Below are positions 1 to 64,000 of a stretch of 64,000 nucleotides of DNA, one piece after another. The translations under genes and the position numbers were made by a program. Origin of the DNA: an uncultured Acidobacteriota bacterium (GTDB lineage Bacteria; Acidobacteriota; Vicinamibacteria; Vicinamibacterales; UBA2999); NCBI GenBank assembly GCA_963807405.1, contig CAWEBU010000006.1, positions 1,726,527 to 1,790,526 of the forward strand, written 5' to 3'. Each line of letters starts with the position of its first letter. Positions within the stretch are counted from its first letter, which is position 1. Under the pieces are notes generated by a model. That model was given only the letters and a program-made list of their open reading frames with translations. It was not told the DNA's origin and searched no databases.

Positions 1-804
1 GTTGACGTCCGCCCCGCCGGCCAGGAGCGCGCTGGCGGTGGCCACGTAGCCCTCGCGAGCCGCGAACAGCAGGGCGCTCAGCCCGCCCTGGGTGCCGATG
101 AGCTCGTTGTAGCGGAACTGGCGGGTCAGCCCCGGGATCTGCACCGCCGGCGGCACCGTCTGGCCGCGGCGCTGGGCGGCGGCCGGCGGTCCGTCGCTCG
201 ACTCGGTCAGCTTGGCCAGATCGACCACCGTCGTCGTCAGCCGGTGGTTGGCCCCCTTCTCGAGCAGGAACGCCACCACGTCGGCGCGGTTGGAGGCGGC
301 GCCGAACATCAGCGCCGACTGTCCCTTGGCCTGCTCCACGGCGTTGACGTCGCCCCCGGCGGCGACCAGACGCTGCACGGCAGCCAGCGCGCCCGATTGG
401 GCGGCCAGCATCAGCGGCGTCGTTCCGGAGGACGACGTGGCGGACACGTCCGCACCGGCGGCGACCAGGGCGTCGACCACCGGCGCACTGCCCGATCTGG
501 CCGCCAGGTGGAGCGGCGTGTAGTCGCCGAGGCGCGTGGTGGCGCCGTGGTTGGCACCGGCGTAGAGCAGCATGCGCGCGATCTCGACGTGGCCGGTGGT
601 GGCCGCCCAGTGCAGAGGCGACATGCCGTCGCCCTGGGCGGCGTTGACGTCGGCCCCGGCCGTCAGCATCGTGCGGACGGCGGCCACGTCGCCCTTCATC
701 ACCGCATCGGCCACCGGCACATCGCCGGCCGCCGAGAGTCCCGTCGCCAGGCCGAGCACGAGGCTCGCGCTCACCCAGGCTGTCGTCGCTCGTCGCGTCG
801 TCAT
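1..804 (-). CDS. Exported ankyrin-repeat protein, module D (N-terminal part only; gene runs off the left edge)
   Basis: Reverse translation from the ATG at 804..802 gives MTTRRATTAWVSASLVLGLATGLSAAGDVPVADAVMKGDVAAVRTMLTAGADVNAAQGDGMSPLHWAA... This is a signal-like N-terminus followed by canonical ANK repeats. It is co-linear with the intact paralog at 54845..56692. It is absent from the ORF track because the window edge truncates it. Confidence 0.8.
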   Translation of the reverse strand, partial: MTTRRATTAWVSASLVLGLATGLSAAGDVPVADAVMKGDVAAVRTMLTAGADVNAAQGDGMSPLHWAATTGHVEIARMLLYAGANHGATTRLGDYTPLHLAARSGSAPVVDALVAAGADVSATSSSGTTPLMLAAQSGALAAVQRLVAAGGDVNAVEQAKGQSALMFGAASNRADVVAFLLEKGANHRLTTTVVDLAKLTESSDGPPAAAQRRGQTVPPAVQIPGLTRQFRYNELIGTQGGLSALLFAAREGYVATASALLAGGADVN

Positions 805-815
805 GTCGGAGTGCC

Positions 816-2216
816 CTACTGCGCCGTCGTGGCGGGCGCCGAGTTGAGATCCATCGCCGCCGTGCTGTCGCCGAAGCCCGGCAGATCCAGCCCCAGCATC
901 TGCCCCACCGACAGCATCGCGTTGGCCATCGGCGTGCCGTCGGCGGCCTTGAGGTGGAGGTTGCCCTGGAGCTGTCCGCCGGCGTGGCCGGCCAGGAACA
1001 GCGGGCAGCGCTTGTGGTTGTGCACGTTGGAATCGCCCATCGGCGAGCCGTACATCACCAGCGTGTGGTCGAGCAGGTTGCCGTCGCCCTCCGGCGTTTC
1101 CTTCAGCTTGTTCAGGAAATACGGGATCAGGCTGACGTGGTAGGTGTTGATCTTCATGAACTCGGTGACGCGATCCTCGCGGCCCTGGTGGTGCGAGGCC
1201 GGGTGGAAGCCGGTCGAGACGCCGCTGTCGGGGTAGACGCGGCCCGAGGCATCGCGGCCCATCTTGAACGAGAAGACGCGCGTGATGTCGCTGGCGAAGG
1301 CCACGGCCTGCAGGTCGAACATCAGCTTGACGTGCTCACCGAACGAATCGGGCACGCCGATCGGGGCGCCGGGCAGCGCCCGCTGTTCCCCGCTGCTGTT
1401 GAGGGTCTCGGTCCGCTGGATGCGGCGCTCGATCTCGCGCACGTCGTCGAGGTAGTCACTGAGACGGGCCCGGTCCACCGGCCCCAGCGTCTTCTGCAGG
1501 CGGGCGATCTCGGTCGTGACCCAGTCGAGGATGCTCTTGTCTTCCCGGCGGCGCAGCGACCGCTCTTCGGCCGTGGCGCCGACGCCGAACAGCTGGTCGA
1601 AGGCCACGCGGGGGTCGCGAATCATCGGCAGCGGCTCGTCGGGCCCCGCCCAGCTGATGGTGTCGGTGTAGACGCACGAGTAGCCGTAGGAGCAGCCGCC
1701 CGCCTGGTCGACGTTCTCGATGCACAGCTGCATCGACGGGATCGGGGATTCCTGGCCGTACTTCCGGGCGTAGTGCTGGTCGATCGAGGTGCCGGCGCGC
1801 ACGTCCGAGCCCTGTGTCTGCCGTGGATGCGCCTGGGTCAGGAAGACCGCGCTCGAGCGGAAGTGGTCACCGCCGATCTCCGGCAGCTCGAAGGCCTCGG
1901 CATTCCTGACGTCGGTGTTGCTGACGATGGTCAGGTAGTCCCGGAACGGCTCGAGCGCACGCATCGACGTCTGGCCGAGGTCGAAGTCCCGGCCGGTGGC
2001 CGCGGGCGACCACATGTGCTTCTCGGTGCCGATCACGGTGGCGCCGGCCGAGCCGTGCACCATCTCGATGGCGGCGAAGCGGACCTTGCCGGCCGCGGCC
2101 GACGACGCGTAGGCCTGGCGCGCCGGCACCATCGCCTCGAGGAACGGCAGGGCGACCGTGGCACCCACGCCCTTGAGCATGGTGCGCCGTGACAGGTGTT
2201 TGCCGGTGATGATCAT
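816..2216 (-). CDS. Tat-signal HXXSHH / DUF1552 family protein, module D
   Basis: 466-aa ORF. Twin-arginine leader (KHLSRRTMLKGVGATVALPFLEAMVP). Motifs FHPASHH and NVHNHKRCPLFLAGHAGG. Strongly similar to four other copies in the window. Confidence 0.85.
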   Translation of the reverse strand: MIITGKHLSRRTMLKGVGATVALPFLEAMVPARQAYASSAAAGKVRFAAIEMVHGSAGATVIGTEKHMWSPAATGRDFDLGQTSMRALEPFRDYLTIVSNTDVRNAEAFELPEIGGDHFRSSAVFLTQAHPRQTQGSDVRAGTSIDQHYARKYGQESPIPSMQLCIENVDQAGGCSYGYSCVYTDTISWAGPDEPLPMIRDPRVAFDQLFGVGATAEERSLRRREDKSILDWVTTEIARLQKTLGPVDRARLSDYLDDVREIERRIQRTETLNSSGEQRALPGAPIGVPDSFGEHVKLMFDLQAVAFASDITRVFSFKMGRDASGRVYPDSGVSTGFHPASHHQGREDRVTEFMKINTYHVSLIPYFLNKLKETPEGDGNLLDHTLVMYGSPMGDSNVHNHKRCPLFLAGHAGGQLQGNLHLKAADGTPMANAMLSVGQMLGLDLPGFGDSTAAMDLNSAPATTAQ

Positions 2217-2243
2217 GGTCGTCTGCTTCCCTGTGACTGAGAC

Positions 2244-4685
2244 TCAGCGGATCGCGGGTCCCTCGGCCGAGGACACCGGCTCGAGCTTGCCCATCCGGAA
2301 CGGGGCACTGGTCGCGATGCCGGTGACGAAGGCCGAGATCCGGTAGTCGGCCTTGGCGGCGTCGCGGATGATGGCGCGCACGACCGGCATGTCGTAGCTC
2401 TCGATGCGGCGGCCGAGCGCGTAGGTCATGAGGTGTTCGGTGAAGCTGAGCAGGAACACGTCCTGGTGCTTGACGAGCGCCGCGCGCAGATCCGCCGGGC
2501 CGTCCATCGGCGTGCCGTCGTAGAGCTGGCCCCGGGCATCGACCGGCACCAGGCTGTCCTTGGCGCGCCACCGCCCGCTGATGTCGAAGTTCTCGAGCGC
2601 CAGTCCGAGCGGGTCGATGACGCGGTGGCAGGACTGGCAGGCCGGATTGGCGCGGTGCTGCTCCATCCGCTCGCGCACCGACAGCAGGCGGCCACCCGCG
2701 CTGCCGCTGGTCTCTTCGAGGGCCGGCACGTTGGGCGGCGGCGCCGGCGGCGGCGAGGCCAGCAGCACCTCCATCACCCACTTGCCGCGATTCACCGGCG
2801 AGGTGCGATCGGCGAACGACGTCGCGAGCAGCACGCTGCCGTGGCCGAGAATGCCGCGGCGGTAGTCGGGCACGGTGACGCGGCGGAAGTGCTGCCCGGT
2901 GACGTTGGGCAGGCCGTAGTGCCGGGCGACGCGCTCGTTGACGAACGTGTAGTCGGCGGTGAGCAGGTCGAGCACGCTGCGATCCTCGCGCACCAGGCTG
3001 TCGAAGAAGAGCTCCGTCTCCTTCACCAGGGCGCCCGAGAGGTAGGTGTCCCAGTAGGGGGCGAAGTGGTAGTCGGGACGCACCTTCTCCACGTCCTGCA
3101 GGCGCAGCCACTGGTGCGCGAAGCGCGTCGACAGCGCCTCGGCCCGCGGATCGGCCAGCAGGCGCCTGGTGGCGGCAGCGATGGCGGCCGGCGTCGTCAG
3201 GGTCGGTGCGGCCGTGACCAGCGCGGCGTCGGGCACGGCGCCCCACACGAAGAACGACAGGCGTGACGCGATGTCGGTGCCCTTGAGCGCGTAGCTGGCG
3301 CCCGGCCGGGCCGACGGCGGCGCCTGCTCGAGGCGGAACAGGAAGCGCGGGCTCGCCAGCACCGCCTGGAGCGCGGTGCGGACCCCGCTCTCGAAGCCGC
3401 CCTCGTCGCGGCCCTGCTCGTAGAACGCCAGCAGGCCCTGCAGTTCGTCGTCACTGACGGCACCGCGGTAGGCGCGGCGCGCCAGCGACCGCACGATGTC
3501 GGCGGCGCAGTCGCGTTCCTCGGACCCGGTAGTCGGCCGGCAGGTGAACACCTTGCGGCGGCTCACCGTGTCCGACACGCCGGTCACGGAGTGCGGCCCG
3601 GTGATGGCCAGGTCGCGCAGGTGCACGAGCGCCGTCACTCCGAACACCTCGCCGATATTGGTGTCGGCCAGCGGCTGCTCGATCGGCATCACCAGGTCGT
3701 CGACCGGTCCGTCGAAGCGGTTGAGGAACGCGGCTGCCACGGCATGCGGGCCGGCCGTCACGTGCACCGGCTTCGTGAACAGGTTCATGCCGTCGGGATC
3801 GGCCTCGTCCATCCGCGGGTTGATGTCGACGAGCGCCACCCGCGCCCCGTCGATCGACACCTCGACCTGCTCGCCGGCGTAGGGGCCGCCGTAGAGCTGC
3901 CCGGTCGGACCGGCGTGCAGCATCATGCGGAAGGAGTAGTCGCCGTCGGCCGGAAAGACGTGCGTCACGGCCATGCCGCCGCGCGTACCGACCGGCGTGC
4001 CCTCGACATGCCGGTGCTGCGAGGCCGTCCGCGACGTCTTGAACGTGGTGGCACTGGGCGTCGCGCTCCGGTCCCCCACTGCCAGCCGGCTGATCTGGCT
4101 GGCCGCGCGCAGATACCCTTCGAGCAGCGTCGGCGAGATGCGCTGGCTGTCGGCGACGTTGTCGAAGCCGTGCGAGATGGTGTCGGCCGGCAGGAACGCC
4201 GTGACGTCGATGTCGAGACCGAGCAGGTCCTCGATGGCCTGCGCGTATTCGGCCCGGTTGAGGCGCTGCGAGGGCCGGAAGCCGGGATTGGGGTTGCTGG
4301 CCGCGAACTCGTCCATGCGCGCCTCGAGCGCGCCGGTGAGCGCCGCCAGCGTGGCCTCGTCAGGACGCTTCGCACCGGCCGGCGGCATCATGCCGGCGCG
4401 CAACTTGCGAATCATCTTCTCGACCACTTCGGCGCGCTCGGTCGCCCGCATGGCGTCGAACCCGGCGAGCGAGAGTCCCCCGGCCTTGGCGCGCTCGCTG
4501 TGGCAGGTGGCGCAGTAGGTGGCGACGAGTTCGCTCTGCGCGGCCGCCGACAGCGCACGCAGATCGGGCGTGGCATGGCGGACGGGGGCCGGCTCGCGCG
4601 TCTGCCAGGCCGCCACGGTCACGCCGAAGCCGGCAGCGGCGATCGCCGCCAGCAGGGCCACGGTGCGCGCAGGCCGGCTCAGCAC
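2244..4685 (-). CDS. Multi-domain c-type cytochrome of the PSD / DUF1587-1592-1595-1588-1585 type, module D
   Basis: This is the in-frame C-terminal 814 codons of the 1393-aa track ORF. The proposed GTG start at 4685..4683 overlaps the upstream ankyrin stop. Hydrophobic N-terminus; CATCH haem motif; QRLNRAEYA block; second CxxCH in NPACQSCHRVIDPLGLALENFD. The start codon is inferred. Confidence 0.8.
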   Translation of the reverse strand: MLSRPARTVALLAAIAAAGFGVTVAAWQTREPAPVRHATPDLRALSAAAQSELVATYCATCHSERAKAGGLSLAGFDAMRATERAEVVEKMIRKLRAGMMPPAGAKRPDEATLAALTGALEARMDEFAASNPNPGFRPSQRLNRAEYAQAIEDLLGLDIDVTAFLPADTISHGFDNVADSQRISPTLLEGYLRAASQISRLAVGDRSATPSATTFKTSRTASQHRHVEGTPVGTRGGMAVTHVFPADGDYSFRMMLHAGPTGQLYGGPYAGEQVEVSIDGARVALVDINPRMDEADPDGMNLFTKPVHVTAGPHAVAAAFLNRFDGPVDDLVMPIEQPLADTNIGEVFGVTALVHLRDLAITGPHSVTGVSDTVSRRKVFTCRPTTGSEERDCAADIVRSLARRAYRGAVSDDELQGLLAFYEQGRDEGGFESGVRTALQAVLASPRFLFRLEQAPPSARPGASYALKGTDIASRLSFFVWGAVPDAALVTAAPTLTTPAAIAAATRRLLADPRAEALSTRFAHQWLRLQDVEKVRPDYHFAPYWDTYLSGALVKETELFFDSLVREDRSVLDLLTADYTFVNERVARHYGLPNVTGQHFRRVTVPDYRRGILGHGSVLLATSFADRTSPVNRGKWVMEVLLASPPPAPPPNVPALEETSGSAGGRLLSVRERMEQHRANPACQSCHRVIDPLGLALENFDISGRWRAKDSLVPVDARGQLYDGTPMDGPADLRAALVKHQDVFLLSFTEHLMTYALGRRIESYDMPVVRAIIRDAAKADYRISAFVTGIATSAPFRMGKLEPVSSAEGPAIR

Positions 4686-6425
4686 GACACGCACTTGTGG
4701 TTGTTCCTGGCGCCGAGCGAGGCGAGCAGCTCGATGGTGTCCGGGAACGGCTGCACGCGCTGCACCGGGCCGTTGGCCAGGTCGATGGTGGTCTGGCCGG
4801 CGCGATTGACACGCGTGACGTCGGCCCCCTTCGACACCAGGTAGGCGATCATCGCGGTGTCGCCGCGGGCGGCCGCGTGGTGCACGACGGTGTTGCCTTC
4901 GTAGTCGGCGGCATTCACCTCGACGCCGAGTTCCTCGACCAGGTAGACGACCGCCGCCATCATGCCGGTCGGGGCGAAGACATGGGAGTTGCCGGCGAAG
5001 CCCTTGCCGTAGCCGACACCGGCCACCGCGTGCAGCGGCGGAATGCCGGGGCCGCCCACCGGCACCGGCGGCAGGCTGGACGTGTCGCGCAGTTCGCCGA
5101 CGCCATCGAGGCCGCGCGTCCGCTCGGCCGGGCGCACGCTCGGGATGTGCGGGTCGGCGCCGCGGCCGACGAGCAGCCGCATCGCGGTGACGTCGCTGGC
5201 ATAGGCGGCGCGCCAGAACGGCGTGGCACCGATCTCGTCGACGCCCGACTGATCGAAGTTGTAGCTCGAGTACCAGACTTTGCGCGTCAGGCGCGCATTC
5301 GGGTCGGCGCCCTTGTCGAGCAGCAGCGTCATCAGGTCGAGATAGCTGGTCTGCTGCTGCAGGTAGGCCCGCGGCTGCGGATACGCCGCCTTCGGCGCCC
5401 ACTGGACGTTCAGCGTGGCATAGAGGGGCGCCGCGCCGGCGTCGCTCGCGAGGTTGGCATCGGCGCCGTGCTCGAGGAGGTAGCGGGCCAGATCGAAGTG
5501 GCCATTGAGCGTGGCGATGAGGAGCGGCGTCGTGCCGTCGCCGGGACTCGGCAGATTGACGCTGCCGCCGTGTTCGACGATGGCGCGAGCCGCGGCGGCG
5601 GCGCCCTGGCGGGCGGCGAAGTGCAGCGCCGACAGGCCGCCCTGGGCGCCGATGAGCTCGTTGTAGCGGTAGGGACGCGTGGTGCCGGCGACATCGGTGG
5701 CACGCGGCGCCGGCCGGGCCATGGCGGGCTTGGGCGCCGCCGCGGCGGCAGCCGTCGCGGCGCCGGCAGCAGCCTGACCCGGTGTGGCGCCCTGCGGCTC
5801 GGGTGGCCGCCCTTCCCCGTCGCCCATCGTCAGGGCCGCCAGATTCGACGACCGACGAGGTGAAGTCGGCCCGGGCGCCGTGCGACAGCAGCACCGAGAC
5901 CACGGCGGCGCGGTCGGTGGTGGCGGCGAACATCAACGCGGTCTGGCCGTGGGCCTCCTCCGCGAGGTTGACGTCGGCCTTGGCGCCGAGCAGCGCCGTG
6001 ACGGTCTCGACGTGCCCGGCCCGGGACGCGAACATGAGGGCGGTGGCGCCGGTCGAGGTGGTGGCGTCGACCTCGGCACCGCGGCCGAGGAGCGCGCTGA
6101 CGACGTCCGCCGCGCCGCCCTGGCTGGCCACGTGCAGGGCGGTGTAGCGGCCGAGACGGCTGGTGGCCTTCACGTTGGCCCCGGCGTAGAGCAGGACGTC
6201 GGTGAGCGCCAGGTCGCCGTGGGTCGCGGCCCAGTGCAGGGCCGTCATGCCGTCGCCCTGCGAAGCGTTGACGTCGCCGCCCTGACGAAGGAGCGTACGC
6301 ACGGCCTCGACATCGCGGGTCATGGCCGCATCGGCCACGGGTGCGGGAGCGGCGGCCTGCAGCCACGTGCCGAGCGCCGCCACCGCCACGGCACACGCCG
6401 CGGCCTTGCCGAATCCTCGGGTCAT
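4679..6425 (-). pseudogene. Exported ankyrin-repeat protein, module C, split by a 1-nt frameshift near 5846 (pseudogene or assembly indel)
   Basis: The N-terminal part (signal peptide plus ANK repeats) is in the frame of 6425. The C-terminal 382 aa (4679..5827 ORF, ending NNHKCVSC) is in another frame. The total length of 1747 nt is not a multiple of 3. Removing one base in gtcgtc[g]aatctg restores ...SSVVNLAALT..., which matches the paralogs. Confidence 0.75.
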
Positions 6426-6429
6426 GGCG

Positions 6430-7845
6430 TTACGCCTCCGCCCTGGCTGCCGTCGTGTCGGCGGCGCGGTTCAGGTCGAGGGCGCCGGTGCTGTCACCGA
6501 AGCTCCGCACGTCGATGTCGAGCGCCTGCAGCGCCGGCAGCATGGCGTTGGCCATCGGCGTGCCGTCGGCGGCGCGGACGTGCAGGTTGCCCTTGAGGCG
6601 TCCGCCGGCATGCCCGGCGAAGAACAGCGGGCAGCGCTTGTGGTTGTGCATGTTCGAATTGCCCATCGCCGACCCGTAGACGACCAGGCTGTTGTCGAGC
6701 AGCGTGCCCTCGCCATCGGGCGTGTTCTGCAGCTTGCCGAGCAGGTACGGGATGAGGCTGACGTGATAGACGTTGATCTTCTGGAAGTCGCGGATGCGGT
6801 CCTCCCGCTCCTGGTGGTGCGAGGCGGTGTGGAACGCGGTCGACGAGCTGTTCGGCCCGAACACGCGGTTCGACACGTCGCGACTGAGCTTGAAGGCGAA
6901 GTTGCGCGTGATGTCGCTGGCAAACGCCACCACCTGCAGGTCGAACATCAGCTTGACGTGCTCTTCCCACGAGTCGGGCACGCCGATCGGGGCACCCGGC
7001 AGCTCACGGGCGTCGCCGCTCGAGTTCTGCCCCTCGACCTTCTGGATGCGGCGTTCGATCTCGCGTACGTCCTCGAGGTACTCGGTGAGCCGGCGCTGGT
7101 CGGCCACCCCCAGGCGCCCCTTCAGATCGCCGACCGACTCGGCCACGAAGTCGAGGATGCTGCGGTCGTCGCGCCGGCGGGTGCGCCGTGCCTCCGGCGT
7201 CGTGCCGACGCCGAACAGCTGGTCGAACACCGAGCGCGGATCGCGGATCATCGGCAGCGGCTCGGTCGGCGAGGCCCAGCTGATGGTGTCGGTGTAGACG
7301 CACGAGTAGTTGTAGGAGCAGCCGCCGGCCTGGTCGACGTTCTCGATGCACAGCTGCATCGACGGGATCGGCGTGTCCTGCCCGTAGCGCCGGGCGACGA
7401 TCTGATCGAAGGAGGTGCCGGCGAACACGTCCGAGCCCTGCGTCTGCTTGGGCTTGGCCTGGGTCAGGAACACGGCGGCGGAACGGAAGTGGTCGGCCCC
7501 GATCTCGGGGGCGCTGAAGGCTTCGGCGTTGCGGCAATCGGTGTTGCTGACGATGGTCAGGTGGTCGCGGAAGGGCTCGAGCGAGGCCATCGCCGTGGGA
7601 CCGAGATCGAAGGCGTTGCCGGCGGCGGCCGGCGCCCACAGGTTCTGCGCCGCGCCGTAGGTCGTGCTGCCGGCCGCGCCATGCACCATCTCGAGGGCGA
7701 TCAGCCGGACCTTGCGGTCGACGGCCTTGGCGTGGGCGGTGCGGGCCGGGACCATCGCGTCCAGGAACGGCAGGGCCACGGTGGCGCCGATGCCGCGCAG
7801 CGCCGCGCGTCTCGACAGGTGCGTCTTCGTGAGGAAAGTTGCCAT
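6430..7845 (-). CDS. Tat-signal HXXSHH / DUF1552 family protein, module C
   Basis: 471-aa ORF. Leader THLSRRAALRGIGATVALPFLDAMVP. Motifs FHTASHH and NMHNHKRCPLFFAGHAGG. Confidence 0.85.
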   Translation of the reverse strand: MATFLTKTHLSRRAALRGIGATVALPFLDAMVPARTAHAKAVDRKVRLIALEMVHGAAGSTTYGAAQNLWAPAAAGNAFDLGPTAMASLEPFRDHLTIVSNTDCRNAEAFSAPEIGADHFRSAAVFLTQAKPKQTQGSDVFAGTSFDQIVARRYGQDTPIPSMQLCIENVDQAGGCSYNYSCVYTDTISWASPTEPLPMIRDPRSVFDQLFGVGTTPEARRTRRRDDRSILDFVAESVGDLKGRLGVADQRRLTEYLEDVREIERRIQKVEGQNSSGDARELPGAPIGVPDSWEEHVKLMFDLQVVAFASDITRNFAFKLSRDVSNRVFGPNSSSTAFHTASHHQEREDRIRDFQKINVYHVSLIPYLLGKLQNTPDGEGTLLDNSLVVYGSAMGNSNMHNHKRCPLFFAGHAGGRLKGNLHVRAADGTPMANAMLPALQALDIDVRSFGDSTGALDLNRAADTTAARAEA

Positions 7846-7896
7846 GAGATCGATGTCCCTGAACCGTGGTCTCGTTGAGCCGCCAGCCCCTGGCCG

Positions 7897-10407
7897 CTAG
7901 TGTCGCCGCGCCTCTTCCGTGTTCGTTGGCGCGGCGGTCCGAATGATGCTCTTCTGGAACGGATCGCTCGCCACCACGCCCTGCACGAACGCCGCAACCT
8001 TGTAGTCCTGCCGGGCCGCGGTCCGGATGATGGCCCGGACGGCCGGCATGTCCGAGGCCTCGATGCGGCGGCCGAGGGCATAGGTCATCAGGTGCTCGGT
8101 GAAGCTGAGGAGAAACGCGTCCTTGTGCTTGATGAGGGCGCTGCGCAGGCCGCCGGCTCCCTCCATCCTGGTGCCGTCGTAGAGGTCGCCCACGGCATCG
8201 ACCGGCACGCCGCTGTCCTTGATCCGGTAGCGGCCGGTGGCGTCGAAGTGCTCGAGCGCGAGGCCCAGCGGATCGATCACCTTGTGGCACGACATGCAGG
8301 CCGGGTTGCTGCGGTGGGTCTCCATGCGCTCGCGCACCGACAGCACCTTGCCGGCGCTGGTGCCCTGCGTCTCTTCGAGCGTCGGGACATTGGGCGGCGG
8401 CGCCGGCGGCGGCGAGCCGAGCAGCACCTCCATGATCCACTTGCCCCGTTGCACCGGCGACGTGCGGTCGGCAATCGACGTCAGGGTCAGCACGCTGCCG
8501 TGGCCGAGGATGCCGCGGCGCTCGGCCGGCAGCGCCACGCGCCGGAACCGGTTGCCGATGACGCCGCCCACGCCGTAGTGCCGCGCCACGCGTTCGTTGG
8601 CGTAGGTGTAATCGGCGGTCAGCAGATCGAGCACGCTCTTGTTCTCGCGGACCAGGCTGGCCACGAACAGCTCGGTTTCGGTGTGCAGCGCGTCGGCCAG
8701 CGTGCGGTCGTAGTAGGGATAGAGGATCGGATCCGGCGAGACGTCGTCGAGGTCCTGCAGGCGCAGCCACTGCGACGCGAAGCGGGTCGACAACGCTTCG
8801 GCGCGTTCATCCGCGAGCATCCGGGAGGCCTGGGCGGCGAGCGCGCCGGGCGCGCTCAGGCGCCCCTGTCCGGCCAGGGTCTGCAGCGTCTTGTCGGGGG
8901 CCGCCCCCCAGATGAAATAGGACAGGCGCGACGCCAGTTCGGCGTCGCCCAGCCGATAGGGCTGGCCCGGCCGCGCCGTGGCCGGCGTGTCTTCGAGGCG
9001 GAACAGGAACTGCGGGCTGGCCAGGATCGCCTCGACCGCCTTGGTGATGCCCTTCTCGAACGAGTCGCCGTCCTTGCCGGCCTCGTAGAAGCGCATCAGC
9101 CGGTCGGTCTCGCGGTCGCTCGGCGCGCGGCGGAAGGCCTGGGTGGCGAGGCCCCGTACGATCGAGGAGGCGCAGGCGGGCTCATCATCCGCGCTGGTCG
9201 GCCGGCAGGTGAAGATCTTGCGGCGGCTGACCGTGTCCGACACGCCGGTCACCCGGTGCGGACCGACGACGGCGAGGTTGCGCAGGTGCGGCAGCGTCGT
9301 GATGCCGACCGCGATCCCGATCTCGGTATCGGCCATCGTGTGGTCGATGGGCGCCACCAGGTCGTTGACCGGGCCCTCGAAGCGCTGCAGGAACGCCGCC
9401 GTCACCCGCTGCGGGCCGGCCTGCACGTAGATCGGCGTCGTCTTGAGCGACAGACTCGACGTCGTCTCGTTCATCCGATGATCGATGGCGAAGATCGCGG
9501 CGCGTTCGCCGTTGATCGAGACCTCGATCTGCTCGCCCCGGGCCGTGTTGCCGAACAGCATCCCGAGCGGCTCGGCGAAGAAGTCCATGCGGAAGGTGTA
9601 CTCGCCGTCGGCCGGGAAGGTGTGAACGACCGAGAGGCCGCCGCGGGTGCCGAGCGGCGCGCCCGCGGCGCGGGCCAGCTGCGAGGCGGTCTTCGGCAGG
9701 CTGTAGGTCGACTCGCCGGCGGCGCTGTCGGGGTCGCCCACGGCCAGGGCGGTGACGCGGCTGGCCGCGCGCAGATAGCCTTCGAGCAGGGCTGGCGAGA
9801 ACGCCTGCGCGTCGGCCACGTTGTCGAAGCCCTGGCTGATGGTGTCGGGCGGCAGGAGCGGCGCGACGTCCACCTCGACTCCCAGCAGGTCGTTGACGGC
9901 GCGCGCGTACTCGGCGCGGTTCAGGCGCTGGAACGGGCGCCAGCCCGGATCGGGATTGGCGGCCGCGTGCTCGTCCATCCGCGCTTCGAGCGCGCCGACG
10001 AGCGTGTCGAGGGCCCCGTCCGGTGGACGCTTCGCCCCGGCTGGCGGCATCATGCCGGCGCGCAGCTTGCGCACCATCTTCTCGACGACCTCGGGCGACT
10101 CCTGCGCCCGCATCGCGTTGAAGCCGGCCAGCGACAGGCCGCCGGCCTTGGCACGCTCGCTATGGCAGCCACTGCAGTAGGTGGCGACCATCTCGGTCTG
10201 GGCCGCCGGACTCAGTGCGGGAGCGGCCGCCGTCGCCGTCGTGCGCGGTGCGACGATCCGGGCCGGACCAGCCACGGCCGTGCCACGCGGCGCGGCACTG
10301 GCGGCGGGCGTGGTTTGCGGGACAGGACCACCCGCGGCTGCGAGTCCTGCGACTGCCAGCCCTGCTGCCGCGGCGGCCGCCAGGGCCACCGTCACGCTCC
10401 GATGCAT
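7897..10407 (-). CDS. Multi-domain c-type cytochrome (PSD / DUF1592 type), module C
   Basis: ATG at 10407..10405 (MHRSVTVALAAAAAAGLAV...), in frame with the 3' part of the 1260-aa track ORF. CSGCH haem motif, QRLNRAEYA block and NPACMSCHKVIDPLGLALEHFD. Confidence 0.85.
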   Translation of the reverse strand: MHRSVTVALAAAAAAGLAVAGLAAAGGPVPQTTPAASAAPRGTAVAGPARIVAPRTTATAAAPALSPAAQTEMVATYCSGCHSERAKAGGLSLAGFNAMRAQESPEVVEKMVRKLRAGMMPPAGAKRPPDGALDTLVGALEARMDEHAAANPDPGWRPFQRLNRAEYARAVNDLLGVEVDVAPLLPPDTISQGFDNVADAQAFSPALLEGYLRAASRVTALAVGDPDSAAGESTYSLPKTASQLARAAGAPLGTRGGLSVVHTFPADGEYTFRMDFFAEPLGMLFGNTARGEQIEVSINGERAAIFAIDHRMNETTSSLSLKTTPIYVQAGPQRVTAAFLQRFEGPVNDLVAPIDHTMADTEIGIAVGITTLPHLRNLAVVGPHRVTGVSDTVSRRKIFTCRPTSADDEPACASSIVRGLATQAFRRAPSDRETDRLMRFYEAGKDGDSFEKGITKAVEAILASPQFLFRLEDTPATARPGQPYRLGDAELASRLSYFIWGAAPDKTLQTLAGQGRLSAPGALAAQASRMLADERAEALSTRFASQWLRLQDLDDVSPDPILYPYYDRTLADALHTETELFVASLVRENKSVLDLLTADYTYANERVARHYGVGGVIGNRFRRVALPAERRGILGHGSVLTLTSIADRTSPVQRGKWIMEVLLGSPPPAPPPNVPTLEETQGTSAGKVLSVRERMETHRSNPACMSCHKVIDPLGLALEHFDATGRYRIKDSGVPVDAVGDLYDGTRMEGAGGLRSALIKHKDAFLLSFTEHLMTYALGRRIEASDMPAVRAIIRTAARQDYKVAAFVQGVVASDPFQKSIIRTAAPTNTEEARRH

Positions 10408-10478
10408 GCGTTTCGCCTCCGCGGACGTGCCACGTGTGCCGCCGCCCCGAGCCCCGGAACCCGGTTCCCGGGCCCCGC

Positions 10479-11879
10479 CTAGATTGCCGTCGTCGCGGGC
10501 GCCCGGTTCAAATCCATCGCGCCCGTGCTGTCGCCGAACGAGGTGAAGTCGTTCAGGCCGAGCATGTGCATCACGCTCAGCATCGCGTTCGCCATCGGGG
10601 TGCCGTCGGCCGCCTTGATGTGCATGTTGCCCTTCAGCTGGCCACCGGCATGACCGGCCAGGAACAATGGGCAGCGCTTGTGGTTGTGCACGTTGGAGTT
10701 GCCCATCGGCGATCCGTAGAGCACGAGCGTGTTGTCGAGCAGGTTGCGCTCGCCGTCGGGCGTGTTCTTCAGCTTGTTCAGGAAGTAGGGGATCATCCCG
10801 ATGTGGTACAGGTTGATCTTCTGGAAGTCGCGGATGCGCTCGTCCCGGTCCTGATGGTGTGAAGCCGAGTGGAAGGCCGTCTTCACGCCGCTGTCGCTGA
10901 AGACGCGGTTGCTGGCGTCGCGGCCGAGCTTGAACGAGAACACCCGCGTGATGTCGCTGGCGAAGGCAATCGCCTGCAGATCGAACATCAGCTTGATGTG
11001 CTCCTCGAACGAGTCGGGCACGCCAACCGGCGCGCCGGGCAGCGCCCGCTCGTCGCCGCTGCTGTTGAACGACTCGGTCTTCTGGATGCGCCGTTCGATC
11101 TCGCGCACGTCCTCGAGATAGTCGCCGAGCCGGGCCTGGTCGGCCGCGCCCAGTTCCCGCTTGAGGCGCGACACGTCGGACGTGATCCAGTCGAGGATGC
11201 TCCTGTCCTCGGCACGGCGTTCGGCCCGCGCCTGCGGCGTGGCGCCCACGCCGAACAGCTGGTCGAAGGCCACCCGCGGATCGCGGATCATCGGCATCGG
11301 GTCGGTCGGCGACGACCAGCTGATGGTGTCGGTGTAGACGCACGAGTAGCCGTAGGAGCAGCCGCCGGCGGCATCGACGTTCTCGATGCAGAACTGCATC
11401 GACGGAATCGGCGTGTCCTGCCCGAACTTCTGGGCGTAGTACTGGTCGAGCGAGGTGCCGACGCGGACGTCGGAGCTCTGGGTCTGCTTCGGATGGAGCT
11501 GGGTGAGGAACACCGCGCTCGAGCGGAAGTGATCGCCGCCGATCTCCGGCAGCTCGAAGGCTTCGGCGTTCTTGACGTCGGTGTTGCTGATGATCGTCAG
11601 GTAGTCGCGCAGCGGGTCGAGCGGCTTGAGCGCCGACGGCGACAGGTCGAAACCATTGCCGGTGGCGGCCGGTGCCCACATGTTCTGCTCGATGCCGAAG
11701 GCGGTGCTGCCGGCCGAGCCGTGCACCATCTCGATGCAGGCGAGCCGCACCTTGCCGGCGGCCGTCTGGGCCAGCGCCGTGCGCGCCGGCACCATCGCCT
11801 CGAGGAACGGCAGGGCCACGGTGACACCGAGGCCCTTCAGGGCAGCGCGCCTGGACAAGTGCTTCTGGGTGATGAACAT
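10479..11879 (-). CDS. Tat-signal HXXSHH / DUF1552 family protein, module B
   Basis: 466-aa ORF. Leader KHLSRRAALKGLGVTVALPFLEAMVP. Motifs FHSASHH and NVHNHKRCPLFLAGHAGG. Confidence 0.85.
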   Translation of the reverse strand: MFITQKHLSRRAALKGLGVTVALPFLEAMVPARTALAQTAAGKVRLACIEMVHGSAGSTAFGIEQNMWAPAATGNGFDLSPSALKPLDPLRDYLTIISNTDVKNAEAFELPEIGGDHFRSSAVFLTQLHPKQTQSSDVRVGTSLDQYYAQKFGQDTPIPSMQFCIENVDAAGGCSYGYSCVYTDTISWSSPTDPMPMIRDPRVAFDQLFGVGATPQARAERRAEDRSILDWITSDVSRLKRELGAADQARLGDYLEDVREIERRIQKTESFNSSGDERALPGAPVGVPDSFEEHIKLMFDLQAIAFASDITRVFSFKLGRDASNRVFSDSGVKTAFHSASHHQDRDERIRDFQKINLYHIGMIPYFLNKLKNTPDGERNLLDNTLVLYGSPMGNSNVHNHKRCPLFLAGHAGGQLKGNMHIKAADGTPMANAMLSVMHMLGLNDFTSFGDSTGAMDLNRAPATTAI

Positions 11880-11981
11880 CGTGTCTCCGTCTCCGGCTGA
11901 TCCTACGGTATTTTCGCCCCGTTGTGGGCCACGCCCCGGGCGAGTCTCATTCGGCGCCAGCCCCGCGGGCCGGCGTCACCA

Positions 11982-14552
11982 TCAGTGTCGCGCCGCCGGC
12001 GCCGTCGCGGTCGTGTCCGGCGCGTCGATGCGGCTCATGCGGAACGCCTGGCTGGCCACGATGCCCTGCAGGAACGACTGCACCTTGTAGTCGTCGGCCG
12101 CCGCGGTCTGGATGATCTCGCGGATCGTCGGCATGTCGTAGGACTCGATACGGCGCCCGATCGCGTAGGTCATGAGGTGCTCGGTGAAGCTGAGCAGCAC
12201 CGCGTCCTTGTGGCGCAGCAGCGCGCTCCGCAGGCCGGCCGGTCCATCGAGCCTGGTGCCGTCGTAGAGGTCGCCCACCGGGTCGACCCCCACTTCGTTG
12301 TCCTTGATGCGCCAGGCGCCGGTGACGTCGAAGTTCTCGAGCGCCAGGCCGAGCGGGTCGATCACCTTGTGACACGACATGCACGCCGGGTTGGCCCGGT
12401 GCTGTTCCATGCGCTCCCGCACCGACAGGGTGCGGCCGCCGGCCGTGCCCTTGGTGTCGTCGAGGGCCGGGACGTTGGGTGGCGGCGCCGGCGGCGGCGA
12501 GCCGAGCAGCACTTCCATGATCCACTTGCCGCGCAGCACCGGCGACGTCCGGTCGGCGATCGAGGTGAGCGCCAGCACGCTGCCGTGACCGAGGATGCCG
12601 CGGCGATTCGGGTCGGTGACGGCCACCCGGCGGAACGCGTTGCCGGTCACGTTCGGCAGCCCGTAGTGAATCGCCACCCGCTCGTTCACGAACGTGTAGT
12701 CGCTGTCGAGCAGCTCGAGCACGCTACGGTTCTCCCGCATCAGGCTGTCGACGAAGAGCTCGGTTTCGCGCCGCAGTCCCCGCGCCAGCGTGTCGTCGTA
12801 GTCGGGATACTGCAGGTAGTCGGGAATCAGCTTGTCGAGGTCCTGCAGGCGCAGCCACTGCGCCGCGAAGCGGGTCGACAGCGCCTCGGACCTGCGGTCG
12901 GCGAGCATCCGCTCGACCTGCTGACGCAGGGCCGCCGGCGTGCGCAGCTGGCCGGCCGCCGCCGCCTTCAGCAGTGCGGCATCCGGCACCGTGCCCCACA
13001 GGAAGAACGACAGCCGGGACGCCAGGTCCTGGTCGTTCAGGCGGAACGGCTGGCCGGCACGCATCGTGGCCGGCACTTCTTCCAGGCGGAACACGAAGCG
13101 CGGGCTGGCGAGAATCGCCTGCAGCGTGTAGCGGATGGCCTGCTCGAAGTCGCCCTTGGTACGCCCTTCGGCGTAGAACCCCATCAGCGTGTCGAGCTCG
13201 GCCTGCGGCAGCGGGCCGCGGAACGCGCGCGTCGCCAGCGCGGTGACGATCTCGCTGGCACACACCGGCTCCTCGGCCGCCGTGGTCGGACGGCAGCTGA
13301 AGATGCGGCGCCGGCTCACCGAGTCCGACACGCCGGTCACGGTGTAGGGGCCGTTGACGGTCATGTCGCGCAGGTGCGGCAGCAGCGTCACCCCGAAGCT
13401 CATGCTGACGTCGGCCAGCGTGTTCTCGGCCGGCACGAGCAGGTCGTCTATCGGCGCCTCGAACTTGCGGATGAAGGCCGCCGACAGCTTGTGCGGACCG
13501 GCCTTGACGTGGATGCGCACCGTCTTCGGATCGAGGCTGTTCACGGGATCCGATTCGCTCATCCGCTCGTTCAGGGGAATGACCGCCACGCGCTCGCCGT
13601 CGATGGCGACGTCGATCTCTTCCTTGATGTTCATGACGCTCATCGTCGAGCGCCCGTAGAGGCCGCCGAGCGGCTCGTTGTGCAGGTTCACGCCGATGAC
13701 GTAGTCGCCGTCGGCCGGGAAGATGTGCGTGACGACGATGCCGCCGCGAGTGCCGAGCGGCGCCCCTTCGACCTGGCGCATCTGCGACATCGTGCGGCCC
13801 ACCTTGTAGGTGACGGCCGCCGGGGTGGCGTCGCGGTCACCGACCGCCAGACGGCTGATCTGGCTGGCGGCGCGCATGTAGCCCTCGAGCATCGTCGGCG
13901 ACATGCCCTGGACATCGGCGACGTTGTCGAAGCCGTGGCTCATCGTGTCGGCCGGCAGGAAGGCCGCGACGTCGACCTCGATGCCGAGCAGGTCGCGCAC
14001 CGAGCGCGCGTACTCGGCGCGGTTCAGGCGCTGGAACGGCCGCCGGCCCGGGTTGGGATTGGTCGCCGCGTGCTCGTCCATGCGCGACTCGAGCGCCGTC
14101 ATCAGCTGGTCGAGGGACGCGGCATCGGGACGGCGGGCGCCGGCCGGCGGCATCATGCCCGCGCGCAGCTTGCGGATGATCTTCTCGACCACCTCCGGCT
14201 GCTCCTGCGCGCGCATGGCGTTGAAGCCGGCAAGCGACAGCCCGCCGGCCTTGCCCACGGTCACTGTGACAGGTGGCGCAGTAGGTGGCGACGAGCTCGG
14301 TCTGTCCGGCCGCCGGGAGCGGCGCGCTGTCCTGGCCGTGCGACGACGCCGGCGCGGGCGGCCGCGCCTTGGCGCGCGTCGGCGGCCGCACCTTGGCGCG
14401 CGGCGGCGGACCGGGTCTGTCACCGGTGCGGCCGTCGAGACGGCACGCGCCGCCGGCGGCGCCTGGGCGGCACTCACCGCCAGCCCGAGGGCCAGCGCCG
14501 CGATGCCCGTTGCTGTCGCTGTTGCTCGTCGTGTCGTCATGACTCGTCGCAT
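11982..14552 (-). pseudogene. Multi-domain c-type cytochrome (PSD type), module B; N-terminal haem motif lies out of frame between two frameshifts
   Basis: The long ORF frame carries the signal peptide (MRRVMTTRRATATATGIAALALGLAVSAAQA) and everything from KAGGLSLAGFNAM onward. The segment ...TELVATYCATCHSDRG is only readable in another frame (track ORF 13837..14391). An extra base near 14253 and a second shift near 14400-14415 are implied. The C-terminal CMSCH motif is intact. Confidence 0.7.
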
Positions 14553-14587
14553 GCCGTTCCGCTGTCGTGCGGCCGCCCGTGCGGCTC

Positions 14588-16365
14588 CTAGCACGACACG
14601 CACTTGTGATTGTTCTTCGACCCGAGCTTCTCGAGCAGCTGCAGCGCCTCCGGATACGGCTGCGTGCGCTGCACCGGGCCGTTGGCCATGTCGGCCGTCG
14701 ACTGCCCCTCGCGGTTGATCCGCTTGACGTCGGCGCCCTTGGACACCAGGTACTCGATCATCGCGACGTCGCCGCGGGCCGCCGCCTGGTGCAACGCGGT
14801 GTTGCCTTCGTGATCGGCCGCGTTGACGTCGGCGCCGAGCTCCTCGACCAGGTATTTGACCGCCGTCATCATGCCGGTCGGCGCGTAGCGATGCGAGTTG
14901 GCCGCGAAGCCCTCGCCGTAGCCGACGCCGGCGGCCGCCTGCAGCGGAGTGACGCCCGGGCCACCCACCGGCAGGGCCGGCAGCCCTGAGGTGTCGCCGC
15001 CATCACGCACGCCGGCGTCGCCGACGCGCGGACGGCCGGCCGGCTTGGTGGTCGGAATGGAGGGATCGGCACCGGCCGCGACCAGCATCTTCATCGCGTC
15101 GATGTCCGAGGCGTAGGCCGCGCGCCAGAACGGCGTGGCGCCGATCTCGTCCACGCCCGAGAGGTCGAAGTTGTAGCCCGAGTACCACACCTTGTACTTG
15201 ACCCGGGCATTCGGGTCGGCGCCCTTGTCGATGAGGGCCTGCAGGGTGTCGAGATAGCTGGCCTTCTGCTGCAGGTAGGAGCGCGGCTGCGGATACAACG
15301 CCTTCGGTGCCCACTGCACGTTGAGCACGGCGTAGAGCGGCGTCACGCCGTTGTGGCTGGCCGCGTTCGGGTTGGCGCCCTTCTCGAGCATGAAGAGAGC
15401 CACGTCGAAGTGGCCGTTGGCGATCGCCAGCACCAGCGGACTCGTCTGATCGCCGCCGCTGACCTGATTGATGTCGGCGCCTGCATCGAGCAGCACCTTG
15501 ACGGCGTCCATCGAGCCCTGACGGGCGGCGAACAGCAGCGGCGTCATGCCGCCCTGCCAGCCCACGAGTTCGTTGTAGCGGAAGTTGCGGTCGATGCCCG
15601 CCTTGCCCTGCGGGGGGCCGCGGCGACCGCCCGCCGGTGCGGCGGCCGGAGCGGCAGCGGCGGCGGGGCGGCGGCCGGCGCGCCGGCGCGCGGCTCCGCG
15701 GCCTGGCCCTGCTGCTGTTGCTGCTGCTGGCGGAAGAACTCCTCTTCGGGCGACGTCAGGGCCGCCAGGTTGACCACCTTCGACGACGCCTTCACGCTGG
15801 CCCCGGCGGCGATCAGCGCCTGCATGACCTCGACGCGGTTGTTGGCGGCCGCGAACATCAGCGGCGTCTGCTCCATCGAGGACTCCTTCGCCTCGATGTC
15901 CGCGCCGCCCGCGATCAGCGCCTTCACGGCCTCGACGCTGCCGGACGCGGCGGCCAGCATCAGCGGCGTGGTGCCGGTCGAGGTCGCCAGCGTGGCGTCG
16001 GCACCGGCCTCGAGCAGCAGCTTCACGACCGGGGCGTGCCCGTTGCGCGCCGCGATGACCAGCGGCGTGTTGCCGCCGAGGCGGGTCGTCGCCTTGACGT
16101 TGCCACCGGCGTAGACGAGCATCTGCGCCAGCTCGGCATCGTTCTTGAGCGCCGCCCAGTGCAGCGCCGTCGTGCCGTCGCCCTGTGCGGCGTTGACGTC
16201 GTTGCCCTGCTGCAACAGCGTCTTCACCGCGGCGCGGTCACCGGCCATCGCCGCATCCGCCACCGGCGCGGCCGACTGGGCGCCGAGCGCCACGGTGAAG
16301 GCCAGCGCGGCCACGCCCACCAGGGCGGCACCACGCGTCACTGCATATCCGAATCGAAGCTGCAT
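14588..16365 (-). pseudogene. Exported ankyrin-repeat protein, module A, frameshifted in the low-complexity linker (pseudogene or homopolymer error)
   Basis: The N-terminal ORF 15544..16365 (signal peptide, ANK repeats, QQQQQQ linker) and the C-terminal ORF 14588..15565 (ending NNHKCVSC) are in different frames. Adding one base to the G6 run at 15612..15617 restores ...PPQGKAGIDRNFRYNELVGWQGG... Confidence 0.7.
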
Positions 16366-17792
16366 TGCCGTGTCTCCCTGAAGGCTAGAGGGCCGCGGTC
16401 GCCGACGGCGCCGCGTTCAGAATCGGTCACGCCCGTGCTGTCGCCGAACGTGGTCGTATCGGACAGTCCGAGCAGGTGCATCGCGCCGAGCAGCGGGTTC
16501 GCCATCGGCGTCCCGTCGGCCGTCTTGATGTGGAGGCCGCCCTTGAGGCGGCCGCCGGCGTGTCCGGCGAAGAACAGCGGGCAGCGCTTGTGGTTGTGGA
16601 CGTTCGAGTTGCCCATCGGCGAGCCGTAGATGATGAGCGTGTTGTCGAGCAGGTTGCCGTCGCCCTCGGGCGTGTTCTTCAGCTTGTCGAGGAAGTACGG
16701 CAGCTGGGCGACGTGGTAGGTGTTGATCTTCTGGAACTCGCGGATGCGGTCCTCGCGATCCTGGTGATGCGACGCCGGGTGGAAGCCCGCATCGAGCCGC
16801 TCTCCGGATACGCGCGGCTCGAGCCGTCGCGTCCCATCTTGAACGAGAACACGCGCGTGATGTCGCTCGCGAACGCCACCGCCTGCAGGTCGAACATCAG
16901 GCTGCACGTGCTCGCCGAAGGAGTCCGGCACGCCGACGGGCGCGCCCGGCAGTTCGCGCGGATCGCCGCTCGAGTTCGAGGCCTCGATCTTCTGGATGCG
17001 GCGCTCGATCTCCCGCACGTCGTCGAGGTACTCGCCGAGCCGGGCCTGGTCGGCCGGGCCGAGATCCCGGCGCAGCCGGGCCACCTCGCCGGTGATGAAG
17101 TCGAGGATGCTCCGGTCACGCTGGCGGCGGGTCGCCCGTTCGGCCGGCGTGCCGCCGACGCCGAACAGCTGATCGAAGGCGGCGCGCGGATCGCGGATCA
17201 TCGGCAGCGGCTCGTCCGGCGAGGCCCAGCTGACGGTGTCGGTGTAGACGCAGGAGTAGCCGTAGGCGCAGCCGCCGGCCTGGTCGATGCTCTCGATGCA
17301 CAGCTGCATCGACGGAATGGGCGTCTCGTGGCCGACCTTCTGGGCGTAGAACTGGTCGAGCGAGGTGCCGGCCAGCACGTCGCTGCCCTGCGTCTGCTTG
17401 GGATGGCTCTGGGTGAGGAACACGGCGCTCGAGCGGAAGTGGTCGCCGCCGATCTCCGGCAGCTCGAACGCCTCCGCGTTGCGGACGTCGGTGTTGCTGA
17501 CGATGGTCAGGTGGTCGCGGAACGACTCGAGCGGCGCCAGGCTGGTCGGCGCGAGATCGAAGTCACGGCCGGTGGCCGCCGGCGACCACATGTTCTTCTC
17601 CAGGCCGATGGCCGTCGCGCCCGCCGAGCCGTGCACCATCTCGATGGCGGCGAGGCGGACCTTGCCGGCCGCGGTCTGGGCCAGCGCCGTGCGCGCCGGC
17701 ACCATCGCTTCGAGCAGCGGCAGCGCGATGGTGACGCCCAGCCCCTTGAGGGCCGTGCGGCGCGAGAGGTGCTTCTGGGTGATGAACATCAT
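16338..17792 (-). pseudogene. HXXSHH / DUF1552 family protein, module A, with a compensated internal frameshift pair and a C-terminal indel
   Basis: The ORF stays open (484 aa). About 36 codons (about 16795..16904) read QPDVRPAGGGVRERHH... instead of the family sequence LMFDLQAVAFASDITRVFSFKMGRD, which is present in another frame (track ORF 16679..17119). An extra base near 16421 replaces the family C-terminus and moves the stop from 16385 to 16338. Confidence 0.7.
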
Positions 17793-17819
17793 CGGACTCC
17801 TATGGCGGACGTCGAAGCG

Positions 17820-20321
17820 TTACTGGTGGGCCGGCGCCGGCGCGGTGGTAGTCCGCTCGGCGCCTTCCACACGACTCATGCGGAACGCGGGCGACGTGAC
17901 GACTCCGAGCAGGTAGGCCGACATCCGGTTGTCCTGCTTGCCGGCCTCGCGGACGATCTTGCGGACCGCCGGCATGTCGAACGATTCCATCCTGCGGCCG
18001 GTGGCGTAGGTCATGAGGCGCTCCGTGAAGCTCAGGAGGATCGCATCCTTGTGCTTCAGCAGCGCATCGCCCAGGTCAATCGGGCCGTTCATCTGCGTGC
18101 CGTCGTAGAGCTCGCCGACGGCATCGACCGGCACTTCGCTGTCCTTGATGCGCCAGGCGCCGGTCACGTCGAAGTTCTCGAGGGCCAGGCCGAGCGGGTC
18201 GATCACCTTGTGGCACGACATGCACGCCGGGTTGGCCCGGTGCTGCTCCATGCGCTCGCGCACCGAGAGCAGGCGGCCGCCGGCCGCGCCACCGGTCTCT
18301 TCGAGCGCCGGCACATTGGGCGGCGGCGCCGGCGGCGGCGAGCCGAGCAGCACCTCCATCACCCACTTGCCGCGCTGCACCGGGGAGGTCCGATCCGCCA
18401 CCGACGTCAGCAGCAGCACGCTGCCGTGACCGAGGATGCCGCGGCGGCCGGGCGGCGTCGGCACCCGGCGGAACTCGGCCCCCATCACGTTCGGAATGCC
18501 GTAGTGGCGCGCCACGCGCTCGTTGACGAACGTGTAGTCGGCGCGCAGCAGGTCGAGCACGCTGCGGTCCTCGCGCACGATGCTGTCGAAGAAGCGCTCG
18601 GTCTCCTCGACCAGGTTCTCGGCCAGCGTGTAGTCCCAGTGCGGATAGAGCAACGCATCGGGACGGATCTTCTCGACGTCCTGCAGGCGCAGCCACTGAC
18701 GCGCGAACCGCGTCGAGAGCGCCTTCGACCGCGGGTCGGCGATCATGCGGCGCACCTCGGCTTCGAGACCCGCGTTGGTCTTGAGCGCGCCGGAGGTGGC
18801 GGCGGCCACCAGTGCCGCGTCGGGGCCGCTGCCCCACAGGAAATAAGACATCCGCGACGCCAGATCCAGATCGGCCACGCGGAACGTGTCACCGACCTTG
18901 GCCGTGGCCGGCGGCTGCTCCAGGCGGAACACGAAGCGGGGGCTGGCCAGCAGCGCCTCGAGGGCGGTCTCGATGCCGGCTTCGAAATCGGCGCCGTCAC
19001 GGCCCTTCTCGTAGAAGCCGATCAGCCCCTGGATCCCGGCGGTGGAAACCGGCTCGCGGTAGGCCTGCGAGGCCAGGCGCTTCAGGATCTCGGTGGCGCA
19101 CGGCAGCTCCTCGGCGAGCGATGTGGGCCGGCAGCTGAACACCTTGCGGCGGCTCACCGTGTCGGACACGCCGGTGACCTGGAACGGACCGCTGATGCTG
19201 AAGTCGCGCACGTGCGGCAGGGTCGTGATGCCGAAGCCGCTCCCGATCTGCGAATCGGCGAGCGTGTAGTCCTGGGGCGCCAGGATGTCGTCGACCGGCG
19301 CCTCGAACTGGCGCAGGAACGCGGCCGACACGCGCTGCGGACCAGCGCTCACGTGCACGCGCGGCGACTGCAGGTTCATGCCGTTGACGTCCTGCTCGCT
19401 CATCGACGGATCGATGTCCATGATCGCGACCCGCGAGCCGTTGATCGAGATTTCGATCTTCTCGCCGCGGGCGATGCTGCCGTAGAGCTGTCCGGTCGGA
19501 ATCGAGTGCAGCATCACGCGGAAGCTGTACTGGCCGTCGGCCGGGAACACGTGCACGAGCGAGACGCCACCGCGTGTGCCGAGCGGCGCCCCTTCGATGT
19601 GCACCATCTGCGACTGCGTGCGCGGCACCTTGTAGGTCGCCTCGGTCGGCGCCGAATCGGGATCGCCGAGCGCGAGCTGCGTGATGCGGCCGGCCGCGCG
19701 CAGGTAACCCTCCATCAGCGTCGGCGAGAAGCTCTGAGCGTCGGCCACGTTGTCGAAGCCGTTGCTGATCGTGTCGGCCGGCAGGAACGCCGAGACGTCG
19801 ACGTCGATGCCGAGCAGGTTCTTCACGGCGACCGCGTATTCCGCGCGGTTCAGCCGCTGGAACGGCCGCCAGCCGGGGTTCGGATTGACCGCCGCCAGTT
19901 CGTCCATCCGCGATTCGAGCGCCGTCGTCAGCGCGTCGATGGTGGCGGCATCGGGCCGCCGTGCACCGGCCGGCGGCATCATGCCGGCGCGCAGCTTGCG
20001 GATCATCTTCTCGATGACTTCCGGCTGCTCGTGCGCTTTCATGGCACTGAAGTCGGCGAGCACGAGCCCGCCGGCCTTGCCACGCGTGCTGTGGCAGGTG
20101 GCGCGGTACTGGGTGACGAGCTCGCTCTGCGCGGCAGCGGACAGTCCGCTCGCGTGCGAGGGCGTCGGGGCCTGCGCGGCGGCGCGACGGGCCGGGGCGG
20201 GGGCGGCCGCTCGCGTGGCCACCTCGGCCGCGACGGGCGGGGTCTGGCGCCCGGCGGCAGCCACCACGAGCCCGGCTCCGGCCACGGCGGTGATCGCGAT
20301 GGCGAACGTGAACTGTCTCAT
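17820..20321 (-). CDS. Multi-domain cytochrome-like PSD protein, module A (first haem-motif Cys replaced by Arg)
   Basis: 833-aa ORF with a GGAGG RBS upstream of the ATG at 20321. The N-terminal motif reads YRATCH (CGC at 20103..20105) where the paralogs have YCATCH. The C-terminal CMSCH motif is intact. Confidence 0.85.
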   Translation of the reverse strand: MRQFTFAIAITAVAGAGLVVAAAGRQTPPVAAEVATRAAAPAPARRAAAQAPTPSHASGLSAAAQSELVTQYRATCHSTRGKAGGLVLADFSAMKAHEQPEVIEKMIRKLRAGMMPPAGARRPDAATIDALTTALESRMDELAAVNPNPGWRPFQRLNRAEYAVAVKNLLGIDVDVSAFLPADTISNGFDNVADAQSFSPTLMEGYLRAAGRITQLALGDPDSAPTEATYKVPRTQSQMVHIEGAPLGTRGGVSLVHVFPADGQYSFRVMLHSIPTGQLYGSIARGEKIEISINGSRVAIMDIDPSMSEQDVNGMNLQSPRVHVSAGPQRVSAAFLRQFEAPVDDILAPQDYTLADSQIGSGFGITTLPHVRDFSISGPFQVTGVSDTVSRRKVFSCRPTSLAEELPCATEILKRLASQAYREPVSTAGIQGLIGFYEKGRDGADFEAGIETALEALLASPRFVFRLEQPPATAKVGDTFRVADLDLASRMSYFLWGSGPDAALVAAATSGALKTNAGLEAEVRRMIADPRSKALSTRFARQWLRLQDVEKIRPDALLYPHWDYTLAENLVEETERFFDSIVREDRSVLDLLRADYTFVNERVARHYGIPNVMGAEFRRVPTPPGRRGILGHGSVLLLTSVADRTSPVQRGKWVMEVLLGSPPPAPPPNVPALEETGGAAGGRLLSVRERMEQHRANPACMSCHKVIDPLGLALENFDVTGAWRIKDSEVPVDAVGELYDGTQMNGPIDLGDALLKHKDAILLSFTERLMTYATGRRMESFDMPAVRKIVREAGKQDNRMSAYLLGVVTSPAFRMSRVEGAERTTTAPAPAHQ

Positions 20322-20383
20322 GAGCGCCTCCGCATGAATCGCGCTAAGTAACTGATTTCACACACCAACACCCCGTCAGTATA

Positions 20384-20405
20384 CGGCGTAAATGGGGCGT
20401 AACAG
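20384..20405. promoter_or_regulatory. Adjacent 11-nt direct repeat (GGCGTAAATGG GGCGTAACAGG) in the divergent intergenic region
   Basis: Seen directly in the relatively AT-rich spacer 20322..20514, between the start of the module array (20321, minus) and msrA (20515, plus). A regulatory function is inferred only from position. Confidence 0.3.
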
Positions 20406-20514
20406 GCCATCGGCACGCCATTTGAGGTCTGAAGATGTCTCAGCGTGTCATTTCCGCCCGATGGGCGGCGTTTCCCGAATCTTCCCACGCCTTTCTGGCG
20501 TCAAATCACCCGAA

Positions 20515-21519
20515 ATGTCTGCCATGAAGATCACCGACCTGTTCGGCGGCGGCGTGCCGGACGTGACCAACTTCCCCTCCCCCACGCTGGACGTCTCGCC
20601 CGGCCCGGACACGCCGCCCACGGCCGTGCTGGCCGGCGGGTGCTTCTGGTGCACCGAGGCCGTCTTCCTCCCCCTGGACGGCGTCAGCGCGGTCGTCTCG
20701 GGCTACATCGGCGGCGCCGCCGACACCGCCACCTACGAAGCCGTCTGTTCGGGCTCGACCGGCCATGCCGAGGCCATTCGCATCACCTTCGCCCCGGAGG
20801 TGATCTCCTATGGACAGCTGCTGCGGGTGTTCTTCGCCGTCGCACACGACCCGACCCAGCTGAACCGTCAGGGGAATGACCGTGGCACGCAGTACCGGTC
20901 GGCGATCTTCCCGGTCGACGCCGAGCAGCGAGCCGTGGCCGAGGCCTACATCGCCCAACTGGACGCCGCCGGCGTCCTCGGGGCGCCGATTGCCACGACG
21001 GTCGAGCCGGAAGCGCCGTTCTACGCCGCCGAGGACTATCACCAGAACTACGCGGCGCGGAATCCCCATCAGCCGTACGTGGCGGCGGTGGCCGCCCCCA
21101 AGGTCGAGAAGCTGCACAAGTACCTTCGGCGACCGGCTGAAGACCTAGCCGCACCGCTCGCTGCCGCGGTCGAGCCAGTCGACGTCGCGGCCCCGCCACT
21201 CGTGGCGGCCGCACGAACCGCGGGCCGCCGGCTGCGTCATCTCCAGCAGGAGACACCAGCCGTGACGCAGACGTTTCGTGCCGCGACGTTTCTCGTGAAG
21301 GCGCCGTTCATCCTGGCGTTCCTGTTCGTCATCAACCTGCTCACGTCGCCGGGGCACTGGTGGGTGCAGTGGGCCGCGCTCGGCCTGGGCATCGCCTGGC
21401 TGGTGAGCCTGATGCGGGTGCTGCGGGCGGTGGTTCTCGCCGGCGGCCTGGCCGCCGTGGCGGCGGTGCTGCTGCGACACCGCCGCGGCGACGACGGCGG
21501 CGATTCGCGGGCAATCTAA
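20515..21519 (+). CDS. msrA: Peptide-methionine (S)-S-oxide reductase MsrA with a C-terminal 2TM-type membrane extension
   Basis: GGCFWC active-site motif, [12 protein letters not shown] and YHQNY. The C-terminal ~90 aa contain [35 protein letters not shown] (two hydrophobic helices). The start at ATG 20515 or 20524 is inferred. Confidence 0.8.
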
Positions 21520-21794
21520 GGCCCGCGCGACGGCGCGCGCCTGGCCCGATGTCCCGCGGCGTGCTCTGGGCCGAGGCGCATGCCACGATCGAGGCGCCCG
21601 TGCTCGACGACAGCCCGTGGCCGCAGGCGGGGCGGCAAGTGGCGCCGCTCGGCTTCGCCCCGCCGTCCCGGTCGGCGTGCTGGCCCCCACCAACGCGCCC
21701 GGTCTGCCGTGGCTGATGGCGCTCGGCGCCGCCATCGCGGGAGGGGCCGGGACGCTACGCGTGGACCCCGGCGCCGTCGAAGTAAGATTTCGCC

Positions 21795-24596
21795 GTGACC
21801 CGGATCCGCGCCGCCCTGCTGCCAGGCCTGGCCTGTCTCGTCGTGGGGGCCGCCGGCTGGGCGTCGCGCGCCGAACTCGACGAGGTGATCGTGGGCGGCA
21901 CGCGGCAGCGCATCGCGCTCGTGCCGTCGTGGCAACCACTGCTCGCGTTCCTCGTGCTGGCGGCGGTGGTGCTGGCCGGCGTCGTGGTGGCGAGGTCCCG
22001 CCGTCGCTCCACGTCACCGCCGGCCCTGGCCACCCTGGTGCTGCCGACCTTCGGACTCGCTGCGTTGGCCGTGCCCTACCTGCCGGTCGTGCCCGACTGG
22101 TGGCCCGCCCTGCAGGCACTGGCCGGCCCGGGACTGTGGATGATCTGGGCGCTGGTCGCGGCCCAGCTCGTGTGGACGGCGTGGCCGCATCTCGGCGGCC
22201 TCGCCACCTGGTGCGCCAGCCGTCGCCTGCTCACGCAGACGGCCGCCATCTGGCTCGTCACCGCCGCGGCCGCGGGCCTGACAGCCAGCCGGCTGACGAG
22301 CACCCCCCTCTTCCCGTCGGGCGACGAACCGCACTATCTCATCATGGCGCAGAGCCTCGGCGTCGACGGCAATCTGCGCATCGAGAACAATCACCAGACC
22401 CGGGACTACGCCGCCTACTTCGGACGCGACCTCGACCCGCACTACCTGACGCGCGGCCGCGATGGCGAGATCTACTCGGTGCACCCGGTGGGCATGCCGG
22501 TCCTCATCACGCCGGTCTACGCGCTCGGCGGCTACCAACTCGTCGTCGCCTTCTTCGTGGCCATGGCCGCCACCGCGGCCACGCTCATGTGGCGCTGGGC
22601 CGTGGCGCTCGCGGGCACGCTCGGCACGCCGACGCTCGCCTGGGCGGCCATCACGCTGTCGGCGCCGTTCCTCGTCAACGCGGTCACCATCTATCCCGAA
22701 GTGCCGGCCGCCCTCGTGGTGGCGCTCGCCATCGTGCTCGCGCTGCGGGTCACGCCGGACGCGCGCCCATGGCACGACATCGTCATCGGGCTGCTGGCGG
22801 GCACGCTGCCGTGGCTCAGCACCAAGTACGCGCCGATGTCCGCCGCCCTGATGGCGGTGGCGCTCGGGCGCCGCGTGTGGCCGCTGCACGCCGGCGAAGC
22901 GCGCTGGAACGTGGCCGGCGCGCTGCGGCTCGCCGCCCCGTACGGCCTGAGCCTGCTCGGGTGGTTCGCGTTCTTCTACGCCTACTGGGGCACGCCGATG
23001 CCGAGCGCGCCCTACGGCGCGATGGTGCAGACCGAGATCGCCAACACCGTGTTCGGCGTGCCGGGGCTGCTCTTCGATCAGGAGTACGGGCTGCTCGTCT
23101 ATGCGCCGGCGTACGTGCTGGCCGGGGCCGGATTCTGGGCGATGATGCGGCGGCCCGGGCCGCTGCGGCGCGTCGGTCTCGAGCTGCTCCTGGTGTTCGC
23201 GGCGCTCATCGGCACGGTCGGAGCATTCCGCATCTGGTGGGGCGGCTCGGGGGCGCCCGCCCGTCCCCTGATGTCGGGACTGCTCGTCCTGCTGCTGCCG
23301 CTGACGGTCCAACTCGGCACGGCGGCCGCCGGCTCGGCGCGCCGCGCCGCTCAGCACCTGCTCGTCTGGAGCGGCGTCTGCCTGAGCGCCGTGCTCGTAC
23401 TCGAGGAGAGCGGCTTCCTGCTCGCCAACGGGCGCGACGGCACCTCGACCCTGCTGGCATGGTTGTCGCCGCGCTGGCCGCTGTGGCGGCTCGTGCCGAC
23501 CTTCATCGAACACGAAGCGGGCCGTGCCCTGATCGACGTCGGCGCCTGGGTCGTGATCGCGGCCGTCGCGTCGTGGGCGCTGGCGCGTGTCACCGTCAGG
23601 ACGCGCGGCGCGGCGTCGCTCGTCGCACTCGCCGCCGGCGCGGCCACGCTGGTGGCCGGCTCCACCGCCATGCGGCTGCTGCCGGCGGCCGACCCGCCAC
23701 TGCCGGGCATCGACCTCGCCGCGCGCGCGCGGCTGCCGGCCCTCGACACCTTCGACCATCGCATCCGGCCGCTGGCGGTCCACTACGCGCCGTTCTCCGT
23801 CGAGAGCGCGATGGCCTCCGGCGTCGAGTCGTCGCTGTCCGTCGGGGCCGCTCCCGGGCTGCGGCCCGAGCCGCAGCCGCTGCGCGTCATCCACAACGGC
23901 CGCTTCTCGCTGCCAGCCGGCCACTACCGCGCCGTCATCCAGTGGGCCGCCCGCGATCCGCTGCCGGCACCCGCCGGCGCGCAGGTCGGCCTGCAGGTGG
24001 GCCGCATCGGCGCAGCGCTCACGACCTGGACCGTCACGCCGGTGCCGAACGGGGTGTGGTCGGAAGCGTTCTGGCTACCGGTGGACAGCGGCTTCGTCGG
24101 CCTGCGCGGCACGAGCGACGTCGAGCGCTCGATTGCCTCGCTGCGCTTCGAAGCCGTGGACATCGTGGACCTCGGGGCCAGGCCCAGGACGCCCCCGGTG
24201 CTGGCGGCGGCCGCTTACGGCGACGCCCTCGTGCTTTTTCACGACGAGACCACGTATCCGGAATCCGAGGGTTTCTGGACGACGGGCCAGCGACCGGCAC
24301 GCATCTCGGTGGCGTGCCCCAACGGCTGCACGGGCGGCATCAGCCTGCGGGTGCACAGCGGCAAGCGTCCCAACCACCTGCGGGTCGCATCCTCGGGATG
24401 GAGCCACGAGGTCGACCTGCAGGGCGAGGCGGCCGTCGACATCCCGGTGCCGGCGCCCGCCTCCGGCGGCGTCATCCAGCTCGAGTTCACCACCTCGACG
24501 GGCTTCGTGCCGATCGACGTCGATCCGGCCACGCGGGACCGCCGCTATCTGGGCGTGTGGATCACGCCGGCCGTGACGGCCAAGGAGACGCCCTGA
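21795..24596 (+). CDS. Large polytopic membrane protein, putative GT-C-fold (ArnT/PMT-like) glycosyltransferase with a C-terminal extracytoplasmic domain
   Basis: 933-aa ORF (GTG start). It has many hydrophobic segments and an early loop motif SGDEPHYLIMAQSLGVDGNL, resembling the DE-containing first loop of GT-C enzymes. The family call is from motif memory only. Confidence 0.5.
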   Translation: MTRIRAALLPGLACLVVGAAGWASRAELDEVIVGGTRQRIALVPSWQPLLAFLVLAAVVLAGVVVARSRRRSTSPPALATLVLPTFGLAALAVPYLPVVPDWWPALQALAGPGLWMIWALVAAQLVWTAWPHLGGLATWCASRRLLTQTAAIWLVTAAAAGLTASRLTSTPLFPSGDEPHYLIMAQSLGVDGNLRIENNHQTRDYAAYFGRDLDPHYLTRGRDGEIYSVHPVGMPVLITPVYALGGYQLVVAFFVAMAATAATLMWRWAVALAGTLGTPTLAWAAITLSAPFLVNAVTIYPEVPAALVVALAIVLALRVTPDARPWHDIVIGLLAGTLPWLSTKYAPMSAALMAVALGRRVWPLHAGEARWNVAGALRLAAPYGLSLLGWFAFFYAYWGTPMPSAPYGAMVQTEIANTVFGVPGLLFDQEYGLLVYAPAYVLAGAGFWAMMRRPGPLRRVGLELLLVFAALIGTVGAFRIWWGGSGAPARPLMSGLLVLLLPLTVQLGTAAAGSARRAAQHLLVWSGVCLSAVLVLEESGFLLANGRDGTSTLLAWLSPRWPLWRLVPTFIEHEAGRALIDVGAWVVIAAVASWALARVTVRTRGAASLVALAAGAATLVAGSTAMRLLPAADPPLPGIDLAARARLPALDTFDHRIRPLAVHYAPFSVESAMASGVESSLSVGAAPGLRPEPQPLRVIHNGRFSLPAGHYRAVIQWAARDPLPAPAGAQVGLQVGRIGAALTTWTVTPVPNGVWSEAFWLPVDSGFVGLRGTSDVERSIASLRFEAVDIVDLGARPRTPPVLAAAAYGDALVLFHDETTYPESEGFWTTGQRPARISVACPNGCTGGISLRVHSGKRPNHLRVASSGWSHEVDLQGEAAVDIPVPAPASGGVIQLEFTTSTGFVPIDVDPATRDRRYLGVWITPAVTAKETP

Positions 24597-25231
24597 TGGC
24601 GATTGCCGATCTTCGACGCGACTACCGCGCGCGCTCCCTCTCGGAGGACGACGCTGCCGCCGATCCGCTCGTGCTCCTGCGCCAGTGGCTCGACGACGCC
24701 GTGCGCGCGGAGCTGCCCGATGCCACCGCGATGACGCTGGCCACCGCCTCGCCCGACGGCCTCCCCGACGCCCGCATCGTGCTGCTCAAGGACATCGCCC
24801 CCGAGGGCCTGACGTTCTTCACGAACTACGACAGCGCGAAAGGGCAGGCGCTCGCCGCTAACCCACGCGCGAGCCTGGTCTGTTTCTGGGCCGAACTCGA
24901 GCGTCAGGTCCGGGTGTCGGGTACGGTCACGCGAGTCGAGGACGCGGTGAGCGATGCCTACTTCCTGTCGCGGCCGCTCGACAGCCAGTACGGCGCGTGG
25001 GCCTCGCCGCAAAGCCAGGTCATCCCCGATCGCGCGGTCCTCGAGGCGCGGATGGCCGAGGTGCGAACGCGCTTTGCCGGCGGGCCCGCCACGCGGCCGG
25101 GTCACTGGGGCGGCTATCTGGTCGCGCCGGCGTGGATCGAGTTCTGGCAGGGACGTCCCAACCGCCTGCACGACCGGCTGCGCTATCACCGCGACGGCGC
25201 GGCGTGGTCGATCGCACGTCTGGCGCCGTAG
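24596..25231 (+). CDS. pdxH: Pyridoxamine 5'-phosphate oxidase
   Basis: The ATG at 24596 overlaps the upstream TGA (ATGA-type overlap). The sequence ends ...EFWQGRPNRLHDRLRYHRDG..., the typical PdxH C-terminal signature. Confidence 0.9.
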   Translation: MAIADLRRDYRARSLSEDDAAADPLVLLRQWLDDAVRAELPDATAMTLATASPDGLPDARIVLLKDIAPEGLTFFTNYDSAKGQALAANPRASLVCFWAELERQVRVSGTVTRVEDAVSDAYFLSRPLDSQYGAWASPQSQVIPDRAVLEARMAEVRTRFAGGPATRPGHWGGYLVAPAWIEFWQGRPNRLHDRLRYHRDGAAWSIARLAP

Positions 25232-25244
25232 CTGTCCCAGGAAG

Positions 25245-25384
25245 TTGTAACGGGGTCTGTCACCGTCAGGATTTGTAACGGGGTCTGTCACGGTCACCAG
25301 ATGTCACGGGCGTCTGTCACGGTTGCAGTTGGTGACGGTGACAGACCCCGTTACAAATCCTGACGGTGACAGACCCCGTTACAA
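25245..25384. repeat. Long nested inverted repeat (47-nt perfect arms, extendable to 54 nt with one mismatch) built from GTAACGGGGTCTGTCAC units
   Basis: The left arm 25245..25291 is the exact reverse complement of the right arm 25338..25384. Each arm contains two copies of the unit, and the 32-nt loop contains a degenerate fifth copy. It lies between convergent pdxH (end 25231) and the PhzF-family gene (end 25389). Confidence 0.9.
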
Positions 25385-25388
25385 GCGA

Positions 25389-26306
25389 CTACCAGGTAAT
25401 CGTGCCCTCTCCGACGCGGACGGCGGTCCCGCCGACGTGCACACGGCCGATGTCGGCCGGCGACGACGCCTCGACGCGCACGTGGATGCGGCTCGGCCGT
25501 CCCATCTTCACGCCCTGCACGCTGACGATGCCGCCGGCGGCGGCGGCGAGCGGCACGACGCCGTGGCGCACGAGGTAGCCTCCGAGTGGGCCGCTGGCCC
25601 CGCCGGTGGCCGGATCCTCGACGACGCCGGCCTCCGGCGTGAACATCCGGCTGTAGACGGTCGCCCCATCGGCGCCGGCCTCCGGGCTGAACACGAAGAC
25701 GCCGACGTGATCGCCGCCGAAGGCACTCTTCAGGCGGCGCATGGCGGCGCCGTCCGGCTCGCAGGCATCGACCGCGGCCCGCGTGGCCAGCGGCACGTAG
25801 AAGAAGGCGGCCCCGCACGAAGCTTCTTCCACCGGCAGGCCGGTCGCCGACCACGCCGCCGGATCGGCGTCGATGGCCGCCACCACCTCGCGGGCCGCCA
25901 CGCCTGAGGCGCGGAACTCCGGGCGTCCCTGATCCATCCACGCCATCGTCAGGCCCTCGCCGCCCCACTCGAGCGCAACGCCGGTCGGGCCGATGTTCAG
26001 GCCGAACACCCAGCGAGGCCGTGCGCGCGGGATGACGCCGAGCGCGGCCAGTGCGAACGTCGTGCCGATCGTCGGATGCCCGGCCATCGGCATCTCGCGC
26101 GCCGGCGTGAAGATGCGCATGCGGACGTCGGTGTCGGGCGAGGCCGCCGGCAGCACGAACGTGCTCTCGGCGAAGTTCATCTCGTTGGTGAGGGTCTGCA
26201 TCTCGCGCGCCTCGAGGCCTTCGGCGTCGAGGAACACCGCGAGCTGATTGCCTTCGAAGGGCCGCGACGTGAAGACGTCGTAGTGCAGATAGCGGGCGGT
26301 CGGCAT
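25389..26306 (-). CDS. PhzF-family isomerase/epimerase-like protein
   Basis: 305-aa ORF. N-terminus YLHYDVFTSRPFEGNQLAVF...MNFAESTF and MPMAGHPTIGT are typical of the PhzF family. Confidence 0.8.
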   Translation of the reverse strand: MPTARYLHYDVFTSRPFEGNQLAVFLDAEGLEAREMQTLTNEMNFAESTFVLPAASPDTDVRMRIFTPAREMPMAGHPTIGTTFALAALGVIPRARPRWVFGLNIGPTGVALEWGGEGLTMAWMDQGRPEFRASGVAAREVVAAIDADPAAWSATGLPVEEASCGAAFFYVPLATRAAVDACEPDGAAMRRLKSAFGGDHVGVFVFSPEAGADGATVYSRMFTPEAGVVEDPATGGASGPLGGYLVRHGVVPLAAAAGGIVSVQGVKMGRPSRIHVRVEASSPADIGRVHVGGTAVRVGEGTITW

Positions 26307-26359
26307 GGCGGCATCGTATGTCCGGCGCCGTCGCGACCGTGCACTACAATCGCGCCCTG

Positions 26360-27694
26360 ATGCCAGCGCGTCGCGCCGCGGTTCGCCTCCTGATGCTGGC
26401 CGTGGCCAGCGCCGGACTGGCGTCGTGGCCGGCCTCGGCCGGCGCCCAGGCGCTCACCATCGTGGCGCCCGCCGCGCCCGGCGGCGGCTGGGACCAGACG
26501 GCGCGGGCGCTGCAGCGTGCGTTCGCCTCCTTGACGCCGCCGCTCTCGGTGCAGGTCGAAAACGTCCCCGGCGCGGCCGGCACGATCGGGCTCGCGCGCT
26601 TTGCCAGCGCCGATCGCGGACGGCCGGACGCGCTGCTCGTGACCGGGCTGGTGATGGTCAGCGGGATCGTCGCCACGCGCTCGGTCGTGTCGCTGGCCGA
26701 CGTCACGCCGATCGCCCTGCTGACGGGCGAGCATGAGGTGATCGTCGTGCCCGCCGCGTCGCCGCACCGCACGCTGCAGGATCTCCTGGCAGCATTCCGC
26801 GCCGCTCCACGCAGCGTGTCGTGGGGTGGTGGCTCGGCTGGCGGCACCGACGACCTGCTGGCGCGTCTCGTGGCGGAGGCCGTCGGCGTGCCGCCCGCGG
26901 AGGTCAACTACGTGGCCTTCTCCGGCGGCGGTGAAGCGCTGGCCGCCCTGCTCGGAGGCCAGGTCACGGCCGGTGTGAGCGGGCTCGGCGAGTTCGCGCC
27001 GAGCATCGAGACCGGGCAGCTGCGCGCGCTCGCCATCTCTTCGCCGACCCGGGTCGCGGAACTCGACGCGCCGACGCTGCGCGAGGCCGGGGTGCCGCTC
27101 GATCTCGCCAACTGGCGCGCGGTCGTCGCGCCGCCCGGGGTCAGCGATATCGAGGCCACCGCCCTGGCGGCGCGCGTGCGGGAGGCCGTGCAGAGCGCGG
27201 CCTGGCGCGACACGCTCGCGCGCACCGGCTGGACCGACCTCTATCAGGACGGTCCGCAGTTCCGCCAGTTCCTGCTGGCCGAGCAGGCGCGCGTCAACGC
27301 CGTGCTCGCACGGCTGGCCGAGGGCGGCCCGGCCACGGCGAGCGCGTGGACGCCCACCGCCGCGACCGCACCGGCCGTCGCCCTGGCGTGCACCGCGCTC
27401 CTCGCGATCGGCTACGCCTGGCAGCGACGCGATGCCACACCCGAAGGTGTCGCACCCGGCGGGACGCGGCGCGTGACGATGATCGTTGGCGCCACGCTGC
27501 TCCACGCCCTGATCCAGCCGCTGACTGGTTTCGTGCCCACCGCCACGCTGGTCTTCGCCGCCGGCGCCGCCGCGCTCGGCAGCCACCGCCCGGCCCGTGA
27601 TGCCGCCGTCGGCGCGGCGGTCAGCATCGTCATCGCGGTGGTCTTCGCGGCCGGCCTCGGCGTGCCGCTGCCGCTCGGCGTGTGGTGGCCATGA
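26360..27694 (+). CDS. Tripartite tricarboxylate transporter substrate-binding protein (TctC/Bug family) fused to a TctB-like 4-TM segment
   Basis: Signal peptide [21 protein letters not shown]. Bug-family body (GGGWDQTAR..., [21 protein letters not shown]). The last ~125 aa form four hydrophobic helices. The stop overlaps the tctA ATG (ATGA). Confidence 0.75.
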
Positions 27695-29211
27695 ACGCGT
27701 TCGCGTCGCTCGCCGACGGCTTCGTGCAGGCGCTCACGCCGGCGCACCTCGCGTGGGGCGCGATCGGGGTCACGCTCGGGACGGCGGTGGGCGTCCTGCC
27801 CGGGATCGGCCCGGCCCTCACCGTGGCGCTGCTGCTGCCCGCCACCTACGGACTCGATCCGACCAGCGCGTTCATCATGTTCGCCGGCATCTACTACGGC
27901 GGCATGTACGGCGGATCGACGACGTCGATCCTCCTGAACACGCCGGGCGAGAGCTCCACCATCGTCACGGCGCTCGAAGGGCATCAGATGGCGCGGCGCG
28001 GGCGGGCCGGCGCGGCGCTGGCCACGTCAGCCATCGGCAGCTTCATCGCCGGCACGCTCGGCACCATCGGCCTGACGGTGGCCGCTCCGGCCATGGCGCA
28101 GCTGGCGCTCGCCTTCGGGCCGGCCGAGTACTTCGCCCTGATCCTGCTCGCCTTCGTGGCCACCTCGACGCTGCTCGGCGAGTCAAGGACGGCCGGCCTG
28201 CTCGGTCTGTTCGCCGGGGTGGTGCTGGGGCTGGTCGGCATCGATCGGCTGAGCGGCGAGGCGCGCCTCACCTTCGGCGTGCCCTACCTGCTCGACGGGC
28301 TCGACCCGACGATTGTCGCCATCGGGCTGTTCGCCGTCGGCGAGACGCTCACGCTCGCCGCCGCGACGCCGCGCGGCCACGAGGTGCTGGCCCTCGAGCG
28401 CACGCGCTGGATGACGCGCGACGACTGGGCGCGTTCCTGGAAGCCGTGGCTGCGTGGCACGGTCATCGGCTTCCCGCTCGGCGCGCTGCCGGCCGGCGGC
28501 GCCGAGCTGCCGACGCTGCTCTCGTACGCGGTCGAGAAACGACTGGCACGACGGCCCGAGGAGTTCGGCGCGGGCGCGATCGAAGGCGTGGCCGGTCCTG
28601 AGGCGGCCAACAACGCCTCGGCCGCCGGCACGCTCGTGCCGCTGCTGACGCTCGGCCTGCCGGCCTCGGCGACGGCGGCCGTCCTGCTCGCGGCGTTCCA
28701 GCAGTTCGGCCTGCAGGCGGGACCGCTGCTCTTCGAGCGCGAGCCGGAGTTCGTGTGGACGCTCATCGCCAGCCTCTACGTGGGCAACGTGCTGCTGCTC
28801 GTGCTCAACCTGCCGCTGGTGCGGTTGTGGGTGCAGCTGCTGCGCATTCCGGCACCCTGGCTCTACGGCGGCATCCTCGTCGTGGCGACGGTCGGTGCCT
28901 GGAGCGTGCACCGGGCGGCCGGCGACATCGTGGCGCTCGTCGTCATCGGCCTGCTCGGCTTCGTCCTGCGCCGCGTCGGCTGTCCGCTGGCGCCGGTCAT
29001 GATCGGCTTCATGCTCGGACCGGCCGCCGACATGCACCTGCGGCGGGCGCTGGCGGTCGGCGACGGCGCCTGGACGTCGCTCGTCCTGAGGCCGGGCGCG
29101 GGCGCGCTGCTCGCCATCTGCGCGCTGGTCGCCGTCGGCCCGTCACTGTGGCGGACATGGCGGCGGGACCGGCCGCCGGCCGGCGGCGTCCAAGGGACAG
29201 GGCTACACTGA
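27691..29211 (+). CDS. tctA: Tripartite tricarboxylate transporter large permease TctA
   Basis: About 506 aa. Motifs [35 protein letters not shown] and AGPEAANNA are typical TctA blocks. Confidence 0.85.
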
Positions 29212-29230
29212 TCCCAGGATTCCCACCGTC

Positions 29231-29833
29231 ATGTCCACCCAGCCATCGGCCCCGCTCGTCGTCGCCATCACTGGTGCCACCGGCATCGTCTACGGAGTCC
29301 GGATGCTCGAGCGGCTGCGCGAGGCCGGCGTCGGCTCGCATCTCGTGATGAGCAAGTGGGCCATCCAGACGATGCTGCAGGAAACCGACTACACGGTCGA
29401 GGGCGTGAAGCGCCTGGCCACCGAGGTGCACAGCCCCGAGGACTTCGGCGCGTCGATCTCGAGTGGCAGCTTCGTGACGCGCGGCATGGTGGTGGCCCCG
29501 TGCAGCATGCGGACGCTGGCCGCCATCTCGACCGGCAGCGGCAGCACCCTCGTGCACCGCGCCGCGGATGTCGTCCTCAAGGAGCGCCGGCGGTTGGTGC
29601 TGGTGCCGCGTGAAGCGCCGCTCAGCGACATCCATCTCGAACACATGCTGCGGCTGTCGCGCATGGGCGCCGTGATCTTCCCGCCGGTGCCGGCGTTCTA
29701 CCAGCGCCCGGAGAGCGTGGCCGACATCGTCGACCACACGGTGATGCGCGTGCTCGACCAGTTCGGCCTGCACGCCGACACCGCCGGACGGTGGAGCGGC
29801 CGCACGGCGGCGCCGCTCGGCGCGCGCGGCTGA
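29231..29833 (+). CDS. ubiX: Flavin prenyltransferase UbiX
   Basis: 200 aa. Motifs VVAITGATGIVYG, VVAPCSMRTLAAISTG and RRLVLVPREAPL. Confidence 0.9.
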   Translation: MSTQPSAPLVVAITGATGIVYGVRMLERLREAGVGSHLVMSKWAIQTMLQETDYTVEGVKRLATEVHSPEDFGASISSGSFVTRGMVVAPCSMRTLAAISTGSGSTLVHRAADVVLKERRRLVLVPREAPLSDIHLEHMLRLSRMGAVIFPPVPAFYQRPESVADIVDHTVMRVLDQFGLHADTAGRWSGRTAAPLGARG

Positions 29834-29895
29834 CGGCCGCTCGCCCGCGTCCCGCGCCTGTCGCGACCGGCGCGGCGGTGGTTTACACTCGCCGC

Positions 29896-31923
29896 ATGCG
29901 CATCCGCCTGGCTCTTGCCGCCTCGTTCGTCACTGCCCTCGCCGGCTGTTCCTCACCGGCCGAGTCGCCGGCACCGGCCGCCGCCCCGGCCTCCGCCGAG
30001 CGTCAGTACCTGCTCGAGCGGGTCGACGACGCGGCAGTCGTCCAGCTCTACGCCGACGGCTTCACGAACCTGCCCCTCAACGAGAAGCGGCTCGTCTACC
30101 ACCTCACACAGGCGGCCATCGCGGGGCGGGACATCTACTGGGATCAGCGCTACGAGCACGGGCTCGCGATGCGCGGCGTGGTCGAGCAGATCGTGACCCA
30201 CAGCGACGGCATCGCGCCCGAGACGCTGGCCGAGATCACGCGCTACACCAAGCTCCTGTGGCTCAACTCCGGCCCCTACAACAACCTGACCGCGCGCAAG
30301 TTCGTGATGCACGCCACGCCGGAGGCGTTTGCCGCGGCGGCGGCGCAGGCGGCCAGGAACGGCGCCACCTTCGCCACGGCCCCCGGCGAATCGCTCGACC
30401 AGATGCTGGCGCGGATGCGGCCGCTCTTCTTCGACGCCACGGTCGATCCGATGGTGACCCAGAAGACGCCCGAGGGCGGCCGGGACATCCTGCAGGCGAG
30501 CGCCAACAATCTCTACAGCGGCGTCGCCATGTCCGATCTCGAGGGCTTCACCGAGCAGCACGGCCTCAACTCGCGCCTGGTGAAGCAGAACGGCCGGCTG
30601 GTGGAAGAGGTCTACAAGGTGGGCGGCCGCTACGACGTCCAGATTCGCGCCATCGTCGGCCATCTCGAAGCGGCCCAGGCCTTCGCCACGCCGACGATGA
30701 AGGAGGCGCTGGCGAAGCTCGTGCAGTGGTACCGCACCGGCGACGACGCCGATCGCAAGGCCTACGACATCGCCTGGGTCAACGACAAGGCGTCGCCGGT
30801 CGACACGATCAACGGCTTCATCGAGGTCTACCTCGACGCGCGCGGGGTCAAGGGCGCCTGGGAGGCCCTCGTCTACTACGTCAACCGCGAGAAGACGGTC
30901 GACATCGAGAAGCTCGCCGTCAACGCACAGTGGTTCGAGGACCGCATGCCGTGGGCGCCGGAGTTCCGGAAGGCCGGCGTGAAGGGCATCACGGCCACCG
31001 CCATCGACGTCGTCATCGAGACCGGCGAGTCAGGGCCGATCACGCCGGTCGGCATCAACCTGCCCAACGACCAGCGGGTGCGCGAAGAGCACGGCAGCAA
31101 GTCGGTGTCGCTCTCGAACGTGACCGAGGCCTACGACAAGTCGACGGTGCCCGAGTTCCGGCGCGAGTTCGCCTGGGCGCCCGAGGAAGTGGCGCGGGCC
31201 GACAAATGGAGCGCCTTCGCCGGCGAGCTGACGACCAACATGCACGAGGTGATCGGACACGCCTCAGGCAAGGTCAGCGACAAGGTCGGCGGCAATCCGG
31301 CGACGCTCCTCAAGGAGCAGTACTCGGCGCTCGAGGAAGGCCGCGCCGACCTGATCGCGCTCTATTTCATCGCCGATCCGAAGCTGGCCGAACTCGGCAT
31401 CCTGAAGGCCGAGGACCAGGCCGACATCGTCCTGACCGAGTACGAGTCCTACACCAAGAACGCGCTCGTGCAGCTGCGCCGGGTCCGCCAGGGCAGCCAG
31501 ATCGAAGAAGACCACATGCGCAACCGCCAGATGATCGTGCGCTGGCTGATGGCCAACACCAAGGCCATCGACGTGCGGCAGCGCGATGGCAAGACGTTCT
31601 ACGTGATGACCGACGCGACGGCGTTCCGCGACGGCGTGGGCCGGCTGCTGGGGGAGGTGCAGCGCATCAAGAGCATGGGCGACTACCCGGCGGCCAAGGC
31701 GCTGTTCGAGGCGCACGGCGTGCACTTCGATCCGGCCCTGCGCGACGAGGTGGTGGCACGGGTCGATCGCCTGCACCTGCCGTCCTACTCGGGCTTCGTG
31801 ATGCCGCGGCTGACGGCCGCCACCGACGGCAGCGGCGCCATCACCGACGTGACGATCTCGTACCCCAGGGACCTGGCGGCGCAGATGCTGGAGTACTCCA
31901 GGGTCGCTGCCAGCCTGAAGTAG
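29896..31923 (+). CDS. Dipeptidyl-peptidase III-like M49 metallopeptidase, lipoprotein
   Basis: Lipobox LAGCS after MRIRLALAASFVTA. HEVIGH (HExxGH) and EEGRAD motifs are characteristic of M49. The start at ATG 29896 is inferred inside the longer track ORF. Confidence 0.8.
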   Translation: MRIRLALAASFVTALAGCSSPAESPAPAAAPASAERQYLLERVDDAAVVQLYADGFTNLPLNEKRLVYHLTQAAIAGRDIYWDQRYEHGLAMRGVVEQIVTHSDGIAPETLAEITRYTKLLWLNSGPYNNLTARKFVMHATPEAFAAAAAQAARNGATFATAPGESLDQMLARMRPLFFDATVDPMVTQKTPEGGRDILQASANNLYSGVAMSDLEGFTEQHGLNSRLVKQNGRLVEEVYKVGGRYDVQIRAIVGHLEAAQAFATPTMKEALAKLVQWYRTGDDADRKAYDIAWVNDKASPVDTINGFIEVYLDARGVKGAWEALVYYVNREKTVDIEKLAVNAQWFEDRMPWAPEFRKAGVKGITATAIDVVIETGESGPITPVGINLPNDQRVREEHGSKSVSLSNVTEAYDKSTVPEFRREFAWAPEEVARADKWSAFAGELTTNMHEVIGHASGKVSDKVGGNPATLLKEQYSALEEGRADLIALYFIADPKLAELGILKAEDQADIVLTEYESYTKNALVQLRRVRQGSQIEEDHMRNRQMIVRWLMANTKAIDVRQRDGKTFYVMTDATAFRDGVGRLLGEVQRIKSMGDYPAAKALFEAHGVHFDPALRDEVVARVDRLHLPSYSGFVMPRLTAATDGSGAITDVTISYPRDLAAQMLEYSRVAASLK

Positions 31924-31960
31924 CCAGGCGACGCGGCAGCCGTGGCATGATCGGCCGGGA

Positions 31961-32263
31961 ATGACGACTCGCTCTCATCGCGCCGGGCAGACGGTGGAAG
32001 ACTACTGCCGCGCCTGTCACGTCGACCGTCTGCACACCATCGTCGTCGTCGACGGCAACGGGCGGCCGCTGCGGGTCACCTGCGACTACTGCCGCAGCGA
32101 GCACAACTTCCGTGGCGGCGCCCGCACCGCGGTCGCCGGCGCTCCGACGCGGAGCGCCGAGCCAGGACGGCCGCTCGACGCCGCCGGCCGCGTCGAGGCG
32201 CCGCCTCCCCGTCCCCACCCCTGCCGCTCGTCAGCGAGCGCGAGATCTCGGAGCCCGCCATGA
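31961..32263 (+). CDS. Small hypothetical protein with an N-terminal CxxC...CxxC zinc-ribbon-like motif
   Basis: DYCRACH...CDYCRSEH in the first 50 aa; the rest is low-complexity. Its stop overlaps the next ATG. The extent is uncertain. Confidence 0.35.
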   Translation: MTTRSHRAGQTVEDYCRACHVDRLHTIVVVDGNGRPLRVTCDYCRSEHNFRGGARTAVAGAPTRSAEPGRPLDAAGRVEAPPPRPHPCRSSASARSRSPP

Positions 32264-32616
32264 GTGACACGCCTGCCGCCGGTCTCGAAGCGCTGCTCAG
32301 GCGCATCATTCGCGAAGAATCGGGTCTCACGCCGTCGGCGCCAGCCGAGAAGTGGCGCGGCGGCGATCTCGTGCTCCGTCCGGGCAAGCCGGGCGTGCAG
32401 GAGAAGGTGGTGCCGATCGAGACCTTCTTCCACAAGATCGTGATGCTTCGGAACCGTCTGCGTACGCTCGAGCAGCAGGTCAACGCCTCCGACCTGCCCG
32501 ACGATCAGAAGCTGAAGATCCAGAGCTACATCACCGGCTGCTACGGGTCGCTGACGAGTTTCAACGTGCTCTTTGCCGACGAGGCCGATCGCTTCGTCGG
32601 CGCGGCGAGCGACTAG
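32260..32616 (+). CDS. Hypothetical protein (118 aa)
   Basis: The ATG overlaps the upstream stop. The composition is non-repetitive (FFHKIVMLRNRLRTLEQQVN...), with a lower local GC3 bias than shadow ORFs. No family recognised. Confidence 0.5.
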   Translation: MSDTPAAGLEALLRRIIREESGLTPSAPAEKWRGGDLVLRPGKPGVQEKVVPIETFFHKIVMLRNRLRTLEQQVNASDLPDDQKLKIQSYITGCYGSLTSFNVLFADEADRFVGAASD

Positions 32617-32629
32617 GGCCCGGCCCCCA

Positions 32630-34030
32630 ATGGCACGCATACTGCGCCGCTGTCGTGCCAACGGGGGCTGGGCTCTGCTCACTGTTTGCGGACTCATCGC
32701 CGCGGCGACGCTCGGCGCCCAGCCGAAGCCGCGGGCGCGCGCTCTTGGCGTGCCGTTCCACGGCAGGCCCGGTCCGCTCAACGCCATCACCGATGTCGAC
32801 GGCGTCGAAGTCGGCCATGCCACCATCGTGCGCGGCGACGGGCCGCTCGTGGTCGGCCAGGGCCCGGTGCGCAGCGGCGTCACGGCCATCTGGCCGCGTG
32901 GCAAGCGGTGGGCGCCGGTCTTCGCCGGCTGGTTCGCCGGCAACGGCTTCGGCGAGATGACCGGGGTCCCCTGGGTCGTCGAAGGCGGGGTGCTCGGCGG
33001 CCCCGTCATGATCACGGGGACCTACTCGGTCGGCGTCGTGCGCGACAGCGTCAACAGCTACTTCCACGAGGTGCTGAAGACGCCGATCCCCTGGCACCAG
33101 CCGGTGGTCGGGGAGACCTCCGATGCCTTCCTGAACGACGGGCAGGGCCAGCACGTGACCAGGGCCCACGCCTTCGAGGCACTCAGCAGCGCCCGGGGCG
33201 GCGCGGTGACCGAAGGCAACGTCGGCGGCGGCACCGGCATGGTGGCGCACGGCTTCAAGGCCGGCATCGGCACCTCGAGCCGCGTCGTCGGTCAGCATGT
33301 CGTGGGCGTGCTCGTGCAGGCCAACTACGGCTCGCGCGACAGTCTGACGGTGGCCGGCGTGCCGGTGGGCCGCGAGGTGATCGGCGCCGAGCGGCAGCGG
33401 GCGCCGGCGCCGCCGGCCGATCGCGACGGCTCGATCATCGTCGTCGTCGCCACCACCGCCCCGCTCCTGCCCCACCAGCTCGAACGCCTTGCCCGCCGGG
33501 TGCCGATGGGCATCGCGCGCCTGGGCGGCACCGCCGCCAACGGATCGGGCGACATCTTCCTCGCCTTCTCCACGGCCAATCCCGGCGCCGCCGCTGAAAC
33601 CGGCACCACCGCCATCGCGTGGCTGCCGAATGGCGATCTCTCGCCGTTCTTCGAAGCCACAGTGGACGCCACCGAAGAAGCCATCGTCAACGCGCTCGTC
33701 GCCGCCGAGACCATGACCGGTATCAACGGCAACACGGCCCACGCGCTGCCGCTCGATCAGCTGCGGAGCATTCTCAGGAAGTACCGGCCGGCTCACACCG
33801 TAGACGGGTTCACGGCACCGGTCGGCGCTCGAGCGACGCAAGACCGGTCTTGCGCCGGATCGCGCTCACGAGATTGCCGCGCCGCCCGTAGCGCAACGCG
33901 ACGAGCGGCGCGTAGGGATGGATGCCCGCCGCCATGGCCATCGCCGCCACCGGCCGGAAGGCCAGGGCGCGCAGCCCCGCCAGCCAGGCGGTGCCGAAGC
34001 GGAAGCCGTTGGCGTCGCGTTCGCCGGTGA
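32630..34030 (+). CDS. S58/DmpA-family (L-aminopeptidase/D-esterase-like) peptidase; 3' end doubtful
   Basis: Signal-like N-terminus. GNVGGGTGMVAHGFKAGIGTSS and IIVVVATTAPL blocks are typical of the DmpA/BapA family. After ...LRKYRP the ORF runs about 220 nt into the convergent GT2 gene with low-complexity sequence. This suggests a lost stop or a terminal frameshift; a TAG lies at 33801 in another frame. Confidence 0.65.
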   Translation: MARILRRCRANGGWALLTVCGLIAAATLGAQPKPRARALGVPFHGRPGPLNAITDVDGVEVGHATIVRGDGPLVVGQGPVRSGVTAIWPRGKRWAPVFAGWFAGNGFGEMTGVPWVVEGGVLGGPVMITGTYSVGVVRDSVNSYFHEVLKTPIPWHQPVVGETSDAFLNDGQGQHVTRAHAFEALSSARGGAVTEGNVGGGTGMVAHGFKAGIGTSSRVVGQHVVGVLVQANYGSRDSLTVAGVPVGREVIGAERQRAPAPPADRDGSIIVVVATTAPLLPHQLERLARRVPMGIARLGGTAANGSGDIFLAFSTANPGAAAETGTTAIAWLPNGDLSPFFEATVDATEEAIVNALVAAETMTGINGNTAHALPLDQLRSILRKYRPAHTVDGFTAPVGARATQDRSCAGSRSRDCRAARSATRRAARRDGCPPPWPSPPPAGRPGRAAPPARRCRSGSRWRRVRR

Positions 34031-34766
34031 TGGCGGCGCTCGCCAGCGCCTGGTCGCGGAACCGCGGATCGCCCTGCATGGCGGCGGCGAGGCGGTCGTG
34101 CTCCGGACAGGCGTCGGCACGGTAGCTGCGATCGCGGGCACTGGACGGCACCGCGAGCACCGTGGCCCGCGCATGGAAGCGCATCCGCGCACCAGTCTGC
34201 CAGGCCCGGAAGAGCCAGTCCTGCGAGGGCGTCACGAAGAGGTCGCGGGCCGATCGCCACGGTCCGACGCGCTCGGCCAGGGCGCGTGTGAACACCCACG
34301 CCGACGCGAACACGAACACCCGTGGGTCGTAGTCGTCCCCGAGCGGCACCCCGCTCAAGCGAAAGCGGGAGCCTCCGTCCTGGCCGGAGGTGGACGGCGG
34401 CAGCGCGACGAGCAGCGGCGACCACACCAGGTCGGCCGCTTCGCGCTCGAGCTGCGCGAGGCTCGAGCTCAGATGGTCCGGAAAGAAGAGGTCGTCGTGG
34501 TTGAGGAACGCCACGTAGGTGCCGCGCGCACGCCTGAGACCCTCGTTGTTCGGCGCCGATTGCTCCCCGGCGTTGACCGCCAGGTTGACGAACGTGACGC
34601 GCGGATCGGCGAAGGCGGCCACGACCTCCGCGCTGTCGTCGGTGCAGCCATCACCGACCACGATCAGCTCCCAGTCGGTCACGGTCGAGCGCCGGACGCT
34701 CTCGATCGCATGGGCGAGCAGCCGCGCACGGTTGAAGGTGGCGACGACGATCGAGACGCGTGGCAT
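33810..34766 (-). CDS. Family 2 glycosyltransferase
   Basis: MPRVSIVVATFNRARLL...LIVVGDGCTDDS...FLNHDD are classic GT2 motifs. The start at ATG 34766 is preferred over 34817. Confidence 0.8.
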   Translation of the reverse strand: MPRVSIVVATFNRARLLAHAIESVRRSTVTDWELIVVGDGCTDDSAEVVAAFADPRVTFVNLAVNAGEQSAPNNEGLRRARGTYVAFLNHDDLFFPDHLSSSLAQLEREAADLVWSPLLVALPPSTSGQDGGSRFRLSGVPLGDDYDPRVFVFASAWVFTRALAERVGPWRSARDLFVTPSQDWLFRAWQTGARMRFHARATVLAVPSSARDRSYRADACPEHDRLAAAMQGDPRFRDQALASAAITGERDANGFRFGTAWLAGLRALAFRPVAAMAMAAGIHPYAPLVALRYGRRGNLVSAIRRKTGLASLERRPVP

Positions 34767-34821
34767 GGACGACGGCTGGGGGCGCACCGAAGGGGACCGC
34801 GGTAAGCATACAATCATCGCC

Positions 34822-36024
34822 GTGCGTCACGTGGCAGTGCTCGGCGCCGGCATCATGGGAGCGTCGACCGCACTCTTCCTGGCGCGCGATGGCGTGCGGG
34901 TGACGGTGTTCGACGCGGCGGCTTCGCCCTGCGCCGGGGCCAGCCGCTGGAACGAAGGCAAGATTCACCTCGGCCACCTCTACGCCGCCGATCCGTCACT
35001 GCGTACGGCCGCGCGGCTGCTGCCCGGGGGCCTCGCCTTCAAGCGCCTCGTCGAGTCGCTGATCGAGCAGTCGATCGGGGACGCGATCTCGCCGTCCGAC
35101 GATCTGTATCTGGTGCATCGCGACTCGGTCGTCGGACGCGACGATGCCGGCCGCTACTACGACGCCGTCACGGCGCTGGCCGCCGCCCATCCGGATGCCG
35201 GCGCCTATCTGGCACCGATCGGGCAGACGCGCGCCGAGCGCCTGGCACCCGCCGCGCTCGAGGCCGTCTGCGACACCGCGGTGATCGAGGCGGGCTTCCG
35301 CGTGCCCGAGCGCTCGGTCGCCACCGGCTGGATCGCCGACCGCCTCGCGGCTGCGCTCACTGCGCACGCAGGTGTGACGCTGCGGCTTGGCAGCGTCGTC
35401 ACCGGCGTGGAGACCGGAGCCGCGGGACTCGATGGCCCGCTCCGCGTGCGGACGCAGTCCGGTGTGGAGGGTCCCTACGACGCCGTCGTCAACGCGCTCT
35501 GGGAAGGACGGCTTGCAGTGGATGCCTCCGTCGGTCTCGCCGCGCCGGCCACGTGGAGCCATCGCTACCGCGTGTCGGTGTTCCTGCGCACGACCACGCC
35601 GGTGACGCTGCCGAATGCGGTCATCGCGACCGGCCCTTACGGGGACGCGAAGAACTACAACGGGCGCGATCTGTATCTGTCGTGGTACCAGGACGGCCTG
35701 CTCGCCGATGGCCACGGCCTCACACCGCCGGCCGTCCCCGCGCTGGACGACAAGGAGCAAAGCGCGCTCGCGGACCAGGTGATGACGCACCTCGGCGCCG
35801 TGGTTCCGGCAGTCTCGTCGCTGCCGGCCATCACCGAGACGCGGCGCGTGGCGGGCGGATGGGTCTACGCCGCCGGTCGGGGCCCACTCGACGACCGCAC
35901 CTCGACTCTTCACCGTCGTGACGCCATCGGTATCGTGCGGCGTGGACGCTACGTGTCGGCCGACACCGGCAAGTACTCGGTGGCGCCGTGGCTGGCCCGT
36001 GCCATCGCCGACGACCTGGCGTGA
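34822..36024 (+). CDS. FAD-dependent oxidoreductase (DAO-like)
   Basis: Dinucleotide-binding motif VAVLGAGIMGASTALFLARDG right after the proposed GTG start. The upstream part of the track ORF is a shadow of the divergent GT2 gene. Confidence 0.7.
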   Translation: MRHVAVLGAGIMGASTALFLARDGVRVTVFDAAASPCAGASRWNEGKIHLGHLYAADPSLRTAARLLPGGLAFKRLVESLIEQSIGDAISPSDDLYLVHRDSVVGRDDAGRYYDAVTALAAAHPDAGAYLAPIGQTRAERLAPAALEAVCDTAVIEAGFRVPERSVATGWIADRLAAALTAHAGVTLRLGSVVTGVETGAAGLDGPLRVRTQSGVEGPYDAVVNALWEGRLAVDASVGLAAPATWSHRYRVSVFLRTTTPVTLPNAVIATGPYGDAKNYNGRDLYLSWYQDGLLADGHGLTPPAVPALDDKEQSALADQVMTHLGAVVPAVSSLPAITETRRVAGGWVYAAGRGPLDDRTSTLHRRDAIGIVRRGRYVSADTGKYSVAPWLARAIADDLA

Positions 36025-36084
36025 GGGCAGGGACACGATGGAGGTTCACCGCTGCCACCGCCTGGGCTGCTAGGATTACTGCAC

Positions 36085-36161
36085 GCGCCCGTAGCTCAGT
36101 CGGATAGAGCACCGGCCTTCTAAGCCGGGGGTCGCAGGTTCGATCCCTGCCGGGCGCGCCA
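36085..36161 (+). tRNA. tRNA-Arg (anticodon UCU), CCA encoded
   Basis: Hand-folded cloverleaf. Acceptor GCGCCCG/CGGGCGC. D arm GCTC-AGTCGGATA-GAGC. Anticodon arm CCGGC-CTTCTAA-GCCGG (anticodon TCT). T arm GCAGG-TTCGATC-CCTGC. Discriminator G plus CCA. Confidence 0.9.
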
Positions 36162-36178
36162 GGACCTCACGGTCCTGC
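36160..36178 (+). terminator. Short hairpin immediately after the tRNA (CAGGACC-tcac-GGTCCTG)
   Basis: A perfect 7-bp stem with a 4-nt loop, seen directly. There is no U-tract, so terminator function is uncertain. Confidence 0.3.
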
Positions 36179-36240
36179 CTGCGCCCACGCCACGGCTCAG
36201 GACCGCCGCCACGTCCTGCGGCCATCGCGATCGGGCACGC

Positions 36241-36255
36241 CCCTGCCGGGCGCGC
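36241..36255 (+). repeat. 15-nt exact duplicate of the tRNA-Arg 3' end (CCCTGCCGGGCGCGC), att-like
   Basis: Identical to 36145..36159 inside the tRNA T-stem and acceptor stem, and located 96 nt downstream. Confidence 0.6.
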
Positions 36256-36560
36256 TACGTCCCACCATCGTCTTTTCGTTCCAGCAACTGCGCTGAGACG
36301 GCGCGGCTGACGACGAGCGGCTCACGTCCTCACGATACGGACGTCGTGCCTCCACGACCAACTGTCGCTCCGACAACAAGGAGTGCCACGTCTACCCACT
36401 GTGGGGGTACGGGCGCCACTATTGGCCCGACGGGCACCCTACTGTCGTTGCCATAGAAATAGGAGAGGGGTGCGTCCCCGAGCGACGGTGGCTGGCCTGC
36501 ATCGTGCACAGCAGTGTTCAGTTCGTCGCGTGGAGCGGCGACCACTCTAGGAGGTAACCC

Positions 36561-37166
36561 GTGAGGCATTCCACTCTGTTCGCTACCGGCGGTGCGATGG
36601 TGTTCGCGGGCGCGATCACCCTGTCGGCGCAGACGCCGTCGCCGAACCAGCCCGCCATGAACAGCGGCAAGACGACCATCACCGTGACGGGCTGTCTCAA
36701 GCCGTGGGACAACACCATGGGCATGGCGCCGGCCGATCCGATGGCCAAGCCCGCCACGCCGAGCGACCCCATGGCCAAGCCAGGCACCACCCCGATGCCG
36801 GGGACGCGCTACGTGCTGATGAACGCGGAGACCGCCAAGCCGGGCGAGACCACCAAGCCGACGGCGTCGCCGTCGACCCCCATGCCCTCGACCGCTCCGG
36901 CTGCTTCTGCCCACCCGCAGGCGTCCCAGTTCGTGGTGACGGCGGGCACGGGCGTGAACCTCGCGGCACATGTCAATCATCAGGTGACCGTGACGGGAAC
37001 CGTGGACAACCACATGGCCACGGCCGATGCAGCGATGGCGCCCGAGAGCGGCGCGGAGGGTTCCAAGCCGATGACCGCCGGTCAGAAGGCGACGGCCAAG
37101 GATTGGGCGACGCTGACGGCGACCTCCGTGACCATGGTCAGCGCCACCTGCACCGTGAAGAGCTAG
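36561..37166 (+). CDS. Exported hypothetical protein (Pro/Thr/Met-rich middle, two Cys)
   Basis: GGAGG RBS 6 nt before the GTG at 36561. Signal-like MRHSTLFATGGAMVFAGAITLSAQ. No family recognised. Confidence 0.6.
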   Translation: MRHSTLFATGGAMVFAGAITLSAQTPSPNQPAMNSGKTTITVTGCLKPWDNTMGMAPADPMAKPATPSDPMAKPGTTPMPGTRYVLMNAETAKPGETTKPTASPSTPMPSTAPAASAHPQASQFVVTAGTGVNLAAHVNHQVTVTGTVDNHMATADAAMAPESGAEGSKPMTAGQKATAKDWATLTATSVTMVSATCTVKS

Positions 37167-37207
37167 TCCCGTGTGCTGCACCTCGTGATCGAGGTCAAGG
37201 AGACGCC

Positions 37208-37969
37208 ATGCTGAGAAGCCTGCACGACCTGAAGGGGTTCCGTATCCGTGCCACCGATGCTGAGGTCGGGTCGGTCCACGACGCGTTCCTCGACGACGAA
37301 CGCTGGGCGGTGCGCTACCTGGTCGTCGAGACCGGCGACTGGCTGTCGGGCCGCCAGGTGCTCATGTCGCCGATGACGATCACGGCCGTTGACCTGAGCG
37401 CCCGGGAGCTGTCCGTGGCGCTCACACGAGCGCAGATCGAGGGCAGTCCCGATGTCGACACCCACCAACCGATCTCCAGGCAGCAAGAGGCGCAGCACGC
37501 CGCCTACTACGGCCTGATGCCCTACTGGGGTGGACCGGAGCTGTGGGGCGCTGGAGCGGCGCCTGGCATTTTCGGCGACCCGCCGCTGGACGCCAGTCGA
37601 ACCACCACGGTGGGCTCGGAGGTCGTTACCCCGCCCAGCGCCTCCACAGACTCCCATCTTCGTAGCGCGAACGAACTCGTGGGCTACCACATCCTCGCTA
37701 CGGACGGCGAGATCGGCCACATCGACGACCTCCTGGTAGACGATCGCACCTGGGCCGTCCGGTTCATCGAGGTGGACACGAGCAACTGGATCGGCGGGAC
37801 GGCGGTCGTCGTGCCCGGCACCGCGCTCGGCGACGTGGACTGGAGCCGCCGGCTCGTATCGGTGTCCCTCACGCGCCGCCAGGTGGAAGAGAGCCCACGC
37901 CTGGACCGGAAGGCTCTGACCGCGGAGGCGCGCCTCGACGAGTACTACAAGTCGGGCGTGCCGAGCTGA
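37208..37969 (+). CDS. PRC-barrel domain protein (two PRC-barrel-like halves)
   Basis: AAGGAG RBS before the ATG at 37208. There are two similar segments: LKGFRIRATDAEVGSVHDAFLDDERWAVRYLVVETGDW and LVGYHILATDGEIGHIDDLLVDDRTWAVRFIEVDTSNW. Confidence 0.75.
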   Translation: MLRSLHDLKGFRIRATDAEVGSVHDAFLDDERWAVRYLVVETGDWLSGRQVLMSPMTITAVDLSARELSVALTRAQIEGSPDVDTHQPISRQQEAQHAAYYGLMPYWGGPELWGAGAAPGIFGDPPLDASRTTTVGSEVVTPPSASTDSHLRSANELVGYHILATDGEIGHIDDLLVDDRTWAVRFIEVDTSNWIGGTAVVVPGTALGDVDWSRRLVSVSLTRRQVEESPRLDRKALTAEARLDEYYKSGVPS

Positions 37970-37997
37970 TTGGACGCGGGGCCCTCGGGGCGTGCGC

Positions 37998-39107
37998 TCA
38001 CGTACGGGGCGTCCGCAGGCGCGCCTTCCGCTCGCCTTTCACCGTGACGACCCGGCCGAGCGCGTCCTCGACGTAGAGCATCTTGACCGCCACGAAGACC
38101 ACCGCCGTGAGCGGCACCGCCAGCAGGAGCCCAAGGAGCCCGAAGGTCACGGCCAGCAACAACTGCGACGCGATCAGCAACACCGGCGGTATCGACGCGG
38201 CGCGCTGCTGGATGAGCGGCGTGATCACGTAGCCGTCGATGTTCTGCACGGCGAGGTAGAGGAGCAGCACGTAGATGCCCTGGGTCGGGCCCTGGGCCAC
38301 GGCGATGAGGACCGCGGGCACACCAGCGACGAGCGGCCCGATGTTCGGCACGAAGCTCATCACGCCAGCGATGATGCCGAGCGGGACGGCGAACGGAATG
38401 CCCAGGAGCCACAGGCCCGTGCCGGTGAGAATTCCATTGATCGCCATCGAGCCTGAAATGCCGAGCAGGAACCGCTGCAGGGTGTAGTGGATGACCGACA
38501 ACACCTGCCGTGCTCGTGCCTCGCGCGCGGGCGGCACGAGGGCGACCAGACCCTCTCTGTAGGTGTCGAGCCTGAAGGCGAAGTAGGCGGCAATCATGAG
38601 CACGATCAGCAGGTTGACGACCACATCGAGCACGCTCGAGAACACGCCAGTGACACGTCCGAGAATGTTGCCCGACTGGCGGCCGAAGACCATGCTCTCC
38701 GGCGCCGGCATGGCGTCCACGACCCGCCGTCCCAGTGGATATTGCGAGACCACTGTCCGTGCCTGTTCGTAGGCGGCCGGCAACTGGTCGGTCAGGTCCG
38801 CGAACTCCCGCTCCACCGACGGCGCAAGAAGTGTCCAGGCCAGCGTCGTCACCCCCGCGATCGCGAGCACCACCACCACCACCGCCCAGTCGCTGGGCAG
38901 CCTCGTGACCTTGCTCACGACCTCGCCCAGGCTGCGCAGGACGATCGCCAGCAGCAGCCCCGCAAAGACGAGCAGCCCGATCTCCGCTCCCTGCCACAGC
39001 AGCGCGAGGCCGACGGCAGACAGCGCCGTGATGCCCACCACGATCAGGACACGTTGGACGAAGCGCCACGGCACCGGGCCCGTGGCGTCGCTGTGGTTCT
39101 CTGACAT
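37998..39107 (-). CDS. AI-2E family (PerM/UPF0118) membrane transporter
   Basis: GGAGG RBS before the ATG at 39107. Multiple TM helices and the typical block FVPNIGPLVAGVPAVLIA...GYVITPLIQ. Confidence 0.8.
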   Translation of the reverse strand: MSENHSDATGPVPWRFVQRVLIVVGITALSAVGLALLWQGAEIGLLVFAGLLLAIVLRSLGEVVSKVTRLPSDWAVVVVVLAIAGVTTLAWTLLAPSVEREFADLTDQLPAAYEQARTVVSQYPLGRRVVDAMPAPESMVFGRQSGNILGRVTGVFSSVLDVVVNLLIVLMIAAYFAFRLDTYREGLVALVPPAREARARQVLSVIHYTLQRFLLGISGSMAINGILTGTGLWLLGIPFAVPLGIIAGVMSFVPNIGPLVAGVPAVLIAVAQGPTQGIYVLLLYLAVQNIDGYVITPLIQQRAASIPPVLLIASQLLLAVTFGLLGLLLAVPLTAVVFVAVKMLYVEDALGRVVTVKGERKARLRTPRT

Positions 39108-39493
39108 CGTCCTCCATGATGCGCGGCCGGCCGGTCCGATCGTCCTGGTGAGCATGGCATGACCGCCCGCCGCTCGACCCATTAGTTGCGTGTGCCGCTC
39201 GACCCCTAGAGCCGGCTGGACTCCTTCCCCCGTTCGAGGGAGACGGCTACTCTGAATGTCCGAGCTGCCCGCCAGAGCGACCGGCAAAGCAAGATATTCC
39301 CTGACAACTCGCTCCTCCACGCTTGGTTGGCGGATGGCCACGAGATTGCAGAACTCGCCCCCTAGGCCCGATTCGCCGCACTTGCCGGACGCCTGACCTT
39401 CAGTCCAACCCGGTCAGACCGCAGGCGGCACCTTCCTTCCGAATGAATCTGGGTCACCCACTTCGTACGTCAGAGAAAGAAGGACTAAAGAAC

Positions 39494-40333
39494 ATGCGAC
39501 TACTGATCTGCTCGACCTCGTTGCTGCTGTTCGTTTTGACCCTCCCGGCCATCGCGGTCGGTCAGCCGTCCGCGCAGGCCAGTCCTCCGGCCGACGCCGG
39601 ACAGGCGAACGCCATGCGGCAGACTGAGGGGACGGTGACGTCCGCTCGCCGTGGCTCGATGGTGGTCCGGAGCGAAGACGGCACCTTCCAGATATTCTTC
39701 GTGACGTCGGACACGACTCGGGCCCGGCGCCTGCGTGTGGGCGACCGCGTCCGGGTGGCGACCGACCAGAGCGACACCGACGCCGCGCCCACGGCCTTGG
39801 CGGTCGAGATCCTCGAGGATGGTCCGCCTGCGGCCGCCACGGAGGCGGAGGCCCAGCCCCTGCCGCTCGACATCCGCCGGCTCGAAGCGCAGATTGAACG
39901 CCAGGTCCAGCGCTACCGCCTCGGCATCATGGGCGGCGTGACCTTCGATCCGGAGCTCGTGTCGGTCAGTGTGTTTTCGATGCTCGGCCCGGTGTTCACG
40001 CCCAACCTGACGCTCCGACCCAGTGCGGAACTCGCCGTTGGCGAGGTCACGACGCTAGTCGCCCTGCACGTCGACGCGCTGTACAGCATCGCTGGCCGCG
40101 GGCGGCAGGCCGGTTGGGTGCCCTACCTCGGCGCCGGCCCGAATTTTTCATTCAGCCACCGCGGCTTCGAGGACGAGACCGGCACCGACCGCTTCGACTT
40201 CGGTGAGTTCAACTTCGACGGCGGCGTGAACTTCATCGCCGGCGCTCGCCGGGCAAGCGGCGTCTTCGTCGAGCTGAAGGCGACAGCCTATGGAGTCGTC
40301 AATGTCAGGGTCCAGGGCGGCTTCAGTTTCTGA
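39494..40333 (+). CDS. Exported hypothetical protein with a C-terminal beta-barrel-like region ending in Phe
   Basis: Signal peptide MRLLICSTSLLLFVLTLPAIAVGQ. The C-terminal half has alternating beta-strand-like sequence ending ...VNVRVQGGFSF, an outer-membrane-protein-like terminus. Confidence 0.55.
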   Translation: MRLLICSTSLLLFVLTLPAIAVGQPSAQASPPADAGQANAMRQTEGTVTSARRGSMVVRSEDGTFQIFFVTSDTTRARRLRVGDRVRVATDQSDTDAAPTALAVEILEDGPPAAATEAEAQPLPLDIRRLEAQIERQVQRYRLGIMGGVTFDPELVSVSVFSMLGPVFTPNLTLRPSAELAVGEVTTLVALHVDALYSIAGRGRQAGWVPYLGAGPNFSFSHRGFEDETGTDRFDFGEFNFDGGVNFIAGARRASGVFVELKATAYGVVNVRVQGGFSF

Positions 40334-40446
40334 CACCGCCAGACGCAGACACCGGCTGCTAGTGCCGTTCGAATGACTCTTCCTGGGAGACTCACAGGTC
40401 GCCCTGACGCAGTTTTCGCGTCAAGGCGACCTGTGGCCGTGCCGAG

Positions 40447-41034
40447 CTAGTTGAGGGCGCCGGGTTTCTTCACGGGGTGCGCCTTCCGCCACTTGTCCCA
40501 TTCGGCTTTGGTCGCGGCGTCTTCCTTCCACTCCTCCCGGACTCCCGACTCGTTGTAGATGTGCAGTTTGCCCGCGCTCATGTCGGAGTCGGACGCGTCG
40601 GACGACAGCACCACGGCCTTGGACCGGCCGGAGATTTCCTTGGCCTGCGCGTCCGGGTAGATGAACTGATGCCCGTAGGTCGAGCCGGGATAGAAGTATG
40701 CGGCCATCGCAGGCGGCGAGCCCGCATCGGTCGCCTTGAAGCGCACGACGATGTCGCCCTTCACATCCAGTCGCTTCACCGGTACGGCGTGAACCGTGGC
40801 CACGACCTTGTTGCCGTCTTCGGACAGGATCTGCACCGTGTGCCGGTTGGATCGCATGTCCGCGAGCTTGAACAGATAGCTCCCCGGTTGGAGTGTGGCG
40901 CCGGGCACCATGACGGGATCGCTGAACTTGAGGGTCGTGCGCTCGTTCCACGTCATCTGCGCGAACGCTGCCGAGACGCTGGTGAGGGCGATGGCAGCAG
41001 CCACGGCGGCCGCATTCCTGGTCAGTGCACTCAT
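40447..41034 (-). CDS. Exported hypothetical protein (195 aa)
   Basis: GGAGG RBS before the ATG at 41034. Signal peptide MSALTRNAAAVAAAIALTSVSAAFAQ. No family recognised. Confidence 0.6.
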   Translation of the reverse strand: MSALTRNAAAVAAAIALTSVSAAFAQMTWNERTTLKFSDPVMVPGATLQPGSYLFKLADMRSNRHTVQILSEDGNKVVATVHAVPVKRLDVKGDIVVRFKATDAGSPPAMAAYFYPGSTYGHQFIYPDAQAKEISGRSKAVVLSSDASDSDMSAGKLHIYNESGVREEWKEDAATKAEWDKWRKAHPVKKPGALN

Positions 41035-41432
41035 TGGTGGTCCTCCGTATGAAAGTTGCCTGAAGATGAACGCGAAATTTGCAAGGTCGATTCCACACGT
41101 CCTAAGTCCTTGCAGGCCAGAGGTTTTGCCCGATCGCGAGACCGATCAGAGTGACGAGCGCTACAGGATGTGAGCGTCATCGGGCGAACAGTGTGTAGTC
41201 GACGACAGATCGCCGTGCACGCCTCGCCGGAGGATGCCAGGCTACGGCCGGCCTGGCGGCACGAGTGGACCTCCCGGCCCCGTGCCCGGTACCGGGTCTG
41301 TGGGACCGGGGAGCGGGATCGGCTGCGGATCGGGGATCGGATTCGTCGGGCCGGGCCCTGGCATGGGCCCCGGCCCCGGGCGTGGATCGTTGCCGATCGC
41401 GAGCCGTCGCGGCTCGACGACTATCGGACCGT

Positions 41433-41729
41433 TCACTCGGCGGCTCCCGTCGTCACGCCCGCGGATTCACGAGATGCCGCTCCTGCGGTGCTGCCGCGCT
41501 CATCGGAGGCCGCGTCGACTTCACGCTCCGCCTGGAGCCAGTCATCGAGATGGCTGCCGCCGGTACCGCCGCGCGATTCGTAGATGGCGTAGGCGCGGGC
41601 GGCCACCCGCGTCAGCCGGTCGCCTGTCGCTGCGCCCCCGTCGGCCACCGTCGCGGCCGGCGCGGAAGATGCTCCATTGACTGTCTGCGGTGACACCGCA
41701 CCTCGAACTGAACGTGACGCTCGAGCCAT
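41433..41729 (-). CDS. DUF2934-like small protein
   Basis: GGAGG RBS before the ATG at 41729. The core RVAARAYAIYESRGGTGGSHLDDWLQAEREV matches the remembered DUF2934 pattern (RAYxxWExxGxxxGxxxxDWxxAE). Confidence 0.6.
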   Translation of the reverse strand: MARASRSVRGAVSPQTVNGASSAPAATVADGGAATGDRLTRVAARAYAIYESRGGTGGSHLDDWLQAEREVDAASDERGSTAGAASRESAGVTTGAAE

Positions 41730-41942
41730 CTTGACCTCCACTGCTGATGCGCGCGGCCGGCCTCGGCGCCGAACCGCGACCTGGGCCGCTGCGCGATACC
41801 CGGAGAGGAGCAAGAGCAATGCCGTCGCTGCTGGCGACGGACAGCGGCCGGCGGTGGATGGGTCGGTCGAATGCACCACACGATGGGCAAGGTCGTGCAG
41901 CATTCGTGTAGCCACTGCTCGCGGCGGAGCTGGGCGTTCCCG

Positions 41943-43595
41943 TCAGAGCGACGGCAGCGCCAGGCGGTCCAGTCCGCCGACGCGGAACCAGCGGTAGCCG
42001 TAGGGCGGCAGCTCGAGGACGTGCCGGCCGTTCTCCACGGTGCTGCCGCCCTCAGCCAGCATGTCCGCCAGCACGCCCGAGCCCACATCGCGCGCGCTCA
42101 GGGTGACGGCGCGGGGACGCTCGCCGAAGTTGTGCGCGATGAGGACGGCCCGGCCTTCGAACTCGTAGCGCATGACCAGCACGTCGCTGGCGTCGCTGCC
42201 GAGCATCTTCCACTCGCCCCAGCTGATCTCGGGACACTCTTTGCGCATCCGGATCACCCGGCCCATCCAGTTGAGCAGTGACCCCGGATCCCGCCGCTGC
42301 TCGGCCACGCTGACGCGCTTGTAGCCATAGATCGGGTCTGAGATGACGGGGCGCACCGGCCGCTTGGCCGTGGTGAAGCCGCCATGGACTTCCGCCGACC
42401 ATTGCATGGGCGTCCGGGCGCTCTCGCGCTCGGGCAGGGACAGATCGTCGCCGAGGCCGATCTCGTCGCCGTACTGGATCATCGGGGTTCCAGGCAGCGT
42501 GAACAGCAGGCTGAAGGCCAGCTCGAGCCGGCGCCGATCGTTGTTGAGCATGGGCGCCAGGCGCCGCCGGATGCCGCGGCCGTAGAGCTGCATGTCGGGC
42601 GTCGGGCCGAACGCCTCGAACGTGCGCCCGCGCTGAGCGTCGCTGAGGCGCCCCAGGTCGAGCTCGTCGTGGCTGCGCAGGAAGTTGACCCACTGCGCGG
42701 CCCTGGGAATCGTCCGCGTGTCTTCGAGCGCCTTCACGAGCGGCTTGAGATCGCCGGTGGCCAGGGCGTAGAACAACCGCTGGTTGACCGGGAAGTTGAG
42801 CATCATCTGCAGGCAGTCGCCCTGCGCGCCGAAGTACTTCATGCTCTCCGCGGGCGGCACGTTGGCCTCCGCCAGAAGCACGGCGTCGCGGCGGCGCCAC
42901 TGCAGGAAGTCGCGCATCTCGTGCAGCAGCCCGTAGTCCTTGGCGGGCTTCACGCCGGCGCCCTTGCGCTCGATGAGGAACGGCACCGCGTCCATGCGGA
43001 AACCGGAGACACCCAGTTCGAGCCAGAAGCCCATGATGCGCTGGATCTCTTTGCGGACCTGCGGGTTGTGGGTGTCGAGATCGGGCTGAAACTCGTAGAA
43101 CCGGTGAAAGTAGTAGGCCTTGGCGCGTGCGTCGTGGGTCCAGGTGGTCGTCTGCACCCCGGGGAAGACCATGCCCTGGTCGTGATCCTTCGGCCGCGTC
43201 TTGGACCACACGAACCAGTCGCGGTACCTGGACGACGGCGATCGTCGCGCGTCCTGGAACCACGGGTGGCTGGAGGAGGCGTGGTTCACGACCAGATCGA
43301 CGATGACGCGCAGGCCGAGCTGGTGGGCGTAGCTCATGAACTCGACGAACTTCCCGAGCGTGCCGTGCTTGGGGTGCACCCCGTAGTAGTCGCTGACGTC
43401 GTAGCCGTTGTCCTTGGCCGGAGACGGGTAGAAGGGCTGGAGCCACAGGCACGTCACACCGAGGCCGACGAGGTAGTCGAGGCGATCCTTCAGCCCGTCG
43501 AAGTCGCCGACGCCGTCGCCGTCGGAGTCGAGGAACTTCTCGACGTCCAGGCAGTAGATGACGGCGTGCTTGTACCAGAGATCGTGAAAGCTCAT
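41943..43595 (-). CDS. GH13 alpha-amylase-family enzyme, trehalose synthase (TreS)-like
   Basis: WYKHAVIYCLDVEKFLDSDGDGVGDFDGL, DLVVNHAS, GFRMDAVPF and FLRSHDEL are the GH13 conserved regions. The ATG at 43595 overlaps the upstream stop (ATGA). Confidence 0.8.
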   Translation of the reverse strand: MSFHDLWYKHAVIYCLDVEKFLDSDGDGVGDFDGLKDRLDYLVGLGVTCLWLQPFYPSPAKDNGYDVSDYYGVHPKHGTLGKFVEFMSYAHQLGLRVIVDLVVNHASSSHPWFQDARRSPSSRYRDWFVWSKTRPKDHDQGMVFPGVQTTTWTHDARAKAYYFHRFYEFQPDLDTHNPQVRKEIQRIMGFWLELGVSGFRMDAVPFLIERKGAGVKPAKDYGLLHEMRDFLQWRRRDAVLLAEANVPPAESMKYFGAQGDCLQMMLNFPVNQRLFYALATGDLKPLVKALEDTRTIPRAAQWVNFLRSHDELDLGRLSDAQRGRTFEAFGPTPDMQLYGRGIRRRLAPMLNNDRRRLELAFSLLFTLPGTPMIQYGDEIGLGDDLSLPERESARTPMQWSAEVHGGFTTAKRPVRPVISDPIYGYKRVSVAEQRRDPGSLLNWMGRVIRMRKECPEISWGEWKMLGSDASDVLVMRYEFEGRAVLIAHNFGERPRAVTLSARDVGSGVLADMLAEGGSTVENGRHVLELPPYGYRWFRVGGLDRLALPSL

Positions 43596-45700
43596 GTCGC
43601 GGCCTTTCTCGCGTCGGCCGCGGCCGTCGCGGCGGTTGTGCCGACGAGTGTGCGCAGCAGTTCGGCCACGCCCCAGGCCTGGGCGAAGCAACCACGCGGC
43701 GTGAACGGGGGATCGCCGTCGAAAATCTCGCTGACCGAGCCGACGCATCCGCCGTCGAGCTGGTCGAGCATCGGTGTCAGCACGTCGCGCGCGCCGGCCA
43801 GGTCGTCCGGGTGGAGCGCCAGCCAGGCATCGATGTAGGGGCCGATCAGCCACGACCAGACCGTGCCCTGGTGGTAGGCCGCATCGCGCGCGTGGAGAGT
43901 GCCGGTGTAGCGCGGCTGGTAGTCACGGTGCGCAGGCGACAGCGACCGCAGGCCGCGCGGCGTGAGCAGCCGCGTGCGGACCACCTCGAGCACGGCCGGC
44001 CACCGCGCGCGATCGAGGACCGGGTGCGGCAGCGAGATGGCGAGCAGCTGGTTGGGACGGCACGCCGGGTCGTCGCCCTGCTCGCCGTCCACCACATCCA
44101 GCAGGTGCCCGTGCGCCTCGCTCCAGAAGCGCCGGTTGAAGGCGGTGCGGGCGCGCGCGGCCTGTTCGCGCAGCACGACGGCCGCCCCGGCGCGGTCGCG
44201 GCCGTCGAGCCAGCCGGCGAGAAGAGACAGCGCGTTGAACCACAGGGCGTTGATCTCCACCGGCTTGCCGCGCCGTGGCGTCACCACCCAGCCGTCCACC
44301 TTGGCATCCATCCAGGTCAGCTGATAGCCATCGGCGCCTTGACGCAGCAAACCGTCGTCGTCGACGCCGATCCCGAACAGCGTCCCGGCGACGTGGTGCG
44401 CGACGATGTCCTCGAGAATCGGCAGAAGCTGGTCGACGAGCGAGTGGTCGTGGGTCCACTGCTGGTAGCGATCGAGGGCGTGGAAGAACCACAGCGTGGC
44501 ATCGGCCGTGTGGTACAGGCCATCGTCCTCGCCTTCGGGAAACAGATTCGGGATGAGGCCGCCACGCACGTGCTGCGAGAAGGTCAGGAGGATCTGCCGC
44601 GCCTCGTGGTGCCGTCCGGTCACGAGGGTCAGCCCTTCGAGCGCGATCATCGTGTCGCGGCCCCAGTCGGTGAACCACGGATAGCCGGCGATGACGGTCC
44701 GCGCGTGCGTGTCCGGGCCGGTCAGGACCGCCTCGCCAGGACGCGTGGCGGGCGCGATCACGAACTGGTCGGCGGCCAGCACGAGTTCGGCCGCGGCCCC
44801 ACGATGGGCGCGGACATCGGCGGCCGCGACGAGGAGCCTGCGGCGGCGGTGTTCGCGGGTGGCGATCTCGTCGGGCGACGTCGCGGCGAGCGTGGCCCAG
44901 GATTCGCTCGAGGCCACCAGCGTCACCGGGCGGTCCGGGGTGAGGACAGCACGAAAGCAGCCGGGACGCGTGAGTCCTCCCGTATGGTCGTAGCCCCGAT
45001 GCTCCTCCACGGCGTAGTGCACGGCGGCCACCTCGACGGCGTCCTCGGTGAAGGCGCCGGAGGTGCCGTTCAGCACCAACCGCAGCGTCGGCATGTCCTC
45101 ACCGCCGCTCACCTCCAGGCCGCGCCGGTCGCGGACCAGCGCGTAGCGGCGTCCGGCCGAGGCCGCCAGCGGCGCTTCGTGACGGCGGAAGGCGAGCAGC
45201 GGAGCGAGCGTCAGCTCGACGCCCTCCGCGCCGGCTACGAGCCGATACGTCACCTGGACGGTGTTCTGGCCGTGCGCCATGACGAGCGCGCGCTCGATGA
45301 CGGCATGCGGCAGGGTGTAGCGCCATGTGGGCAGGCCCCACTCGAGCCGGAACTCGGTCAGGAAGGGACTGCCACCGGCCTGGGCGAGTTCCCCCTGTGA
45401 CGCGTGCGCGTTCAGCCACGCCACCGTGCCGTCGGCCAACCGCACCTGCTCGTCGAGGTAGTTGAGGAGGATGACGCGGCCGAGCGGGGCCGGGTGCGCC
45501 GCGATGAGGACGCCGTGGAACCGGCGGGTGATGGCGCCGCCGACGGTGCCAGACGCGTAGCCGCCGAGGCCGTTGGTCACGAGCCACTCGCGCGCGGCGG
45601 GCTGGCCCGCGTCGGCGCCAGCGCTCCAGGCCACGCGCCGCGCGACGTCCGGCGCGTCAGGATGGGAGGACTCAGCAATCCCCGGCGACACTCCGTGCAT
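43592..45700 (-). CDS. Amylo-alpha-1,6-glucosidase / glycogen debranching enzyme (GDE_C type)
   Basis: 702 aa. Motifs GYPWFTDWGRDTMIAL and YHQGTVWSWLIGPY are typical of the bacterial/archaeal GDE family. Confidence 0.8.
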   Translation of the reverse strand: MHGVSPGIAESSHPDAPDVARRVAWSAGADAGQPAAREWLVTNGLGGYASGTVGGAITRRFHGVLIAAHPAPLGRVILLNYLDEQVRLADGTVAWLNAHASQGELAQAGGSPFLTEFRLEWGLPTWRYTLPHAVIERALVMAHGQNTVQVTYRLVAGAEGVELTLAPLLAFRRHEAPLAASAGRRYALVRDRRGLEVSGGEDMPTLRLVLNGTSGAFTEDAVEVAAVHYAVEEHRGYDHTGGLTRPGCFRAVLTPDRPVTLVASSESWATLAATSPDEIATREHRRRRLLVAAADVRAHRGAAAELVLAADQFVIAPATRPGEAVLTGPDTHARTVIAGYPWFTDWGRDTMIALEGLTLVTGRHHEARQILLTFSQHVRGGLIPNLFPEGEDDGLYHTADATLWFFHALDRYQQWTHDHSLVDQLLPILEDIVAHHVAGTLFGIGVDDDGLLRQGADGYQLTWMDAKVDGWVVTPRRGKPVEINALWFNALSLLAGWLDGRDRAGAAVVLREQAARARTAFNRRFWSEAHGHLLDVVDGEQGDDPACRPNQLLAISLPHPVLDRARWPAVLEVVRTRLLTPRGLRSLSPAHRDYQPRYTGTLHARDAAYHQGTVWSWLIGPYIDAWLALHPDDLAGARDVLTPMLDQLDGGCVGSVSEIFDGDPPFTPRGCFAQAWGVAELLRTLVGTTAATAAADARKAAT

Positions 45701-45841
45701 CGTCCGATTCTAGTCGCCCGGGAATGCGCCCCTCGCGCGCGTCCACCGGCGCGCGCACCACCAGCGCGACCATGGGCCCGCCCACGCCGGAAGTCCGGTA
45801 GGATCGAACCCTGTTCCGAGGCGCGCGGCAGACGCCCGGCG

Positions 45842-47092
45842 ATGGGGTCCAGCGTGGCGACATCACAGGCCGACGGCGACGCGGCATCCTGGAAGCTCGC
45901 GGCGGCCGAAGCGGCGGCCGCGCTGGTCGAGCACGGCATGGTGGTCGGGCTCGGCAGCGGCTCGACGGCGTCGCTAGCCATTGCCGCCCTTGCGGCTCGC
46001 TGTCGCCAGGGCCTCCGCTTCCTCGGCATCGCCACGTCGGAGGAGACGGCCGCCCTCGCCTCTGGCGCGGGCATCCCCCTCCGTAGGCTCGACGTCCACC
46101 TCCGCGTGGACCTGACGATCGATGGCGCCGACCAGGTCGAACGCGGGACGCTCCACGCGCTCAAGGGCCGCGGCGGAGCCCTGCTGCGCGAGAAGATCGT
46201 GGCCGCCGCCAGCGATCGCCTCGTGCTCGTCGTGGACGACACCAAGCTGGTCGATCGACTCGGCGCGCCCACGCCGGTGCCGGTGGAGGTCGTCACCTTC
46301 GGTCTGGAGATGACGCACGCGGCGCTCGAAGCACTGGGAGCGACGGTGGAACTGCGCCTGACCGCCGCCGGCGTCCCGTTTGTCACCGACGGTGGCAACC
46401 GCATCCTCGATTGCCGCTTCGGCGCCATCGACGACCCGGCGGCGCTCGAGGCGCGTATCGCGCGGACCGTCGGGACGATCGAGAGCGGGTTGTTCGTCGG
46501 CCGGGCCGATCTGGTGCTGGTTGGCGGCGCCGGTGGGGTGCGGCGCCTGGAGCGCCCGCCGGCCGTCCGCCCGCGGATTCTCGTCGTGATGGGCGTCTCC
46601 GGCGCCGGCAAGACCACCATCGCCGGCGAGCTGGCCCGGCGTCTCGGGTGGCCGCTCGCCGAAGGCGACGCGCTGCACCCGGCATCGAACGTCGCCAAGC
46701 TGCGCGCGGGACAGCCGTTGACGGATGCCGACCGTGCGCCGTGGCTCGCCGCCGCGGCGGCGTGGGTGGATTGCCAGCGGGCCAGGGGCGAACCGGGGAT
46801 CCTCACCTGCTCGGCGCTGACGCGTCGCTATCGCGAGGTGATCGTCGGTGCGCGGCCCGACGTCCAGCTGGTCTACCTGCGCGGGGGTAGCCACCTCATC
46901 GCCGAGCGACTGGCCGGGCGGCACGGACACTTCATGCCGGCGGCGCTCTTGCCGAGCCAACTCGAGGTCCTTGAAGAGCCCGGCGACGACGAGGCACCGC
47001 TCGTCGTCGAGATCGGACCGGCCGCTGGCGACATCGCGGCCACGATCATCGAGCGGCTCGCCGCCTCCGACGGCCGTATGGAGCGACGCTGA
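45842..47092 (+). CDS. Ribose-5-phosphate isomerase A fused in frame to a gluconokinase (GntK)-like P-loop kinase
   Basis: N-terminal half: GLGSGSTA, DGADQV, KGRGGALLREK (RpiA). C-terminal half: VMGVSGAGKTTIA...GDALHP...DRAPWL (gluconokinase). There is no stop or frame change at the junction ...GGVRRLERPPAVRPRILVVMG... Confidence 0.75.
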   Translation: MGSSVATSQADGDAASWKLAAAEAAAALVEHGMVVGLGSGSTASLAIAALAARCRQGLRFLGIATSEETAALASGAGIPLRRLDVHLRVDLTIDGADQVERGTLHALKGRGGALLREKIVAAASDRLVLVVDDTKLVDRLGAPTPVPVEVVTFGLEMTHAALEALGATVELRLTAAGVPFVTDGGNRILDCRFGAIDDPAALEARIARTVGTIESGLFVGRADLVLVGGAGGVRRLERPPAVRPRILVVMGVSGAGKTTIAGELARRLGWPLAEGDALHPASNVAKLRAGQPLTDADRAPWLAAAAAWVDCQRARGEPGILTCSALTRRYREVIVGARPDVQLVYLRGGSHLIAERLAGRHGHFMPAALLPSQLEVLEEPGDDEAPLVVEIGPAAGDIAATIIERLAASDGRMERR

Positions 47093-47120
47093 CGGGGCGC
47101 CTGGCTCGGGGCCCCACGCG

Positions 47121-48125
47121 TCAGCGCGCCGCGAGCGTCAGCCAGGTCAGCTCGGGGCGGCAGTTGAAGCGCATCGGCACCACGCTGAAGCCGATACCGC
47201 GGTTCACGTACAGACGGTTGCCGGCGTTGCCATAGCCGGCGGCCGCCCACCCGTACCCGGAATCGGGGGCTTCGCCGATGAGCGCCATCCACGACCACTG
47301 CGGCAGGAACGGCATCTGGAACTGCCCGCCGTGGGTATGTCCGGCCAGGGCCACCGGCGACGCGCCAGCCGGCACGTCCTTGAAGGCGAGCGGGCTGTGC
47401 ATCAAGAGCAGCCGTGGCGCGTCGCCTGGAATCCCGGACAGCGCGGCCGGAACATCAGTGGCCCCGGCGGCCCACTCGTCCAGACCCGCCACGTAGAGGG
47501 CCCCAGCGGAGCCGCCGGCGTCGCCCCCCGGCGCCGGAAGCGTGACGGACTCGTTCCGCAGCACGGTGATCCTGGCAGCGCGCAGGCCCTCCGCCAGTTC
47601 GTCGGCGATCGTCGGCAGCGGCAGCGAGTTTTCCTTCCGCATCGCGTAGTCGTGGTTGCCGAGCACGACGAGAGTCGGGATGCCTGCCGCCGTCACCGGC
47701 CGCAACAGCGACACCACGTCCCGAATCTGTTTGCGCAGCCGCTCGAGATCCTCCTGTTCCAGCTCGCCGCGCGCTTCCTGCGGTTCACCGGACTCCTCGG
47801 TCGGGTGATACAGGAAGTCGCCCCCGATGAGCAGGGCGGCGGGACGCGCCTCCACCACGCGCGACAGGATGCGCGAGATGGTGTCGGTATTGGCGAACCA
47901 CATGCCGATCTGGAGGTCGGCGATGAAGGCCAGGCGCTGCCCCGCCCAGCCGCTCCCGAGGCCCGGCACCTGCACTGTCTCCTCGCGTTCGTCGATGAGC
48001 CGCGGCTCGATGCCGGCGCCCCACACGACGAGCAGCACGGCCAGACCAGCGAGCACAGCGACGCCGCGCACCACGTAGCGCCAGGTCGAGGCCGAGCGGC
48101 CCCGCAGCGAACTCTTGTCGTTCAT
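47121..48125 (-). CDS. Calcineurin-like metallophosphoesterase, membrane-anchored
   Basis: GAGGAG RBS before the ATG at 48125. Motifs IADLQ, GGDFLY, GNHDY and GHTHGGQ. Confidence 0.8.
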   Translation of the reverse strand: MNDKSSLRGRSASTWRYVVRGVAVLAGLAVLLVVWGAGIEPRLIDEREETVQVPGLGSGWAGQRLAFIADLQIGMWFANTDTISRILSRVVEARPAALLIGGDFLYHPTEESGEPQEARGELEQEDLERLRKQIRDVVSLLRPVTAAGIPTLVVLGNHDYAMRKENSLPLPTIADELAEGLRAARITVLRNESVTLPAPGGDAGGSAGALYVAGLDEWAAGATDVPAALSGIPGDAPRLLLMHSPLAFKDVPAGASPVALAGHTHGGQFQMPFLPQWSWMALIGEAPDSGYGWAAAGYGNAGNRLYVNRGIGFSVVPMRFNCRPELTWLTLAAR

Positions 48126-48282
48126 GAGGCTCCTCTCGATGGCGATGCAGATGCAAGGATGGATCCGCCAGCGCTGGGTGGCAAGGCCGCCTCGCGACCC
48201 GCGAAATGGCGCTTCTGCAGGACGTTCCAACGAAAGCGGAGTATGAGCCGTCCAAGGGACACACTGACACTCTGGAGCGACC

Positions 48283-49506
48283 ATGACACCTGCCCTTCTG
48301 CTCGCGGCCAGCCTGGCCATCCAATCGCCCGAACTCGCCGACGCCGACTCGGTCACCCGGCTCCTGGCGTCACTTCGCACCGCGGATCCGGCCATCTGCC
48401 AGCTGGCGGCGCGGTCGATCACGAACTTCGGGGGCGCCTGGGACGGTGAGATCGCCATGCCGATGCCGATGCCGACACCGATGCCGCGACCGATGCCGAT
48501 GCCCAGGGCCGGCGGCGTGAGGTTCGGGGGACAGCGGGCCGCCCGAGAACGCGAGCTTCGCCCGGAGACCGCGGCGCTCTCCGTGTTCCGCACAGCCCTC
48601 AGGGACGCGAGTCACTGCGTGCGGCACCTGTCCGCCCGGGTCATCGCCCGGGCCCGGCCGGCCTGGGCGGCCGGCGAGTTCACCGCCCTGGCCAGGCACG
48701 CCGAGGCCGGCTTCCGCGAAACCGGGGTGCTCGGACTGGGCGAACTCGAGGACCCGCAGACACTCGCCGCCATCTCGGCGGCCCTCGACGATGGTGATGT
48801 CGCGGTGCGGGCGATGGCGGCCTGGGCCCTGGGTGAGATGGAGCGGCTGGAGTCGATTCCAGCGCTGGCGAAGGCTCTGGGCGACGACTCGCCGCTCGTC
48901 CGACGACGCGTGGCCTGGGCACTCGGCGAGATCGAGGACGAGGCGGCGCTGCCGCCGCTCGAGCGCGCCCTGCGCGATCGCGCACCGGAAGTGCGCCGGA
49001 TGGCCGCCTGGGCCGTCGGCGAGATCGAATCGCGAAAGGGCGTCACGATGCTGACCGCGATCGCCAGGGAGGCCGACTGGGAAACGCGCCGGATGGCGGC
49101 GTGGGCGCTCGGAGAGATCGAGGATGCCGCCGCCGTGCCCGTGCTCGCACCACTCGTCAAGGACGCGGATGCGCGCGTGCGCCGCATGGCGGCGTGGGCG
49201 CTCGGCGAGATCGAGAGCGACACCGGCGTCGCCGTGCTGGCCCCGCTCGTGAACGACGCCGAGCTCGAGGTGCGGCTCACGGCGCTGTGGGCGCTCGGGG
49301 AGATCGAATCCAGCAGCGGCGTGAGCCTCCTGACTCCGCTGCTCGGCGATCCGGACGAGGACGTGCGCGCCGTGGCGGCGTGGGCGCTCGGCGAGATCGA
49401 AAGCTCCTCGGCCCTGCCGGCGCTTGAAGCCGCCCGCAACGACGGCTCGCCCACCGTCCGCCACGCCGTGAGGTGGGCCATCGCCCAGATCGACGATCGC
49501 CGCTAG
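48283..49506 (+). CDS. HEAT-repeat (PBS-lyase HEAT-like) protein with an (MP)n tract
   Basis: At least seven 31-aa repeats of the form VRRMAAWALGEIE....(A/G)(V/L)P.L..L. The N-terminal part contains MPMPMPTPMPRPMPMP. Confidence 0.8.
   Translation: MTPALLLAASLAIQSPELADADSVTRLLASLRTADPAICQLAARSITNFGGAWDGEIAMPMPMPTPMPRPMPMPRAGGVRFGGQRAARERELRPETAALSVFRTALRDASHCVRHLSARVIARARPAWAAGEFTALARHAEAGFRETGVLGLGELEDPQTLAAISAALDDGDVAVRAMAAWALGEMERLESIPALAKALGDDSPLVRRRVAWALGEIEDEAALPPLERALRDRAPEVRRMAAWAVGEIESRKGVTMLTAIAREADWETRRMAAWALGEIEDAAAVPVLAPLVKDADARVRRMAAWALGEIESDTGVAVLAPLVNDAELEVRLTALWALGEIESSSGVSLLTPLLGDPDEDVRAVAAWALGEIESSSALPALEAARNDGSPTVRHAVRWAIAQIDDRR
48457..48504 (+). repeat. Imperfect hexanucleotide tandem repeat (ATGCCG)x8
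   Basis: atgccg atgccg atgccg acaccg atgccg cgaccg atgccg atgccc, read directly. It encodes the (MP)n tract. Confidence 0.9.
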
Positions 49507-50522
49507 CCGGCCCGGCGGGCCGAACGCAGCTTGGCCGCGGCCGCTCGCGGGTTGGCGCGCACCTCGGCGGCCGAGGCGCGTGTCGCCTCGTCGCTCACGT
49601 CGGCGTAGATGCCCTCACGCCGCCCCGCCTGGAACGCCTTCTTCACCCGGCGATCCTCACCCGAATGAAAGGTGAGAATAGCCACGCGCCCGCCGGGCGC
49701 GAGGCTCGACGGCAGTGCACGCAGCAGCGCGTCGAGCGCGCCGAACTCGTCGTTCACCGCGATGCGCACGGCCTGGAAGACCCGTCGCACCGAGCGCCCG
49801 ACCTCCTCGGCGTCGGTCCGTGGCCGCGCCGACACCACGCCGTGCCTGACGGCGTCGGCGAGTTCCCGCGTCGTTGTCACGGTGCGGCCGGCCAGGTGGG
49901 CGGCGATGGCGGCGGCGTGCGGCTCGTCGGCGTTGTCCTCGAGCAGTCGTGTCAGGTCGGCGACGCCGAGACGCGCGAGCAGATCGGCGGCCGAAGAGCC
50001 ACGCGCGGGGTTCATCCGCATGTCGAGTGGCGCGTCGTCCTTGAAGGTGAAGCCGCGCTCCGGGTTGTCGAGCTGCATCGACGACACGCCGAGGTCGGCG
50101 AAGATGAGGTCGGCCGCCTCGATCGCCTCGCGCGCCAGGACCTGGGTGAGAGCGGCGAAGTTGGTGCGGTGGGCCGAGAAGACGTCGTCGCCGAAACCCG
50201 CCGCCCGCAGCCGCGCCTCGGTGCGCGGCAATTCGAGCGGATCCTGGTCGAGACCCACGAGCCGCCCGCCGGGCGACAGACGCTCGAGCACCACTCGCGC
50301 GTGGCCGCCGAAGCCGAGCGTGCAATCCACCGCCGCCTCGCCCGCCCGTGGCGCCAGCGCGGCGAGCATCTCGTCCACCATGATGGGCCGGTGCATGCCG
50401 GCGGGCGTCTTGCCGGCCTGCAGCACCTTGTCCACCTCGCTGGCGAAGCGCTCGGGCTGCAGTTCCTTGTACTTGTGGTGGAACGTGCGCGGATTCCTGC
50501 CGGGGTATCTCGGGCGCCGCAT
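49503..50522 (-). CDS. rsmH: 16S rRNA (cytosine1402-N4)-methyltransferase RsmH (MraW)-like
   Basis: HRPIMVDEMLAAL, DCTLGFGGHA, FADLGVSSMQLD and LTFHSGEDRRVK. Its stop overlaps the convergent HEAT gene stop in the palindrome CTAG. Confidence 0.8.
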   Translation of the reverse strand: MRRPRYPGRNPRTFHHKYKELQPERFASEVDKVLQAGKTPAGMHRPIMVDEMLAALAPRAGEAAVDCTLGFGGHARVVLERLSPGGRLVGLDQDPLELPRTEARLRAAGFGDDVFSAHRTNFAALTQVLAREAIEAADLIFADLGVSSMQLDNPERGFTFKDDAPLDMRMNPARGSSAADLLARLGVADLTRLLEDNADEPHAAAIAAHLAGRTVTTTRELADAVRHGVVSARPRTDAEEVGRSVRRVFQAVRIAVNDEFGALDALLRALPSSLAPGGRVAILTFHSGEDRRVKKAFQAGRREGIYADVSDEATRASAAEVRANPRAAAAKLRSARRAG

Positions 50523-50525
50523 CGC

Positions 50526-51086
50526 TCAGTCCCCCGCCCCAGCGGCCAGACGGCGCTGCACGAACCGCACGAGTTCCGGAAACGGCGCCCGGTCCACGAA
50601 GTGGCCGCGGTCCGTGTGTTCGAAGTAGTGGCAGGCCAGGCGGCTGGCCACGAAGCGGGCCTCGCTGACCGGGATGAGCGGATCGTCGACCGAGTGGAAC
50701 ACGCCGATCCACTGCTGGTGACGGCGGATGTCGGTCCAGCGCCACGGCTCCCGGTAGTAGCCGCTCGCCCGCTCGTCGGCATCGCCGAGGTCGGTGTGGC
50801 AGGGGCCGACGAGGACCGAGCCGAGGAGCCGGTGCGTTTCCGCGTAGCGCATGGCGGCGACCGCGCCCGAGGAATGGCCCACCAGCACCGTGCGCTCGTC
50901 GGCGCCGAGGCTGTCCAGGAACGGCAGCCAGACGCCGGCGCGCGCGCGGACGTTGTCGGGGAACGTGCGGTTCACGACCTCGAGGCCGAGCGCCGACAGG
51001 TCACGCTCGACGAACGGCAGCCAGCCGTCGGCCGCCGTCGAGCCGCCGTTGCCATGAATGAGGATGACTTTGCGAGCGGAGGCCAC
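50526..51086 (-). CDS. Alpha/beta hydrolase of the YdeN/RBBP9 serine-hydrolase type
   Basis: ILIHGNGG..., the nucleophile elbow GHSSGA, and a late conserved D and H (SVDDPLIP...HF). Start uncertain (GTG 51086 or upstream 51134). Confidence 0.65.
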   Translation of the reverse strand: MASARKVILIHGNGGSTAADGWLPFVERDLSALGLEVVNRTFPDNVRARAGVWLPFLDSLGADERTVLVGHSSGAVAAMRYAETHRLLGSVLVGPCHTDLGDADERASGYYREPWRWTDIRRHQQWIGVFHSVDDPLIPVSEARFVASRLACHYFEHTDRGHFVDRAPFPELVRFVQRRLAAGAGD

Positions 51087-51104
51087 AGGTGACCGTACAC
51101 TACA

Positions 51105-52487
51105 ATGCCTGAAGGGTCGTTGAGCCGCCCCCACGCTCCGTCGCCCGAGGAGTGCATGCCGGACGCACGCGAGTACAAATCTCTACTGAAACAGGCCGAG
51201 CAGGCCGTGCAGGCCGAGGACTTCGGCCGCGCGCACGATCACCTGCGTGACGCGCTGGAGCTCCAGGAGGCCGTGCTCGGACCGCGGCACCCCGACGTCG
51301 CGAGCACGCTGAACAACCTGGCCGTCGTCTGCGAGACGATCGACTTGCTCGACGAGGCGGAGCTCTTCTACCTGCGCGCCCACGACATCGCGGCGGGGGC
51401 CTTGCCGCCCACCGACCCGCTGGTCATCACGAGCCGCGAGAACCTGAAGGACTTCCGCGACGCCCGGCGGCTTCCCATGCCCGACTGGCCGGACATCGAC
51501 GGGCTCGAGCCCTCGACCGTCGCGCCGCCCGCAGCGCCGTTGCCGTCGATGCCGGCGCCACTGCTCGACTTCACCGCCACGGAGACGCCGCCAGAGACGG
51601 CGACCTCGGAGCCGGCGCTTCTTCCCGACGAACCGGTCACGCCCGCGCCTGTCGCTGAGGCGCCCGCCGCGCCCGCGCCCCGCGGCACCGCCGCGCCTGC
51701 AGCGCCGGCGGCCCCAGACAGCGCCACCGAGACGCCGGTGGTCCCGGTGCGGGCGGCCGCGGCTCCATCACGACCCGTCGAGCGGGTCGGGGCGAGCGGA
51801 GTGGCCGAGGGACGGACCGTCCTGTCTGAACGTCCGTGGCCGCCGCTGGCGCCGGCGCCGAAAGCGTGGCCGAGGCCACTCATCGCCGTTCTCGCACTGC
51901 TCGGGGCGGTCGGCCTCGTCATGCTGGTGGTCATGATGCCGTCGTGGCGTGGCGCGGCGCCCGGCGACCCGGTCGCGGGAGCGGCCCCTGAGGCGGCGTC
52001 GCCGCGGGAGCGCTCGGATCCGCCGCCGTCTCCCCCATCGCCTGCGACGACGCCGGCCACCGCGGCCGCTTCCACGGCGCCGGCGCCTGAATCCGGCGCG
52101 GCACCGGCGTCCACCGCTGCTTCCACCGCCGCGGCGACTGGCGCCGCGCAGGCGACGGCCGCTCCCGGCGTGCGGGTCGTCGTGGCCGACATGTGCGCGT
52201 CACTCGTGAGAGGGGAACCGTGGGACTGCCAGCCGCTCGCCACACCGGCCGCGCCGGGCCGCGCCGTGTTCTACACCCGCATCGCCTCGCCGACTGACCT
52301 GCGCGTGCAGCACCGCTGGTATCAGGGCACGGCGTTGCGGCAGAGCGCCAGCCTCGCGATCGGGGCCAATCCCTCCGCCGGCTACCGGACGTTCAGCCGG
52401 CTCGTGCTCACCCCCGGTGCCTGGCGGGTGGAATTGCGGACGGCCGACGGCACCCTGCTGCGCGACGTGACCTTCGACGTGCGCTGA
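51105..52487 (+). CDS. TPR - transmembrane - DUF2914-like protein
   Basis: N-terminal TPR-like helices (ASTLNNLAVVCETIDLLDEAELFYLRA). A Pro/Ala-rich linker and one TM (LIAVLALLGAVGLVMLVVMM). A C-terminal block with HRWYQG, resembling DUF2914. Alternative start at ATG 51156. Confidence 0.6.
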   Translation: MPEGSLSRPHAPSPEECMPDAREYKSLLKQAEQAVQAEDFGRAHDHLRDALELQEAVLGPRHPDVASTLNNLAVVCETIDLLDEAELFYLRAHDIAAGALPPTDPLVITSRENLKDFRDARRLPMPDWPDIDGLEPSTVAPPAAPLPSMPAPLLDFTATETPPETATSEPALLPDEPVTPAPVAEAPAAPAPRGTAAPAAPAAPDSATETPVVPVRAAAAPSRPVERVGASGVAEGRTVLSERPWPPLAPAPKAWPRPLIAVLALLGAVGLVMLVVMMPSWRGAAPGDPVAGAAPEAASPRERSDPPPSPPSPATTPATAAASTAPAPESGAAPASTAASTAAATGAAQATAAPGVRVVVADMCASLVRGEPWDCQPLATPAAPGRAVFYTRIASPTDLRVQHRWYQGTALRQSASLAIGANPSAGYRTFSRLVLTPGAWRVELRTADGTLLRDVTFDVR

Positions 52488-52504
52488 CGGCGGATCCGGA
52501 GGCG

Positions 52505-54248
52505 CTAGGGCATGAAGCCGTCGGCGCGAAAGACCTCGCGGCCTTCCTTCACGGTCCACAGCACGCGCAGGGCGTGCAGTTCGGATGGCGGCACGGCGTA
52601 GGGATCGCGGTCGAGCACGATGAGATCGGCGAACTTCCCGACGTCCAGGGCGCCGCTGTCGCTGTCCTCGAAGTTCACGTAGGCGCCGCCGCTCGTGTAG
52701 GCCCGCAGCGCCGTCGTCAGATCGAGGCGTTCATCGGGCAGCCAGGCCGGAGCGGCCGCGGCCGCGTCGAGGGCCTTGCGCGTGACCGCCACCTGGACAC
52801 CGTGGAGCGGGTTGACCGACGTCACCGACCAGTCGCTGCCTCCCGCCAGGCGTGCGCCCGCGCGCGCCAGCGAGGCGAACGGATACAGGTGCTGCGATCG
52901 CGCGGAGCCGAGCCGCGGTTCGGTCAGGTCGGTGATGAACGCGTCGGCGTAGGCCCACAGCGGCTGCATGTTCGCCACCACCCCGAGGGCGGCGAAGCGG
53001 GGCATGTCCGCCGGATCGACCAGCTGGATGTGCGCGATGTGGGCGCGCCGATCGCGCCGCCCGTTGGCCCGATCGGCGGCGGCGATCGCATCCAGGCCCT
53101 GACGGACCCCGGCGTCGCCGATGGCGTGCATGTGGGCCTGGAAACCATCGCGGTCGAGCCGGGTGACGAGGGCCGCGAGCGCGGCGTCGGTGAAGTTGGG
53201 AAGGCCGCGCGCGTCCGGCGACGACGGCGGCAGCGCGCGGGCGCCCGCGAGCGGCAGGTACGGCTCGAGCAGGTAGGCGGTGCCCGCCTCGATGACGCCG
53301 TCGACGAAGATCTTGACGGACGCGGCCGACAGACCCGGTTCCACCACCGCCTGCCGCGTGCGCGATGAAGGCGTCGACCTGGGTCGCGTCCTTCGCCGGG
53401 TCGGCGTAGAGGGAGAGACGGGCGCGGGCGGTCAGCCGGCCCTGCCGTGCCAGCGCCCGATAGGCGGCAATCGCGCCCTCGCCGGCGCTCGCCTCCTGGA
53501 ACGACACGATGCCGACGCGGTTCATCTCGTCCAGCGCCCGCACGAGCCCCGCCTCGTACTCGGCGGGCGTGGGCGGCGGGACGATCCGGCTGACCAGGGC
53601 GGTGGCCGACTCGCGGAGCACGCCGGTCGGCTCGCCGCGCCGGTCGCGCTCGATGATTCCAGCCGGCGGATCCGGGGTCTCTCGGGTGATGCCGGCGGCC
53701 CGCAGGGCGGCCGAGTTCACCCAGTAGGTGTGGCCGTCGGAGGAACTGAGCGCCGCGGGCTGCGCGCCGGTCATCCGATCGAGCGTCTGCCGATCCGGGG
53801 CGCCGCCGGGAAACGCCGTCAGCAGGAAGCCGCCGCCGACCAGCCACGGCCGGCCCTTCTGCACTTCGACGCACCGCGCCACGCCCGCCAGCGTGGCCTC
53901 CCCGCTCTCGAGACCGTTCAGGTTGCACTGCCCGAGTTCGACGCCGGCGCTGACGGGATGCACGTGCGCGTCGTGGAACGCCGGGAGTACCGCGCGGCCG
54001 CCGAGGTCGACGAACTTCGTGGACGGGCCGGCCGTCTGGCGGGCTTCGTCCGCCGTGCCGGCGACGATGATGCGGCCGTCACGCACGGCCAGGGCCTCGA
54101 CGCGGCTGGCCGCGGCATCGAGCGTGATGATGGGTCCGCCGAGCAGCACGAGGTCGGCAGGCGGCGACGGCGGAGCGGCGCCGCACGCGGCCGTCAGGAC
54201 CGCAGTCAGCGTCAGCGTCGTCGCGAGGACCCCGGTCCGCCGATTCAC
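52505..54248 (-). pseudogene. Amidohydrolase-3 (YtcJ-like) lipoprotein, split by a frameshift near 53350-53370
   Basis: The N-terminal part (lipobox LTAAC, FHDAHVHP) is in the frame of ORF 52731..54428. The C-terminal 280 aa (VKIFVDGV..., HIAHIQL, GGSDW) is in ORF 52505..53347. The GTG start at 54248 overlaps the upstream stop (GTGA). Confidence 0.7.
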
Positions 54249-54802
54249 CCGCGGACCCTGGTGGCCAGCCACACCAGCTCGCTCAGCATGCCGTCCACGC
54301 GCTTCTCGTAGGCGGTGTCGATGGCCGTGCCGTCGGCCGCAAAGCTGTCCTGCACCTTCGAGACCGCCACCGACTGCGGCAGCACGAAGGCCCCCATGTA
54401 GACCAGCACCGGGACGAGCTGCGCCCACGCATTCACGCCGCCGTGCCCGCCACCCGAGACGGTGACGATGGCGACCGGCGTGCGTTTGAACTGCGGCAGG
54501 AAGTAGTCGAGCGCGTTCTTGAGGGCGCCCGGATAGCCGTGGTTGTACTCCGGCGTCACGACGACCAGCGCGTCGGCGTCGGCAATCGCCTTGCCGAGGG
54601 CGGCCAGGCCCTCCGGCTCGGGCTCGACGCGGCCGAGCCGCTCCTCCATCACCGGCAGATCGATCGCCTGGAGATCGGCGAGTTCGGCCGCCACGCCATC
54701 GAGGCTCGCCAGACGTGACATGACGAAGGCGGCGACGCGGTCGCTCTTGCGGCCACGACGGACACTGCCCAGGAGCACGAGAACACGGATCGGATTCGAC
54801 AT
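54245..54802 (-). CDS. NADPH-dependent FMN reductase
   Basis: 185 aa. Motifs RVLVLLGSVRRGR and VVVTPEYNHGYPGALKNALD. Confidence 0.85.
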   Translation of the reverse strand: MSNPIRVLVLLGSVRRGRKSDRVAAFVMSRLASLDGVAAELADLQAIDLPVMEERLGRVEPEPEGLAALGKAIADADALVVVTPEYNHGYPGALKNALDYFLPQFKRTPVAIVTVSGGGHGGVNAWAQLVPVLVYMGAFVLPQSVAVSKVQDSFAADGTAIDTAYEKRVDGMLSELVWLATRVRG

Positions 54803-54844
54803 CTGAAAACTAAAGACGCCGCACGCCGGCCGCGCGGTTCCCGG

Positions 54845-56692
54845 TCAGCAGCTCACGCAGCGGTGGCTGTTGGTCGCGCCCAGACTCTCGAGCAGCGCGA
54901 TCGCGTCCGGATACGGCTGCACGCGCTGCACCGGGCCGTTGGCCATGTCGACGGTGGTCTGCCCGGTGCGGCTGACGGCCGTCGGATCGGCGCCCTTCGA
55001 CACCAGGTACTTGAGGAGGTCGACGTCGCCGCGGGCCGCGGCGTGGTGGAGCGGGGTGTAGCCGTTGTGATCGCGTGCGTTGACGTCGGCGCCGAGTTCC
55101 TCGACGAGGAACCGCACCGCCGGCACCCAGCCATCTGGCACGTGGCGGTGGGTGTTGCCGGCAAAGCCCAGGCCGTAGCCGACGCCGGAGGCGGCGTGAA
55201 TCGCCGCCACCGCCGGCCCGTACCACGGCAGCGGTGCCAGGCCGGACTGGTCGGACTTGCTCGAGTCGGGACCCCCTTCCTCGTAGCGCTCTGGAACCTT
55301 GGCCGTGCGGATGCTGGGATCGGCGCCGTGCTTCAGCAGCAGCCGCATCGCCGGAATGTCGAGGGTGTAGGCGGCGAGCCAGAACGGGGTGGCTCCGGTG
55401 CGGTCCACGCCGAGGAGGTCGCGGTTGTAGGTCGTGTACCAGAGCGTCCGCGTCAGGCGCGCGTTCACGTCGGCGCCGGCTTCGATGAAGCGCTGCGCGA
55501 GATCGAGGTAGTCCACCGCCTGCTGCATGTAGTGGGCGGGCTGCGGATGGCGTGCCTTCGGCGCCCACTGCATGTTCAGGACGCCGTAGAGCGGGGTGGC
55601 GCCGGCATCGCTGGCCAGCCGGACGTCGGCGCCGCGTGCGAGCAGGGCCGCCGCCAGGTCGAAGTGGCCGTTGATGGTCGCCATGAGGAGCGGGCTCGTC
55701 TGGTCGCCCCCGCTCACCTGGTTGATGTCGGCGCCCAGCGAGAGGAGCGCCAGCGCCGTCTCCGCCTGCCCATCGCGCGCCGCGAGCAGCAGTGCCGTCA
55801 GGCCGCCGTGTGCGCCGACCAGCTCCGCGTAGCCGAGCGGTTCGGGTTCGTTGCCGGCGTCGTCGCCGCGCGGCGCCCGCGCGTTGGCCGCCGCCTTGGG
55901 CGCGCCGCCGATCTTCGCGAGCTGCTCGGCGCGCTCCCGCTGCAGCTGCGCGACGCGCTGGTTGCGGGCGCGGCTGTCGGCCTGGTCTTCCTTGTTGCGG
56001 GCCACGAGGTCGACGACCTTGGCCGTGGCGGCGAGGTCGGCGCCGCGCGCCGCCAGCACCTTGACGGCCTCGGTGCGGCCAGCGGCGGCCGCGAACATCA
56101 GGGGCGTCTGTCCCCACTGCGGCTCCCGCGCGTCGACCGGAGCGCCAGCGGCCACCAGGGCCTCGACCAGCGTGCGATCGCCGGCCGCCGCCGCCAGGTG
56201 CAGCGGCGACACGCCGGTCGACGACACGGCCGCGGCATCGGCCTTGGCGGCCAGCAGCAGCGTGCCGACCGTGGCGTGGCCGCGACGGGCCGCCAGGTGG
56301 AGCGGGGTGTAGTCGCCGAGCCGGGTCGTCGCGGTGACGTTGGCGCCGGCCGCCAGAAGGGCGGCGGCGATCTCGGCGTGGCCGCGTTCGGCCGCCCAGT
56401 GCAGCGCCGTCATGCCGTCGCCCTGCGCGGCGGAGACATCGGACCCGCCCGCGATGAGCGAGCGCACGGCCGCCAGATCCTCGCGCATCGCCGCGTCGGA
56501 GATCGCCGCCGGGGCCGGCGCGGCTGCCGGAGCACGCCCGGCGCCCGGCGCGGGCAGGGCGCGGGCGCCAACCGCCTCAGGCAGCGCACGCGCGGCGACC
56601 GCCCCAGGCAGCACACGCGCGGTCAGCGGACCGCCGCCGGCGAGAATCGCGGCGGCAACGCAGGCAGTGGTGAGCGAGCGGGATGTGGACAT
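54845..56692 (-). CDS. Exported ankyrin-repeat protein, module E (intact reference copy, 615 aa)
   Basis: Signal-like N-terminus. ANK repeats on both sides of a charged linker. Conserved central block LNMQWAPKARHPQP...GATPFWLAAY. C-terminus GATNSHRCVSC-stop. Confidence 0.85.
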   Translation of the reverse strand: MSTSRSLTTACVAAAILAGGGPLTARVLPGAVAARALPEAVGARALPAPGAGRAPAAAPAPAAISDAAMREDLAAVRSLIAGGSDVSAAQGDGMTALHWAAERGHAEIAAALLAAGANVTATTRLGDYTPLHLAARRGHATVGTLLLAAKADAAAVSSTGVSPLHLAAAAGDRTLVEALVAAGAPVDAREPQWGQTPLMFAAAAGRTEAVKVLAARGADLAATAKVVDLVARNKEDQADSRARNQRVAQLQRERAEQLAKIGGAPKAAANARAPRGDDAGNEPEPLGYAELVGAHGGLTALLLAARDGQAETALALLSLGADINQVSGGDQTSPLLMATINGHFDLAAALLARGADVRLASDAGATPLYGVLNMQWAPKARHPQPAHYMQQAVDYLDLAQRFIEAGADVNARLTRTLWYTTYNRDLLGVDRTGATPFWLAAYTLDIPAMRLLLKHGADPSIRTAKVPERYEEGGPDSSKSDQSGLAPLPWYGPAVAAIHAASGVGYGLGFAGNTHRHVPDGWVPAVRFLVEELGADVNARDHNGYTPLHHAAARGDVDLLKYLVSKGADPTAVSRTGQTTVDMANGPVQRVQPYPDAIALLESLGATNSHRCVSC

Positions 56693-56703
56693 CGCAGGCT
56701 CTC

Positions 56704-58107
56704 TCAGGCGGACTGCGAGGTGAGGGAGAAGGCGCCGGTGGAGTCGCCGAACTGCGCCATGTCGTCGATACCCACCATCTGCAGCACGCTCAGCATGACG
56801 TTGGCCATCGGCGTGCCGGCCGCGGCGCGGTGGTGCACGTTGCCGGCCAGGCGGCCGTGGGCGCCGCCGAGCAGCACCAGCGGGCAGCGCTTGTGGTTGT
56901 GCACGTTGCCATCGCCCATCGGCGATCCGTAGACGATCAGGCTCTTGTCGAGCAGGTTGGTGCCGCCTTCGTCGATCGCCTGCAGCTTCTCCATGAAATA
57001 CGGCAGCAGGCTCACGTGGTAGCGGTTGATCTGCGCGAACTCGAGGACGCTCGCCGGCTTGTTGCCGTGATGCGACGCCGGGTGGAAGCCCTTCGACACG
57101 CCGCTCTCGGGGTAGACGCGGCTCGAGGCGTCGCGGCCCGTCTTGAACGAGAACACGCGCGTGACGTCGGCCTGGAAGGCCAGGGCCTGCAGGTCGAACA
57201 TCAGCTTCATGTGCTCGTCGAAGGAGTCCGGCACGCCGGCCGGCGCGCCCGGCAACGTCCGCTCGTCACCGCTGGCGTTGCGCGCTTCGACCTGCTGGAT
57301 GCGGCGCTCGATCTCGCGCACGTTGTCGAGGTACTGCTCCATGCGACGGCGGTCGCTCGGGTCGAGCCGGCGGTTCAGGTCGGCCACCTGGCCGTTGACG
57401 TAGTCGAGCACGCTGGCCGTCGAGCGGCGCCGGGCCGCTCGCTCCGCGGCCGAGCCGCCCGCCCCGAACAGCTGGTCGAACGCCATCCGCGGATCGCGGA
57501 TCATCGGCAGCGGCTCGGTGGGCGATGCCCAGCTGATCATGTCGGTGTAGACGCAGGAGTAGCCGTAAGCGCAGCCGCCCGCCTGGTCGACGTTCTCGAT
57601 GCACAGCTGCATCGACGGGATGGGCGTGTCCTGACCGTACTTCTGCGCGTAGATCTGGTCGATCGAGGTGCCGGCCCGCACGTCCGAGCTCTCGGTCTGC
57701 CGCGGGTGTGCCTGGGTGAGGAACACCGCGCTCGAGCGGAAGTGGTCGCCGCCGATCTCGGGCTGGCTGAACGCCTCGGCATTGCGGACGTCGGTGTCGC
57801 TGACGATCGTGAGGTGCTGCCGCCACGGCTCGAGCGGGCTGAGCGACGTCGGCGCGAGGTCGAAGGCATGGCCGGCATCCACCGGCGACCACAGGTGCTG
57901 CTCGGCGCCCCACGGACTGCTGCCGGCCGAGCCGTGCACCATCTCGATGGTGACCAGGCGCGGGCGGTCGAGCGAGGCCGCGGTGGCCGTGCCGGCGAAC
58001 AGGCCGCGCGCCGGCACCATCGCGTCGAGGAACGGCAGCGCGACGGTGGCCCCGAGCCCCCGCAACATGGTGCGTCGTGCCACGTGCTTCCCAGTGATGA
58101 ACGACAT
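56704..58107 (-). CDS. Tat-signal HXXSHH / DUF1552 family protein, module E
   Basis: 467 aa. Leader KHVARRTMLRGLGATVALPFLDAMVP. Motifs FHPASHH and NVHNHKRCPLVLLGGAHG. Confidence 0.85.
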   Translation of the reverse strand: MSFITGKHVARRTMLRGLGATVALPFLDAMVPARGLFAGTATAASLDRPRLVTIEMVHGSAGSSPWGAEQHLWSPVDAGHAFDLAPTSLSPLEPWRQHLTIVSDTDVRNAEAFSQPEIGGDHFRSSAVFLTQAHPRQTESSDVRAGTSIDQIYAQKYGQDTPIPSMQLCIENVDQAGGCAYGYSCVYTDMISWASPTEPLPMIRDPRMAFDQLFGAGGSAAERAARRRSTASVLDYVNGQVADLNRRLDPSDRRRMEQYLDNVREIERRIQQVEARNASGDERTLPGAPAGVPDSFDEHMKLMFDLQALAFQADVTRVFSFKTGRDASSRVYPESGVSKGFHPASHHGNKPASVLEFAQINRYHVSLLPYFMEKLQAIDEGGTNLLDKSLIVYGSPMGDGNVHNHKRCPLVLLGGAHGRLAGNVHHRAAAGTPMANVMLSVLQMVGIDDMAQFGDSTGAFSLTSQSA

Positions 58108-58139
58108 GCTCGGTCTCCCCCGTCGATCGTGTGGCTGCG

Positions 58140-60621
58140 TCAGTGCTGGCCGGCGCCGCCCGCGACGGTCGTCGCGGGCGCATCGGCACTCTTCATGCGG
58201 AACGCCGGCGACGTGACAATCCCGGTCACGAACGCGGCAAAGGTGTTGCCTTCAGTGGCGGCGCCGCGGACGAGACCGCGCACCATCGGCATGTCGGACG
58301 CGGTGAGGCGGCGGCCGAGGGCATAGGTGGCCAGATTCTCGGCGAAGGTCCCCACCAGCACGTCCGCCCGCTTCATGAGCGCCTGCTGCAGGTCGTGCGC
58401 GCTCGCGAGCGGCGTGCCGTCGTAGAGCGCGCTGGCCGGATCGACGGGCATGCCGTTGTCCTTGATGCGCCAGGCGCCGGCCACGTCGAAGTTCTCGAGC
58501 GCCAGCCCGATCGGGTCGATCATCCGGTGGCAGGACATGCAGGCCGGGTTGCTCCGGTGCTGCTCGAGCCGCTCGCGCACGGTGCGCAGGCGCCCGCCTT
58601 CGGCGTCCGGCGTCTCGTCGAGCGCCGGGATGTTGGGCGGCGGCGGCGGCGGCGGCGTGCCGAGCAGCACCTCCATCACCCACTTGCCGCGCAGCACCGG
58701 CGACGTGCGTTCGGCCTCGGAGGTGAGCGTCAGGATGCTGGCGTGGCCGAGCAGCCCGCGCCGCCGGTCGTCAGGATACGCGACCCGCCGCATCTCGGGG
58801 CCGACGATGCCCTTGAGATCGTAGTGACGCGCCAGACGTTCGTCGACGAACGTGTAGTCGGCGGTGAAGAGCTCGGTGACCGGACGCCTGGCCCGCACGA
58901 TGTGCCGGAAGAAGGTCTCGGTCTCGCGGCGCATCGAGGTCTTGAGCTGCTCGTCCACGTCCGGGTAGAAGCGGACGTCGGGATGGATCTTGTCGAGGTC
59001 CTGCAGGCGCAGCCACTGGGCGGCGAAGCGCGAGGCCAGGATGTCGGCGCGCGGGTCGGCGAGCAGCCGCGCCACCTGCGCCTCGAGCACACCGGGACGC
59101 GACAGCCGCGACGCCTCGGCCAGCCGCAGCAGTTCCTGGTCGGGCGCCGATGCCCACAGGAAGTAGGACAGGCGCGAGGCGAGATCGACGTCGCTCACCG
59201 CGTAGGCCTTGCCGGCCTCGACCGACGCCGGCCGTTCCTCGAAGCGGAACACGAAGCGGGGGCTGGCCAGGATCCCTTCGAGGGCCATGCGGATGCCCTC
59301 TTCGAAGCCGCCGTCGGCGTTGCCCTTGCGGTAGAGCGCCATCAGCGCGTTGACGTCCTTCTCACTGGCGCTGCGCCGGAAGGCCTGCGAGGCCAGCCCG
59401 CTCACGATGCGCTGCGCGCACTGCAGCTGCTGCGCGGGCGACGTCGGCTGGCACTGGAAGATGTGGCGCCGGCTCGGCGTCTCGGACACGCCAGTCGGCT
59501 CGAACGGCCCGGTGATGGCCACGTCGCGCAGGTGCGGCAGCGTGGTGAAGCCGTAGGCGTCGGCGATGCTGGTGCTGGCGATCGACCACTCGAGCGGCGT
59601 GATGAGGTCCTGCACCGGCCCTTCGAAGCGGGCGACGAAGGCGGCCGCCACGCGGTGCGGGCCGGCGGTGACGGCGATCGGCTCGGTGCGCAGGTTCACG
59701 CCGTCCGGATCGGAGCTGTTCATCCAGCGGTCGACATCGAGCAGCGCCACCCGCACGCCGTCGATCGAGATCTCGACCTGCTCGGGCGCCTCGGCCGTGT
59801 GCAGCGCGGCGCGGCCGTTGCCGTACAGCGCGCCGGTCGTCTCGTGGTAGAAGGACACGCGGAAGCGGTAGTCGCCGTCGGCCGGGAAAGGTGTGCAGCG
59901 TCGCCATGCCGCCGCGGGTGCCGAACGGCGCGCCCTCGGCCTGCTCGCGCTGCGAGGCGGTGCGCGGAATGAGGAACGACACCTCGCGCGCCGTCGCCGA
60001 GCGATCGCCCACCGCCAAACGGCTGATCTCGGCCGCGGCCGTCAGATACGACTGCATGGTCGTCGGCGACAGGATCTGCGCCGCGGCGATGTTGTCGAAG
60101 TTCGCCATCTTGGTGTCGAGCGGCAGGAACTCGCCGGCGTCGACATCGAGACCGAGCAGGTCGCGCACCGACTGCGCGTATTCGGCACGGTTCAGACGCT
60201 GGAACGACCGGCGGCCGGGCGAGCCGGACGCGGCGCTGGCGTCGGAGGCGGCCTCGAGCGTGGCGGCCAGGGCGTCGAGCGCGGCCTCGGAAGGCCGTCG
60301 CCCGCCGGCCGGCGGCATCTGGCCGGCCCGCACCTTGCGGATCATCTTCTCGGTGACGTCGAGATTCTCGCCGGCGCGAGCCACCTGAAAGCCCTGGAGG
60401 CTCAGGCCCCCGGCCTTCGCCCGATCGTTGTGGCAGCCGGTGCACGACTGCTCGACGAGCGCCTGCGGTGAGCCGGCGGCGGGCGCGGTCGCCGGGCCGG
60501 ACGCCGGCGGCGCCTGGGCATGGGAGGCCACGGGACTCGGCGTCGACTGGGACGCAGCGGACACGGCCGCTCCGGCAGCCAGCACGGTCAGGGCGTAGGG
60601 CGCGAGATTCCGCATCGACAT
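58140..60621 (-). pseudogene. Multi-domain c-type cytochrome (PSD type), module E, split by a 1-nt insertion at about 59887..59889
   Basis: ORF 59362..60621 carries the signal, the CTGCH haem motif and QRLNRAEYA, then degenerates after ...ATLHTFPG. ORF 58140..59858 carries the rest (SFYHETTGALYGNG... to CMSCHRMIDPIGLALENFD). Removing one A from the AAA at 59887..59889 joins them as ...HTFPADGDYRFRVSFYHE... Confidence 0.75.
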
Positions 60622-60721
60622 CAGAAAGTCAGGTCATAGTAGCAGCTTGCAGGGCCCGGCGGGGGATGGCGCCGGGGTCTACCGACCGTGAAATCCAGAG
60701 ACAATCAGCGACGTCGCGCGG

Positions 60722-61549
60722 TCAGTAGAGGACGGCGCCCTCGCCCCGCTCGGCGATCAGCCGGTCGAAGTGCGCCACCAGCCGATCGCGCCGCGCCAGG
60801 ATGGCCTTGACCTCGTCGCCAGTGAGCGCGCCGTCCACCGCCTCGGCCAGGCCGGGCCGCGTCAGGCCCCGGAGCGCCGCCAGCACCGCCCGGTCGCAGG
60901 TCGTGAGCGAAGCCTGCGGCCGCAGCGCGGTCTCGAGGCGGAAGGCCCGGCTGAAGTCGAGCATGATGACGCGCCAGTCGCTCGTGTAGACGATGTTGCC
61001 CTTGTTGCGGTCGCTGTCGCGGACGAGCTCGGCGAAGAGCGCCATGCGCTGGCGCTGGCGGCTGAAGTCACGGGCGTTCGGCGGCTGGAGGTCCTTCGCC
61101 TCGCGCTCGGCCTCGTCCATCATCACGTCGTCCACCCACCACGACAGCGAGCCGGGCGCGCCCGCGATGGCGCGTTCGATGGTCGGCGGCATCATGTGCC
61201 CCAGGCCCAGGTGGGAGGCCAGCCGCCAGGCCGCGATGTTGTAGCGATAGTGGTCGACGAAGCGCAGTTCGCCGGCGCGCCGCTTGCCGTCGAAGTGCGG
61301 TTCCTCGGCGATGCGCTGGAAGGCGGCGTCGTGTGTCAGGCGCCCGTCCGAGAGCACCACCCGCAGCGCGCCGGTGATGCCCTTGCCGATCGGCCGGGAC
61401 GAGACGATGCGCGCGTCCCGCAGGAACGCCAGCTGTGCGTCAGTGGACAGCGGGGCCGCGGACGGCACGCCGGCCGGTTGCGCCACCGCATGCGGCGGCA
61501 GCCCGACGACGAGCAGGGCCACGAGAGCGGCGATGGGTGCGCGCAGCAT
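60722..61549 (-). CDS. Exported hypothetical protein with a PI3K/PI4K-like atypical-kinase motif pattern
   Basis: Signal peptide MLRAPIAALVALLVVGLPPHAVAQ (start at 61549 preferred over 61633). DSDRNKGNI followed by VIMLDFSRAF resembles a catalytic loop plus a DFG-equivalent. The family call is tentative. Confidence 0.45.
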   Translation of the reverse strand: MLRAPIAALVALLVVGLPPHAVAQPAGVPSAAPLSTDAQLAFLRDARIVSSRPIGKGITGALRVVLSDGRLTHDAAFQRIAEEPHFDGKRRAGELRFVDHYRYNIAAWRLASHLGLGHMMPPTIERAIAGAPGSLSWWVDDVMMDEAEREAKDLQPPNARDFSRQRQRMALFAELVRDSDRNKGNIVYTSDWRVIMLDFSRAFRLETALRPQASLTTCDRAVLAALRGLTRPGLAEAVDGALTGDEVKAILARRDRLVAHFDRLIAERGEGAVLY

Positions 61550-61592
61550 CGGCCTCCGGATGGCGGGCGCCGGAGCCGACCGCCAGGAGCGA

Positions 61593-63362
61593 TCAGTCGG
61601 CCGACGGCTTGGACGCCGGATGGATGATGGCATAGGCCGGCAGTCCCACGGCCTTGAATCGTTTCATCATCTCCGCCGAGGGCGGTTCGTCCGGCTGCTC
61701 GGCCTGGACCTTGATCTTGACGTAGCCGTCGAGGGCCGCCGTCACCGCCGGGTCGGCCAGCGTGGTCTTGTCCATCGTGAGGCAGTTCTTGCACCACGTG
61801 GCCCACATGTCGATGAGCACGGGCTTCCCTTCACGCTCGGCCACCGCCAGGCCTTCCGCGAGGGAGGAGTGCCAGCCTTCCTTCAGCTTCTCGTCGACGC
61901 TCGACGCGACCTCGGCCGCGTCCACCCACTGATTGGCGAACAGTCCGTACGACAGATAGCCGTAGTAGACCGCCGTGCCGAGGATGAGCACGCCGAACGC
62001 CTGCTTCACCCGTACCATCCACGGCCCGGGCTTGGGCAGGGACGCCAGGCCGGCGCCGGCGAGCGGCCACGGAATCGCCATGCCGATGCCGAGGAAGAAC
62101 GGCAGCGCCAGCGCCGCGGTCGTGCCCGTCGCGTAGAGGTTGCTCGCGAACAGCACCACCTGGATGACGACCGGCGCCACGCACGCCCCGGCCAGCAGCG
62201 CGGCCACGGTGCCCATCGTGAAGGCCAGGCCGAAGCTGCCGCGCGCGCCGCCCGAACCGACGCTGCCGGCGAAGCGCGAGAAGTCGATCTCGAAGACGTC
62301 GAACATGGCGAGCGCGAGCGCGATGAAGAGCACCGCGATGCCGAGGTTGAACCACGGCGAGGCGTTGATGGTGCCGAAGGTGCTCGCCGTCAGCACCACG
62401 ATCAGCCCGAGCACGCCGTAGACGAAGGCCATCGCTCCGCCGTAGGTGAGGCCGAGCAGGAACCCGCGCTGGCGCGAGCCGGCCTGCGCGCCGGCACCGA
62501 TGATGGCGAGATTGATCGGGATCATCGGCAGCACGCACGGCGTGAGGTTGAGCGCCAGTCCGCCGATCAACACGAGCAGCAGGATGGCCAGCGGCCCCCG
62601 CCCCTCGAACAGGCCACGCTCGGTGATGCCGGCTTCCGCGTTCGAGATGAACGTCATGAAGTCCCCGGTGCCGAGGTAGCCGCCGGTCGTAGAGACGACC
62701 GTGAAGCTCGCGAGCTGCGCCAGGCCGTCACCCGCCGCATCGACGACGGCCGGCGCCGCGGCCGCGAACGGCGGTGGCGCCACCGCCGGCGCTTCCCCGC
62801 TGCCGAAGGCAATCGCGCCGAGCACGTCGTCGTGCTGCGGCGTCACGCTGGCACCGGCGGCCACGACCTCGACGGTCCACTCGCCCTTCTTCGACGTCGG
62901 CGCGAAGCACACCTTGTCGTCGCACGCCTGGTAGTGCAGCTCGAAGGGTATGGTGCGCGGCCCGGTCGGCAGGTCGGCGGCCAGCGCGAACTGCACGCCG
63001 ATCGTGAAGTCGTGCTCGAACACGAGCAGCGGCTCCGGCAGCCCTTCCTGCGGGAAGTCCACGGCCTGCGGGAACACGACCTCGACGCCGGTGACGCCGG
63101 TCGGCGGCTCGAGCATCAGTTCCGTCGGGATGAGCGCCGGATCGCGCGGCTTGTTCGACTGGACGTGCAGGCCGTCTGGCAGCGTCACGCGCAGCGCGGC
63201 CTTGACGGTCGAGCCGGCGCGCAGCCCGTCGCTTTCGACCAGGGGCACGATGTCGACAGGAATCCGGCGCAACTGCGCCTGGGAGGGCAGGACGCCGGCC
63301 AGCAGGGCCAGCACGGCCAGGCTCAGGCGGACATGCGGGAGAAGATCGCTCAATCGTGGCAT
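61593..63362 (-). CDS. dsbD: Thiol:disulfide interchange protein DsbD
   Basis: N-terminal periplasmic domain with YQACDDKVC. Membrane core with LTPCVLPMIPI and a second half-site (LLAGACVAP). C-terminal thioredoxin domain WATWCKNC. ATG at 63362. Confidence 0.85.
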   Translation of the reverse strand: MPRLSDLLPHVRLSLAVLALLAGVLPSQAQLRRIPVDIVPLVESDGLRAGSTVKAALRVTLPDGLHVQSNKPRDPALIPTELMLEPPTGVTGVEVVFPQAVDFPQEGLPEPLLVFEHDFTIGVQFALAADLPTGPRTIPFELHYQACDDKVCFAPTSKKGEWTVEVVAAGASVTPQHDDVLGAIAFGSGEAPAVAPPPFAAAAPAVVDAAGDGLAQLASFTVVSTTGGYLGTGDFMTFISNAEAGITERGLFEGRGPLAILLLVLIGGLALNLTPCVLPMIPINLAIIGAGAQAGSRQRGFLLGLTYGGAMAFVYGVLGLIVVLTASTFGTINASPWFNLGIAVLFIALALAMFDVFEIDFSRFAGSVGSGGARGSFGLAFTMGTVAALLAGACVAPVVIQVVLFASNLYATGTTAALALPFFLGIGMAIPWPLAGAGLASLPKPGPWMVRVKQAFGVLILGTAVYYGYLSYGLFANQWVDAAEVASSVDEKLKEGWHSSLAEGLAVAEREGKPVLIDMWATWCKNCLTMDKTTLADPAVTAALDGYVKIKVQAEQPDEPPSAEMMKRFKAVGLPAYAIIHPASKPSAD

Positions 63363-63495
63363 TGCGTTCTCGATAGTAACCTGCCGGCAGTGTCCGGCTG
63401 TCTCGCGGTTCGACGTCGCGCCGGCAACAGCGGTTTCAGCTGAGCGGCGGCGTGCGGCGGCCGATCGGCCCGCGCCCCCGGTCTGGCAGGCTCGC

Positions 63496-64000
63496 TTACC
63501 ACCCGGCCGGCAGGTCTGGCACGGTGTCCCGCACGATCTCGGCGACGGCCCGACGGACATCCGCCGTGAGGTGCGGCTGGCGCGCCGCCGGGACCTCCGC
63601 CCTCAGGATGGCACCCAGGCGGTTGAGCACCGCGTGGCGCACCTCCCTGGGCAGGGCGGCGAACTGGCGACCATGGATCAGGTAGCTGAGCGGATAGCGG
63701 AAGAGCCGCGTCTGCAGGTCGAACTGCCGCAGGGAGCGGCCGCGGCCATCGCGGGGACCACGACCGCTGAAGCTGGCCGCGAACGACGACATGCCGGTGA
63801 CCGGTGCCGCCAGTGGCGCCTCGCCGGTGAAGAGCAGGTAGTCGGCGAGCGCGTCGAGGTCGTCGTCGAGGCTGCGGCCGGGCCCGGGTGCCGACGTGCC
63901 CGCGAGCCGCGCCTGCCACGCCACGCGCGTCAGCAGGTTCGTGCCCTGCGTCTGGTGTTCGAGGACCATCAGCGCCACGATGTCGCTCGTCGGCGCCAGA
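63496..64000 (-). CDS. Hypothetical protein, C-terminal part (gene continues past the right edge)
   Basis: The frame is open to the window end. It ends ...RSLRQFDLQTRLFRYPLSYLIHGRQFAALPREVRHAVLNRLGAIL...LPAGW-stop. No family assigned confidently. Confidence 0.4.
   Translation of the reverse strand, partial: LAPTSDIVALMVLEHQTQGTNLLTRVAWQARLAGTSAPGPGRSLDDDLDALADYLLFTGEAPLAAPVTGMSSFAASFSGRGPRDGRGRSLRQFDLQTRLFRYPLSYLIHGRQFAALPREVRHAVLNRLGAILRAEVPAARQPHLTADVRRAVAEIVRDTVPDLPAGW

What the first reader, a model, noticed from the sequence alone, without database searches (positions are those of the whole stretch)
14253..14415. PSD-B: the haem-binding CxxCH segment is isolated between two opposite frameshifts
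The signal peptide and the protein from KAGGLSLAGFNAM onward share one frame. The segment ...PPRAKVRPPTRAKARPPAPASSHGQDSAPLPAAGQTELVATYCATCHSDRG (CxxCH codons at 14266..14280) is only in a second frame.

An extra base at about 14253 (cgt ggg C aag gcc, versus CHSxR[AG]KAGG in the paralogs) returns to the main frame. A first shift must lie near 14400..14415.

In the ORF as written, the haem motif is replaced by an Arg-rich nonsense stretch (RRRAPRCGRRRAPRRGRPRRRRR...). This is the second compensated frameshift pair in the array, so the full-length ORF masks loss of a key motif.
Basis: seen in the sequence. Interest (0 to 1): 0.55.

Follow-up and report, generated by a model that had tools for sequence, protein, structure and literature searches.

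The report
Probable assembly indels hiding a haem motif
Two single-base indels about 160 bases apart put the N-terminal haem-binding CxxCH motif of a DUF1592-type cytochrome gene out of frame. All relatives are in frame and neighbouring genes carry similar indels, so this is most likely a long-read assembly error rather than biology.

Summary
In the minus-strand gene 11982..14552, the signal peptide and the body from KAGGLSLAGFNAM share one frame. The segment ...PPRAKVRPPTRAKARPPAPASSHGQDSAPLPAAGQTELVATYCATCHSDRG (CxxCH codons at 14266..14280) reads only in a frame offset by one base.

DNA alignment with orthologs places a +1 base in cgtGGGcaag (14253-14256). A -1 event lies in the variable linker, strictly within 14400-14470 and most likely 14400-14420.

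All 17 orthologs (80-90% identical, Vicinamibacterales MAGs) keep CxxCH in frame with the body. Sixteen of them also show the signal peptide in that frame; the other is cut by its contig end. Third-position GC is 1.00 in the haem frame. Repairing the two indels restores the Cytochrome_CBB3 and PSCyt1 Pfam hits.

The window holds at least 9 frameshifting indels, 6 of them within 2.65 kb (14253-16905). One is a second compensated pair in the DUF1552 gene. After frame repair there is no excess of amino-acid changes.

A nanopore MAG relative (L017), compared with a short-read counterpart (L003, 96% nt identity), shows the same artefact type, including a -1/+1 pair 128 nt apart.

Verdict: most likely consensus indel errors in a long-read MAG (the contig is 3.7 Mb). 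A real, very recent compensated frameshift is not excluded without reads. Interest is low.

The parts
11982..14552 (-). PSD-B gene as written (ATG at 14552; the mechanical ORF extends to a GTG at 14603). It is a DUF1592-family protein with domains PSD3-PSD5-PSD4-PSCyt3-PSD2.
   Evidence: The public call of the same sequence is a truncated 760-aa protein (P0001).
14460..14552 (-). Signal-peptide coding part (MRRVMTTRRATATATGIAALALGLAVSAAQA), in the main frame.
   Evidence: It matches the signal peptides of orthologs (MTTRRVTATTAGAVLVAIGLAVSAEQA). No signal-peptide predictor was run.
14400..14470 (-). Bracket for the first (-1) frameshift, most likely 14400-14420. One possibility is CCCC reduced to CCC at 14415-14417.
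   Evidence: Frame translations, GC3 profile, alignment. The exact base cannot be determined because the linker is not conserved.
14254..14417 (-). Segment whose ancestral reading frame is offset by one base from the ORF as written. It encodes the linker plus LPAAGQTELVATYCATCHSDRG.
14357..14409 (-). 24-nt tandem repeat, 2.2 copies, encoding (P)PRAKVRP / PTRAKARP in the haem frame. Its period keeps the frame, so it is not the cause of the shift.
14266..14280 (-). N-terminal CxxCH codons (tgc gcc acc tgt cac), out of frame in the ORF as written.
   Evidence: Repair restores Cytochrome_CBB3 (28.2 bits, cutoff 27) and PSCyt1 (24.4 bits, cutoff 22).
14253..14256 (-). Second (+1) frameshift: one extra base in cgt GGGC aag. 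Orthologs have cgc gcS aag, and paralog PSD-A has cgt ggc aag.
12369..12383 (-). Second CxxCH (ACMSCHKV) in the PSCyt3/DUF1588 domain, intact in the main frame.
16793..16905 (-). Second compensated pair, in DUF1552-A (16338..17792): +1 at about 16902 (CAGCCTG versus CAG-CTG) and -1 at about 16793 (TCG-ATG versus TCGAAT/C). It scrambles the conserved LMFDLQAVAFASDITRVFSFKMGRDGSSRAYPESG segment.
16415..16428 (-). Third indel in DUF1552-A: +1 (GATTCT versus GA-TCT). It is uncompensated, changes the last ~18 codons and pushes the stop downstream.
15653..15669 (-). Uncompensated -1 in ankyrin gene B. The gene is split into ORFs 15544..16365 and 14588..15565, whereas orthologs have one 600-620-aa ORF.

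Best explanation
The gene is an ordinary DUF1592 / 'planctomycete-specific' cytochrome c family protein. Its layout is signal peptide, N-terminal mono-haem cytochrome c domain, PSD3, PSD5, PSD4, PSCyt3 and PSD2, and it is paired with a DUF1552 gene. It belongs to a Vicinamibacterales (Acidobacteriota) genome.

In this assembly the consensus carries two single-base indel errors: -1 in the GC-rich linker at about 14400-14420, and +1 in a G-run at 14253-14256. Between them the true reading frame is displaced. Because off-frame stops are rare at 70% GC, the ORF stays open.

The organism's real gene most likely reads MRRVMTT...APVTDPGPPPRAKVRPPTRAKARPPAPASSHGQDSAPLPAAGQTELVATYCATCHSDRGKAGGLSLAGFNAM..., with an intact haem site.

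Shown: the two frames, the position of the +1 base, in-frame orthologs, many other indels in the window, and the indel-dominated lesion spectrum.

Inferred: that the indels are consensus errors of a long-read (nanopore-type) metagenome assembly rather than mutations.
For: - All 17 orthologous loci (80-90% aa identity) have CxxCH in frame with the body. 16 of 17 also show the signal peptide in that frame; L006 is cut by its contig end. Nearly all of the ~60 closest database proteins carry PF13442; the self hit and a few others, mostly truncated calls, do not.
- The window has at least 9 frameshifting indels. There are three in DUF1552-A and one in ankyrin B. Ankyrin D is split at about 5720-5845 and the fifth PSD paralog at about 59886. 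An Amidohydro_3 gene is split at about 53350, with profile positions 2-233 and 227-472 in two frames. Six of the nine lie within 2.65 kb (14253-16905).
- After frame repair, the window's proteins show no excess of singleton changes at otherwise invariant columns: 2, 7, 7, 1 and 2, against 1-13 in nearly all orthologs. Natural decay should give far more substitutions than indels (established knowledge from bacterial mutation-accumulation studies). An indel-only spectrum is typical of long-read consensus error (PMC9262707).
- GC3 is 1.00 in the displaced frame and the repaired domain is highly conserved, so the sequence has not adapted to the new frame.
- Control: orthologous loci from short-read MAGs show no frame switches in five genes, apart from one in the ankyrin gene of L012. 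Nanopore-only 'MFD' MAG loci show many (L017 at least 6, L007 at least 4). L017 compared with the short-read locus L003 (96% nt identity) has 5 single-base indels in 3.6 kb, including a -1/+1 pair 128 nt apart. MFD MAGs are nanopore-only assemblies made with Flye and one round of Medaka (PMC12313526).
- This sequence sits on a 3,726,184-bp contig of an uncultured organism, with the same source signature (ncbi+ena) as the MFD MAGs. This implies long-read assembly.
Against: - No reads and no second assembly of this species are available. The best non-self protein is 90% identical and a metagenome scan across the site found nothing. The indels therefore cannot be shown directly to be errors.
- The sequencing platform of the window is inferred, not known.
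- Indels are concentrated in one 2.65-kb stretch, which a uniform error model does not predict (P of about 0.013 for two pairs within 165 nt). Both close pairs happen to compensate (about 1 in 4 by chance).
- The neighbouring paralog PSD-A also lacks Cys1 of its CxxCH, through a unique T>C substitution. This coincidence would fit real loss of haem sites.
- One short-read MAG (L012) also shows a frame switch in its ankyrin gene.
Confidence: 0.8

Rival explanations
1. The compensated frameshift is genuine and very recent. A -1 mutation in the linker inactivated the gene, or it arose together with a +1 mutation 160 nt downstream that restored the frame. The result would be a secreted PSD protein whose N-terminal haem site is replaced by an Arg-rich stretch. 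It could be part of the decay or divergence of one of five redundant Ank/PSD/DUF1552 modules.
For: - The sequence as given contains the indels.
- Lesions cluster in one module: PSD-A Cys>Arg, three indels in DUF1552-A, one in ankyrin B and two in PSD-B. This is what decay of an operon could look like.
- Five paralogous modules in the window give redundancy.
- The indels sit in short mononucleotide runs, where real slippage mutations also occur.
Against: - No ortholog shares the indels.
- There is no relaxed-selection signal. Repaired proteins have background numbers of unique substitutions and no stop codons, and GC3 is still 1.00 in the old frame.
- Six indels with essentially no accompanying substitutions is the reverse of the natural mutation spectrum.
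- The DUF1552-A pair scrambles 37 core residues just before the family's SHH motif, which is hard to reconcile with a selected, functional product.
- Unrelated genes elsewhere in the window are also split (Amidohydro_3).
- The same pattern appears in a nanopore MAG relative when compared with a short-read counterpart.
Confidence: 0.15
2. The consensus is chimeric because co-assembled strains were collapsed. Reads from two or more closely related strains differ by in-frame indels or dense substitutions in the linker. Polishing then produced offsetting -1/+1 errors, because total read length is preserved. This is a specific sub-type of the artefact explanation.
For: - The first shift lies in a hypervariable, repeat-containing linker.
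- Errors are regionally clustered and the pairs sum to zero.
- Soil Vicinamibacterales populations are represented by many closely related MAGs.
Against: - The DUF1552-A pair lies in a conserved, non-repetitive segment.
- There is no direct evidence for strain mixture in the window.
- It cannot be separated from plain low-coverage consensus error without reads.
Confidence: 0.3
3. Programmed ribosomal frameshifting or another recoding mechanism reads through both shifts and makes the haem-containing protein from the sequence as written.
For: The only support is that correcting the two frames yields a perfect family member.
Against: - Orthologs encode the protein in one frame, so there is no conserved recoding site.
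- No slippery heptamer or stop-codon context is visible at either site.
- Two opposite programmed shifts in one gene are unknown in bacteria (own knowledge).
- Similar shifts occur in unrelated neighbouring genes.
Confidence: 0.01

Closest known systems
Indel and frameshift consensus errors in nanopore-only genome or MAG assemblies (Sereika et al. 2022, PMC9262707; MFD long-read MAGs, PMC12313526)
   Same: There are single-base indels in short runs. Genes are split or truncated relative to all homologs. Many genes on the same contig are affected, and there is no accompanying excess of substitutions. The contig is megabase-sized and comes from an uncultured soil-type lineage. Relatives assembled the same way show the same lesions.
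   Different: The platform of this window is not documented here. Two of the indel pairs happen to compensate, so a full-length ORF survives and simple length-based checks of the IDEEL type would not flag it.
'Planctomycete-specific' cytochrome c / PSD proteins (PSCyt1/Cytochrome_CBB3 + DUF1587 + DUF1595 + DUF1592 + DUF1588 + DUF1585) paired with DUF1552 (HXXSHH) genes
   Same: Domain order, adjacent DUF1552 gene, signal peptide and two CxxCH motifs after repair all match. PSCyt3 genes next to a conserved gene of unknown function are described in Verrucomicrobia MAGs, with function unknown (PMC5615132).
   Different: As written, the N-terminal CxxCH is out of frame. The host is Vicinamibacterales rather than a PVC bacterium. 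Here the modules also include a large ankyrin-repeat gene.
Genuine compensated frameshift mutations in protein evolution
   Same: Two nearby indels of opposite sign leave the downstream frame intact and replace a short peptide segment.
   Different: Real cases are shared by descendants or populations and show adaptation of the new frame. Here the event is unique to one assembly. The old frame keeps perfect codon bias, and neighbouring genes carry uncompensated indels.

Membership tests
DUF1592/PSD-family cytochrome c protein | Pfam domain set PSD3 (DUF1587), PSD5 (DUF1595), PSD4 (DUF1592), PSCyt3 (DUF1588) and PSD2 (DUF1585), in that order | tested here: met
   all five domains score above their curated cutoffs (E from 1.7e-45 to 3.1e-19).
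DUF1592/PSD-family cytochrome c protein | N-terminal cytochrome c domain with CxxCH in frame with the signal peptide and the body | tested here: not met
   As written there is no Cytochrome_CBB3 or PSCyt1 hit. The feature is met only after removing one base at 14253-14256 and adding one at about 14415 (28.2 and 24.4 bits, both above cutoff).
DUF1592/PSD-family cytochrome c protein | Adjacent DUF1552 (HXXSHH) partner gene | tested here: met
   ORF 10479..11879 immediately downstream matches PF07586 at E = 2e-87. The same synteny is seen in orthologous loci.
DUF1592/PSD-family cytochrome c protein | Covalent haem binding and electron-transfer function | not testable with these tools
   The literature found gives no biochemical data for the family (PMC5615132 states that nothing is known about its function).
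Long-read consensus indel artefact | Indels unique to this assembly and absent from all orthologs | tested here: met
Long-read consensus indel artefact | Many other genes on the same contig disrupted by single-base indels | tested here: met
   At least 9 indels in 64 kb across six genes.
Long-read consensus indel artefact | Lesion spectrum dominated by indels, with no excess of substitutions | tested here: met
   singleton changes at invariant columns are within the range seen in orthologs.
Long-read consensus indel artefact | Assembly made from error-prone long reads; indels not supported by accurate reads | not testable with these tools
   The support is indirect. The contig is 3.73 Mb from an uncultured lineage, with the same source signature as nanopore MFD MAGs. 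An analogous nanopore MAG (L017) shows the same artefacts.
Genuine compensated frameshift or pseudogene | Relaxed selection or adaptation to the new frame | tested here: not met
   GC3 is 1.00 in the old frame. The repaired domain is conserved. There is no excess of unique substitutions.
Genuine compensated frameshift or pseudogene | Presence in independent sequences of the same lineage | tested here: inconclusive
   No same-species sequence was found: the best non-self protein is 90% identical and the metagenome scan gave 0 hits.
Programmed ribosomal frameshift | Conserved shift site in orthologs with a slippery sequence | tested here: not met
   All orthologs are in a single frame. No slippery motif is visible at either site.

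The most novel reading that the evidence does not exclude
The two indels are real and recent. One of five redundant Ank/PSD/DUF1552 modules in this Vicinamibacterales genome is losing, or has been selected to lose, its N-terminal haem site by a compensated double frameshift, while keeping its secretion signal and the remaining ~750 residues. The neighbouring paralog PSD-A independently lost Cys1 of the same motif (TGC>CGC). Together these would indicate lineage-specific dispensability of the N-terminal cytochrome domain in a family whose function is unknown.
Probability: 0.1. Interest if true: 0.35.

Novelty: not a real feature. Interest (0 to 1): 0.08.

Why it matters
If the indels are errors, as is most likely, the value is practical. 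Compensated indel pairs in high-GC long-read MAGs leave full-length ORFs. These pass length-based quality checks yet carry scrambled motifs: here a haem site in the PSD gene and 37 core residues in a DUF1552 protein. Motif-based inferences from such assemblies, such as 'this paralog lost its haem', need frame-aware comparison with orthologs. If the indels were real, they would be a small, recent example of motif loss in a redundant paralog of a family of unknown function. That would be of modest interest.

Tried and rejected
- Exact look-ups of the as-written ORF, of the public 760-aa call and of PSD-A returned no contig record. The cluster look-up gave no accession. The source assembly therefore could not be identified.
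- A first automated tblastn frame-switch scan using stop-to-stop ORFs of related loci was too noisy, because of shadow ORFs at 70% GC and frameshifts in the query loci. It was replaced by a GC3-phase HMM, curated ortholog proteins and DNA alignments.
- The 24-nt tandem repeat in the linker was considered as the cause of the first shift and rejected. Its period keeps the frame and it has no internal indel.
- An alternative start with its own signal peptide in the haem frame was rejected. That frame has no hydrophobic N-terminal stretch upstream, and the signal peptides of orthologs match the main frame.
- The HMM-flagged segment 21124-21259 in the MsrA gene, and several adjacent-gene phase changes, proved to be linkers or ordinary gene boundaries rather than frameshifts. 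The neighbours involved were PNPOx, flavoprotein/M49, S58 and amylase/GDE.
- A metagenome scan for same-species DNA across the 14253 site, allowing either allele, gave no hits.
- Programmed frameshifting was rejected (see rival explanations).
Full report
**What is there.** The finding lies at the 5' end of a minus-strand gene (ATG at 14552, stop at 11982; the mechanical ORF extends to a GTG at 14603). Pfam places the gene in the DUF1592 / 'planctomycete-specific domain' family, with domains PSD3, PSD5, PSD4, PSCyt3 and PSD2.

The window carries five such genes. Each is followed by a DUF1552 (HXXSHH) gene, and several are preceded by a ~600-aa ankyrin-repeat gene. Three intact paralogs give weak to moderate N-terminal Cytochrome_CBB3 and PSCyt1 hits. 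This gene gives none. The family's function is unknown. PSCyt3 genes sitting next to a conserved gene of unknown function have been described in Verrucomicrobia MAGs (PMC5615132).

**Checking the observation.**
- The signal peptide (MRRVMTTRRATATATGIAALALGLAVSAAQA...) and everything from GKAGGLSLAGFNAM onward share one frame.
- ...GPPPRAKVRPPTRAKARPPAPASSHGQDSAPLPAAGQTELVATYCATCHSDRG is read only in the frame offset by one base.
- The CxxCH codons are at 14280..14266.
- As written, the ORF reads RRRAPRCGRRRAPRRGRPRRRRRTARTARRSRRPDRPSSSPPTAPPVTVTVGKAGG.

The alternative-frame segment is the ancestral coding frame. Its third-position GC is 1.00 from about 14413 to 14300, and the main frame resumes at about 14250. 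The repaired N-terminus also aligns with an ortholog at E = 1e-72, with LPAAGQTELVATYCATCHSDRGKAGGLSLAGFNAM nearly identical.

DNA alignment with orthologs shows one extra base in CGT-GGGC-AAG at 14253-14256. Orthologs have CGC-GCS-AAG and paralog PSD-A has CGT GGC AAG.

The upstream -1 event lies in a linker that is not conserved in sequence or length and contains a 24-nt tandem repeat whose period keeps the frame. It can only be bracketed:
- Strictly, it lies within 14400-14470.
- It most likely lies within 14400-14420. APPAARAVSTAAPVTDP looks like the Ala/Pro/Thr-rich linkers of orthologs, and non-G/C third positions start to accumulate in the main frame after about 14408.

Removing one base and adding one restores the Cytochrome_CBB3 hit (28.2 bits, cutoff 27) and the PSCyt1 hit (24.4 bits, cutoff 22).

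That the ORF remains open is not notable. In this 70% GC genome an offset frame has a 0.37 probability of containing no stop in 53 codons.

**Relatives.** A scan of species-representative genomes returned 79 loci, all from Vicinamibacterales or Acidobacteriota MAGs.
- In all 17 loci at 80-90% identity, CxxCH is in frame with the body.
- In 16 of them the signal peptide is in that frame too. L006 is cut by its contig end.
- Nearly all of the ~60 closest database proteins carry PF13442. The self hit and a few others, mostly truncated calls, do not.
- The only 100% match is the public call of this very sequence: a 760-aa protein starting at MTVGKAGG, just after the second shift. It sits on a 3,726,184-bp contig with sources NCBI and ENA.
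- No other sequence of the same species exists in the collections. The next best protein is 90% identical, and a metagenome scan across the site found nothing.

**The wider window.** A GC3-phase segmentation, followed by homology checks, shows that this is not an isolated event.

| Gene | Lesion |
|---|---|
| DUF1552-A (16338..17792) | +1 at ~16902 and -1 at ~16793 |
| DUF1552-A | uncompensated +1 at ~16422 that rewrites the C-terminus |
| Ankyrin B | split by a -1 at ~15661; orthologs have one 600-620-aa ORF |
| Ankyrin D | changes frame at ~5720-5845 |
| PSD-E (fifth PSD paralog) | changes frame at ~59886 |
| Amidohydro_3 gene | split at ~53350, with profile positions 2-233 and 227-472 in different frames |

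The first DUF1552-A pair is the 'other' compensated pair. It scrambles the conserved LMFDLQAVAFASDITRVFSFKMGRDGSSRAYPESG segment.

Together with the two indels in PSD-B, that makes at least 9 frameshifting indels in 64 kb. Six of them lie within 2.65 kb (14253-16905). By contrast hB, PSD-C, hC, PSD-D, hD and ankyrin E are intact.

**Error or mutation?** Three lines of evidence favour consensus error.

1. *Lesion spectrum.* After frame repair, the window's five proteins in this region have 2, 7, 7, 1 and 2 singleton changes at columns that are otherwise invariant among 11-13 sequences. This is within the 1-13 range of nearly all orthologs. Natural gene decay produces many more substitutions than indels (established knowledge from bacterial mutation-accumulation work). 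Six indels with only background substitutions, no stop codons and perfect residual codon bias is instead the pattern of long-read consensus error (PMC9262707).

2. *Control loci.* Orthologous loci from short-read MAGs show no frame switches across the same five genes, apart from one in the ankyrin gene of L012. Loci from nanopore-only 'MFD' MAGs show many (L017 at least 6, L007 at least 4, L014 one). These MAGs were assembled with Flye and polished with one round of Medaka (PMC12313526). L017 aligned to a short-read locus at 96% nucleotide identity (L003) has five single-base indels in 3.6 kb. They include a -1/+1 pair 128 nt apart inside the ankyrin gene and two +1 events 184 nt apart in the PSD gene. 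Closely spaced indels, including compensating ones, are therefore a demonstrated property of this assembly type in these very genes.

3. *Contig size.* The window's contig is 3.7 Mb from an uncultured soil-type lineage. In practice that means long reads (inference).

**Caveats.**
- The platform is inferred, and there are no reads.
- The indels are regionally concentrated. Under a uniform model, two pairs within 165 nt have P of about 0.013. At the local density of about 2.3 per kb, such spacings are expected, and both pairs compensating has roughly a 1-in-4 chance.
- A local coverage dip or collapsed strain variation would explain the hot zone, but this is speculation.
- PSD-A has CGC (Arg) where all ten closest orthologs have TGC (Cys1 of CxxCH). 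This coincidence would also fit real erosion of haem sites.
- Even as written, PSD-B keeps a second CxxCH in its PSCyt3 domain (12369-12383).

**Other readings.** Programmed frameshifting is rejected. Orthologs are in frame and neither site has a slippery motif. An alternative start in the haem frame is also rejected, because that frame has no signal-peptide-like stretch upstream.

**Verdict.** The best-supported explanation (about 0.8) is that the 'isolated haem segment' results from two single-base consensus errors in a long-read MAG, and that the organism's gene is an ordinary in-frame family member. A genuine, very recent compensated frameshift retains about 0.1-0.15. A read pile-up, or polishing with accurate reads, over 14240-14430 would settle it.

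Noticed in passing
window 20103-20105 (minus strand, PSD-A gene 17820..20321): PSD-A reads YRATCH: the codon is CGC where all ten closest orthologs (76-87% identity) and the other paralogs have TGC (Cys1 of the N-terminal CxxCH). It is a single T>C change unique to this assembly. It could be a substitution error or a real loss of one haem-attachment cysteine.
   Followed up: partly
window 16338-17792 (minus strand): DUF1552-A carries three single-base indels relative to orthologs: +1 at about 16902 and -1 at about 16793 (a compensated pair that scrambles 37 conserved residues just before the SHH motif), and +1 at about 16422, which rewrites the C-terminus and extends the ORF.
   Followed up: yes
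window 14588-16365, about 4679-6470, 58140-60633 and 52505-54809 (all minus strand): Four genes are split by uncompensated frameshifts: ankyrin B (~15661), ankyrin D (~5720-5845), the fifth PSD paralog (~59886) and an Amidohydro_3 gene (~53350). Both ankyrin breaks fall in the same low-complexity, GC-rich linker of the protein.
   Followed up: partly
window about 800-20300 and about 54800-60600: There are five tandem or nearby modules of ankyrin-repeat protein, DUF1592-type cytochrome and DUF1552, all on the minus strand. The order is conserved in Vicinamibacterales relatives. The function of the module is unknown.
   Followed up: partly
window 12369-12383 (and the equivalent sites in PSD-C and PSD-D): PSD-B, PSD-C and PSD-D each have a second, conserved CxxCH (PAC[MQ]SCH[KR]VIDPLG) inside the PSCyt3/DUF1588 domain, so these are potentially di-haem proteins. 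PSD-A and the C-terminal part of PSD-E were not scanned.
   Followed up: no
window 26318-27694 (+): One ORF carries both a TctC domain (residues 77-331) and a TctB domain (342-452), directly upstream of TctA (27682..29211). It is either a natural TctC-TctB fusion or another effect of an indel.
   Followed up: no
L017:3144-4455 versus L003: A nanopore MFD MAG locus, compared with a short-read locus at 96% nucleotide identity, has five single-base indels in 3.6 kb, including a compensated -1/+1 pair 128 nt apart. Its PSD ortholog is consequently annotated as a truncated 604-aa protein (P0064).
   Followed up: yes
L012:386-407: One short-read (k141) MAG locus also shows a frame switch in the linker of the ankyrin gene. 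This linker may therefore be prone to indels or mis-assembly whatever the platform.
   Followed up: no

Follow-up and report, generated by a model that had tools for sequence, protein, structure and literature searches.

The ORF that we call DUF1552-A carries three single-nucleotide indels relative to its paralogs and orthologs, and judging from comparative sequence evidence these most likely arose as consensus errors when a metagenome was assembled from long reads (probably Nanopore reads only), rather than being mutations of the organism. Beneath the indels the frame shared with the family is perfectly preserved, comparable indels are scattered over the whole of the 64-kb stretch of DNA that was analysed (hereafter the window), and among related loci such frame breaks are linked to Nanopore-only MAGs. 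The real gene would be that of an ordinary, intact 467-aa DUF1552/HXXSHH protein with predicted Tat export, and, like its orthologs, would stop shortly before the ankyrin gene, at a TAG (16385-16387) that leaves a gap of 19 nt. The six other indels found in the window would likewise be consensus errors.

The DUF1552-A locus and its three indels

G+C content is about 70% over the whole window, in which we found five DUF1552 paralogs (816..2216, 6430..7845, 10479..11879, 16338..17792 and 56704..58107), each of them coming after a PSD-family gene and three being followed by an ankyrin gene. They form five paralogous tandem cassettes on the minus strand (816..20321 and 54848..60540), in which a PSD/PSCyt cytochrome-c-domain gene precedes the DUF1552/HXXSHH gene and, in three cases, an ankyrin-repeat gene of about 590 aa comes next. 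Four of the PSD-DUF1552 cassettes lie head-to-tail inside 20 kb, and the PSD-DUF1552(-Ank) arrangement is conserved at L001 and L003, two loci of Vicinamibacterales relatives. DUF1552-A itself is flanked by a PSD/PSCyt-family cytochrome-c-domain gene (17820..20321) and by an ankyrin-repeat gene with its ATG at 16365 (Ank-A), and its N-terminus contains SRRTALKG, a Tat-type signal. Members of the DUF1552/HXXSHH family (PF07586) are paired with PSD/PSCyt cytochrome-c-domain proteins (PF07626, PF07637, PF07631, PF07627, PF07624); DUF1552-A is a clear member, immediately follows a PSD-family gene, an order also seen at the ortholog loci, and shows no difference from the family after the three indels are undone. 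A PDB sequence search with DUF1552 detected no relative of solved structure, and literature on DUF1552 and DUF1592 yielded nothing useful and no described function for the family. Protein identity to the 10479..11879 copy is only 64-75% among the paralogs, and orthologs were therefore sought. The following features define the locus:

16338..17792, minus strand: DUF1552-A ORF as it stands, 484 aa, Pfam PF07586 HXXSHH (ORF list and Pfam)
16900..16901, minus strand: lesion 1, one extra C giving a CC doublet (window gcagCCtgatg, orthologs aag-ctgatg)
between 16796 and 16795, minus strand: lesion 2, one G missing (window agcggc-tcgatg, orthologs agcggtgtcacg), with placement ambiguous within about 8 nt
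16421..16422, minus strand: lesion 3, one extra T giving a TT doublet (window accgaTTctgaac, orthologs acgga-tctcaac)
16796..16900, minus strand: 105-nt stretch read out of frame (PDVRPAGGGVRERHH...), 35 codons with 36 residues changed; the hidden family frame encodes LMFDLQAVAFASDITRVFSFKMGRDGSSRAYPESGV
16679..17119, minus strand: alternative-frame ORF in which the family sequence is readable over the shifted stretch (ORF list)
16338..16420, minus strand: rewritten C-terminal tail SERGAVGDRGPLAFRETRQCSFDSDMQ, running 28 nt into the Ank-A ORF
16385..16387, minus strand: family-frame stop TAG, reached if lesion 3 is removed

The initial annotation had located the three lesions by comparison with the four other paralogs in the window, and we saw them at the same places in DNA alignments with these paralogs and with the syntenic orthologs L001/L002 and L003; it had proposed a codon-aware alignment of the five paralogs, and our DNA alignment of all five displayed the same three indels. 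The initial annotation was accurate in describing a frameshift that is compensated after about 36 codons and a rewritten C-terminus, and also right that long homopolymers are absent from all three sites. At lesion 2 the short context reads ggc-tcg in the window and ggtgtc in the orthologs, and putting the G back gives SGVDAGFHPASHH, the ortholog being SGVTAGFHPASHH. The family sequence LMFDLQAVAFASDITRVFSFKMGRDGSSRAYPESG is indeed legible in the ORF at 16679..17119, and codon-usage Viterbi segmentation recovers the shifted stretch, with a frame switch at 16790-16901. The reported 28-nt overlap follows from the end of the present DUF1552-A ORF at 16338 and the Ank-A ATG at 16365, and removal of lesion 3 restores ...GVTDLNAAPSATAAL followed by the TAG at 16385-16387, again as claimed. 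The 19-nt spacer between the restored TAG and the Ank-A ATG contains GGGAGA, and the spacer at the ortholog locus L001 is 18 nt long.

When all three indels were undone, the protein had 467 aa, which is the family length (orthologs 466-468 aa); as encoded, with 484 aa and a foreign tail, it attains the length and ends typical of the family only once lesion 3 is undone. The corrected protein is 94.2% identical to the L003 ortholog and 93.6% identical to those of L001/L002, compared with 88% identity over residues 1-457 as encoded. The Pfam HXXSHH score is 228 bits as encoded, 298 bits when corrected and 294 bits for an intact paralog; the match spans model positions 7-306 of 307 and exceeds the gathering score of 30 bits. 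The HXXSHH motif itself (FHPASHH) lies in the frame of the ORF, immediately downstream of lesion 2.

A protein search returned one sequence (P0001) identical to the DUF1552-A product from its second Met, together with many orthologs of 467-468 aa, the best non-self match being 87% identical and of normal length. Contigs of a further match, P0002, led to a syntenic locus that exists as two versions, L001 (a MAG, on a 932-kb contig) and L002 (a short-read wastewater contig). The window is collinear with them between 21547 and 11991, with 84% of nucleotides identical. The closest relative found, L003, is collinear over 15 kb. A scan of JGI metagenomes found no conspecific copy of the lesion-1 region in either version, and a conspecific contig was likewise absent among the protein-search matches.

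Constraint on the hidden frame and the open off-frame

Read in the family frame, the peptide of the shifted stretch is identical at 36 of 36 residues to L002, L004 and L005, and none of the nine orthologs compared varies in the 36-residue segment that the shift replaces. The differences from L002 in this stretch are 6 synonymous changes and no nonsynonymous one. Over the corrected gene, dN/dS against orthologs is 0.075-0.115, compared with 0.085-0.135 between orthologs, and the substitutions private to DUF1552-A (16 synonymous and 8 nonsynonymous, 3 of the latter at invariant columns) fall inside the range of the nine orthologs. The signs of relaxed constraint looked for on the DUF1552-A lineage, namely a raised dN/dS, an excess of private replacements and stop codons, were absent. 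By these comparisons the family frame stayed under constraint until essentially now and, since it shows no decay, the indels are either extremely recent or not real.

The initial annotation had also singled out the retention of a full-length ORF and implied a notable biological state of this one paralog. The first of these points turned out to be uninformative. Off-frames at 70% G+C seldom hold stop codons, and this is why the ORF looks full-length in spite of a foreign stretch and a new tail: putting the same +1 insertion into every ortholog produced a stop-free 35-codon read-through each time, and in genes of the window 44% of 35-codon segments in one off-frame and 90% in the other are free of stops. 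The six frames of the window hold 96 ORFs of at least 250 aa. The implied special state of DUF1552-A fails with it, the open frame being automatic at this G+C content, and fails also on the undecayed hidden frame, on six further indels in unrelated genes and on family frame breaks that track Nanopore-only and not short-read assemblies.

Frame breaks elsewhere in the window and among related loci

Frame switches across the window were sought by codon-usage Viterbi segmentation together with a colinearity-filtered tblastn screen. These replaced a GC3 phase plot and an all-ORF tblastn frame-switch screen, which were too noisy because of high-G+C off-frame ORFs and frame errors within the reference loci. 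Frame-breaking indels number nine per 64 kb and affect 7 of roughly 50 genes, DUF1552-A having three and PSD-B, Ank-A, Ank-D, msrA, an amidohydrolase gene and PSD-E one each. The six outside DUF1552-A are:

14588..16365, minus strand: Ank-A, residues 1-211 (16365..15733) and 252-590 (15607..14591) in different frames
14254..14256, minus strand: extra G in PSD-B (gene 11982..~14400); window GGG, GC or GG in five orthologs
21123..21124, plus strand: extra C at the 3' end of msrA (PF01625), from alignment with the orthologs in L001, L002, L003 and L017 and from tblastn
59884..59889, minus strand: one extra base in TTTCCC of PSD-E (gene 58167..60540); paralogs TTCCC or TTTCC
5700..5844, minus strand: frame change in Ank-D (gene 4682..6323), residues 40-199 and 251-590 differing in frame
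53332..53387, minus strand: split in the amidohydrolase gene (PF07969), HMM positions 2-216 and 227-472 in different frames (Pfam scan)

All indels resolved to the base are isolated and single-nucleotide, and each sits in a short run within otherwise conserved coding DNA; six of these seven lesions are insertions. Five of the nine lie inside 2.65 kb (14254-16901), in three adjacent genes. The remaining indels relative to L003 over its 15 kb are intergenic, lie in variable N-terminal or linker segments, or are multiples of 3. We compared the sequence contexts of the lesion sites by eye for a common motif, such as one for methylation, and saw none.

The break in Ank-A amounts to a net change of -1 nt in a Pro/Ala/Gln linker at about 15625-15700 (DNA alignment). 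A tblastn search detected it, the query being the intact 590-aa Ank ortholog of L002 (a short-read contig), and 14 reference ORFs back the frame switch; short-read orthologs of Ank-A consist of a single ORF of 590-598 aa. The break in Ank-D falls in the same linker region, where the intact 564-aa ortholog from L029 (short-read) matches in two frames. In PSD-B the N-terminal cytochrome c motif YCATCHS is out of frame with the remainder of the protein, and the Viterbi frame switch falls at 14270. The Arg-rich N-terminus (RRRAPRCGRRRAPRRGRPRRRRRTARTARR...) of the long PSD-B ORF (11982..14603, minus strand) is an out-of-frame translation; the true N-terminal part with its CxxCH heme motif sits in the ORF at 13837..14391 on the minus strand. 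The extra C in msrA deletes the stop codon and fuses the gene to a downstream 74-aa gene, giving an ORF of 375 aa (20392..21519); this small gene is annotated in L001 with a weak 2TM match, and orthologs keep two separate genes. The PSD-E split falls in the conserved HTFPADGDY, as seen in tblastn frames, translations and paralog DNA, and that of the amidohydrolase is matched by a Viterbi switch at 53354 within the Amidohydro_3 gene region (52505..54809, minus strand).

Switches at 24586, 27681, 43612, 54260 and 61595 were dismissed as ordinary gene boundaries, on evidence such as complete PNPOx and FMN_red domains and upstream stops beside downstream starts. The candidate switches at 32197 and 51465-52244 were without Pfam matches, as were the two pieces of the ORF at 31919..32616 (plus strand). 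This ORF and that at 51105..52487 (plus strand) contain mixed or non-coding codon-usage calls and possibly harbour further frame errors or have atypical composition. Elsewhere, a 936-aa ORF at 21786..24596 (plus strand) has good coding statistics and no Pfam match at E <= 0.01. The codon-usage model also called non-coding stretches of about 550-950 nt at 40996..41945, 36022..36575 and 39102..39652, in which ARAGORN and Rfam found only a tRNA-Arg (TCT) at 36085..36161; the 950-nt stretch is without an Rfam match. An ARAGORN call of a tRNA-Leu (CAG) at 54614..54705 on the minus strand lies within the FMN_red coding region, is without Rfam support and is probably a false positive.

To compare frame breaks among relatives we took 58 related loci from a scan of GTDB representative genomes, many of them from MFD MAGs, and used intact DUF1552, PSD and Ank proteins to look in each for colinear matches lying in a second frame. 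Flye assembly of Nanopore reads alone, polished once with Medaka, produced the MFD MAGs (PMC12313526). Of the 21 MFD loci 15 had at least one frame break, as against a single one of the 37 loci whose names indicate a short-read assembler (Fisher p = 2.5e-8). The pair L001 and L002 offers a similar case: they are 99% identical, and the Ank gene is split by a 1-nt deletion in L001 and intact in the short-read L002. Seven MFD MAG loci (L004, L009, L014, L028, L047, L052 and L057) have many frame breaks in PSD, DUF1552 and Ank genes and therefore heavily fragmented predicted protein sets, the highest count being in L009, where 21 kb hold up to 25 colinear segments in an alternative frame. It is known that indels in a Nanopore consensus can lead to frameshifted gene calls, and about 40-fold coverage is needed for near-finished quality (PMC9262707). 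P0001, the protein identical to the DUF1552-A product, is located on a 3.73-Mb contig of an uncultured Vicinamibacterales-like genome, a size that points to long-read assembly, probably from Nanopore data. The window itself presumably stems from a Nanopore-type assembly, the reads of which would be expected to lend the indels no support.

Competing readings and their consequences

The lesions resemble consensus indels of Nanopore-only MAGs in being isolated 1-nt changes in conserved coding DNA that leave the hidden frame intact, at nine per 64 kb, and in that MFD relatives are similarly broken and short-read relatives are not (PMC9262707; PMC12313526). They are unlike them in that the sites in the window, whose platform is presumed, are runs of 1-3 bases, whereas Nanopore errors are best known from long homopolymers. 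Counting further against an origin by error, the bias towards insertions (6/7) could not be tied to a known error profile, and five of the nine lesions are clustered in a way that would suit a gene cassette in decay as well. We nevertheless regard the DUF1552-A lesions as probably a case of the indel artefacts already known from long-read consensus sequences, with no new biology.

The clustering is among the evidence for the main competing reading, a genuine and very recent pseudogenisation, in which the organism would carry the +1, -1 and +1 changes of DUF1552-A together with the breaks in Ank-A and PSD-B, and one of its five cassettes would be in the course of being lost. Redundancy among five paralogous cassettes would permit such a loss and, as with frameshift pseudogenes in redundant paralogs, the indels lie in one of five DUF1552 members whose neighbours are broken too, at sites that are not long homopolymers. 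We nonetheless consider it rather unlikely. Three frameshifts would have had to occur within a very short time, and constraint is not relaxed: none of the 36 hidden codons carries a nonsynonymous change relative to L002, and dN/dS and private substitutions are ordinary. DUF1552-A differs from frameshift pseudogenes in having no nonsynonymous excess, no stop codons and no in-frame decay, and 1-nt indels of an equivalent kind strike unrelated single-copy genes in other parts of the window just as much (msrA, the amidohydrolase, PSD-E). Short-read assemblies of relatives, moreover, hardly ever show such breaks, which are common in those made from Nanopore reads alone. That the indels are genuine in some form, marking a just-inactivated, or a compensated and recoded, copy of one of the five DUF1552 paralogs, with the Ank-A and PSD-B breaks placing the whole cassette at the first step of loss, we hold to be distinctly unlikely.

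It is very improbable that the compensated frameshift was fixed because the paralog is functional with 36 new residues and with an extended C-terminus that overlaps the ankyrin start. The ORF is full-length and FHPASHH is back in frame just downstream of the shifted stretch, but the open frame is automatic, the Pfam score falls by 69 bits, and the replaced segment, being invariant in nine orthologs, is strongly constrained. The shifted peptide is not conserved, as synonymous differences in the family frame alter it freely between species, and it occurs in no other sequence among the matches examined. Barely credible is programmed recoding, by which a ribosome or RNA polymerase would slip at the lesion sites so that the family protein is still made: the perfectly preserved family frame is all that speaks for it, three separate events would be required in one gene, no site contains a slippery heptamer or long homopolymer (gcagcctgatg, agcggctcgatg, ccgattctgaa), and the arrangement is found in no ortholog or paralog.

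Taken as consensus errors, the lesions serve chiefly as a quality flag, with about one frame-breaking indel per 7 kb in the window and, by extension, in its 3.7-Mb contig. Odd ORFs, fusions, split genes and overlaps in the window, such as the msrA fusion or the displaced PSD-B heme motif, should be suspected as artefacts first. Corrupted proteins predicted from such MAGs reach public databases, and P0001 is the frameshifted product of DUF1552-A. The biological weight of the finding is small: if the indels are errors, DUF1552-A would be an ordinary, intact member of its family.
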